This document shows positions 1 to 34,061 of a DNA stretch of 34,061 nt, piece by piece; position 1 is the stretch's first letter; each line of letters opens with the position of its first letter. The stretch lies in contig JAPYUH010000005.1 of NCBI GenBank assembly GCA_029936195.1, forward strand, positions 15,821 through 49,881. Direction: 5' to 3'. The DNA is from Alphaproteobacteria bacterium. Lineage in GTDB: Bacteria; Pseudomonadota; Alphaproteobacteria; GCA-2731375. The notes below the pieces were generated by a model. The model was not told where the DNA came from. It ran no database searches and saw nothing but the letters and a program-made list of their open reading frames with translations. Made by a program: the position numbers and the translations under genes.

Positions 1-159
1 CCGGATATCGGAAATGATCAGGTCCGGGCGGCCAGCCTTCATTGCCTGCAATCCCAGACTGCCATCTTTTGCTTCAATTACGTCATGATTCTCGCGCTCG
101 AGAATACGCCGGACCGTAACTCTAAAATCAGCTTCGTCGTCTAACAACAGGAATTTCAA
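1..159 (-). CDS. Response regulator receiver-domain protein, 5' part (truncated by window edge)
   Basis: Not in the ORF track. Manual translation from TTG at 159: LKFLLLDDEADFRVTVRRILERENHDVIEAKDGSLGLQAMKAGRPDLIISDIR, with acidic pocket LLDD and phospho-acceptor PDLIISD. An in-frame stop lies a few codons upstream of the TTG. Confidence 0.85.
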   Translation of the reverse strand, partial: MKFLLLDDEADFRVTVRRILERENHDVIEAKDGSLGLQAMKAGRPDLIISDIR

Positions 160-341
160 GGCCAGGAACCATCATTTGCACAATAGAACTTCGTCCGTTC
201 ACGCAGCGATATTCAACACCGAATTATCTATTCGCAACCGGAAATTGGTACGGTTTTGGAACGTCGGTTAATTTAAGTCAAACTAATTAAGAAAATAACA
301 ATTCAAAATCCATGACGGGCATGCCCTCGACCTTGAACAAT

Positions 342-1997
342 TCATATGCGGCCATCGTAGGCATTACGGCCAATCTCGCAGGCCAGCAAGGTGAAGGTTT
401 CCCGCCCCCCGGCATCCGACATGGCGGCGGCGATGCCGGCGCGGCTGTAGATCGCCACCCCATGGCCGCCCATGGCGTTGGCCAGGGCGACAAAATCCGT
501 GGCGCCGAATGTCACGCCCAGAGGCTGAAGGCCACTCTCCCGCTGTTTCTTTTCGATCAGGGCAAGGGCGTGGTCCACGAACACCACAACCAGGATATTT
601 TGCCGCAAATCCCGCAAGGTGGCCAATTCGCCCATGACCATTTCCAGGCTGGCGTCGCCCATGAAACCGATCACCATGCGGTCGGGGGCCGCCAGTTTGG
701 CGCCGATGGCCAAGGGCAGGGCGCAACCCATGGTGCATAGCGCCGAGGATTGCAACAGGCCGCGGGGCTGGAAACAGCGCCAGATTTGCGACAGCAGAAT
801 GCGGTGGGCACCGCTGTCGGCGGTGGCGACGGCATTGTCGGGGCTGTGTTTTTGAATTTCGTCGACCAGGGCGCCGGGGCCCCAATCTTCGTCAGCCCGG
901 AACGCCGCGATCAGCGCCGCCCGCGTTGCCGCCGCCTCGCCATTGGGCCAGGTTTCGTTATGCCCGCCGTCCCGGCCCCCACCTTGTCCCAGTGCCCCAA
1001 GGCCCGCGCCCACATGACACCGGAAGGACCAGCGCGCCTGATGCATGTAATGGGTGTTTTCCAAACCGCCTAGTTCTATTACATCCGCGTCCCGCGGCCA
1101 GGGGTCGCGCCAGCCCACACGCATTTCGATGGGGTCATATCCGGCCAGGATAATGCAATCGCTTTGCGCCACCAGCGGCAGCAAATACCGGTCCGCCAGG
1201 GGCGACAGCCCGGCGCCACCCAAGGCCAGGGGTTCGTCCTCCGCCAGCACGCCCTTGGCTTTGTATGTGGTGATGAGAGGAACCTGAAATCGGCGCGCGA
1301 ACGCCGCCACGGCATCGGCGGCATGATCATGCAAAACGCCAACACCGGCGATTAGAATGGGCCGTTCGGCGGCGGCCAGACAGGCCTGGGCCGCCTCCCA
1401 TTCAGGGCCGGGCGCGGGCGCCAAGGGCTGCGTTGGCGCCTGCAACCGGGCCCGTTCGGCGCCCTGGTCCATGGTCGCGACCGCGATCGGCACGTCAATA
1501 TGCACCGGACCGGGAGGATAGGCGGTGGCGATGGCAATGGCTTTGTCCACCAACACATCCACGGCGCCGCTCGCCAGGGTCAGGGAAGCCTTGGTGATGG
1601 GCGCCAGCAAGGCGGCATGGTCAAGGACCTGATGGGTGTAACTCGCCGCCTCGGCCGCATCGACACGGCCGGTGATAAAGATCAGCGGCACCTGATCCTG
1701 CAGGGCGTTGGCCATGACGTTGGCGGCATTGGCCACGCCGGGCCCCAGGGTCGCCAACAGGACACCCGGCGCGCCGGTGACGTGGTGGGTGCCCTCGGCC
1801 ATGAAGCCGCCGGAATTTTCATGCTTGCACAATTCGAACCGAATGCCGGCCCGGTCCAGGGCCGCCATCACCGCTAAAACCTCGCCGCCGGGTATGCCAA
1901 AGGCATGGCGGCAGCCGGCCCGGAACAGGGCGCGGGCCAGAATATCGACACTGCTATTCATCTCGTCCCAACTTTCCCCGGCAGTTTGGTCATCCAT
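342..1997 (-). CDS. Thiamine pyrophosphate-binding enzyme (acetolactate synthase large subunit-like family)
   Basis: FGIPGGE, HENSGGFMA (catalytic Glu), TLGPG, TMGCALPLAIGA and a GDA-type TPP/Mg motif. Start uncertain (ATG 1997 or ATG 1961). Confidence 0.85.
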   Translation of the reverse strand: MDDQTAGESWDEMNSSVDILARALFRAGCRHAFGIPGGEVLAVMAALDRAGIRFELCKHENSGGFMAEGTHHVTGAPGVLLATLGPGVANAANVMANALQDQVPLIFITGRVDAAEAASYTHQVLDHAALLAPITKASLTLASGAVDVLVDKAIAIATAYPPGPVHIDVPIAVATMDQGAERARLQAPTQPLAPAPGPEWEAAQACLAAAERPILIAGVGVLHDHAADAVAAFARRFQVPLITTYKAKGVLAEDEPLALGGAGLSPLADRYLLPLVAQSDCIILAGYDPIEMRVGWRDPWPRDADVIELGGLENTHYMHQARWSFRCHVGAGLGALGQGGGRDGGHNETWPNGEAAATRAALIAAFRADEDWGPGALVDEIQKHSPDNAVATADSGAHRILLSQIWRCFQPRGLLQSSALCTMGCALPLAIGAKLAAPDRMVIGFMGDASLEMVMGELATLRDLRQNILVVVFVDHALALIEKKQRESGLQPLGVTFGATDFVALANAMGGHGVAIYSRAGIAAAMSDAGGRETFTLLACEIGRNAYDGRI

Positions 1998-2084
1998 GCT
2001 CAATTGATCGTTACCAGCTTCCTGGACAACTCAGACCTTGCTAGACTAGCCATACTCTATTTTAGTGCGAAAAGGACAGCCGTC

Positions 2085-2732
2085 ATGAGTTTAGCCGAAC
2101 AGTTGGAAAAGATACGCGCCGGCTCGGCAAAGCGTTTGCCCGAACACACGCGGGCGGTCATGGCCGCCGGGACCCAGGCCTTGCGCGACAGCGGCCTGAT
2201 GGACCGGGCCTTGAACGCCGGTGACCGGCTGCCCGCATTCGCGTTGGAGAATGCCCAGGGTACGGTCGTTCGTTCCGACGAGCTGTTGGCCAGGGGCCCC
2301 ATGGTGGTGACTGTTTTTCGCGGAGTCTGGTGACCCTACTGCAATGCAGAGCTGTATGCTTTGCAAGGCACTCTGAACGAGCTTGAAGACCTGGGCGCCA
2401 GCCTGGTGGCGTTGACGCCGCAAAAGTCCGAGCACAACCGCGCCAGCACGGATAAGAACAATCTAAACTTCCATCTCCTGACCGACCCGGGCAATGCCTA
2501 TGCGGCGGAACTTGGCATACGCTTCGAGCTACCGGCCGATCTGCGCCAGGTTTATCTGAGTTTGGGCATTGATCTGGTGGCATACAACGGTAATGAGAGC
2601 TGGACCTTGCCGATGCCGGCGCGTTACGTGGTTGACGGGGGCGGCATCATCCGGGCCGCCGACATTAGCGTGGATTACACACACCGGCCGGAGCCCGGCA
2701 AAACCCTCGACGACCTGCGTGGACTTGTCTAA
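2085..2732 (+). CDS. Peroxiredoxin-like (AhpC/TSA family) selenoprotein, 215 aa, Sec at codon 83
   Basis: AGGA RBS then ATG 2085. In-frame TGA 2331-2333 in FRGVW-U-PYCNAEL. The downstream ORF (2361..2732) is in the same frame and continues the fold (LVALTPQ, LLTDPGN, WTLPMPARYVVD). SECIS-like hairpin follows the UGA. Confidence 0.9.
2345..2365 (+). promoter_or_regulatory. Putative bacterial SECIS element
   Basis: UGCAGAGC-UGUAU-GCUUUGCA: 8-bp stem with one G-U pair, and a 5-nt loop with G at position 2 followed by U. The stem begins 11 nt after the UGA. Confidence 0.75.
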
Positions 2733-3384
2733 CGCAACGGCTCATCTCATTCGGTCCTGGTGTTGGGCCGCGCTGGTTTTGATATTGGCGGCTTGTGCCG
2801 CGCAGGCGCCTTTCGAGGGCAGCACCTCGTCGGACGACAAGACGATATTTGTCACCTCCAACGGCTGGCATACGGGCGTTGTCATGGCGAAGTCGGATAT
2901 CCCGTTCGGCCTGTTGCCCGAAGCGGCCGACTTTGCCGAAGCCGCGTACTTTGAATTCGGCTGGGGCGATGCCGAATTTTACCCGGCCAGGGATGTGACC
3001 GTCACCATGACCATGGCCGCCGCCCTGGTGCCGACCCCGGCGGTGATGCACATGGCGGGCCTATGGACCAGACCGGCGCGATACTTTCCCAAGGCGGAAG
3101 TCATCCCCTTGATCATTTCCGCGAAGAATTTCGGCCGTCTGGCTGCATTCATTGACGGCAGTTTCAAGCGGCCCGGCGCCGGACGGGTCTCTCATTTCAC
3201 GCCGGGGTTATACGCCGCATCGGGATTCTATCCCGCCAAGGGCCGCTTCCATCTGCTCAACACCTGCAATACCTGGACGGCGCGGGCCCTTCGCGCGGCG
3301 GGTTTCAAAATTGATGCCCGGGGCACCACCCAGGCCGAGGCCTTGATGCAGCAGGTCCGTGGGTTATACAGAGGTGCCGGTTAA
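2719..3384 (+). CDS. DUF2459-family (TIGR02117-like) putative lipoprotein
   Basis: IFVTSNGWHTG, YFEFGWGD..FY and FHLLNTCNTWTA motifs; hydrophobic leader with LAAC lipobox. Start GTG 2719 or TTG 2725, overlapping the end of the selenoprotein gene. Confidence 0.75.
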   Translation: MDLSNATAHLIRSWCWAALVLILAACAAQAPFEGSTSSDDKTIFVTSNGWHTGVVMAKSDIPFGLLPEAADFAEAAYFEFGWGDAEFYPARDVTVTMTMAAALVPTPAVMHMAGLWTRPARYFPKAEVIPLIISAKNFGRLAAFIDGSFKRPGAGRVSHFTPGLYAASGFYPAKGRFHLLNTCNTWTARALRAAGFKIDARGTTQAEALMQQVRGLYRGAG

Positions 3385-5049
3385 AGATTGCGCGGCCCGT
3401 TCCCGCAGCTCCGCCTTGCGCACCTTGCCAGTGGAGGTCATGGGCAGTTCGGGCAGAAACAAAACATGCCGGGGGATCTTGAACGAGGCGATCCGGCCCC
3501 GGCAATAGTCCAGGATCGCATCCTCGTCAGGCGCCCGCCCCGCCTTCGCCACCACGAAGGCGACGGCCACTTCGGTCAATCGATCATCGGCATGGCCGAC
3601 CACCGCCACATCGGCCACGTCCTCGTGGCCCAGCAGATAGCCCTCTACTTCCATGGCATCCACATTCTCGCCGCCGATCTTCAGCATATCCTTGTAGCGG
3701 CCCAGAAAGCGGAGGAAGCCGTCGGCCCGCAAATAACCCATGTCGCCGCTATGAAACCAGCCGTCTTGGTCATAGGCGGCGGCCGTTTCTTCCGGTTTTT
3801 TGTAATAACCCAGCATCAGATTATAGGATTTGATGATGATTTCACCCGGCGTGCCCGTGGGCTGATCGTTGCCGGTTTCGGGGTCGATGACCCGGAAGTC
3901 AAAGCCGTCGCAGGGATGGCCGGAGGAATAGCAGATTTGTTCCCGGCTCGAATCCAGAAACGACAAACAGGCATTGCCGCCGATTTCGGTCATGCCATAG
4001 GCGGTGACGGGCCACATGGGCGCCAGCACATCGAGGGCCCTGCGCAGCACCGGCACCGCGCTGTTGGTGCCGCCACCGAATATGCCGGTGCGCAGGGATG
4101 ACAGGTCCCTGGCCCTGGCCTCCTGGGCATCGATCAGGCCCTTCACGTGGGTTTCGAAGCCGGACAACTGGGTCACGCCTTCCGCTTCGATGGCATCGAG
4201 ACAGGCTTCGGGATCAAACATTTCCACCAGGATCTGCCGGTTGCCCGTGGCCATGGACAGCATCGGCCCATCCAGATAGCCGAAAATATGGAACAGGGGC
4301 AGATAGTTGAACATCACATCCCGCTCCGTCGTGCCCAGAACCTTTACCCGGTCGATCTGATTGCGCAAAAAGCCATGGCTGCGCACGACCCCCTTGGGAA
4401 AGCCCGTGGTGCCGGAGGTGTACATGATGAACGCCGGATCATCGCGCCGGACTGCCGCCGCCCGCCGGGCCAGCTCCCCATTCAGCGCATCATCGTCGTT
4501 GCCCGCGATCCCGGCCCAATGATGGGTGCCGAAGGGCGCCGCCGCCGCAGCTTCCGTGGTTTTGATAATGATCCGTCGCAGATATGGAAATTGTTCGGAA
4601 TTGATCGTGCCATTTTCAGACCGTTCCTCGTCCCCCACCATCTCTCGGGTCATTTGCCAATAGTCGATGGGGCCGGAGGTGTCATGGGTGATCAGAGTGC
4701 TGCAATCCGCCTGGCCCAGAACATAGGCCGCATCCGCCGTGCGAAAACGGGTGTTTATGGACACCATGACGGCGCCCACCCTGGCGATGGCAAAAATCAG
4801 GTGGATCCATTCGGGGCAATTGTTCAGCCATACCGCGACCCGGTCGCCCGTGCCGACCCCGGCGGCAATCAGCCCGCGCGCCACCTGATCGGAGCGGGTG
4901 GCAATATCGGTGAAACTCTGCCTCTCGTCGCGAAAGGCCAACGCCTCCCGACCGCCCCAGCGGTCCGCCGCAAGCCCCGGCAGATCGGCCAGGGTGGTGG
5001 TGTCATTCCACGGCGTTGGATTAGGCGACGGGTTTGGCGCCGGGTTCAC
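3364..5049 (-). CDS. AMP-binding protein / acyl-CoA synthetase (ANL superfamily)
   Basis: YTSGTTGFPKG, AYGMTE, GWFHSGDMG, GRYKDMLKIGGEN, TSTGKVRK. The GTG start overlaps the upstream amidohydrolase stop (GTGA). Confidence 0.92.
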   Translation of the reverse strand: MNPAPNPSPNPTPWNDTTTLADLPGLAADRWGGREALAFRDERQSFTDIATRSDQVARGLIAAGVGTGDRVAVWLNNCPEWIHLIFAIARVGAVMVSINTRFRTADAAYVLGQADCSTLITHDTSGPIDYWQMTREMVGDEERSENGTINSEQFPYLRRIIIKTTEAAAAAPFGTHHWAGIAGNDDDALNGELARRAAAVRRDDPAFIMYTSGTTGFPKGVVRSHGFLRNQIDRVKVLGTTERDVMFNYLPLFHIFGYLDGPMLSMATGNRQILVEMFDPEACLDAIEAEGVTQLSGFETHVKGLIDAQEARARDLSSLRTGIFGGGTNSAVPVLRRALDVLAPMWPVTAYGMTEIGGNACLSFLDSSREQICYSSGHPCDGFDFRVIDPETGNDQPTGTPGEIIIKSYNLMLGYYKKPEETAAAYDQDGWFHSGDMGYLRADGFLRFLGRYKDMLKIGGENVDAMEVEGYLLGHEDVADVAVVGHADDRLTEVAVAFVVAKAGRAPDEDAILDYCRGRIASFKIPRHVLFLPELPMTSTGKVRKAELRERAAQSLTGTSV

Positions 5050-6194
5050 TGTTGGGGAAAACCATACAATTTCGCCGCATTATCGTAGGTGGTCTTCTGC
5101 CGGATGGCATCGGGCAGATGGCCCATTTCCCGCTCTATGAATTCCTGACTGTCGGGCCAGATGCCGTCGGGATGGGGGAAATCAGAGCCCCACATAATAT
5201 TGTCCTCGCCCAGATTATCGACCAGTTTCATGCCGACGGGATCGCTTTGGAAAGTGGCATAACACTGGCGGTACCAATATTCCGACGGCTTCATTTTCAG
5301 GGTCAGGTCCTTGAACTGATCCTCCCATTCCAGATCCATATGTTCCAGGATATAGGGGATCCAGCCAATGCCGCTTTCCCCAATGACAACCTTCAGGTCT
5401 GGATGGGACTCCAGCTTGCCGCCGAATATGATCTCCATCAACTTGTTGGACATCAGCATTTGAAAGGCGGTGATGAAGACGGCGAAGGCCTGGCGCGCTT
5501 CCAAGGGCTCCATGGAGGCAAAATCCGGCGCCTTCGTGCCGCCGCCGGTGTGGAAATGCAGGGGCAGCTTGGAGGCCGCCGCCGCCGCGAACACCGGGTC
5601 CCAGTGCTTGTGATACAGGGGCTTGCCGTCGGGGACCGAGGGTATTTCCAGGCCCCGGACCCCGCCGCGCGCCGCCACGCGCTCAATTTCCGCCACCGCC
5701 GCGGCAATATCGTGGCCTGGGATGGACGCGATGCCCGCCAACCGGTCGGGGTAAGTGCCGCAAAAATCGGCCAGCCAGTCATTGTATATCTGCATCATCA
5801 CGATGGAGGCGTCCGGGTCGTTTAAACGCCCCGCCGCGCCCAGAATACCGTACAGAACCTCGCCCACCACGCCGTCCAGATCCTGATCCTTGATGCGCAG
5901 CTCGGGTTCGGTCAGGCGGCGGATGCCGTTCTTGCCATCCTCGTACAGGCCTTGTTCCGCCATGCGGTCGGAGCGGTGGATAACGCCCGGCACATATTCC
6001 CGCCCGGCCGAGCCCATGCCGTTCTGCAAGCCGAACTGCCCACCGCCGTTGGAGACCCAGACCGGACCAATGGGCCCGTCCGTGACATAGGGCATGCGGT
6101 CCTTCATGGCGGCCGGTGCATTGTCGGTGAACAGATCGGGCGGCAGCCAGATCAGATCAATATGGCAGTCGGCGGAAATCACTCCCTTGGGCAT
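5046..6194 (-). CDS. Amidohydrolase_2 family metal-dependent hydrolase/decarboxylase
   Basis: Start MPKGVISADCHIDL with GAGGAAAGG RBS. Motifs YNDWLADFC, LHFHTG, ESGIGW, MWGSDFPH, DNAAKLYG. Confidence 0.88.
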   Translation of the reverse strand: MPKGVISADCHIDLIWLPPDLFTDNAPAAMKDRMPYVTDGPIGPVWVSNGGGQFGLQNGMGSAGREYVPGVIHRSDRMAEQGLYEDGKNGIRRLTEPELRIKDQDLDGVVGEVLYGILGAAGRLNDPDASIVMMQIYNDWLADFCGTYPDRLAGIASIPGHDIAAAVAEIERVAARGGVRGLEIPSVPDGKPLYHKHWDPVFAAAAASKLPLHFHTGGGTKAPDFASMEPLEARQAFAVFITAFQMLMSNKLMEIIFGGKLESHPDLKVVIGESGIGWIPYILEHMDLEWEDQFKDLTLKMKPSEYWYRQCYATFQSDPVGMKLVDNLGEDNIMWGSDFPHPDGIWPDSQEFIEREMGHLPDAIRQKTTYDNAAKLYGFPQQ

Positions 6195-6253
6195 TTTGAT
6201 GGCCTTTCCTCGGTTCTGGAGTCTTGGTTTATTGGAGTCTCGGTTTTTTGGCG

Positions 6254-6580
6254 TTATTGCACCGAGGAGAATTTGGTCGGCACCAGGAACTGGCTGCTCA
6301 GGGAGGCGACGATCTGGCCGTTGGCCTCGGTCCCAGCGCGTTTTTCCAGCCATTCGGGATCGGTGGCAAAGGCGCCGAACTTCTCCTCCCGCTCGGCCAT
6401 GGAGTCCCAAGCCAGCATGTAGGTCAGATCCTGGTTGGATTCGCCAATCGCCGTGGTCCAAAACCCCGCCTGACGGATGCCAAACCTCTCCCATATGGGC
6501 AGGGTGATGGTCTCGAACCGCTTCAACAGGTCCGGCAGCCGGCCCGGCACGCAATGATAAATTCGTAGTTCGTAGATCAT
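6254..6580 (-). CDS. NIPSNAP family protein
   Basis: MIYELRIYHCVPGRL, GFWTT..G, LTYMLAWDS..ERE..F..F..DPEW, LVPTKFS. GGGAGG RBS. Confidence 0.9.
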   Translation of the reverse strand: MIYELRIYHCVPGRLPDLLKRFETITLPIWERFGIRQAGFWTTAIGESNQDLTYMLAWDSMAEREEKFGAFATDPEWLEKRAGTEANGQIVASLSSQFLVPTKFSSVQ

Positions 6581-6731
6581 GATGTTTTCCTCCCTTTTTA
6601 ATTTCCCTACCTTTCTAGCCGCTTGCTGTCAAAATGGGAACAGCAGCTACACAACACATTGTCACGTCGGCAACAACGTGGGGCGTCGTCAAGATTGAAC
6701 AAGAGCAAAAAAATATTAGGAGCGAAGCATC

Positions 6732-7961
6732 ATGAACGAGATAAGCGGCGGCGCGGGCTGTCTGCAGGGCGTGCGTATTCTGGATCTGACCCAGTTCGAG
6801 GCGGGCCCGTCGTGTACCGAGGCCTTGGCCTGGCTGGGGGCGGAAGTCGTGAAGGTGGAAAACCCCAGGGGCGGCGACCCCGGGCGCGGATCCTTCGCCG
6901 AGCCACCCGGCAAGGATTCCTGGTATTTTCTTTTGTTCAATGCCTCGAAAAAGTCCATCACGGTAAACTTAAAAGACCCGGCGGGGGTCGCCTTGGTCAA
7001 GGATCTCGCCCGCAAGGCGGACGTGATGGTGGAGAACTTCGCCCCCGGCGCCATTGAACGCCTCGGCCTGGGCCATGACGTGATGCGGGAGGTCAACCCC
7101 GCCTTGATCTACGCCCAGGTCAAGGGCTTTGGCGAAGGCAGCCCGTTCGAAAACAACCTGGCCTTTGACATGATCGCCCAGGCCTGCGGCGGCATCATGT
7201 CCATCACCGGCGAGCCGGATCAGCCGCCGGTGAAGCCGGGCACCACCTTGGGCGATACGGGCACGGGCATGCTGCTGGCCATTTCCATCCTGGGCGCGCT
7301 GTATAGGCGCAAGGACAGTGGCAAGGGGGAGCGCCTGCAACTGGCCATGCAGGATGCCATGTTGCATTACATCCGGGTCGCCTTCGCCTCCCAGGCCGCG
7401 TTCAACAAGCCGGCGCCGCGGGCGGGCGCGAAATTAATATCGGGGGCCAATCCACCCTGCGGCATTTTTCCCTGCAAGCCGGGCGGCCCCAACGACTATG
7501 TCTATATCTACACCTCGCGGGCCAATCCCCTGCACTGGCAGCGGTTGCTGGAATTGATCGGCCGGGAGGATCTGATTGGAGATCCCAACTATGCCACCGG
7601 CGCCATCCGCGCCGAGCGGGAGGACGAGATCGACGAAATGGTCAGTCAGTGGACCCGCCAGCATGACAAGCACGAGGCCATGCGTCTGGTCGGCGCGGCC
7701 GGTATTCCCGCCGGCGCGGTGCTGGATACGGACGAGTTGCAAAACGATCCGGACTTTGAACGCCGGGGCATCATGCAGACTATGACCCACCCCACCAACG
7801 GTGATTTCAAGATACCCGCCTGGCCCGTGCGACACGACGGCGCCCCGCCCCCCATCGCGCCCGCTCCCCTGCTGGGCGAGCATGCCGACGACGTGCTGGG
7901 CCGTTGGCTGGACATGGATAGCGCGGCGGTCGGAAAACTGCGCGACGACGGGGTGATTTAG
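6732..7961 (+). CDS. Class III CoA-transferase (CaiB/BaiF, formyl-CoA transferase-like)
   Basis: LQGVRILDLTQFEAGP, LGAEVVKVE, ADVMVENFAPG, catalytic Asp context LGDTGTG, APLLGEH. Confidence 0.92.
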   Translation: MNEISGGAGCLQGVRILDLTQFEAGPSCTEALAWLGAEVVKVENPRGGDPGRGSFAEPPGKDSWYFLLFNASKKSITVNLKDPAGVALVKDLARKADVMVENFAPGAIERLGLGHDVMREVNPALIYAQVKGFGEGSPFENNLAFDMIAQACGGIMSITGEPDQPPVKPGTTLGDTGTGMLLAISILGALYRRKDSGKGERLQLAMQDAMLHYIRVAFASQAAFNKPAPRAGAKLISGANPPCGIFPCKPGGPNDYVYIYTSRANPLHWQRLLELIGREDLIGDPNYATGAIRAEREDEIDEMVSQWTRQHDKHEAMRLVGAAGIPAGAVLDTDELQNDPDFERRGIMQTMTHPTNGDFKIPAWPVRHDGAPPPIAPAPLLGEHADDVLGRWLDMDSAAVGKLRDDGVI

Positions 7962-9067
7962 CTGTCGAGGCACCAATCCAATATGGGCCGGTTTTCGTCG
8001 CTGGGATAGGTGTGTGAGAGGTCTTCAACCTCGCGATAATGCAGCCTTGCCCCGGCGGCGGCAAGGGCCTGTTGGGCATCGCGGGCGATTTGGACGGGGA
8101 ACATCCAATCCAGGGCGCCGTGGGTGACATAGACGGGCAGATCCTTGATCCTCCCCGGGTCCATCATTTCCAGCAACAGGGGATGGAAGGAGGCGGAAAT
8201 AGGCGCCAGATGCGTGAAGGGGGACCCTTCGCCCAGGCCCGAGACATAGGTGAAGGTGCCGCCGTCGCTCATACCGGTCAGCAAAATATGGTCCGGGTCA
8301 ATGTTCCATTGCTCTTGGGCGAAGCGCACCAGCCCGGCCAGATTGGCGCTGTCGGCTTCCGGTTCCATCAACGACCAAGTACCCTCCCGCGAGGTCGGCG
8401 TGATCAGAATGGCGCCCCGGCCGCGGGCCTCGCGCAGCCAGGTCCACAGGAAATCCCGGCCATGGCCGCTGCCCCCATGCAGCCCCATGATCAAGGGATA
8501 GGCCACGCCGGGGTCATAATATTCCGGCACATACATGGAAAAGCCGCCCCGGTCCGGCTTGTCATTATTGGCATGCATGATGCCCACATTGTCCCGGCCG
8601 CTGTCCGCATTGGCCAGTTTCGAAACCAGCGCCTCGTCCGCCCGCCCGGCATCATCAAGAAAAAAGCGATTGATGGGCGGCAGCATCCTGGCCGCCGGGT
8701 ACAGGGCAGCCATGGCCTTGGCGTTCTGGCGAATGCCGCGATAAGCCTGGGAGGTGCCATCGGGCGCTTGCGCTGCCTCCCGCAGTCCATCGAAACCAAG
8801 GCAGACGGCCTCGGCCGCGGCCACCATCTGATCGGCGAAGGGTGCCAGTTTCGCCGGCCAGTCCAGGGCACGGAAGGGTTCCAGACCCTGGCGCAGCGGT
8901 TCATCGACGCCCGCCACGCTGGCCACGAGCTCTGCCAAATGCGGCGGATGCAGGCGCCGCGCTATATAGCCAAGGGCCTCCATGCCATTCAACAACGGCC
9001 CCAGCAAATCGGTAATGGCGTTGATCAGGGCCTCATTACTGGCGGCGGCTTTCGATTCATCGGTCAT
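7958..9067 (-). CDS. Alpha/beta-hydrolase (phospholipase/carboxylesterase family) with long N-terminal extension
   Basis: LHGGSG, nucleophile GMSDGG, HGALD and LSHTYP (Ser-Asp-His triad). ATG 9067 (MTDESK). Confidence 0.82.
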   Translation of the reverse strand: MTDESKAAASNEALINAITDLLGPLLNGMEALGYIARRLHPPHLAELVASVAGVDEPLRQGLEPFRALDWPAKLAPFADQMVAAAEAVCLGFDGLREAAQAPDGTSQAYRGIRQNAKAMAALYPAARMLPPINRFFLDDAGRADEALVSKLANADSGRDNVGIMHANNDKPDRGGFSMYVPEYYDPGVAYPLIMGLHGGSGHGRDFLWTWLREARGRGAILITPTSREGTWSLMEPEADSANLAGLVRFAQEQWNIDPDHILLTGMSDGGTFTYVSGLGEGSPFTHLAPISASFHPLLLEMMDPGRIKDLPVYVTHGALDWMFPVQIARDAQQALAAAGARLHYREVEDLSHTYPSDENRPILDWCLDS

Positions 9068-9169
9068 GGCAACTCTATTCAGCAAGTCATTTTACCCACC
9101 ATATCACCTTGACCAAACACTCTCACTGGCCAAAATTGATCCATAAACCAAAACGGGAGGAATCGAGAC

Positions 9170-10192
9170 ATGGCGGTACAATCAACAAACCACGAATGGC
9201 TGGCACGGGGCGAGGAAGAAACCCTGGAGCCGGACCTGGCCATCTGCGATCCGCACCATCATCTGTGGGAGTTCAACCACACCCGGGTAGCGCACCGTTA
9301 TCTGCTGGATGAAATTCTGGTGGATATGAATTGCGGCCACAACGTGGTCTCCACCGTGTATATCGAATGCGGCGCCATGATCGATGTGAACGACCCGTCC
9401 CCCATGCGCATGGTCAACGAAACCAAATTCGTCAACGGCGTCGCCGCCATGAGCGCCTCGGGCCTGTACGGCGATGTCCAGATCGCCGCCGGCATCGTCG
9501 GGCATGCGGATTTGTGCCTGGGCGATGATGTGGGGACGGTGTTGGAGGCCCACGTGGCGGCCGGGGGCGGACGGTTTCGCGGTATCCGACATTCCTGCAC
9601 CTGGGATGCGGCGCCCGATGTGCCCAATGCCCGTTGCGCCCCGGTTCGCCACCTTTATCAACAGGACAACTTCCGCCAGGGCTTCGCCCATCTGGCGCGC
9701 CACGATATGAGCTTTGAGGGCTGGTGCTATCACACCCAAATCAGTGAATTGAAGGAACTGGCCCAGGCCTTTCCCGACACCACCATCATTCTGGATCATT
9801 TCGGCGGCCCCCTTGGCATCGGACCCTATAAAGGCAAGCTGGAGGAGAATTTCACCCAATGGCGGGCCGACATAACGGCACTGGCCAAATGCCAGAACGT
9901 GGTCGCCAAACTGGGCGGCATCAACATGGAATTGAACGGCTTCGGCTGGCATGAAATGGATCGACCGCCCAGCTCGGAAGAATTGATGCAGGCAACCCGG
10001 CCCTATTATGAACACACCATCGAACAGTTCGGGGCGGACCGGTGCATGTTCGAATCCAATTTTCCCGTCGACATGTGCACCTGCAGCTACAATGTGCTGT
10101 GGAACAGTTTCAAGCGTCTGACGGCGGATTATTCGGCCGATGAAAAGGCCAAGCTGCATCACGATACGGCGACCCAGATCTATCGTCTTTGA
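9170..10192 (+). CDS. Amidohydrolase family protein (L-fuconolactonase / lactonase-like)
   Basis: DPHHHLW, FRGIRH, ILDHFGGP, KLGG, CMFESNFPVD. GGGAGG RBS. Confidence 0.88.
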   Translation: MAVQSTNHEWLARGEEETLEPDLAICDPHHHLWEFNHTRVAHRYLLDEILVDMNCGHNVVSTVYIECGAMIDVNDPSPMRMVNETKFVNGVAAMSASGLYGDVQIAAGIVGHADLCLGDDVGTVLEAHVAAGGGRFRGIRHSCTWDAAPDVPNARCAPVRHLYQQDNFRQGFAHLARHDMSFEGWCYHTQISELKELAQAFPDTTIILDHFGGPLGIGPYKGKLEENFTQWRADITALAKCQNVVAKLGGINMELNGFGWHEMDRPPSSEELMQATRPYYEHTIEQFGADRCMFESNFPVDMCTCSYNVLWNSFKRLTADYSADEKAKLHHDTATQIYRL

Positions 10193-10962
10193 TGGGGTTT
10201 GACCCGGCCGGCCTGCTGCCGGGCGATTTGGCGCCCTGGCTGGCCTTGGTACTATTGGGGCTTAGCGCGGTGACCTCGTTCATCTCGGCTGCCTTCGGCC
10301 TGGGTGGCGGCATGGTGTTGTTGGCGGTGATGGCCACCATTCTGCCGGCCACCGCGTTGGTGCCCGTGCATGGCGTGGTGCAGATCGGCTCCAACATCTC
10401 GCGGGCGGCGGTCATGGTGCGGCATATCCAACTGCCGGTGCTGCTGCCCCTGACCCTGGGCAGCCTGGCCGGCGCGGTGATCGGCGGGCTGATCGCCGTG
10501 CGCTTGCCGGACTGGTTGTTGTTTCTGGCGGTAGGTTCCTTCGTTCTATGGTCGGCGTGGAGCAAGGGTTCAATTCTCCTGGGCCGGGCCACCCTTGTGC
10601 TGGGTGGTGCCATCTCGGGTTTTTTGACCATGTTCATCGGCGGCACGGGGCCGTTCGTGGCGGCAGTAATCAAGACCCTGAAGCTGGACCGCATGAAAAC
10701 CGTCGGCACCCAGGCCGGCTGCATGGTTTTTCAACATGGCATGAAGATCGCCGTGTTCGGCGTCCTCGGCTTTGACTACCTGCCCTATCTGCCCTTGATC
10801 GCCGGCATGATCGCCACTGGTGTCCTGGGCACGCTGATCGGCAGCAAGGTCCTGCACGGCATGGGCGACAGCCGTTTTCGTATTATTCTGACCGGCCTGC
10901 TGACCATTCTGGGACTGCGCCTCTTGTGGCAGTCGGGATCAATCGTTCTGGGGGGCGGTTGA
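10192..10962 (+). CDS. Sulfite exporter TauE/SafE family membrane protein
   Basis: FISAAFGLGGG, VPVHGVVQIGSN, GFLTMFIGGTGP; multiple hydrophobic segments. TGATG overlap with the upstream gene. Confidence 0.85.
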   Translation: MGFDPAGLLPGDLAPWLALVLLGLSAVTSFISAAFGLGGGMVLLAVMATILPATALVPVHGVVQIGSNISRAAVMVRHIQLPVLLPLTLGSLAGAVIGGLIAVRLPDWLLFLAVGSFVLWSAWSKGSILLGRATLVLGGAISGFLTMFIGGTGPFVAAVIKTLKLDRMKTVGTQAGCMVFQHGMKIAVFGVLGFDYLPYLPLIAGMIATGVLGTLIGSKVLHGMGDSRFRIILTGLLTILGLRLLWQSGSIVLGGG

Positions 10963-11013
10963 TCGCGGCGCGATTGACGCTCAGAATAGAAAAAGTATGG
11001 AGGGAGACAGGTC

Positions 11014-11883
11014 ATGAAATTCGGGCTGCGTTATTGCAATACGGGCCGCTATATCGATCCGGCCAAGGCGGTGGAATTGGTGCAGGCGGGCGAGGATGCC
11101 GGGTTCGAGTCCGCCTGGACGGTGGAGCATACCGTGGTGCCGGAAGGCTACCAATCCGCCTATCCCTATTCCGATGACGGCAAGATGGCCGGCGGCCACG
11201 ACGACGTGCCCCTGCCCGACCCCCTGATCTGGATGGCCTACGTGGCGGCGGCGACCAACCAGATCAAATTGGCCACGGGCATCCTGATCCTGCCCCAGCA
11301 TAATCCCGTCATCACCGCCAAGCAGATCGCGACTTTGGATTTTATGTCGGCTGGGCGGGTACTGTTGGGCATCGGTGTCGGCTGGATGCGGGAAGAATTC
11401 GAGGCCCTGGGCGCCCCGTTCGATGACCGCGGCGCGCGCACGGATGACTATGTGGCGGCCATGCGGTCCCTGTGGAGCCAGGAGAAGGCCACCCATCAAG
11501 GCGAATACGCCAGCTTCGAAAACGTCTATTGCCGGCCGCAACCCGTCAATGGTTCGGTCCCCATCATCGTTGGCGGCCATTCCCGGCCAGCGGCGCGGCG
11601 GGCGGGACGTCTGGGCAATGGCTATTTTCCAGCCCGGGGCGCCCCCGCCGACCTGATCGCCCTGGCGCGGAAAACGGCCCAGGAACATGGCCGCGACCCC
11701 GCCGCGATCGAGATCACCACGTCGCTGCCCGACGACATGGACGAAATTCCAGCCCTGGCCGCCGCCGGCGTCAGTCGCATTCTGGTGCCGGTCACGCCCA
11801 TGGCTGGCTTGGCAACGCGAATTTCCAATCCCGACGACGTCAAGAACTGGCGCGACATCATCGACAAATACGCCGAGGTTTAG
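11014..11883 (+). CDS. LLM-class (luciferase-like) oxidoreductase, TIGR03619/Rv2161c-like group usually annotated F420-dependent
   Basis: GFESAWTVEHTVVP, PDPLIWMAYVAA, LATGILILPQHNP, GIGVGWMREEF, PIIVGG. GGAGG RBS. Confidence 0.88.
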   Translation: MKFGLRYCNTGRYIDPAKAVELVQAGEDAGFESAWTVEHTVVPEGYQSAYPYSDDGKMAGGHDDVPLPDPLIWMAYVAAATNQIKLATGILILPQHNPVITAKQIATLDFMSAGRVLLGIGVGWMREEFEALGAPFDDRGARTDDYVAAMRSLWSQEKATHQGEYASFENVYCRPQPVNGSVPIIVGGHSRPAARRAGRLGNGYFPARGAPADLIALARKTAQEHGRDPAAIEITTSLPDDMDEIPALAAAGVSRILVPVTPMAGLATRISNPDDVKNWRDIIDKYAEV

Positions 11884-13259
11884 ATGTTGGGATGGCCAAT
11901 GCCGTCCGTGGATCGTTCGTAGGCATGGGCAATATCGAGCATCCTGGCCTCGTCGAAAGGTTGCGCGACGATCTGCAAACCCATGGGCAGGCCGTTCGCG
12001 GCCAGACCGCAAGGCACGGAAATTGCCGGCCAGCCCAAGGCGTTGAAGGGCAAGGTGTTGCGGGCCCTCATCCGCACCAGGCCGGGGTCGTCTTCAGTTA
12101 TCGGACAGGCGGCCAGGGCGGTGGTGGGCAGTACAAGGGCATCAAAACCCTGGAAAGCCGCCATGATGCCGCGTTTCAATTGCCGGCGCAGTTGCTGGGC
12201 CTGAACATATTCGACGGCGTTATGGCTGCGGCCCGACTCTATGACCCGCCGCAGGGTGGGGCCGAAATCATCCGGCCGTGCCTCAAAACGGCGGTGATGA
12301 TAGGCGGCCGCCTCCACCCCGATCATCAGATTGGTGCAATAGCTTAATGTTTTCAGATCGGGCAGCTTGATTTCTTCAATCACGGCGCCTTGGTCCCCCA
12401 GCACCGCGATCGCCCGTTCCGCGGCGGCGGCCCATTCGGGATCGCAGCCGGTGAAAAAATCAACACGGGGAATGGCGAGGCGGACGCCGTTTATTGGGCC
12501 GGCCGGCGCGGCAAAATCCGGTAGCGGGACATCCGCGCTATGGGGATCATCGGGGTCGTGACCCGAAATAGCCCCCAAGACCATGGCCGCGTCCCCCACG
12601 CTGCGCGTCATGGGACCCAGATGGTCCATGCTGTTGGACAACACCATGGCGCCTTGTTTGGAAACCCGGCCAAACGTGGGCTTTAGGCCGACAATGCCGC
12701 ACAGGGCCGCGGGCTGGCGGATCGACATGGCGGTGTCGCTGCCAATGGCGGCGAAGGCCAGACCGGCGGCCACCGCCGCCGCCGAACCGCCCGACGAGCC
12801 GCCGGTGATGTAATCCCGGTTCCAGGGATTGCCGGGTCCACCGAAAGCCGAGGATTGCGAGGACGAATCCGCCGCGCCCTCGGACAGATTGGTCTTACCG
12901 AGCAGCACCGCGCCGGCATCCGCCAGTTTGGCCACCACCATGGCATCAAAATCCGGGATGTCATCGGCATAGGCGCGCGAGGCAAAGGTAGTGCGGATGC
13001 CCTTGGTGGCCAACAGGTCCTTCACCGCCACGGGAATACCGTGCAAGGGCCCCCGGTCATGGCCCGCCGATAGCTCACGCTGGGCCGTTTCCGCTTGGGC
13101 CAGGGCCAGCTCGCCGGTCACGGTGATGAAGCTGTTGAGTTCGCTATCCAGGCTATCAATCCGCGAAAGCATGGCCTGGGTCAGCTCAACAACACCTATG
13201 TCGCCCTGGCGCAACAGGACACCGGCTTCTTCGATTGACAGCCAATGGTGATCCCGCAT
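11880..13259 (-). CDS. Amidase-signature family enzyme (GatA-like fold)
   Basis: GPLHGIPVAVKD, GKTN, GGSSGGS, GSDTAMSIRQPA, GLKPTFGRVS, GLPMGLQ. Confidence 0.9.
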   Translation of the reverse strand: MRDHHWLSIEEAGVLLRQGDIGVVELTQAMLSRIDSLDSELNSFITVTGELALAQAETAQRELSAGHDRGPLHGIPVAVKDLLATKGIRTTFASRAYADDIPDFDAMVVAKLADAGAVLLGKTNLSEGAADSSSQSSAFGGPGNPWNRDYITGGSSGGSAAAVAAGLAFAAIGSDTAMSIRQPAALCGIVGLKPTFGRVSKQGAMVLSNSMDHLGPMTRSVGDAAMVLGAISGHDPDDPHSADVPLPDFAAPAGPINGVRLAIPRVDFFTGCDPEWAAAAERAIAVLGDQGAVIEEIKLPDLKTLSYCTNLMIGVEAAAYHHRRFEARPDDFGPTLRRVIESGRSHNAVEYVQAQQLRRQLKRGIMAAFQGFDALVLPTTALAACPITEDDPGLVRMRARNTLPFNALGWPAISVPCGLAANGLPMGLQIVAQPFDEARMLDIAHAYERSTDGIGHPNI

Positions 13260-14140
13260 CAGGGGCGGCGGGCCTGGACGAAATGCAAACTGCTCGGCAC
13301 CCGCGCTTCGTCCGTGCCGTCGTAGTAGACCGACAGCCGGCTCTCTATCTCGGCGCCGATTGCCGCCAGGGTTTCCGGCGACGGATCATGGTTCGCGATG
13401 ATCCTGGAGGCCGGGCCGATGTTCAAGGCGTAGTCGGCTGCCTCTATAAGATCGGAAATGGGCGTTAGATCAACGGTCTCGGACAAGACCGAAATATCCC
13501 GGAAGCCAGCGCCCGTCAAAATTTCGGTCACATAATCAGTATCGGCAAAGGCCAATGGCCCCGGTGCCCGTGGCGGCGCGGCTTCCGGCGCACCGAGGAA
13601 CTTGATCGCGGCGTCCCGTGGAATGAAAAACCAGGGGTTCTCGGCCATTGGCGCCCAACAGACGAAACACAACCGGCCGCCCGGACGCAAGGCCGTCAGA
13701 AGGTTGGCAAACGCCGCTGTCGGATCCTCGAAAAACATTACGCCGAACCTTGATAACAACAGATCGTGGCGCCCGGCGGCAAATTGGTGACTTTGCGCAT
13801 CAGCGATCTCGAACATCAATTCGGCCGTCCCCGCGTGCTGTTTCGCCCGGCTGCGGGCCAGATCAAGCATGGCATGGGAAAGATCGATGCCCAGGACGCC
13901 ACCTTCCGGGCCGACAGCATCGGCGGCGGCCAGCACGGTGGCGCCGGTGCCGCAACCGATGTCGAGGACCCGTTCGCCGGCCTTGATAGCGGCGTGTTCA
14001 AACAAACGCCGCCCGGGCCCGCTCAACAAATGGTCCATTATGGCCTGATTTTGGGTCCAGGCGTCGCCCGCCTTGGCGTTCCAATATTCGGACTGTGCGC
14101 TGTTCGCCACGGCTTTTGGTGTCTCTGTCATTGTATTCAA
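13259..14140 (-). CDS. Class I SAM-dependent methyltransferase
   Basis: VLDIGCGTG, GIDLS..ML, ADAQ, SRFGVMFF.DP, LRPGGRL. TTG 14140 overlaps the upstream stop; ATG 14131 is an alternative start. Confidence 0.9.
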   Translation of the reverse strand: MNTMTETPKAVANSAQSEYWNAKAGDAWTQNQAIMDHLLSGPGRRLFEHAAIKAGERVLDIGCGTGATVLAAADAVGPEGGVLGIDLSHAMLDLARSRAKQHAGTAELMFEIADAQSHQFAAGRHDLLLSRFGVMFFEDPTAAFANLLTALRPGGRLCFVCWAPMAENPWFFIPRDAAIKFLGAPEAAPPRAPGPLAFADTDYVTEILTGAGFRDISVLSETVDLTPISDLIEAADYALNIGPASRIIANHDPSPETLAAIGAEIESRLSVYYDGTDEARVPSSLHFVQARRP

Positions 14141-14877
14141 TCACTCCATCCGCCGCTGAGGGAAAAAAACTGACCGGTCTGGAACCGGTTTTCGCCGTCC
14201 AACAAGGAGGCGGCGAAATGGGCAACTTCGTCGGGCCGGCCTAAACGATGCATGGGGGTTCGTTTCTCAACCCGGCTGCGAACCTCCGGATCGTCGGCGC
14301 CGTTGGCCTTGATGAAACCCGGATAATCCAGAAAGTTGGTGCCCAGGGCATTGATGCAAACCCCCTTGTCCGCGACATCCAGGGCGGCTGCCTTGACCAT
14401 CATATTAGCCCCCGCCCGCGTCGCCGAGTATAATGCCGAGGCCGGCACGGGACGGCGACCGGTGGCCGAGGTGACAATGACGATCTGTCCAGCGCCATTG
14501 GGCACCATGACCGCCAACAGCGCCTGCAGGGCATGAAACACCGCCTCCTGATTGGCCCCCTGCAGGGTCTGTAATTGTTCCAGCGTGGCTTCGGTGAAAC
14601 GGCCGCCGATGATCACGCCCGTGCGCACGCAGGCGGCGTCCAACCGGCCAAAACGTTCCAGCCCCACCGCGATCAGGCGGGCAATGGCGCTGCCGTCGAC
14701 GAGATCCCGGCAACCCTGGACCGCCACCACATCGGCGCCCAGTGCCTCCACCTCCCCTACCAGGCCCGGCAGGGGATCGCCCAGGATCAGGTCATGGTCG
14801 CGGGCAGCCAGTTTGCGGGCCAGATCGGGGCCCAGATGAAGATTGCAATCGGTGATCAGCGCAACGCGTCGGGTCAT
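14137..14877 (-). CDS. Halohydrin dehalogenase-like SDR-fold enzyme (G-type-like)
   Basis: No TGxxxGxG motif; instead T9-x4-H14-x-G16. Triad S137-x12-Y150-x3-R154. Segments GTNFLDYPGF and NRFQTGQFF resemble HheG as I recall its sequence. Confidence 0.8.
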   Translation of the reverse strand: MTRRVALITDCNLHLGPDLARKLAARDHDLILGDPLPGLVGEVEALGADVVAVQGCRDLVDGSAIARLIAVGLERFGRLDAACVRTGVIIGGRFTEATLEQLQTLQGANQEAVFHALQALLAVMVPNGAGQIVIVTSATGRRPVPASALYSATRAGANMMVKAAALDVADKGVCINALGTNFLDYPGFIKANGADDPEVRSRVEKRTPMHRLGRPDEVAHFAASLLDGENRFQTGQFFSLSGGWSD

Positions 14878-14940
14878 GACGGTGTCTTTCTGCCTGCATG
14901 AGGTGACAAGCATAGACTATTTTGCGAAGACGATGTTCCC

Positions 14941-14977
14941 AAGGAAAAGGGGCACACCGGCAACGCCGGCGCACCCC
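14941..14977 (-). terminator. Rho-independent terminator of the TRAP operon
   Basis: Minus-strand RNA GGGGUGCGCCGG-CGUUG-CCGGUGUGCCCC-UUUUCCUU: 12-bp stem with G-U pairs and a U tract, ~20 nt after the dctM stop. Confidence 0.7.
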
Positions 14978-14998
14978 TGTTTCGAAATGGCTACGGGT

Positions 14999-16345
14999 TT
15001 ACGACCTCAGCAACAAGGTCGGCAGCCAGAGACTGATTTCCGGGAAGGCGATAAGCAACGCCAGGGTCACGATATCCATCGCCAGGAACCACATGATGCC
15101 CTTGAAGATGGTCTCCAGCGGGACGGCATCGCCCACCACGCCTTTCAGAATATAGACGTTCAGACCAACGGGCGGGGTAATCAGCCCGATCTCCAGGAAC
15201 TTGACCATGATGACGCCGAACCAGACCAGGTCATAGCCCAGGTCCTGGATCACCGGCGTGACCACGGGAAGGGTTAGCAGCATCATGCCCAAGGGGTCCA
15301 TGAAGGTGCCCAGCACAATGTAGATGACGGATAGGGAGACCAGGATCATCACCGGCGGGACATCCAGATGGCCAGCCCAGACGGTCAACTCGGCCGCAAC
15401 GCCGGTCAGGGCGATGAAGCCGACAAAAATCTTCGCGCCCAGAACCAGGGCAAAGATATTGGCCGACTGGCGGGCAGTTTCGACCAGGGCATCCTTGGCC
15501 GAATCCTTGTTCAGACGCTTGGCCAGAAAGCCCAGGATCCAGGCGCCCGCGGCACCGGCGGCGGCCGCCTCCGTCGGGGTGACGATACCAGAATAAATGC
15601 CGCCCATGACGATGGTGAACAAGGCCAGGATGGACCAGGTGCCCTTCAGGGAGGTGATCTTCTCGGTCCAGTTGGAGGGCTCGCCGCGAGGGGCAAATTC
15701 TGGATTGGCCCGGGCCCGGACCCAAACCATGGCCATGTAGATTGCGGCGGACAGAATGCCCGGGATCAGGCCGGCCATCAAAAGCTGGCCAACGGATTCT
15801 TCCGTGAAGATGCCGTACAGGATCATCAGGATCGATGGCGGGATCAGCGACCCCAGGGTGCCGGAGGCGGCGACGACGCCGGTTGCCAGGCCGGGATCGT
15901 ATTTATGCCGCAGCATTTCGGGCACGGCCAATTTGCCCATGGCCGCGGCCGTCGCCAGGGAGGAGCCGCTGACGGCGGCGAACATGGCACAACCCAGGAC
16001 CGAGGCCAGGGCCAAACCGCCATGCAGTTTCGACATCCAGACCCGCGCGGTGTCATAAATATCCCGGGTGAAGCCGGCGTGGAATGCCACATAACCCATC
16101 AACAAAAACAGCGGCACCGCCACAATGGGGAAAGAGGCGATAAAGGAGAACGGTTCCAGCGCCGCATAGGCGAAGGCCGCCTCGAAACCGCGGTCAAAGT
16201 CAAATTGTTCGCCTTCGGGCCAGCCGACCGCGAAGATCAAGCCGACGAAGCCGACGATGGCCATGCCAAAGGCGATGGGCACCCGCAGGGACACGAGAAA
16301 CAGCATCGCGCCCAGGCCGAGCATACCTAGTAAAAAAGGATCCAT
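14999..16345 (-). CDS. dctM: TRAP transporter large permease
   Basis: AVPLFLLMG, FAAVSGSSLATAA, SGTLGSLIPPS, GGIYSGIVTPTEA, EIGLITPPVGLN. Confidence 0.93.
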   Translation of the reverse strand: MDPFLLGMLGLGAMLFLVSLRVPIAFGMAIVGFVGLIFAVGWPEGEQFDFDRGFEAAFAYAALEPFSFIASFPIVAVPLFLLMGYVAFHAGFTRDIYDTARVWMSKLHGGLALASVLGCAMFAAVSGSSLATAAAMGKLAVPEMLRHKYDPGLATGVVAASGTLGSLIPPSILMILYGIFTEESVGQLLMAGLIPGILSAAIYMAMVWVRARANPEFAPRGEPSNWTEKITSLKGTWSILALFTIVMGGIYSGIVTPTEAAAAGAAGAWILGFLAKRLNKDSAKDALVETARQSANIFALVLGAKIFVGFIALTGVAAELTVWAGHLDVPPVMILVSLSVIYIVLGTFMDPLGMMLLTLPVVTPVIQDLGYDLVWFGVIMVKFLEIGLITPPVGLNVYILKGVVGDAVPLETIFKGIMWFLAMDIVTLALLIAFPEISLWLPTLLLRS

Positions 16346-16360
16346 TACGTATCAAAACTC

Positions 16361-16891
16361 TCAAAGTTCGGCGTCAAGGATGCGGTCTTCTTCCGACCGT
16401 GTCGCTGTCGCCGTGTCATTAACAATGCCGTGGATCGATTGGATAAGATCCACCAGCAAACGTACCGCGAAGAGTGCCACGCCGAAGAACACGGCAAATT
16501 TGGCCGGCCATTCGACCAGTTCCAAGGGCCCTTCCACGTAGGCTTGGATTTCGTAGGATTCATAAAAATCCGTGAACACGGCCCAGCCGACAATGGTAAA
16601 GGCAATCAAACCGACAAATACGCCAAATGTCTCCAAAATCACTTTCTTCCGGTTCGGCATCCATTCCGTAAAAATCGTGACGAAGACATGCTCCCGCGAG
16701 GCCTGAACCGAACTCAATGGCAAAAATACGACGAACACCATCAGAAATTCGGAAAACACCAAGTCGTCGGGTATGGGTGCGGCAAACAAATATCGCCCCA
16801 AAACAGAGAAGCAGACCAACAAGGTCATTGTGACCAAGGCCGTTACAGAAATAACGACTGTTATGCGATCTATCGTATTTAATATTTTCAC
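16361..16891 (-). CDS. dctQ: TRAP transporter small permease
   Basis: Four hydrophobic segments, VLGRYLF, EHVFVTIF; lies between dctP and dctM. Confidence 0.88.
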   Translation of the reverse strand: MKILNTIDRITVVISVTALVTMTLLVCFSVLGRYLFAAPIPDDLVFSEFLMVFVVFLPLSSVQASREHVFVTIFTEWMPNRKKVILETFGVFVGLIAFTIVGWAVFTDFYESYEIQAYVEGPLELVEWPAKFAVFFGVALFAVRLLVDLIQSIHGIVNDTATATRSEEDRILDAEL

Positions 16892-16900
16892 AACAAGATT

Positions 16901-16935
16901 GTGGGGTTCCGTCCAAGACTTGGCCGGAACCCCAC
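16901..16935 (-). promoter_or_regulatory. Intercistronic stem-loop between dctP and dctQ
   Basis: Perfect 11-bp inverted repeat GTGGGGTTCCG (16901-16911) / CGGAACCCCAC (16925-16935) with inner CCAA/TTGG pairing. Confidence 0.65.
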
Positions 16936-16971
16936 CCTTTTACAGATTGTGCGTGAACTTAGTTCGCAATC

Positions 16972-18054
16972 CTAGTTCTTAGGCGCCCAAGGATAGCCGT
17001 CGTCCTTGAGTTTCTTGGTCCATTTGGCGTGGACCGCCTTGAACTTGGCGATGAATGCATCCGCATCCATGCCCTTTTTGGTGACCTTGGCCTTCCAATC
17101 AGAGGTGAAAGAGGCCGCGGCCGCGACGAACTTGGCATGTTCTTCCTTGCTCAAGGTATAGATGTTGACCTTTTTGCCATCGATGCCTTTTTGCAGAGAT
17201 TCCCGAGCCTCTTCGGTTGCTTCGATGGATTTTCTTGCGTAAACATCCATGTATTCATCGGAGGTCTTCACCAACACGTCCCGGATATCGTCCGGCATAC
17301 TTTTGAGCAGCTTTGTATTGATGCCGCCGCCATAGCCGAGAACCTGGCCCATGGCCGCTTCCGTCAAATGCGAGGCAACTTCATAATGTTTGTAGGATTT
17401 GACGAACGGCGTGTAGTTGATGGTGCCGTCGATGGTGCCGCGGTCCAGGGCCGCATAAAGCTCGCCAAAGCCGATCTTCACCGGCACCGCGCCCAGCGCC
17501 TTGAACAGATGGGTCCAACCGCCCGATGTGCGGATCTTCAGGCCCTTGAGCCCGGCGGCGGTTACCACCTTCTTTTTGGCCATCAGCAATTGTACCGGGC
17601 CGGTGGTGTTATTGAAAAGAATGGTGACCTTATGCTTGTCGGTCTCCGCCTTGATTTCCGGTACGGTCTGGCGCAGTTCGAACCAAGTGCGCATGCCAAC
17701 CCAGGCATCTGAATGCAGGAACGGCGTATTGGCATAATTCCAGACCGGGAATTCGGCCGGGTGATAGATGCCGATGATGGTGCCCATGTCCGACAGCCCC
17801 GAACCGACCGCCTTCATGGTCGCCTTGCCTTTCACCAATGACTGGCTCCAGAACCACTTGATCTTGATATTGCCCTTGGAACGGGTCTCAAGTGCCTCGG
17901 CCCACCAGAACAACGCATTGGCGCGCGGGCCGCGGGGCGGTCCGATATCCGCATAACGAAGAGTGTAAACCTTGGCTTCCGCCGATGAATAGCCGACTGG
18001 CGCGGCTAGCAGAGCGGTCGCCGCAATGGCGCCGCAAAGAGCAAGTTTGAACAT
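16972..18054 (-). CDS. dctP: TRAP transporter substrate-binding protein
   Basis: Signal peptide MFKLALCGAIAATALLAAP, GLKIRTSGG (conserved Arg), LGAVPV, ELYAALDRGTIDG. GGGGGA RBS before ATG 18054. Confidence 0.92.
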   Translation of the reverse strand: MFKLALCGAIAATALLAAPVGYSSAEAKVYTLRYADIGPPRGPRANALFWWAEALETRSKGNIKIKWFWSQSLVKGKATMKAVGSGLSDMGTIIGIYHPAEFPVWNYANTPFLHSDAWVGMRTWFELRQTVPEIKAETDKHKVTILFNNTTGPVQLLMAKKKVVTAAGLKGLKIRTSGGWTHLFKALGAVPVKIGFGELYAALDRGTIDGTINYTPFVKSYKHYEVASHLTEAAMGQVLGYGGGINTKLLKSMPDDIRDVLVKTSDEYMDVYARKSIEATEEARESLQKGIDGKKVNIYTLSKEEHAKFVAAAASFTSDWKAKVTKKGMDADAFIAKFKAVHAKWTKKLKDDGYPWAPKN

Positions 18055-18449
18055 GTGTAATCCCCCGATTAGGACAAAATTTCTATTAATTGTTACCTGA
18101 ATTTTCCCAGACAACCTCCAAAGAGGCTCCAACAATAACTATGTTTAATGAAAAATGAAACAGTTTAGCGCCCGCCGCCGGTTACCGTCGGTCAAGCAGG
18201 CAGGCGGGACAGGCCCCAATTCAGGGATTTGAAGCCTGATAGGATAGAGAATTACAGTCGTGGAGACCTGTGCGGGACGCTCATGCCTTTTTTGATATTA
18301 GGCGGGCCATCCGCCGAATGGGTTTTATCAGAGGGATCGGGCGCGGACGGCAAGGCATCAATTTCGGTTATGCGGGCAACTCAATATTAACAACAGGCGC
18401 CGAAAATTTCCGCGCAGCGTGACCGAATTTGTCGTTCGATATCTTTAAG

Positions 18450-18487
18450 CCGCATGGGGTGCGTTACCATGAGCGCAACCCATGCGG
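18450..18487. repeat. Imperfect 16-bp inverted repeat (terminator- or REP-like hairpin) downstream of the peroxiredoxin
   Basis: CCGCATGGGGTGCGTT-ACCATG-AGCGCAACCCATGCGG, with two non-Watson-Crick positions; ~40 nt past the Prx stop. Confidence 0.55.
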
Positions 18488-18525
18488 TCCCGGCCCGCCG
18501 AATTGGCCGAAATATGCAATAAAGA

Positions 18526-19188
18526 TTACGAGCTGGGATCTGGCACGAAGCGCAAATAGGGCTTTGGCGCGGTCCAGCCGTCGGGATATTTGGCCTTGGC
18601 GTCTTCGTCGGAGATGGCCGGCACGATGATGACATCCTCGCCCTTTTTCCAATTGACCGGCGTCGCGACCTGATGCTGGGCGGTCAGTTGGCAGGAATCC
18701 AGGACGCGCAGCACTTCGTCGAAGTTGCGTCCCGTGCTCATGGGATAAGTCAGGGACAGCTTGATCTTCTTGTCGGGGCCGATCAGGAAGACCGTGCGCA
18801 CCGTTGCATTATTGACCGCCGTGCGGCCGTCCGATCCCCCGCTTTCGTCCGCCGGCAGCATTTCATATTGTTTAGCCACGGCCAAATCCGTGTCGCCGAT
18901 CATGGGATAGGTCACCGCATGGCCCTGCACATCCTCTATGTCCTTGGCCCAGGCGGCGTGATTTTCCACCGGATCCACGGACAGTCCGATGATCTTGCAA
19001 TTGCGCTTGTCGAATTCCGGCTTCAGGCCGGCCATGTAACCCAGTTCCGTGGTGCACACCGGCGTGAAATCCTTGGGGTGGGAAAACAGCATGGCCCAGC
19101 CATCGCCGATCCAGTCGTGAAAGCTGATGGCGCCTTCGGTGGTTTTCGCCGTGAAATCCGGTGCCTGGTCATTAATTCTCAGGGTCAT
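18526..19188 (-). CDS. 1-Cys peroxiredoxin (Prx6 subfamily)
   Basis: FSHPKDFTPVCTTE, TVRTVFLIGPDKK, YPMSTGRNFDEVLR, VATPVNW, KPYLR. Confidence 0.95.
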   Translation of the reverse strand: MTLRINDQAPDFTAKTTEGAISFHDWIGDGWAMLFSHPKDFTPVCTTELGYMAGLKPEFDKRNCKIIGLSVDPVENHAAWAKDIEDVQGHAVTYPMIGDTDLAVAKQYEMLPADESGGSDGRTAVNNATVRTVFLIGPDKKIKLSLTYPMSTGRNFDEVLRVLDSCQLTAQHQVATPVNWKKGEDVIIVPAISDEDAKAKYPDGWTAPKPYLRFVPDPSS

Positions 19189-19234
19189 TGGTTTCGCCTC
19201 CGCGCGATAAGTTAATGTGTTTCAAATTGGTATC

Positions 19235-20140
19235 CTAAATGCAAGCTGACAACAAGGACGCGCGCAGACAGTCTGAATCAATTTGACCCTCGATGCCAAT
19301 CAAAACCAATTGAGTTGCCGGCACCTCCTCCCGCCAGGCGGGGCCCAGGGAAAGTTCGTGTCGACAGCCCACCAGTTGCAGAACATGGGCATGCACCGGA
19401 TCATCTCCCAGGCGCACCAGCCCCTTGGCGCGCAGGACACCCCTGGGCCAAGACGCAATCCGTGCCAGCAATCGCTCCCGGTCCAGCGCCCTTGGGGTCC
19501 GGAACACCACCGTTTGATAAGTGGCGTGAGGTTCCGCATGGATTGTTTGCGGCAGGCCGCCGGCACCGAGCAAAATTGTAAATGGTATAGCGCCGAAAGA
19601 GGTTGGGATGACGCGGCTATCGGATGCCTCCGCCGCCAGCCATGTCATCACGGATTGGTTTTGCGCGCCGGTCAGCAAATCCGTCTTGTTAAGAAGCAAG
19701 ATATCCGCCGCCGCCAATTGCAATTGAACAGTATGGCCAACGAACTTGTCCGCCGCTTGCGCCTGGATATTATCGCCATCGGCAAGAACGATGACCCCAT
19801 CCAGGCATAAACCGGGCCAGCCCCGGCCATACATGGCGATTTTGGCGGGATTGGCAACGCCGCTGGCTTCGATAACGATATGATCGGGGGGCACAGCCAT
19901 GGCCAGGACTTTGTCGAGGGCCTCGCCCAGGGCATCGGCGATGGTGCAGCATACACAGCCATTGGACAGCGATATGGTATCGCCGTCATGGGCCGCGATC
20001 AGCCGGGCATCGATATTGATGGCGCCGAAGTCATTGACCAAAACCGCCAGTCGCAGGCCATGGTCGCCGGCCAGCAGGCTGTTGATCATCGTGGTCTTGC
20101 CGGCGCCCAGATAACCGCCGATCACGGTAACCGGTATCAT
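19235..20140 (-). CDS. CobW/COG0523 family G3E GTPase metallochaperone
   Basis: IPVTVIGGYLGAGKTT, VNDFG, GCVCC, IEASG, NKTD, RAKG. True start is ATG 20140. Confidence 0.9.
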   Translation of the reverse strand: MIPVTVIGGYLGAGKTTMINSLLAGDHGLRLAVLVNDFGAINIDARLIAAHDGDTISLSNGCVCCTIADALGEALDKVLAMAVPPDHIVIEASGVANPAKIAMYGRGWPGLCLDGVIVLADGDNIQAQAADKFVGHTVQLQLAAADILLLNKTDLLTGAQNQSVMTWLAAEASDSRVIPTSFGAIPFTILLGAGGLPQTIHAEPHATYQTVVFRTPRALDRERLLARIASWPRGVLRAKGLVRLGDDPVHAHVLQLVGCRHELSLGPAWREEVPATQLVLIGIEGQIDSDCLRASLLSACI

Positions 20141-20147
20141 GGCAGTA

Positions 20148-21800
20148 TCACGGGCGCTTGATGGGATGGGGGCGCCCTTCGAAAACTGTGCCCCAGATGG
20201 GAATTTCGCGCAGGTTTTCCGCCCCCACCTCGTAGGGGTCCTGTTCCAGAATAGTAAAATCCGCGGTCTTGCCGCCGCGAATGCTGCCGATCTCGTGCTC
20301 CAGACCCAGAATATAGGCGGCATCGATGGTGATCGCGCGCAATGCCTGGTCCAGGGTCAGGCGTTCTTCCGGCCCCATGACATGGCCGGCTTCGCTGATC
20401 CTGGTGGCGGCGACCCAGGCGCTGTTCAGGGGCAGGGCCGGGGCCATGGTGAAATCAGTATGCAGGGCCGTGGTCACATTGTGCCGGGCCAGGGTGCCCA
20501 GGCGGGACATTTGGCTGGCCCGCTCGTGGCCCAATTTGTTCTGCCAATAGGCATGCCCCAACTCGTGCACGTAGTAGATATTGACCGAGGCCAGGGCACC
20601 CAGATCCGCCATGCGGCGCACCTGCTCCGGCGTGGAGACGCCGAAATGCTCAATGGTGAAACGGTGGTTAAATCTCGGCCGTTCCCATTGCAGCTTTTCC
20701 AGGGTATCGAGGGCCAGCTCCACGCCCATATCGCCGGTACAATGGACATGGATCTTAAAGCCCGCGTTCCAATAGGCCCGGGCCACCTGCTCAAAGGTCT
20801 CGGGCGGGGTCATCCATTCGCCATGGGAGCCGTCGATGGCGCCGGGCGGGCCCAGCTGCATCAGACCGGCATAAAAACCGCCGTCGGCGAACAGCTTCAC
20901 ATGGTCATAAAATCGCAGGCGATGGGTGTTGCGTTCACGCAGGCCGACGGTTCGTTGCACCAGTCTGTCGCCGTCCTTTTGGCCACCTCCAAGGGCATTG
21001 CCAGGCGGAATCATCTGCACCCGGAATGGGGTATCGTCCCGCTCCAACACCTTGACCAGGGCGTCCCATTCCATGTCCAGATTAAACATCCCCGCCGCCA
21101 TGTCGCCGATCGTGGTGTGGCCGCCAAAGTGGACCACTTCGGCCAACCGCTCCAGCCCGCCTTCAAATCGTTTGGATTCCAGGATGTAGGGATTGAAATA
21201 ACGATAGGCCAGGGACAAGCCGGTTTCGAAAAAGCGGCCTTCCGCCATGTTGACCTGCGGATGCCGTTCCCCGTCCGCTTCATCCATGCCCATCCAGGCA
21301 ATGGCGGCATCATTGACCACCAAGGTGTGAAAGCCGCGATGCCAGACGATGATCGGGCGGTTGGCGGAAATGCCATTCAAGGTCCGGCGGTCCACCTCGC
21401 CATGCCAAATGGGGTGATGGCCCCAGGTAAACATTGGTTCGTCGGGGTCGCCCATGTCCAGATCGATCTCTTTCAGGCGATCCAGAAATTCATTGTGGCC
21501 CCGTGTGGCGGGGACGTCCTGCCAAGGCAGATGCCATTCCAGGGCGGTGGTAAAATGCATGGGCAGCAGTACCGCCGCCATTGAGGGATGCAAATGCGGG
21601 TCGATAAAGCCCGGCATGATGACGTGGTCGCGAAAGCGCTCGTCGATGGTATGGGGATGGGCATCCAGCCAGGGCCGCATGCTCTCAAGGCTGCCGACCT
21701 CGATAATTTTGTCACCGCGCACGGCCACCGCCTCGGCCGTGGGCAGGGCCGGCTCCATGGTGCGGATCATGCGGGCCGGGTAAACGGTGATTGGTTCCAT
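20148..21800 (-). CDS. Amidohydrolase_3 family (YtcJ/NfdA-like) metal-dependent hydrolase
   Basis: PGFIDPHLH, KLFADG, HVHCTGD, IEH, LHTDF, GSIRGGKTADF. Confidence 0.9.
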   Translation of the reverse strand: MEPITVYPARMIRTMEPALPTAEAVAVRGDKIIEVGSLESMRPWLDAHPHTIDERFRDHVIMPGFIDPHLHPSMAAVLLPMHFTTALEWHLPWQDVPATRGHNEFLDRLKEIDLDMGDPDEPMFTWGHHPIWHGEVDRRTLNGISANRPIIVWHRGFHTLVVNDAAIAWMGMDEADGERHPQVNMAEGRFFETGLSLAYRYFNPYILESKRFEGGLERLAEVVHFGGHTTIGDMAAGMFNLDMEWDALVKVLERDDTPFRVQMIPPGNALGGGQKDGDRLVQRTVGLRERNTHRLRFYDHVKLFADGGFYAGLMQLGPPGAIDGSHGEWMTPPETFEQVARAYWNAGFKIHVHCTGDMGVELALDTLEKLQWERPRFNHRFTIEHFGVSTPEQVRRMADLGALASVNIYYVHELGHAYWQNKLGHERASQMSRLGTLARHNVTTALHTDFTMAPALPLNSAWVAATRISEAGHVMGPEERLTLDQALRAITIDAAYILGLEHEIGSIRGGKTADFTILEQDPYEVGAENLREIPIWGTVFEGRPHPIKRP

Positions 21801-23323
21801 CACGGTGTTTCCTCTTTGGGCATGCGGACAAGCCAGAGCAGCGGCAGGGGGATAATGGCGATTATGGCATACAGGCGGAAGGCATTTATGTAGCCGATCA
21901 TGGCGGCTTGGCGCTTAATCTCGGCCGATGTGGCCGACAGACCCTCGACGGTGCCCAGATCCAGCACCCCGGTGATCCAGGGCAGGGTCAAAATCTTGGA
22001 AAACTCGGACAGCGGCATACCCAATTCGACGCTGTTTACGAAGGTCGAACGAATGACCACGGCTACGCAGATAGAAATGAACAGCGACGAGGCAAAATTG
22101 CGGAACATGTGAAACACCGCCGAGGCCTCGTCCAGGAAGTCGGGCTTAATGGTGGAAAACATGATCAGCGTCAGCGGCACCCAGGACATCCCAATACCCA
22201 GGCCTTGCAGGGCGCCGGTCCAGGCGACGCCGAAATAGGTCAGATTGACGTCATATTGGGCAAGGGCGTAACCCGATACCGCCTGGCAGAGAAAGCCAAA
22301 GGCCAGCGTGGCGTGCACATTCCATTGCGCCATACGGATCACCAGCAAGAACGATATCAGATTGCCCGCGCCGCGGATAGCCAGCAGAATGCCGATGGTG
22401 CTGTCGGGGTAGCCGCGCAATTCCTGCAGCATGGAGGGGATCAGCACCAGGGGCGCGACATTCAACATGCCGAACATAAAGGCTAGAATTAGCCCAATGG
22501 TATAGTTTCGGTTTAGGAACAATGCCGGCCTGATAAAGGGCCGCGCCGAAGTGGAAATATGGACCAGGAAGATATAGACGGCGAGGAAACCAACGGTGCA
22601 TTCGACGATGGTTTCAGGGGATTCGAACCAGGAATTACGCTCGCCTCGGTCGAACATGAACTGGAAGGCGGCCAGGGCGGCGGCGAGAGCCAGAAAGCCG
22701 AGCCAGTCCAGCGGCGGGCTGGGCGGCCGTACCGGCCGCCGTTTGACGAACATCCAGATCGCCCCGAAGGTCAGGACGCCAAACGGCACCAACATGAAGA
22801 AGACCCAGCGCCAACTGTATTCTTCCGCGATGGCGCCCCCTATGGTGGGCCCGATGATCGGCCCCATGCACACGCCCACGCCCCACAGAGCCGTGGCCAT
22901 GCTGTGCTCTTTGCGGGGAAAGGTATCCAATATGATGGCCTGGGACACCGGCACCAGGGGGGCGCCGAAGGCGCCTTGTAGAATACGGTAAAATACCAAG
23001 GCCTCCAGGCTGTCGGCCAGACCGCACAAAACGGAGGCAATGGTAAAGCCGACGGTGCCCAGCAACAACACATTGCGCCGGCCGAAGCGGTTCGACAGCC
23101 AGCCCGAAATAGGCGTCATCACGGCGGTGGCGACCAGATTGAAGGTGATCACCCAAGCCACCTGATCCGGCGTCGCCGACAGGGCGCCACGCATTTGCGG
23201 CAGCACCACGTTGGCGACCGTGATCGCCATTGCGTACAGCATGGTGGTGGCGGAAACTGTGGCCAAAACGATGAAACGCTGCGATGGCGCTACCATCGTG
23301 GCCGGATCGACTGTCATGGTCAT
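21800..23323 (-). CDS. DHA2-family MFS transporter (EmrB/QacA-like)
   Basis: ANVVLPQMRG, WLSNRFGRR, RILQGAFGAPLVPVSQ, GPIIGPTIGG, WRWVFF, DRGE...WFES. Start uncertain within 23296-23344. Confidence 0.88.
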   Translation of the reverse strand: MTMTVDPATMVAPSQRFIVLATVSATTMLYAMAITVANVVLPQMRGALSATPDQVAWVITFNLVATAVMTPISGWLSNRFGRRNVLLLGTVGFTIASVLCGLADSLEALVFYRILQGAFGAPLVPVSQAIILDTFPRKEHSMATALWGVGVCMGPIIGPTIGGAIAEEYSWRWVFFMLVPFGVLTFGAIWMFVKRRPVRPPSPPLDWLGFLALAAALAAFQFMFDRGERNSWFESPETIVECTVGFLAVYIFLVHISTSARPFIRPALFLNRNYTIGLILAFMFGMLNVAPLVLIPSMLQELRGYPDSTIGILLAIRGAGNLISFLLVIRMAQWNVHATLAFGFLCQAVSGYALAQYDVNLTYFGVAWTGALQGLGIGMSWVPLTLIMFSTIKPDFLDEASAVFHMFRNFASSLFISICVAVVIRSTFVNSVELGMPLSEFSKILTLPWITGVLDLGTVEGLSATSAEIKRQAAMIGYINAFRLYAIIAIIPLPLLWLVRMPKEETP

Positions 23324-23456
23324 GGTGAACTCTATATCAGGCAATGATCAAGAATGGCGTGCTAAATTAAATCGCCTCCCATTTCACCAGCCTGGTCTTG
23401 CCGCCGTTATCAACACTGCGATAAACTGGGCCCACCGCGATCATAAAGGATTGGCC

Positions 23457-24886
23457 ATGGCTGATGCCGAGGTAACCCGGCGGTTGGCCGCCATACTTGC
23501 CGCCGACGTCGTCGGATATAGTAAGTTGATGGGGGCGGACGAGGCCGGCACCCTGGCCGCGTTGCGCGATATTTGGCAAGAGGAATTCGACCCTGCATAG
23601 CCCGGCACAACGGCCGCATCGCCAAGAAAATGGGCGATGGCGCCCTGGCGGAATTTGCCTCCGTGGTCGACGCGGTGTCCTGCGCCGTGGCTTTTCAAAG
23701 ACGCATGGCGGACCGGAACAGTACCCTGGGCGGTGCCCAAGACAATGATGGCCCGGCGCCCATGGAATTCCGAGTCGGCGTTAACCTGGGCGATATCTGG
23801 ATCGAGGACGGCGATATATTCGGCGACGGCGTCAACATCGCGGCCAGACTGGAAGGCCTGGCGCCCGCGGGCGGTGTTCTAATCTCGGATTCCGTTCATG
23901 GCCAGGTCGTGGGCAAGGTCGATGTTGAATTCTCTGATAGGGGCGAACGGCGGCTCAAGAATATCGATCGTCCGGTGCACTGCTGGCAATGGGATGGCAA
24001 GGTGGATCGTGCCGCCAACCCGGAAAAGACCATTGCGGATGCGTCCCTGGAACAAAAAATCCACTTCTGCACCTCGTCCGACGGCGCCGAAATCGCCTAC
24101 GCCACATCCGGCACCGGACCGCCCCTGGTTCGCGCCCCCCATTGGATGAGCCATCTTGAATTCGATTGGCAGTCGCCGATCTGGCGCCACGTATTGGCAT
24201 CATTGAGCCAGGAAAATACCCTGGTCCGGTTTGATCAACGGGCCAACGGTCTTTCGGATTGGGATGTGGAGGAGGTCTCCTTCGAAGCTTTTGTCAGTGA
24301 TTTGGAAGCCGTCGTCGATGCCGCGAATCTGGAACGCTTTCCCCTCTTCGGCATCTCCCAGGGTTGTGCCATATCCATTGCCTATGCGGTGCGGCACCCG
24401 CATCGGGTCAGCCGCCTCGTTCTGTACGGCGGGTTTGCCCGGGGCAACGAACAAAGGGGCTCGGCCGCCGCCGACCAGGCCGTCGCCATGCGTACGTTGA
24501 TCAAAACCGGATGGGGCCGCGACAACCCGGCCTTTCGCCAAATGTTTACCTCCAGTTTCCTGCCTGGCGGCACGACGGAACAATGGGACTGGTTCAACGA
24601 ATTGCAAAGGGTCAGCGTGTCGCCGGAAAACGCCGTGCGCCTCCGTACCGCCAACGACAATGTGGATATCACCGACCTGCTGCAACAAGTGACGGTGCCG
24701 ACACTGGTCATGCATTGCAAGGGCGACGGCATTGTCCCGTTCAGCGAAGGCCGCCGCATGGCCGCCATGATACCCGGCGCCCGGTTCGTGCCCTTGGAAG
24801 GCGAAAATCATCTGATCTTGGAAGACGAGCCCGCCTGGCCGATATTTCTGGCGGAGCTGCGCAGTTTTCTGGCGGCGCCGGATTAA
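23457..24886 (+). pseudogene. Class III adenylate/guanylate cyclase fused to an alpha/beta-hydrolase, split by a 1-nt frameshift near 23591-23597
   Basis: AAAGGA RBS and ATG 23457 give RRLAAILAADVVGYSKLM...EEFDPA then TAG 23598. The -1 frame continues IARHNGRIAKKMGDG, RVGVNLGD, GDGVNIAARLE, then the hydrolase (GISQG, ENH). Real lesion or sequencing error cannot be distinguished from this sequence. Confidence 0.8.
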
Positions 24887-24893
24887 CTTGCCG

Positions 24894-25145
24894 CTAACCA
24901 CCAACCGATAAATCGGTCCCCGGCAGGGGCGCTTCGCCGCCAACCCGGTGGGTCACCATGCGCCGGTGTAATGTGGTGATGGCGTCGCTGCCCGTGCGGC
25001 CGAACCAGAACGGAAAGATGCCGTGCAGCAAACAGGCGCATCCGGCGGCCAGCATGGTCAGGCCAAATCCGGAGGCGGTGATGAAATGCGCGCCATAGGT
25101 TTCATTGACCGCAGCCGGATGCTCGGTGAAGGAAATACGCGCCAT
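24894..25145 (-). CDS. DUF6356-like small protein
   Basis: FTEHPAAVNETY..H, CLLHGIFPFWF..TGS pattern. GGGAGA RBS; divergent from the Lrp/AsnC regulator. Confidence 0.75.
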   Translation of the reverse strand: MARISFTEHPAAVNETYGAHFITASGFGLTMLAAGCACLLHGIFPFWFGRTGSDAITTLHRRMVTHRVGGEAPLPGTDLSVGG

Positions 25146-25318
25146 GAAGTAATCTCCCAGCTATACCTGTATCATTCGTTGGGAATAATATAATGCGAAG
25201 AAGACGGAAAATTGTTGCTTTATAACTAATAAATTCAGGTGTGTTTATTAATTCATGCTTAAAATATGCGGTAAATTAGATTCAGATTTCACATCACCGT
25301 AGAAAAGCATAAATCCTC

Positions 25319-25768
25319 ATGGATGAATTTGATCGCCGTATCCTAACGGTCCTGCAAACAGATGCGTCCCAATCCGTGGCGCAGATCGCCGATCAGGTGG
25401 GCTTGTCGCCGACCCCGTGCTGGCGGCGGGTTCAGAAGCTGGAAGCCAACGGCGTCATCCGGGGCCGCGTGGCGTTGCTGGATGCGGCGCAGTTGGATCT
25501 GGGCCTCACCGTATTCGTGCACCTGCGCATCGCCCGCCACGGCAGCGACTGGTTGGAAGCCTTCACCCGCGCCATGATGGCCATGCCGGAGGTGCTGGAG
25601 GTCAGCCGGCTGGCCGGCAACTGGGATTATCTATTGCGGGTCGTGGTGGCCGACATGCCGGCCTACGATCGGTTCTACAAACGCCTGATCGAGGTTGACG
25701 GACTGAACGATGTCTCCTCCAGCTTTTCCATGGAGCAGATCAAATACACCACGGCGTTGCCGCTTTAG
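25319..25768 (+). CDS. Lrp/AsnC family transcriptional regulator, DecR (YbaO)-like
   Basis: HTH DRRIL..LQ.DA...VGLSPTPCWRRVQKLE. C-terminus AYDRFYKRLI...SSFSMEQIKYTTALPL is typical of the DecR subgroup. Confidence 0.9.
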   Translation: MDEFDRRILTVLQTDASQSVAQIADQVGLSPTPCWRRVQKLEANGVIRGRVALLDAAQLDLGLTVFVHLRIARHGSDWLEAFTRAMMAMPEVLEVSRLAGNWDYLLRVVVADMPAYDRFYKRLIEVDGLNDVSSSFSMEQIKYTTALPL

Positions 25769-25805
25769 GAAATTCCAGTTTGATTGGACTCGCCAAGCCA
25801 GCCCG

Positions 25806-26960
25806 CTAACTCCCGTAACCGGGCCGGCGGGGGATGACCACGTCGCGGTGGACATGGACGCTGAGGATCAAGCCGAAGCCGATCAACAGGGACATCATGG
25901 AGGTGCCGCCATAGGAGACTAGGGGAAGCGGCACGCCGACCACAGGGATCAGGCCCATGACCATGGCCATGTTGATGAAGACGTAGAGGAAAAATGTCGT
26001 GATCATGCCGGCGGCCAGCAGGCGGCCGAACTGGTTGCGGCACCGCAGGGCGATGGCATAGCCGTAGACGATGACCAGAATGTATAGGCTCAAAAGTCCG
26101 AGGCAGCCGATTAGCCCGAACTCCTCCGCCAGCATGGTGAAGATGAAATCGGTTTGCCGCTCGGGCAAAAATGCCAAATGGCTTTGCGTGCCCTGCATGA
26201 AGCCCTTGCCGAACAGGCCGCCAGATCCGAGCGCGATCTTGGATTGCATGATGTGGTAGCCGGCGCCCAGGGGGTCGCGCTCCGGGTTCAGATAAGTCAG
26301 CACCCGGTCCTTTTGATAGCCGTGCAGCATGAACCGCCAGGCGATTGGGATGGCCGCCAAAATTGTGCCGAACAGCACCGCGAACTTCCATAATCTGACC
26401 CCGGCCAGCAACAGGATCGCCGTTGCCGTTGCCAACAGCAATATCGCCGTGCCCAAATCCGGCTGCCGCATGACCAGGGCCACGGGCACCAGGATCAGGG
26501 CGACGGGCACCACCAGCCACCGTATCCGCCCCACCTCTTCCAAGGAGGTGCCGTGGTAAAACCGCGCCAGGGCCAGGACCAGGGCGATCTTCATCACTTC
26601 CGATGGCTGCAGCTGGAACAGGCCCAAGTCGACCCAGCGCTGCGCGCCCATGCCGACAACGCCGATCAACTCCACCGCGATCAACAACACCAAGGCGGCG
26701 GCATAAATCAGATAGGCGTGGCGCAGCCAGGCCCGGATATCGATCAGGGCGATCAGCAGCATCAAGACCAAGCCGGCGCCGTAGCGGATCATCTGGCGCG
26801 AGGCCCAGGGGTCGATATGGCCGTTGGCGGCGGAATACAGCATGGCGAAGCCAACGCAGGCGATGAGCGAGATCAGGACGATCAGCAGCCAGTTGATCTG
26901 TACCAGTTTCTGCAGCAGGGTCAGATCCACCTGCCGCCCCATGGGGCTGCCCAATGTCAT
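25806..26960 (-). CDS. rodA: Rod shape-determining protein RodA (SEDS glycosyltransferase)
   Basis: GAQRW, QPSEVMK, QPDLGT, GYHIMQSKIALGSGG, FLPERQTDFIF, PLVSYGGTS; follows mrdA. Confidence 0.96.
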   Translation of the reverse strand: MTLGSPMGRQVDLTLLQKLVQINWLLIVLISLIACVGFAMLYSAANGHIDPWASRQMIRYGAGLVLMLLIALIDIRAWLRHAYLIYAAALVLLIAVELIGVVGMGAQRWVDLGLFQLQPSEVMKIALVLALARFYHGTSLEEVGRIRWLVVPVALILVPVALVMRQPDLGTAILLLATATAILLLAGVRLWKFAVLFGTILAAIPIAWRFMLHGYQKDRVLTYLNPERDPLGAGYHIMQSKIALGSGGLFGKGFMQGTQSHLAFLPERQTDFIFTMLAEEFGLIGCLGLLSLYILVIVYGYAIALRCRNQFGRLLAAGMITTFFLYVFINMAMVMGLIPVVGVPLPLVSYGGTSMMSLLIGFGLILSVHVHRDVVIPRRPGYGS

Positions 26961-26975
26961 CTCTCGACCGTCACA

Positions 26976-28841
26976 TCACGTCTCCCGGCCCAGGGCCGAG
27001 TGGGCCAGCGGGTCCAACAGCAACACGTCCGTCATGATGTCCTTGGTCAGCTTCGCCGCATAGGTGCCGGATCCGCCATGTTCGACCACCACCGCCGTGG
27101 CATATCGTGGCGCACCGACCGGGGCAAAAGCCGTGAACAGGGCATGATCCCGTTCCCGCCAGGGGGTTTCCTTGGCCAGCTTGCCGCCCGCCTTGCGTTC
27201 GGCCTTGGAGATGCGGCGGACCTGGGCGGTGCCGGTCTTGCCGGCCATCTTGAAGGGTAGGCCCTCGCCCAGTTTGTATTTCCGGGCGGTGCCGCGTTCG
27301 CCATTCACAACCTCCTCCATGGCATCTGTAATGACCCGCAAATGGGTGGCCGAGACCCCGATTGCTTCCGGCGACGCCGGGGTCATCGCATCGCCGGGGC
27401 GGGCGGGAACCTGATGACGGGACAGCCGCGGGGTGACCGCCAGGCCGCCGTTGGCCAGGCGGGCGGTCATCACCGCCAACTGCAACGGCGTTATCAACAG
27501 ATAAGCCTGGCCAATGCCGGTAATCAGGGTTTCCCCCAATTGCCAGGGCACGCCGGTCACCGCCAGCTTCCAGTCCTTGGACGGCACCAGGCCGTCCTGT
27601 TCGCCCAGCAATTCAACGCCCAGGGCTTCGCCCAGACCAAAGCGCCGCGCCATGTCACCGATGCGGTCCACGCCCAATCGCCGGGCCAGATCGTAGAAAT
27701 AGATATCGCAGGACTGGGCGATGGATTGTTTCATGTCGACCCAGCCGTGGCCGCCATAGCGGTGACGCCAGCAATGGAATTTGGTGTTACTCAGTTTGAT
27801 CACGCCATTGCAGAACACCTGGTGCCCGGGCCCGGCGACGCCCGCTTCCATGGCGGCGAGGGCGACAATCATCTTGAAGGTGGAGCCAGGCGGATACTGC
27901 CCGGCGATGGCCTTGTTGATCAGCGGCTTGCGCGGATGCTGCACCAGGGCGTGCCAGGCCTTCGTCGACATGCCCAGATTGAAGGCGTTGGGATCGTAGC
28001 TGGGCGCCGAGACCATGGCCAGGATCTCGCCCTGATGAATATCCATGACCACGGCGGCGGCGCTTTCATCGGCCAGGCGGCGCGAAATCTTTTCCTGCAG
28101 ATCGGCATCGATGGTCAGTACCACATCGTCGCCGGGCTGGCCGTCCTGGCGGGCCAGTTCGCGGATTTCGCGGCCATAGGCGTTCACCTCGACCCGGCTG
28201 TTGCCCGCCTTGCCGCGCAGGGTTTCGTCAAAGATCTTTTCGATGCCGTTCTTGCCAATGCGGAAACCGGGCAGTTCCAACAACGGATCGCCGGTCAAAT
28301 CAGCCTCGGAAACAGAGGAGACATAGCCGACGATATGGGCCGTTTCCAACCCCACGGGATAGTGCCGCCCCTCGCCTACGTCAGGCTGCACGCCGGGCAG
28401 GTCGGGCAACAGCACGTTGATGCGGGCAAACTGCTCCCAGGTCAGATTTTCCGCCACCTTGACCGGCACGAAGGGCCGCTTGCGCATTACTTCGCGCAGC
28501 ACCCGGCGCCTCTGGTGGGGGGTAATGGGGATGACCCGGGCCAGGCGGTCCAGGGTTTCCGCCACGCCGTTGGTTTGTTCGGCAATCAAAACAACCCTAT
28601 AATTCTGCCGGTTCGAGGCCAGCTCGCGGCCAAATCGGTCCATCACCAGGCCGCGCGGCGGGGCCAGCAGGCGCATGGATATACGGTTTTCCTCGGCCAG
28701 CATCTGGTATTGGTCGGATTCCAATACTTGCAGATAGTACATTCGGCCCATCAAAACCGCCGCCAGGGACAATTTGCCCCCCGCCAGCAGCGCCGCCCGG
28801 CGGGTAAATGTTTTGTGGCGGTTGCCCTCCCCCCGGTCCAT
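26976..28841 (-). CDS. mrdA: Penicillin-binding protein 2
   Basis: PPRG, YPPGSTFK (SxxK), QSCDIYFY (SxD), GKTGTAQV, EHGG; lies in the mre operon. Confidence 0.96.
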   Translation of the reverse strand: MDRGEGNRHKTFTRRAALLAGGKLSLAAVLMGRMYYLQVLESDQYQMLAEENRISMRLLAPPRGLVMDRFGRELASNRQNYRVVLIAEQTNGVAETLDRLARVIPITPHQRRRVLREVMRKRPFVPVKVAENLTWEQFARINVLLPDLPGVQPDVGEGRHYPVGLETAHIVGYVSSVSEADLTGDPLLELPGFRIGKNGIEKIFDETLRGKAGNSRVEVNAYGREIRELARQDGQPGDDVVLTIDADLQEKISRRLADESAAAVVMDIHQGEILAMVSAPSYDPNAFNLGMSTKAWHALVQHPRKPLINKAIAGQYPPGSTFKMIVALAAMEAGVAGPGHQVFCNGVIKLSNTKFHCWRHRYGGHGWVDMKQSIAQSCDIYFYDLARRLGVDRIGDMARRFGLGEALGVELLGEQDGLVPSKDWKLAVTGVPWQLGETLITGIGQAYLLITPLQLAVMTARLANGGLAVTPRLSRHQVPARPGDAMTPASPEAIGVSATHLRVITDAMEEVVNGERGTARKYKLGEGLPFKMAGKTGTAQVRRISKAERKAGGKLAKETPWRERDHALFTAFAPVGAPRYATAVVVEHGGSGTYAAKLTKDIMTDVLLLDPLAHSALGRET

Positions 28842-28848
28842 TGCCGCC

Positions 28849-29361
28849 TCAGGCGGGCCGGGTCAGGGGTTGCAGGCGGGCCAGGAATATCGCCACCAGG
28901 GGATAGGCGGCGGTGCCGATGGCGTGAGACACCAACAAGGGAACGGATTCTATGACCGTGACGTGGAAAACCGATGCCACGAACCAGTTCAGGATCGCCG
29001 CGCCGCCGGCAATCAGCAAATAACCCAGCCAGCCCACGGCAAAGGATTTACCGGCTAGGGCGCGGCGCTGGCCGGACGCGGCCCAATGCACCAGGATCAG
29101 CACCAGGGCGTTTAATCCCGGCGGCCCGCCGCTGAGGACATCAACCAACAGGCCCAGCAAGAAGGCGGCGCCCGCCGGCATCAGTTCGGGACGAAACAAG
29201 CTCCAGTAGTAAACCGATATCAGTGCCAGGACCGGCGCCGCCAAGGACGATTTCGGCAATCCATAGGGCAGAACGGCGGCCAGGATCAGCAGGACCGAAA
29301 CGGCGAATGGGATGCCCGAGCGGCAAAAATCAGCCACCTTGTTGGAAAGCCGGGCGTCCAT
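28849..29361 (-). CDS. mreD: Rod shape-determining protein MreD
   Basis: Hydrophobic 170 aa with YYWSLFRPE..P and GLLVDVLSG.P.G; lies between mreC and mrdA. Confidence 0.9.
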   Translation of the reverse strand: MDARLSNKVADFCRSGIPFAVSVLLILAAVLPYGLPKSSLAAPVLALISVYYWSLFRPELMPAGAAFLLGLLVDVLSGGPPGLNALVLILVHWAASGQRRALAGKSFAVGWLGYLLIAGGAAILNWFVASVFHVTVIESVPLLVSHAIGTAAYPLVAIFLARLQPLTRPA

Positions 29362-29363
29362 GG

Positions 29364-30281
29364 CTATAGCCCCGGCGTCACGGGGCGGGGCGATTGACGG
29401 CCGCTCCCCAAGGCGGCTCCTTTATGAGCCAAATCGCCGGCCGGCAGGGCGCGGTAGCGCAAGACGGTGACAAATTCCAGGCGGGCCCAGTCCACAAGGG
29501 GTTGAATGCGGGCCTCGCCATCGGCAATGGACGAAATGATGCCCACGGGCAGACCCGGCGGAAAGACGCCCGCATGGCCCGAGGTGACCACCCTGTCGCC
29601 CGGATTGACCTTGGCGTTGGCGGGCAGAAATGTCAGGCGGGGGCGGATCGAATTATCGCCGGCCAGGACGGCGCGATGCCGGGATTGTTCCACCACCACC
29701 GGCACGCGGGAGTTTAAATCGGTCAACAGCAGCAGGCGCGAGGAACGCTGCCCCACCTCCACCACCCGGCCGGCCAGGCCCAGGGCCGTGGTCACCGCCT
29801 GGCCCGCTTCCACGCCATCGCGGCGGCCGGCGTTGAGCAAGGCCGATTGCACGAACAGACCGCCCGTATCGCCGATCACCCGGGCGGAAATGAACATGGG
29901 CGCGGGATCGTGCGCCGGGTTCAGCAGGGCGCGCAGGTTGGCGTTTTCCTGTTCCAGATTGCGGGCAATGGTCTGCCATTTCGCCAGGCGCGTCACCTGC
30001 TCGCGCAAGGCCTGATTCTCGCGGTTGGTTTGCCAGAAATATTCAATTTCCGAGAGGGCATGGCGGGCTGATATGACCGGCGCGCTCAACACTTCAAGCA
30101 CCGGGGCGATCGCCTCCACCGCCAGGACGCGCAGCTGGCGGACGGCATCACCGTGCGTTTTACCCAAGACCAATAGGGCCAGGGCGGCGGCTACCAGCAG
30201 TCCGAAGCCGAAGCGCTGCGCCACCCCCCGCGCCGGAGCGGCAACCTTGGCTAACGTCGATAATCTTGGCCCTTTCGCCAC
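29364..30281 (-). CDS. mreC: Rod shape-determining protein MreC
   Basis: TM segment, coiled coil LEQENANLRALL, GLAGRVVEVG, LLTDLNSRVPV, VVTSG..GVFPPGLPVG. Confidence 0.94.
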   Translation of the reverse strand: MAKGPRLSTLAKVAAPARGVAQRFGFGLLVAAALALLVLGKTHGDAVRQLRVLAVEAIAPVLEVLSAPVISARHALSEIEYFWQTNRENQALREQVTRLAKWQTIARNLEQENANLRALLNPAHDPAPMFISARVIGDTGGLFVQSALLNAGRRDGVEAGQAVTTALGLAGRVVEVGQRSSRLLLLTDLNSRVPVVVEQSRHRAVLAGDNSIRPRLTFLPANAKVNPGDRVVTSGHAGVFPPGLPVGIISSIADGEARIQPLVDWARLEFVTVLRYRALPAGDLAHKGAALGSGRQSPRPVTPGL

Positions 30282-30304
30282 GTTTTGTCCCGCGTTTTGT
30301 CCCG
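30281..30304. repeat. Perfect 12-bp tandem duplication at the mreC translation start
   Basis: CGTTTTGTCCCG twice (30281-30292 and 30293-30304). Confidence 0.85.
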
Positions 30305-30379
30305 CTCGTTCTGCTCTCCGCCCTATCCAAACATGGTTCGGAAAGGTCTTTGCCTAGTCGCCTTGCCTAATAGTTTCGC

Positions 30380-31426
<1,047 letters not shown>

Positions 31427-31480
31427 TTAGTTTCGCCCCCGGTCCAAAAGAACCATATTATCACACTTTGTCATCACGTC

Positions 31481-31534
31481 TTAAGCTGACACCACTCTTA
31501 ACTGAATCCCATTAACCAAGCCTTACGGTTAACC
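31481..31534 (-). promoter_or_regulatory. Candidate cell-cycle regulatory motifs upstream of mreB (CtrA-like box, GANTC site)
   Basis: TTAA-CCAAGCC-TTAC at 31512-31526 (one mismatch to TTAA-N7-TTAA). Further TTAA at 31481, 31498 and 31529; GAATC at 31504-31508. Confidence 0.4.
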
Positions 31535-31550
31535 TTTTCCCTCGCCGTGG

Positions 31551-31612
31551 TCGCGCCGTGTTCGCGCTGTGTTCGCACTGTGGTCGCACCGTCGTCGCAC
31601 CGTCGTCGCACC
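31551..31612. repeat. Degenerate 11-bp tandem repeat, about 5.6 copies
   Basis: TCGCGCCGTGT / TCGCGCTGTGT / TCGCACTGTGG / TCGCACCGTCG / TCGCACCGTCG / TCGCACC. Confidence 0.85.
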
Positions 31613-31960
31613 CGCAAAACAGCCATAAACTTCCTTTGAGACAGCTTTGAGGCAACGAACGGGCGAAATCCGACAGGGATCAGACAACCGGTTCAGCAAG
31701 ACGGATACGGTAAACCGGGCAAAATTACCCGATTCCAAATAGTTATTACGACTAATTCGACCAGTACGGCAAGAAGAATATGGGCCAGACGCCGGTATGT
31801 CCGTGCGAAATTCGCAATCGAAACTCTGAACTTGGACATTTGCGTGCCGGGGGCTCTGGACTCCGGATTTTCATTCACGTTATGTAGGGTCCCAACTGGC
31901 CCTGCAAATGCCGGGCCCGGTTGACGGCGTCAGTTAGTGGCGTGAGAGGAGTAAACGCAC

Positions 31961-33259
31961 ATGCAGTTGGCAACACCGGAAGCCGTGGGCCTGTCGGGTC
32001 CGCGCCTTGAAAAGTTAACCGCGTGGATGGCCCATCAGGTGACCTCCAACCGTTTGCCGGGGCTGTCGGCCATGGTGCACCGGCGCGGTCAAAACGCCTA
32101 TTTCAACTGTACGGGGCAAATGGACCGGGAGGCCGGCAAGCCGGTCGCGGAGGACACCATCTTCCGCATTTATTCCATGACCAAGCCGATCACGGCGGTG
32201 GCGGCGATGATCTGCTACGAGGACGGCCAGTTTCAACTGGACGACCCGATCGCCAAGTTCCTGCCCGAATTCGCCGAGATGCGGGTCTGGGACGGCAACC
32301 ACAATTCTCCCAATGGTGAATTGAATACCGTGCCCGCCGAGGGCTATATCACCGTGCGCCACCTGCTAACCCATACAGCCGGGTTCAGCTATGAATTCAT
32401 GCAGGCGGGCCCGGTGGAGGCCTATTACCGGAAACACAAAATCACCTTCAACCCCAGCCGCCAGACCGAGGGCGGCGCCGACCTGGCCGCCATCACCTCC
32501 CGTCTGGCCATCGCGCCCCTGGTGCGGCAGCCGGGCAGCGGCTGGGGCTATTCCGTCTCCATCGATGTGCTGGGCCGCTTGATCGAGGTCTGGTCGGGGC
32601 AAAGCCTGGACCGTTATTTTGACGAGCGGATCTTCCAGCCCCTTGGCATGACCGACACCGCCTTCCATGTGGCGGGGGACAAGCTGGACAGATTTGCCGC
32701 CTGCTACGAACCCTCGGAAGGCGGCGGACTGGGCCGGTTGAATTCCACCGACGCCGTGATCCGCAAAAGCGACGGCATCGGCCTGAAACTCAGCGACGCA
32801 CCGGTGGGCAGCCGCTATACGCAAATGCCGGAAACCCTGTCGGGCGGCGGCGGGCTGACCGGCACCATTGGCGATTACGGCCGGTTTTGCCAGATACTGT
32901 TGCAAAAGGGCGAACTGGACGGCCAGCGCATATTGGGCCGCAAGACGGTGGAGTTCATGGCCGTCAACCACCTGCCCGGCAACCAGGACATGGCCGGCAT
33001 GGGCCAACCCATCTGGAGCGAATCCAGTGCCGAGGGCATCGGCTACGGCCTCGGCATGGCCGTGGTGATCGATGCCCCGACAACACAGCTGATCCGTTCC
33101 AACGGCGAATATTTCTGGGGCGGCGCCGCCTCCACCGCCTTCTGGATCGACCCGGCCGAGGAGATGTTCGTGGTCTTCATGACCCAATTGACGCCCTCGT
33201 CGTTCTACCCCATCCGCGCCGAGTTGCGCGTGGCGACCTATCTGGCATTGGTGGATTAG
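31961..33259 (+). CDS. Serine hydrolase, beta-lactamase-related (class C / family VIII esterase-like)
   Basis: FRIYSMTK (SxxK), HLLTHTAG, WGYSVSIDVLG, LSGGGGL, WGGAAST.FWIDP. GAGGAG RBS. Confidence 0.92.
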   Translation: MQLATPEAVGLSGPRLEKLTAWMAHQVTSNRLPGLSAMVHRRGQNAYFNCTGQMDREAGKPVAEDTIFRIYSMTKPITAVAAMICYEDGQFQLDDPIAKFLPEFAEMRVWDGNHNSPNGELNTVPAEGYITVRHLLTHTAGFSYEFMQAGPVEAYYRKHKITFNPSRQTEGGADLAAITSRLAIAPLVRQPGSGWGYSVSIDVLGRLIEVWSGQSLDRYFDERIFQPLGMTDTAFHVAGDKLDRFAACYEPSEGGGLGRLNSTDAVIRKSDGIGLKLSDAPVGSRYTQMPETLSGGGGLTGTIGDYGRFCQILLQKGELDGQRILGRKTVEFMAVNHLPGNQDMAGMGQPIWSESSAEGIGYGLGMAVVIDAPTTQLIRSNGEYFWGGAASTAFWIDPAEEMFVVFMTQLTPSSFYPIRAELRVATYLALVD

Positions 33260-33374
33260 GCGGCCGTCTCGGCCCCGGGGCGATCATCGATACGCGCGCA
33301 AGAATAGCGGGGACGTAACCGCTTTTCGTGGTCTCGGGACGGGCAAATTCGCCTATTGAAGGCCCGCCGCCACC

Positions 33375-33695
33375 TCACCGCTTGGCAATATCTCCCAACC
33401 CTTTCAGGGACACCGGTGGTCTATCTGGAAATTCCGCCACCAAGTTCAGGCGCCCGCCCAGGGCGGCGACATATCGGCTCAAGGTTGTGAGCAACAGATC
33501 GCTGCGTTTTTCAAGCTTCGAAACCGCGTTCTGTTTGATGCCGAGTATGCCCGCGACCTCCTCCTGTGTCAGCTGATGGGCCTGACGCAGGGCGCGCAAG
33601 GTCAGTTCCTCCGCCACCATGTCCGAAGTCATTTGCTCCACCGCCTTTCGCCGCTTCGCCGGCAATGCCTTCATGAGGTCATCAACGGTTCTCAT
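33375..33695 (-). CDS. XRE-family HTH antitoxin (HigA-like)
   Basis: LRALRQAHQLTQEEVA..LGIKQNAVSKLEKRSDLLLTTL..YV.ALGG.L.L.AEFP. GGAGAAGG RBS; directly downstream of the toxin. Confidence 0.88.
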   Translation of the reverse strand: MRTVDDLMKALPAKRRKAVEQMTSDMVAEELTLRALRQAHQLTQEEVAGILGIKQNAVSKLEKRSDLLLTTLSRYVAALGGRLNLVAEFPDRPPVSLKGLGDIAKR

Positions 33696-33721
33696 CGTTC
33701 CTTCTCCATTTTTTCCCACAG

Positions 33722-34061
33722 TCAGCCCGCCGATTTCAGCGCCGCCAAATGTGCATCAAAGCTTTGGTCGGCGGTTTTGATCAGTTTCCTGTAAAACGCC
33801 TTTTCGTTCTTCCCCTGCTTGTCGCCGCAAACGAGGACGATGCCCCGGCGTTTGGGGTCAAAGGCAAATGCGGCGCGCCAAACACTATTGTCGGCATCAA
33901 AGCGCAGCTCCTTCAAATTGGCGTGCCGCGAACCCTTCAGGGTATCTGCCTTCGGCCGCGAAAGCGCCGGCCCGAACACCTTCAGCACGCCCATCAGCTT
34001 GTCCTGAACGTCAGGAGACAGCGCATCGAATTCGGCGTCGAATTGTTTTCCCAAAACCACG
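33722..34061 (-). CDS. Type II toxin RelE/ParE family (HigB/Gp49-like); start probably outside the window
   Basis: FGP.L.RP.ADTLKGSRHANLKELRF...VWR.AFAFDP.R..IVLV.GDK...FY..LI..AD..F..HL. Confidence 0.88.
   Translation of the reverse strand, partial: VVLGKQFDAEFDALSPDVQDKLMGVLKVFGPALSRPKADTLKGSRHANLKELRFDADNSVWRAAFAFDPKRRGIVLVCGDKQGKNEKAFYRKLIKTADQSFDAHLAALKSAG

Follow-up and report, generated by a model that had tools for sequence, protein, structure and literature searches.

A predicted UxxC selenoprotein of the peroxiredoxin-like family, split at its UGA codon by gene callers, in an alphaproteobacterial genome

Peroxiredoxin (Prx)-like selenoproteins with a UxxC motif have been catalogued since 2005 and, in the sources considered here, are an established and abundant family. 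A Prx-like selenoprotein family was described in the Sargasso Sea study (PMC1088965), and for Prx-like 1 (pfam00578, UxxC) Table 2 of the GOS study gives 225 selenoproteins alongside 2,740 Cys homologues (PMC2398784). Table 1 of a 2026 inventory contains both a 'Prx-like thiol:disulfide oxidoreductase' (PF00578, UxxC/UxxU) and a 'Peroxiredoxin-like family protein' (cd02970, UxxS) (PMC13188914). The locus analysed here had been assigned, from its sequence, to a known family of UxxC Prx-like selenoproteins, and these three sources are in line with that assignment.

The predicted protein shares with the Prx-like thiol:disulfide oxidoreductase selenoproteins the PF00578 domain, a UxxC motif with Sec in first place, many Cys homologues and marine occurrence. 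Its comparison with the Prx-like UxxC family is one of descriptions; an N-terminal hairpin and an insert at residues 151–168 are present here and absent from BCP-type structures. As in cd02970 (PRX_like2), the Cys forms have a CxxC in which it is the second Cys that falls on the peroxidatic position, and the other triad residues are absent (PMC3514251), but the motif tabulated for cd02970 in the inventory is UxxS, whereas here it is UxxC (PMC13188914). Named Cys homologues at 46–50% identity carry the source name 'peroxiredoxin-like family protein' and, going by these names and by the logic of the motif, the present protein may belong to cd02970. The literature found to pair cd02970/PRX_like2 with selenocysteine consisted only of the 2026 inventory and a cyanobacterial PRX survey.

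Two further selenoprotein groups are related more loosely. Sec-peroxiredoxins (PF00578, TxxU) have the same Pfam family and fold, with Sec in the same four-residue window, but there Sec is the fourth, peroxidatic residue, whereas here Sec is first and Cys86 occupies the peroxidatic position (PMC13188914). Glutathione peroxidase-like proteins (PF00255, UxxT) likewise have a thioredoxin fold and Sec in first place of a CxxC-derived motif (PMC13188914), but they belong to a different Pfam family and carry Thr in fourth place instead of Cys; a Pfam search of the protein returned no PF00255 match at E ≤ 0.01.

A reading frame with one conserved in-frame UGA

The window, the whole 34,061-nucleotide stretch of DNA that was analysed, is GC-rich, and a simple scan of it for further U-containing redox motifs returned too much noise to be informative. 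Among its listed open reading frames, 1905..2333 and 2361..2732 on the forward strand lie in one frame and, as the sequence-only reading had pointed out, are parted only by the TGA at 2331–2333, which is evident in the ORF list, the sequence and the translation alike. Positions 2328–2342 read TGG TGA CCC TAC TGC, and translating 2085–2732 with TGA as U gives a protein with a single recoded codon, U83, within VFRGVWUPYCNAEL. The features discussed below are the following.

2072–2076, forward strand: Shine-Dalgarno-like AAGGA, 8 nt 5' of the ATG, from reading of the sequence
2085–2732, forward strand: complete coding sequence of a Prx-like redoxin with UxxC, translated into 215 aa and ending in a TAA stop
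2331–2333, forward strand: UGA, the predicted Sec83; TGA kept in orthologues, Cys in homologues
2334–2336, forward strand: Pro84 codon CCC, in 10 of 10 orthologues, so that the UGA-C context is conserved
2340–2342, forward strand: codon of Cys86, the second residue of UxxC; Cys in 113 of 113 homologues
2345–2365, forward strand: SECIS hairpin, from RNA folding, frozen synonymous sites and published criteria
2616–2618, forward strand: Pro178 codon, thioredoxin-fold cis-Pro position; aligned with a Pro of ResA (4nmu) and an Arg of PrxQ (2ywn)

The N-terminus MSLAEQL is common to the orthologues, and the ATG at 2085 was therefore taken as the start in preference to the upstream ATG at 1905. The protein matches PF00578 (AhpC-TSA) with 76.4 bits against a cut-off of 26, which agrees with its earlier description as AhpC/TSA Prx-like, and PF08534 (Redoxin) with 58.8 bits; it reaches the cut-off of no NCBIfam model. 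The neighbouring genes, for a TPP enzyme, a DUF2459 lipoprotein and an acyl-CoA ligase, recur only in a 90%-identical relative, and the gene has no conserved partner in its neighbourhood that would hint at its function.

We searched 41 related genomes, the own genome included, and obtained some match in 27. Ten of these are full-length orthologues (residues 1–214/215) at 63–100% identity with one TGA each, in every case at codon 83 within W-*-PYCNAELYALQ; a 47% identical homologue in genome G025 has TGC at this codon. A second set comprised the best 120 database proteins, 113 of them full length and seven of them 123-aa fragments. Among the full-length proteins, column 83 is Cys in 109 and Ser in four, column 86 is Cys in all 113, and conservation extends to both sides of the UGA column, as an alignment to homologues was expected to show for a selenoprotein. 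In a class-wide sample of 301 evenly drawn genomes, a homologue was detected in 41 at E ≤ 1e-25, and nine of the 41 contain one TGA; besides the own genome, it stands at the same column in all seven of the more distant class members checked (L091–L096, L100). Genes as low as 43% in identity still keep the TGA, and one in a metagenome-assembled genome titled Deltaproteobacteria (L046), 40% identical, also reads W-*-PYC. These alignments show a UGA that is retained, beyond what chance would predict, at a position occupied by Cys in homologues.

Independent metagenome contigs of public runs, compared for TGA versus TGC/TGT, kept the TGA as well. In run X4, a contig of 4260 nt covers 1900–2357 with no difference listed at 2331–2333, a 661-nt contig of run X11 covers 1900–2356 with zero differences, and a 238-nt RNA-library contig (X15) covers 2168–2405, again with no difference listed at 2331–2333; the last is weak evidence of transcription. 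Coverage is patchy: 2 of 30 bins have cover from run X5, and much of the gene has none from X11 or X15. Short contigs pile up on 2328–2365, and their diverging flanks still read ...FRG-x-W.

Selection on the two sides of the UGA was compared in the 45 pairs formed by the ten orthologues, over 82 codons upstream and 133 downstream. Median dN/dS is 0.257 upstream and 0.155 downstream, the latter becoming 0.172 without the hairpin codons. Because these downstream values are low (0.16–0.17), the decay that close relatives of a pseudogene might have displayed is lacking. The sequence after the UGA is thus translated and under purifying selection, and it is homologous to the Cys forms.

A predicted SECIS hairpin behind the UGA

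The hairpin begins 11 nt past the UGA and, according to RNA folding, consists of a 5' arm (2345–2352), an apical loop UGUAU (2353–2357) and a 3' arm (2358–2365). The 52 nt from the UGA fold with –17.4 kcal/mol (z –2.55), and one of 200 shuffles was equally stable. We compared it with the bacterial SECIS criteria given in the legend of Fig. 2 of the 2026 inventory (PMC13188914).

Apical loop: 3–9 nt in the criteria; 5 nt here (UGUAU)
Upper stem: 4–16 bp in the criteria; 8 bp here
G in the first two loop positions: yes in the criteria; G at position 2 here, followed by U
Distance from UGA to loop: 16–37 nt in the criteria; 19 nt here
Minimum free energy: ≤ –7.5 kcal/mol in the criteria; –16.1 to –17.4 kcal/mol here

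The hairpin at 2345–2365 agrees with all of these published criteria (PMC13188914). The strongest evidence for a SECIS, however, comes from frozen synonymous sites. The ten orthologues have 78 residue columns that are invariant and degenerate in code. A single codon is used in all ten genes at five of the six such columns inside the hairpin (codons 88–94) and at one of the 72 outside it (Fisher p = 1.7e-6, a value that overstates the contrast since the sequences are kin). The sole frozen codon outside the hairpin is Pro84 CCC, which adjoins the UGA and may itself have a role in recoding. In the Cys form this nucleotide conservation is missing, and the fold does not surpass that of its shuffles (z –1.22).

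An internal control is provided by the genome's own selD gene, which has a TGA in GGUGCK followed by a hairpin at almost the same spacing and with GU in its loop. Across 17 Sec-form hairpins, 93.4% of cells are paired, compared with 27–57% when the 3' partners are slid. Only one compensatory pair (C-G to U-A, in genome G212) occurs among the 17, which is not above shuffles; covariation is uninformative because the hairpin hardly varies. An Rfam scan of 2250–2450 at E ≤ 10 gave chance-level matches only and no SECIS family, and under plain MFE folding the deltaproteobacterial Sec form has a hairpin without G in the loop.

The 37-nt module made up of the UGA and the hairpin has exact matches in at least 120 public metagenome stretches. 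Among 80 loci from these stretches, the full frame is present in 59, and 56 align over more than 190 aa; the proteins of these 56 are 45–98% identical to the present one, with a median of 54%. By this comparison, the cassette has stayed nearly identical in its letters in genes whose proteins have otherwise diverged. The hairpin also encodes residues 88–94, which read AELYALQ in Sec forms versus M/L-E-L-Q-A-L-Q/E in Cys forms, so that Ala88 and Tyr91 of the former are mostly Met and Gln in the latter. This difference is consistent with an RNA element that shapes the protein sequence.

Selenocysteine machinery and the reading of the UGA

The assembly comprises 540 contigs and is 94.7% complete with 3.63% contamination. 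A host positive for selA, selB, selD and tRNA-Sec had been anticipated, and all four are present in the genome, above curated cut-offs.

tRNA-Sec, contig C273: 68.2 bits (cut-off 47); reported by ARAGORN as tRNA-SeC with anticodon TCA
selA, contig C297: 524.9 bits
selB, contig C297, adjoining selA: 424.5 bits, full length
selD, contig C265: 386.5 bits, itself with one TGA

These genes lie on contigs other than that of the redoxin gene and are linked to it by binning only. This worry is met in part by co-occurrence, as selA was found in 10 of 10 genomes bearing the Sec form; no selA turned up in the Cys-form genome G025, whose completeness is 98%. As a further internal control next to SelD, we looked in the own genome for a Sec-type formate dehydrogenase, but no match lay above the cut-off. 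Together with the Sec-containing SelD, the gene confirms selenium use in this lineage.

The conservation of a UGA at a Cys column, the dN/dS values, the SECIS and the machinery all agree with the earlier proposal of one 215-aa selenoprotein with Sec83, and we predict with high confidence that the gene encodes Sec. Other readings of the UGA have to be weighed against this prediction. Translation through the UGA might yield a full-length protein devoid of selenium, with Trp or Cys inserted by near-cognate decoding. UGA followed by C would be a weak terminator, and this context is conserved here (CCC in 10 of 10 orthologues), but such a reading does not sit well with full Sec machinery in the genome, with a hairpin that fits the SECIS criteria and matches the spacing of the own SelD element, with Cys at the UGA column in homologues, or with a Sec form found only in genomes that have selA (10 of 10); we consider it very improbable. 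A slightly smaller chance is given to a true stop, by which the locus would be a pseudogene or two small genes with 82-aa and 123-aa products. Gene callers do predict 123-aa products (seven clusters), and a TTG is available at 2361. Yet with a stop at this position the thioredoxin fold would be severed in the middle of its CxxC motif; residues 84–91, encoded after the UGA but ahead of the TTG, show conservation and homology to Cys forms; dN/dS in the 45 pairs is low before as well as after the UGA; the TTG itself lies within the frozen hairpin; and the TGA is kept down to 43% identity, whereas a pseudogene would vary in its lesions. There is a negligible chance that TGC or TGT was misread or misassembled as TGA: no support for this was found, the TGA recurs in 10 related genomes, seven more distant ones and at least 120 metagenome stretches, and contigs of three other runs show no listed difference across it.

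The Sec reading also accounts for the way in which the gene is recorded. Seven database clusters are 123-aa C-terminal fragments that start at a TTG or ATG just past the TGA and are 75–98% identical to this protein, which confirms the suspicion that gene callers split it. No full-length protein above 59% identity was found in the 5.8-billion-protein collection, although orthologues at 63–90% exist in genomes.

Active site, proposed chemistry and relationships

A structure model built on 59 sequences has a pLDDT of 95.9 and a pTM of 0.92. In the model, U83 follows the strand 73–77 and directly precedes the helix 84–94, which places it at the modelled equivalent of the thioredoxin-fold CxxC. The best structural matches are BCP/PrxQ and AhpE peroxiredoxins (solved as 5epf, 3hjp, 2cx3 and 1xvw; TM to target 0.86–0.90, identity at most 20%), which are also the top PDB sequence matches. 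In comparison with solved BCP-type structures, the model has two extras, a helical hairpin of about 40 residues at the N-terminus (residues 3–35) and a helical insert (151–168). No signal peptide is visible by eye in the translation.

In sequence alignments, FPAAFSPVC and YPAAMTPGC of solved peroxiredoxins (2cx3, 5epf) fall over FRGVWUPYC, pairing Arg79 with Pro, Sec83 with Ser/Thr and Cys86 with the peroxidatic Cys. The UGA had been placed at the redox-active Cys; this holds for the first Cys of a thioredoxin-like CxxC, but the peroxidatic Cys corresponds to Cys86 and not to the UGA. Where canonical peroxiredoxins have Thr/Ser(–3) and Pro(–7), we find Sec83 and Arg79, and in place of the Arg that precedes a β-strand (cf. 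KRAVFVID) we find Pro178 (2ywn, weak E-value). The PxxxT/SxxC and Arg of BCP/PrxQ and AhpE are thus replaced here by R79, U83 and P178. Since Sec83 falls on Thr/Ser and Cys86 on the peroxidatic Cys, the protein is not a canonical peroxiredoxin.

The CxxC aligns also with thioredoxin-like 2m72 and with ResA, and WCxxC of ResA/TlpA proteins (4nmu, 3c71, 1st9) aligns with WUPYC; these proteins are our favoured mechanistic model. In second stretches of alignment, with weak E-values, PMPARYVVD corresponds to PLPTSFLID of ResA and AKRAVFVID of PrxQ. The second Pro of PLPTSFLID is the thioredoxin-fold cis-Pro. By this weak alignment, Pro178 would occupy the position of the peroxiredoxin catalytic Arg. 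Pro178 is nearly invariant in alignment A1, as is Arg79, and Arg180, two residues past Pro178, is invariant and may substitute for the catalytic Arg. ResA/TlpA proteins are extracytoplasmic, anchored and act in cytochrome c maturation, whereas the N-terminus is modelled here as a helical hairpin; the protein scores 29.2 bits with the ResA model (cut-off 170) and 20.4 with DsbE (cut-off 123), below both NCBIfam cut-offs, and its likeness to these proteins would be one of mechanism only. The SelL-related model NF040769 gives 22.1 bits against a cut-off of 120.

We propose the following decoding and chemistry. SelB carrying Sec-tRNA(Sec) would bind the hairpin at 2345–2365 and deliver Sec to the UGA at 2331–2333. 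In the folded protein, Sec83 would cap the N-terminus of helix 84–94, as the nucleophilic Cys does in thioredoxin, and would attack a disulfide, or perhaps a hydroperoxide, as its oxidised substrate. Cys86 would resolve the intermediate to a Sec83–Cys86 selenenylsulfide, which a cellular thiol reductant, e.g., thioredoxin or glutathione, could reduce again. Very probably, 2085–2732 constitutes a single gene, decoded in this manner, whose product is a cytoplasmic selenoprotein of 215 residues with an AhpC/TSA fold and the active site Sec83-Pro-Tyr-Cys86; for the oxidoreductase-type chemistry taken by itself, our prediction is cautious, at somewhat better than even chances.

The same selenoprotein might instead be a peroxidase, in which hydroperoxides are reduced by one of Cys86 and Sec83 and the partner acts as the resolving residue, by analogy with Sec-peroxiredoxins and glutathione peroxidases. 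Its fold is nearest to that of BCP/PrxQ/AhpE peroxidases (TM to target 0.88–0.90), Cys86 is aligned with their peroxidatic Cys, Arg79 and Arg180 are nearly invariant, and four Ser83 relatives within the Sec clade are SxxC proteins in which Cys86 is the sole active-site Cys. These points are offset by the substitution of Arg79, Sec83 and Pro178 at the Pro(–7), Thr/Ser(–3) and catalytic Arg positions, and by the combination of CxxC with a cis-Pro, a thioredoxin-type arrangement as in ResA. We regard peroxidase activity as a secondary possibility, rather unlikely overall. Given Sec and Pro in place of the peroxiredoxin Thr and Arg, we favour a thiol/selenol:disulfide oxidoreductase over a classical peroxidase, and thioredoxin-like exchange also fits the description of the PRX-like CxxC subfamily (PMC3514251).

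The four Ser83 relatives emerged from a tree of 134 rows: the ten Sec orthologues, the deltaproteobacterial Sec form, the 113 full-length database proteins and ten Cys-form loci. It was a quick maximum-likelihood tree with SH-aLRT support that left out the seven fragments, a duplicate (P0001) and partial loci. The ten Sec forms and four database proteins form one clade (SH-aLRT 99), and these four proteins read W-S-PYC. Within this clade, Sec seems to have given way to Ser. A tentative extension, which we hold to be doubtful, is that the Sec forms constitute a distinct UxxC subfamily of the PRX_like2 (cd02970) branch, absent from the 2026 inventory, defined by the 37-nt cassette and distributed over several alphaproteobacterial families. 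If this were true, the lineage in which a change from Sec to Ser recreated SxxC would be a natural experiment on the catalytic residue.

The gene is real, widespread and systematically mis-annotated; it belongs to a known family and is no new kind of system. Since its compact, highly conserved SECIS doubles as coding sequence for the first part of the active-site helix, it lends itself well to the study of shared RNA and protein constraints. As the full-length protein is missing from the database and fragments stand in for it, the redox inventory of uncultured marine Alphaproteobacteria is understated, and with the cassette occurring in at least 120 metagenome stretches, one correction rule could repair many records.

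Genomic setting of the selenoprotein gene

The selenoprotein gene (window 2085-2732, + strand), which encodes a 215-aa Prx-like protein with Sec83 in a W-U-PYC motif, is flanked by the following genes:

342-2003, - strand: TPP-dependent enzyme, divergent, 81 nt upstream of the selenoprotein gene
2719-3384, + strand: DUF2459 protein (135.4 bits)
3364-5049, - strand: AMP-binding acyl-CoA ligase-like enzyme, a neighbour
5046-6554, - strand: Amidohydro_2 protein, a neighbour

The DUF2459 gene probably starts at GTG 2719, which gives a 14-nt overlap with the end of the selenoprotein gene, and a lipoprotein-like signal (LILAAC) can be read by eye in its product. The pairing of the two genes was seen again only in a 90%-identical relative. 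No redox partner was found among the genes near the selenoprotein gene (window 342-6554).

Residues at the Sec position

The four closest full-length database proteins (P0002, P0005, P0007 and P0009; 54-59% identity) have W-S-PYC and are placed within the clade of Sec orthologues in the tree. Judged from the protein sequences and the tree, Sec appears to have been replaced by Ser in their lineage, and the site that remains is of the peroxiredoxin-type SxxC form. A gene that is 40% identical to the window selenoprotein, from a MAG titled Deltaproteobacteria, has TGA at the same column (locus L046:962-1003); the sequence 3' of this TGA differs from that of the window gene, and its plain MFE hairpin has a loop without G. 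One class-level homologue (genome G057, 36% identity) carries in-frame TAG, not TGA.

The UGA-hairpin cassette and assembly breaks

In public assemblies, contig breaks or pile-ups fall exactly at the UGA-hairpin cassette (window 2328-2365). In X11, a public run with a contig spanning the UGA, summed depth reaches up to 125 on the cassette compared with ~9 alongside. Many diverged genes share this cassette, which would be a likely reason for assemblies to fragment at the selenoprotein gene.

SelD and possible further selenoproteins

In the same genome, selD (contig C265) has an in-frame TGA within GGUGCK (locus L006:939-941) and is therefore itself a selenoprotein gene; the hairpin 3' of this TGA is strong (-25.7 kcal/mol, z -3.81). 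A second SelD-like match without a stop (locus L007, C456:6296-7213; 315.7 bits) probably belongs to a fusion protein, since it sits within an open frame of 756 aa; Ndh-SelD fusions are mentioned in the GOS study (PMC2398784). Among related genomes (G004-G021) and others, many thioredoxin-fold frames of ~160-400 aa, with weak matches (22-32% identity), contain one TGA each, which suggests that the genus has more Prx/Trx-like selenoproteins.

What the first reader, a model, noticed from the sequence alone, without database searches (positions are those of the whole stretch)
14137..14877. G-type-like halohydrin dehalogenase with a non-canonical His in motif 1
Seen: no NAD-binding TGxxxGxG; T9-DCNL-H14-L-G16 instead; S137-x12-Y150-x3-R154 replaces the SDR YxxxK. 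Established: halohydrin dehalogenases are defined by T-x4-(F/Y)-x-G and S-x12-Y-x3-R, and HheG from Ilumatobacter is valued for opening cyclic and bulky epoxides. Segments RFGRLD.AC..TG.I, TSATG.RP, TRAGAN, GTNFLDYPGF and LLDG.NRFQTGQFF..SGGW match HheG as I recall it. His in place of F/Y would evade strict motif mining and lines the anion-binding site. Inference: a possibly overlooked HHDH variant with altered nucleophile preference, here in a proteobacterial context.
Basis: partly seen in the sequence, partly recalled or inferred. Interest (0 to 1): 0.8.

Follow-up and report, generated by a model that had tools for sequence, protein, structure and literature searches.

The report
His-type relative of HheG halohydrin dehalogenases
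This gene encodes a close relative of the HheG epoxide-opening enzymes whose anion pocket carries histidine, arginine and tyrosine instead of the usual hydrophobic residues, and it represents a large, untested enzyme group that the standard motif searches cannot find.

Summary
Window 14137-14877 (minus strand) encodes a 246-aa SDR-fold protein with T9-x4-H14-x-G16 and S137-x12-Y150-x3-R154, and no Gly-rich NAD(P) motif.

**Family placement.** Its best solved relatives are all G-type halohydrin dehalogenases: 7wkq 2.5e-75, AbHheG 8h8y 1e-70, HheG 5o30 2.5e-62. The first ordinary SDR scores 3.6e-24. An AlphaFold model (pLDDT 95) superposes on AbHheG and HheG at TM 0.96-0.97.

- His14 is not a one-off. 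It is the fixed state of a large clade: 104 of 121 aligned rows (query plus its 120 best homologues), and 21 of 80 genome loci.
- His14 always occurs with Arg85, Leu183 and Tyr185, where Tyr/Phe-type enzymes have F/V, Met and Phe.
- These positions align with the three cofactor-contacting SDR motifs, which form the nucleophile pocket in HHDHs.
- None of 103 His-type sequences passes the published T-x4-F/Y-x-G filter.
- All named database entries call them SDR or FabG.
- I found no paper describing a natural His variant.

**Limits.** Activity, anion preference and natural substrate are untested. Gene context is conserved only within the genus.

Verdict: a new variant of a known kind, of moderate interest.

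The parts
14137..14877 (-). Gene for the 246-aa His-type HheG-like protein (P0001); stop codon TGA at 14137-14139
   Evidence: Translation. Start supported by 245-246-aa homologues. PDB hits. AF2 model pLDDT 95. Foldseek TM 0.96-0.97 to 8h8y and 5o30.
14830..14853 (-). Motif 1 region T9-D-C-N-L-H14-L-G16; H14 codon at 14836-14838
   Evidence: Aligns with TGxxxGxG of NAD(P)-type SDRs. H in 104 of 121 aligned rows.
14623..14625 (-). Arg85 codon, last residue of strand beta4. Invariant in the His-type clade; F/V/I/A in Tyr/Phe-type enzymes
   Evidence: R in 103 of 103 His-type rows, against 0 of the 23 Tyr-type rows compared (1 of 26 when the three long-branch rows are counted). R in 21 of 21 His-type and 0 of 59 Tyr/Phe-type genome loci. 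Aligns with the second N of the SDR NNAG motif. Strand E81-85 in the model.
14416..14469 (-). Motif 2, S137-x12-Y150-x3-R154 (catalytic Ser-Tyr-Arg)
   Evidence: S-Y-R in 80 of 80 genome loci. K instead of R in the 8 SDR outgroup rows.
14314..14343 (-). Loop G179-T-N-F-L183-D-Y185-P-G-F188 after strand beta6, with clade-specific L183 (14329-14331) and Y185 (14323-14325)
   Evidence: Aligns with the PGxxxT stretch of SDRs.
14158..14160 (-). Leu240 codon, clade-specific (Y/F in Tyr-type enzymes)
13259..14131 (-). Class I SAM-dependent methyltransferase gene. ATG lies 5 nt after the HHDH-like stop codon, with a GGAG inside the end of the upstream gene; probably co-transcribed
   Evidence: Sequence. 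Pfam Methyltransf_25/11. No specific NCBIfam above cut-off. Directly downstream in 9 of the 12 closest genome loci.
11880..13259 (-). Amidase-signature amidase gene, abutting the methyltransferase gene
   Evidence: Pfam Amidase 1.2e-117. GatA/AtzE-like but below all NCBIfam cut-offs. Follows the methyltransferase in 6 of the 12 closest loci.
14948..14978 (-). Terminator-like hairpin (14 pairs, 10 G-C, then TTTTCCTT) between dctM and the HHDH-like gene
   Evidence: Consensus scan only. Fits the finding that the TRAP genes lie upstream in only 1 of the 12 closest loci.
14999..18135 (-). TRAP transporter genes dctP (16972-18135), dctQ (16361-16891) and dctM (14999-16345) upstream on the same strand; probably a separate unit
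   Evidence: Pfam DctP, DctQ, DctM. Linkage not conserved.

Best explanation
The gene encodes a cofactor-free, SDR-fold enzyme of the HheG (G-type halohydrin dehalogenase) lineage. By homology, Ser137 and Tyr150 bind and deprotonate or protonate the substrate oxygen, and Arg154 tunes the Tyr. An anion sits in the pocket that replaces the NAD(P) site. The enzyme would then interconvert an epoxide plus an anionic nucleophile with the corresponding vicinal substituted alcohol. What sets this protein and its clade apart is that pocket. The aromatic motif-1 residue is His14. The hydrophobic residue at the end of strand beta4 is Arg85. The loop after beta6 carries Leu183 and Tyr185 instead of Met and Phe. 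I infer that this makes the pocket more cationic and richer in hydrogen-bond donors, and so shifts which anions are bound. Shown: family placement, fold, triad, loss of the nucleotide motif, and clade-wide co-occurrence of the four residues. Inferred: that these side chains face the pocket, any catalytic activity, and any change of anion preference. The natural substrate is unknown.
For: The top 8 distinct PDB sequences are all G-type HHDHs, at E 2.5e-75 to 3.3e-62, against 3.6e-24 for the best ordinary SDR. The AF2 model has pLDDT 95 and pTM 0.92. Foldseek gives TM 0.97 with rmsd 1.1 to AbHheG 8h8y, and TM 0.96 to HheG 5o30. In the tree, 131 S-Y-R rows separate from 8 Lys-type SDR rows at 100 SH-aLRT, and the query lies inside them next to the HheG-like and AbHheG/7wkq-like groups (anchors). 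S137, Y150 and R154 are each kept in 120 of 121 aligned rows and in 80 of 80 genome loci. H14 with R85, L183 and Y185 occurs in 21 of 21 His-type genome loci and in 0 of 59 Tyr/Phe-type loci. In the protein set R85 is present in 103 of 103 His-type rows, L183 in 100 and Y185 in 101. Positions 14, 85 and 180-185 align with TGxxxGxG, NNAG and PGxxxT of NAD(P)-type SDRs. In the model they lie at the C-terminal ends of strands beta1, beta4 and beta6. PMC4989007 (passage) states that the HHDH nucleophile pocket is built from the residues mapping to the Gly-rich motif plus loops donating backbone amides. PMC11976700 (passages) states that motif 1 lines that pocket, that F12 of HheC contacts the halide, and that the L178 backbone binds azide. 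HheC F12H retained dehalogenation and ring-opening activity and gained 10.5 K in melting temperature.
Against: No activity data exist for any His-type member. In HheG, the closest tested scaffold, only Y18F among 19 exchanges at Y18 gave significant activity as isolated protein (PMC11976700). A lone His is therefore not obviously tolerated there. HheC F12H needed 400 instead of 10 ug/mL enzyme and lost enantioselectivity on styrene oxide. No model coordinates were available to me, so the orientation of H14, R85 and Y185 rests on alignment and topology, not on measured distances. G-type enzymes themselves have almost no dehalogenase activity on beta-chloroalcohols (PMC10099379), and their natural role is unknown. 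No epoxide hydrolase or other epoxide- or halide-related gene was seen among the ORFs of the window that I scanned.
Confidence: 0.6

Rival explanations
1. The His/Arg/Tyr pocket is not a halide or pseudohalide site at all. The clade uses the Ser-Tyr-Arg machinery on a hydroxyl group, but binds an oxyanion (carboxylate, bicarbonate, nitrite, sulfate or phosphate ester) as leaving group, nucleophile or substrate handle. It would then be a functionally distinct cofactor-free SDR-fold lyase rather than a halohydrin dehalogenase.
For: Four pocket-aligned positions switch together from hydrophobic or aromatic to cationic or H-bonding residues, and are then held fixed across several phyla. Hosts include Alpha- and Betaproteobacteria, Dehalococcoidia, Thermoanaerobaculia and Poriferisodalaceae. 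Within the genus the gene is coupled to a methyltransferase and an amidase, not to epoxide or halide genes. Known G-type enzymes already accept formate, nitrite and cyanate (PMC10099379).
Against: This is purely inferential. No ligand, structure or assay exists. Neighbouring genes differ between lineages, so no pathway points to a particular oxyanion. Arg at position 85 also occurs in a distant Phe-type relative, P0170, so Arg alone is not diagnostic.
Confidence: 0.22
2. It is an ordinary NAD(P)-dependent short-chain dehydrogenase/reductase, as every named database entry for its relatives says.
For: Pfam finds only adh_short_C2 and adh_short. Source names among the 120 listed homologues are SDR family oxidoreductase, 3-oxoacyl-ACP reductase or NAD(P)-dependent dehydrogenase.
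Against: Two of the three Gly of TGxxxGxG are replaced by Asp10 and His14. The catalytic Lys is Arg. No NCBIfam SDR model reaches its cut-off; the best is 93.9 bits against a cut-off of 296. The protein nests within the S-Y-R family at 100 SH-aLRT, apart from Lys-type SDRs.
Confidence: 0.03
3. The clade is catalytically weak or has a non-catalytic (binding or regulatory) role, the His substitution having crippled HHDH activity.
For: Loss of soluble, active protein for non-Phe exchanges at HheG Y18, and weak activity of HheC F12H (PMC11976700).
Against: The triad and pocket residues are held almost invariant over sequences down to about 45% identity and across several phyla. The gene is kept in 15 of 20 other genomes of the genus. 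That pattern fits selection on an active site.
Confidence: 0.1

Closest known systems
HHDHs from Acidimicrobiia bacterium: AbHheG (PDB 8h8y; mutant 8hqp) and 7wkq
   Same: Same length class (246-248 aa) without the HheG loop insert. 47-48% identity. TM 0.97 to 8h8y; 0.85 to 7wkq chains A and D. Ser-Tyr-Arg triad, GP after motif 1, GTNF..P.F loop and C-terminal GGW all shared.
   Different: Tyr at the motif-1 aromatic position (Y15 in AbHheG) against His14 here. Phe against Arg85, Met against Leu183, Phe against Tyr185, Tyr against Leu240. Their motif-1 Thr is Ser or Gly, whereas the query keeps Thr. The engineered 8hqp changes this same aromatic position to Met, plus the Asn of GTNF.
HheG from Ilumatobacter coccineus (PDB 5o30, 6i9u/v/w, 7qy3)
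   Same: G-type archetype. E about 1e-62, 46% identity, TM 0.96. Same triad and pocket loop architecture.
   Different: HheG has an insert of about 12 residues after beta2 (the flexible loop 39-47 studied in PMC11536340) that the query lacks. HheG has Y18, Val at the Arg85 position, and Met/Phe in the loop.
HheC from Agrobacterium radiobacter AD1 (mechanistic archetype)
   Same: The mechanism assumed here: Ser-Tyr-Arg triad, with a halide or nucleophile pocket lined by motif 1 (PMC11976700, PMC4989007). The engineered F12H variant shows that His at this position is compatible with catalysis.
   Different: Different subtype. HheC is not among the 60 best PDB hits. Subtypes share under 30% identity according to PMC4989007. 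The residue-by-residue mapping of query 180-185 onto HheC 175-180 is recalled, not tested here.
Classical NAD(P)-dependent SDRs (FabG, glucose 1-dehydrogenase and the like)
   Same: Rossmann-type SDR fold. Pfam adh_short and adh_short_C2. TM 0.85-0.90.
   Different: No Gly-rich motif, NNAG replaced by V-R-T-G, catalytic Lys replaced by Arg, 23-31% identity.

Membership tests
Halohydrin dehalogenases (HHDH, SDR superfamily) | SDR fold | tested here: met
   Pfam adh_short_C2 1.3e-29. AF2 model pLDDT 95. Foldseek TM 0.96-0.97 to HHDH crystal structures.
Halohydrin dehalogenases (HHDH, SDR superfamily) | Motif 2, S-X12-Y-X3-R (catalytic Ser-Tyr-Arg, Arg in place of the SDR Lys) | tested here: met
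   S137, Y150, R154 with exact spacing.
Halohydrin dehalogenases (HHDH, SDR superfamily) | Motif 1, T-X4-F/Y-X-G (published fingerprint; PMC4989007, PMC11976700) | tested here: not met
   T9 and G16 are present, but the central residue is His14, not Phe or Tyr. 0 of 103 His-type sequences match the strict pattern. The fingerprint is itself leaky inside the G-type group: only 8 of 26 Tyr-type proteins and 8 of 59 Tyr/Phe-type genome loci keep the Thr.
Halohydrin dehalogenases (HHDH, SDR superfamily) | Absence of the Gly-rich NAD(P)-binding motif TGxxxGxG | tested here: met
   T-D-C-N-L-H-L-G aligned to T-G-x-x-x-G-x-G of 8 Lys-type SDRs.
Halohydrin dehalogenases (HHDH, SDR superfamily) | Dehalogenation of vicinal haloalcohols and/or epoxide ring opening with anionic nucleophiles, without cofactor | not testable with these tools
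   Needs expression and assay. No His-type member appears in PDB or in the papers found.
HHDH subtype G (HheG-like) | Groups with HheG, AbHheG and 7wkq rather than other subtypes; identity well above the <30% seen between subtypes | tested here: met
   46-48% identity to the solved G-type enzymes. E 1e-62 to 1e-75, against about 1e-19 partial matches to HheA entries 1zmo and 4z9f. Inside the S-Y-R family beside HheG-like and AbHheG-like groups. The branch uniting all His rows has only 38 SH-aLRT support, so its exact sister relation is open.
HHDH subtype G (HheG-like) | Flexible loop insert after beta2 (called unique to G-type HHDHs in PMC10099379) | tested here: not met
   Absent in the query, but also absent in the solved AbHheG and 7wkq. 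It is therefore not a reliable defining feature.
HHDH subtype G (HheG-like) | Activity on cyclic or bulky internal epoxides | not testable with these tools
   Biochemical property; no data.
Classical NAD(P)-dependent SDR | TGxxxGxG, NNAG and the catalytic Ser-Tyr-Lys | tested here: not met
   No NCBIfam SDR model reaches its cut-off.

The most novel reading that the evidence does not exclude
The His14/Arg85/Tyr185 clade is a functionally new HHDH subtype. Its remodelled, cationic pocket would select oxyanions (for example bicarbonate, carboxylates, nitrite, or sulfate or phosphate groups) rather than halides. That would give a cofactor-free epoxide/oxyanion lyase chemistry that is widespread in marine and soil Proteobacteria and invisible to all motif-based HHDH mining so far.
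Probability: 0.2. Interest if true: 0.75.

Novelty: new variant of a known kind. Interest (0 to 1): 0.55.

Why it matters
G-type HHDHs are prized because they open bulky and cyclic epoxides with many anions. Very few have been characterised: HheG, HheG2, HheG3 and the two Acidimicrobiia enzymes. New ones have been sought with a fingerprint that requires Phe or Tyr in motif 1.

This gene shows that a sister group at least as rich in sequences has been excluded by that filter and is annotated only as SDR or FabG. That group accounts for 104 of the 121 aligned rows and 21 of 80 genome loci.

Its pocket differs by a fixed set of four or five residues, including an invariant Arg. That gives enzymologists natural, co-adapted starting points for new nucleophile scope, instead of single mutants that fold poorly. 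It also bears on the open question of what G-type HHDHs do in nature. The clade is common in uncultured marine Alphaproteobacteria and is not linked to halide or epoxide genes.

Tried and rejected
**Gene context as a guide to function.** The TRAP transporter upstream looked like an operon partner. It is found upstream in only 1 of the 12 closest loci (L002), and a terminator-like hairpin separates it from the gene. The methyltransferase-amidase pair is conserved only within the genus-level group. More distant His-type loci have unrelated neighbours: MFS transporter, amidohydrolase, GSTs, luciferase-like oxidoreductases, peroxiredoxin, cytochrome bd. No pathway could be named. The greedy ORF picking sometimes chose antisense or over-extended frames, and L013 gave no Pfam hits at all, so that survey is rough.

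**Identity of the methyltransferase and amidase.** NCBIfam and PDB give only generic class I methyltransferase and amidase-signature matches, all below family cut-offs.

**Epoxide hydrolase nearby.** The alpha/beta hydrolase at 23573-24886 shows no epoxide-hydrolase N-terminal domain.

**Measuring His14/Arg85 distances.** Structure prediction returns no coordinates and none appeared in /data. The spatial argument therefore rests on alignment and topology only.

**Expression.** Four marine RNA-Seq runs from three studies hold short contigs (151-385 nt, depth 2-4, 95-100% alike) on parts of the three genes. One bridges the HHDH/methyltransferase junction without a mismatch. The tool warns that such contigs do not show transcription, so I draw no conclusion from them or from uncovered parts.

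**Representative library.** It listed nothing above 54% identity, so the query's own cluster representative was apparently not shown. It served only for distant rows and outgroups.

**AU test of His-clade monophyly.** Not run. A single origin is compatible with the tree but weakly supported (38 SH-aLRT).
Full report
**The gene.** The reverse complement of window 14137-14877 reads as an open frame of 246 codons ending in TGA. A longer ORF starts at an ATG at 14913. Numbering from that Met gives T9, H14 and G16 (TDCNLHLG) and S137, Y150 and R154 with the 12- and 3-residue spacings.

**Which family.**
- Pfam sees only the generic SDR models (adh_short_C2 1.3e-29, adh_short 3.5e-23).
- No NCBIfam model reaches its cut-off; the best is 93.9 bits against a cut-off of 296.
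- Against all PDB chains, the eight best distinct sequences are all G-type halohydrin dehalogenases. These are 7wkq (2.5e-75), AbHheG 8h8y (1e-70), its mutant 8hqp (2e-69), and five HheG entries (5o30, 6i9u/v/w, 7qy3; 8.7e-63 to 3.3e-62).
- The next hit is an ordinary SDR at 3.6e-24. HheA entries match only residues 116-244, at about 1e-19.
- An AlphaFold2 model built on a 40-sequence alignment has mean pLDDT 95 and pTM 0.92.
- Foldseek places it on AbHheG at TM 0.97 and rmsd 1.1 Å, and on HheG at TM 0.96, with 46-48% identity. NAD(P)-dependent SDRs follow at TM 0.85-0.90 and 23-31% identity.

**The His is a clade character, not a quirk.** The large protein collection holds 716 relatives at E <= 1e-20, of which the best 120 were listed.
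- In an alignment of the query plus these 120, position 14 is His in 104 rows, Tyr in 15 and a gap in 2. The Tyr rows are the most distant ones, at 51-58% identity.
- S137, Y150 and R154 are each kept in 120 of 121 rows.
- None of the names given by sources mentions a dehalogenase. They read SDR family oxidoreductase, 3-oxoacyl-ACP reductase or NAD(P)-dependent dehydrogenase.

**The tree.** I built an IQ-TREE 'quick' tree of 139 rows.
- Rows were P0001-P0152 of 235-300 aa, plus ten more distant hits as outgroup candidates. Shorter and longer rows were left out, and so was P0142, which lacks its N-terminus.
- The 131 rows with Ser-Tyr-Arg separate from the 8 Lys-type SDRs at 100 SH-aLRT.
- The 103 His rows need only one change of state on the tree, but the branch uniting them has weak support (38). 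They fall into two well-supported blocks, of 97 rows (90) and 6 rows (99).
- Tyr rows form an HheG-like group and an AbHheG/7wkq-like group. The anchors are P0125 (E about 1e-94 to 5o30 and 7qy3) and P0111 and P0124.
- Two of my intended outgroups (P0170, P0177) turned out to carry S-Y-R and Phe at position 14, and they sit inside the HHDH side.

**A co-varying pocket signature.** I compared 103 His rows with 23 Tyr rows, leaving out three long-branch Tyr rows (P0137, P0138, P0151). Six positions are at least 85% fixed in the His group and rare in the other.

| Position (His type) | Residue in Tyr-type rows |
|---|---|
| H14 | Y |
| R85 | F, V, I or G |
| I134 | V |
| L183 | M |
| Y185 | F |
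| L240 | Y or F |

- R85 is present in 103 of 103 His rows, L183 in 100 and Y185 in 101.
- An independent sample gives the same picture. Of the 80 best genome loci (from 527 confirmed relatives in one-genome-per-species contigs), 21 are H-R-L-Y at positions 14, 85, 183 and 185.
- The other 59 (49 Tyr, 10 Phe at position 14) all have Met183 and Phe185, and none has Arg85. All 80 keep S-Y-R.
- Arg at position 85 is not unique to the clade: the distant Phe-type P0170 also has it.

**Where these residues sit.** In an alignment with Lys-type SDRs:
- H14 falls on the second Gly of TGxxxGxG.
- R85 falls on the second Asn of NNAG.
- T180-Y185 fall on the PGxxxT stretch.

In the model these are the loop after beta1 (E4-8), the last residue of beta4 (E81-85) and the loop after beta6 (E173-179), with S137 just after beta5. 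In a Rossmann-type sheet the C-terminal ends of these neighbouring strands converge on the cofactor cleft; this is established SDR knowledge, recalled.

The reviews and papers I read in passages say that this cleft is the nucleophile pocket in HHDHs.
- Motif 1 lines it, F12 of HheC touches the halide, and the L178 backbone binds azide (PMC11976700).

I therefore infer that His14, Arg85 and Tyr185 line the anion site. I could not measure this, because no coordinates are returned.

**Why it has been overlooked.**
- HHDH mining has used PHI-BLAST with T-X4-F/Y-X-G and S-X12-Y-X3-R (PMC4989007).
- The 2022 search that found HheG3 again used 'known sequence motifs' (PMC10099379).
- In 2025 the Schallmey group still described the three motif-1 residues as highly conserved in natural HHDHs, noting only two natural variants at the Thr position (PMC11976700).
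- With strict regular expressions, 0 of 103 His-type sequences pass motif 1. 83 of 103 match T-x4-H-x-G. 94 of 103 match S-x12-Y-x3-R; P0021 and P0026, for instance, have a one-residue shorter spacer.
- The filter is leaky in general for this group. Only 8 of 26 Tyr-type proteins and 8 of 59 Tyr/Phe-type genome loci keep the Thr.
- Six full-text searches of the open-access library found no paper describing a natural His variant. Subscription journals and supplements were not visible to me.

**What mutagenesis says.** These points come from passages of PMC11976700.
- HheC F12H is active in both dehalogenation and ring opening, and is 10.5 K more stable.
- It was used at 400 instead of 10 ug/mL, and its enantioselectivity on styrene oxide collapsed.
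- In HheG, only Y18F among the exchanges at Y18 gave significant activity as isolated protein. Another group reported active Y18 mutants in whole cells.
- This argues that His alone is a poor fit in the HheG scaffold. It fits the idea that the natural His type needs its accompanying substitutions.
- It equally leaves room for a weakly active or functionally shifted enzyme.

**Hosts and distribution.**
- All 80 genome loci are from metagenome-assembled genomes.
- His-type loci come from Alphaproteobacteria (many labelled Rhodospirillaceae), Burkholderiales, a Dehalococcoidia, a Thermoanaerobaculia and a Poriferisodalaceae genome.
- Tyr/Phe-type loci are mostly from Acidimicrobiia and other Actinomycetota, plus two Gammaproteobacteria.
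- The window's own assembly has one copy.
- At E <= 1e-40 the gene is found in 15 of 20 other genomes of the same genus. It was not found in 12 genomes of other genera of the family, nor in 28 genomes of other families of the class. Two genus members carry two copies (also L003/L009 and L006/L011).

**Context.**
- On the minus strand the order is dctP, dctQ, dctM, the HHDH-like gene, a class I SAM methyltransferase and an amidase.
- The methyltransferase ATG lies 5 nt after the HHDH-like stop codon, with a GGAG inside the upstream gene's end.
- Among the 12 closest genome loci (78-83% identity), the methyltransferase follows directly in 9 and the amidase follows it in 6. L012 ends inside the methyltransferase. 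L003 and L005 have other genes next. L008, L009 and L011 are second-copy contexts without the methyltransferase.
- The TRAP genes are upstream in only one of the twelve (L002). A terminator-like hairpin (14 pairs, then a T-run) lies between dctM and the gene, although this is a consensus scan only.
- More distant His-type loci have unrelated neighbours.
- The methyltransferase and amidase could not be named more precisely.
- No epoxide hydrolase was seen among the ORFs of the window that I scanned.
- The natural substrate therefore stays unknown.

**Expression.** Short, low-depth contigs from four marine RNA-Seq libraries of three studies lie on parts of the three genes at 95-100% identity. 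One crosses the HHDH/methyltransferase junction. By the tool's own warning this does not show transcription.

**Verdict.** Formally, the protein fails one of the three positions of the published motif-1 fingerprint. I therefore file it as an HheG-like, His-type relative rather than a proven HHDH.

The most likely mechanism is HHDH chemistry on an epoxide/vicinal-substituted-alcohol pair, with an anion held in a pocket remodelled by His14, Arg85, Leu183 and Tyr185 (confidence 0.6). The main rival is a shift to oxyanion ligands and hence a distinct function (0.22).

It is a new variant of a known kind. It is useful for biocatalyst discovery and for the question of what G-type HHDHs do in nature, but it is not a new type of system.

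Noticed in passing
window 14948-14978 (minus strand): A strong terminator-like hairpin (14 pairs, 10 G-C, followed by TTTTCCTT) lies in the 121-nt gap between dctM and the HHDH-like gene. It suggests that the TRAP genes and the HHDH-methyltransferase-amidase genes are separate units.
   Followed up: partly
query residue N181 (window 14335-14337); loci L001-L012, L083-L092: The Asn of the GTNF loop is Ala in the other genus relatives: 22 of the 24 same-group loci. Only the query and its 95% twin keep Asn. In the whole His-type set it is N in 73 and A in 24 of 103 rows. The engineered AbHheG mutant 8hqp also changes this Asn.
   Followed up: partly
proteins P0122 and P0148 (representative library): A divergent His-type pair has H-M-M-P instead of H-L-G-P. 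It has lost the motif-1 Gly that mutagenesis found nearly immutable in HheC and HheG (PMC11976700).
   Followed up: no
Tyr/Phe-type loci L020-L080: Most natural Tyr/Phe-type G-like homologues lack the motif-1 Thr (A, S, G, C, N, Q or V instead). Only 8 of 59 keep it. Ten carry Phe rather than Tyr at the aromatic position. Strict motif mining therefore also misses most of the Tyr-type group.
   Followed up: partly
L003/L009 and L006/L011; G002 and G009: Some genomes of the genus carry two His-type paralogues at about 78-81% identity to the query. One is linked to the methyltransferase; the other sits in a different context, beside an amidase on the other strand, or beside GST and ArsC genes.
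   Followed up: partly
window 342-2003 (-), 3364-5049 (-), 6732-7961 (+): A TPP-dependent enzyme, an AMP-binding ligase and a formyl-CoA-transferase-like family III CoA transferase (374.8 bits, below the 442 cut-off) lie upstream in the window. This may be an oxalate/formyl-CoA type module.
   Followed up: no
window 9170-11883 (+): Amidohydro_2, TauE/SafE-like permease and a TIGR03619-family F420-dependent LLM oxidoreductase (250 bits, above cut-off) converge on the amidase gene. This trio is syntenic with the HHDH-methyltransferase-amidase genes in the genus.
   Followed up: partly
window 25806-31426 (-): A rod-shape cluster, mreB-mreC-mreD-PBP2-rodA, is intact and in the usual order.
   Followed up: no
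window 8039-9112 (+): A 357-aa ORF has no Pfam or NCBIfam match even at relaxed thresholds. I did not check whether it is a real gene.
   Followed up: no
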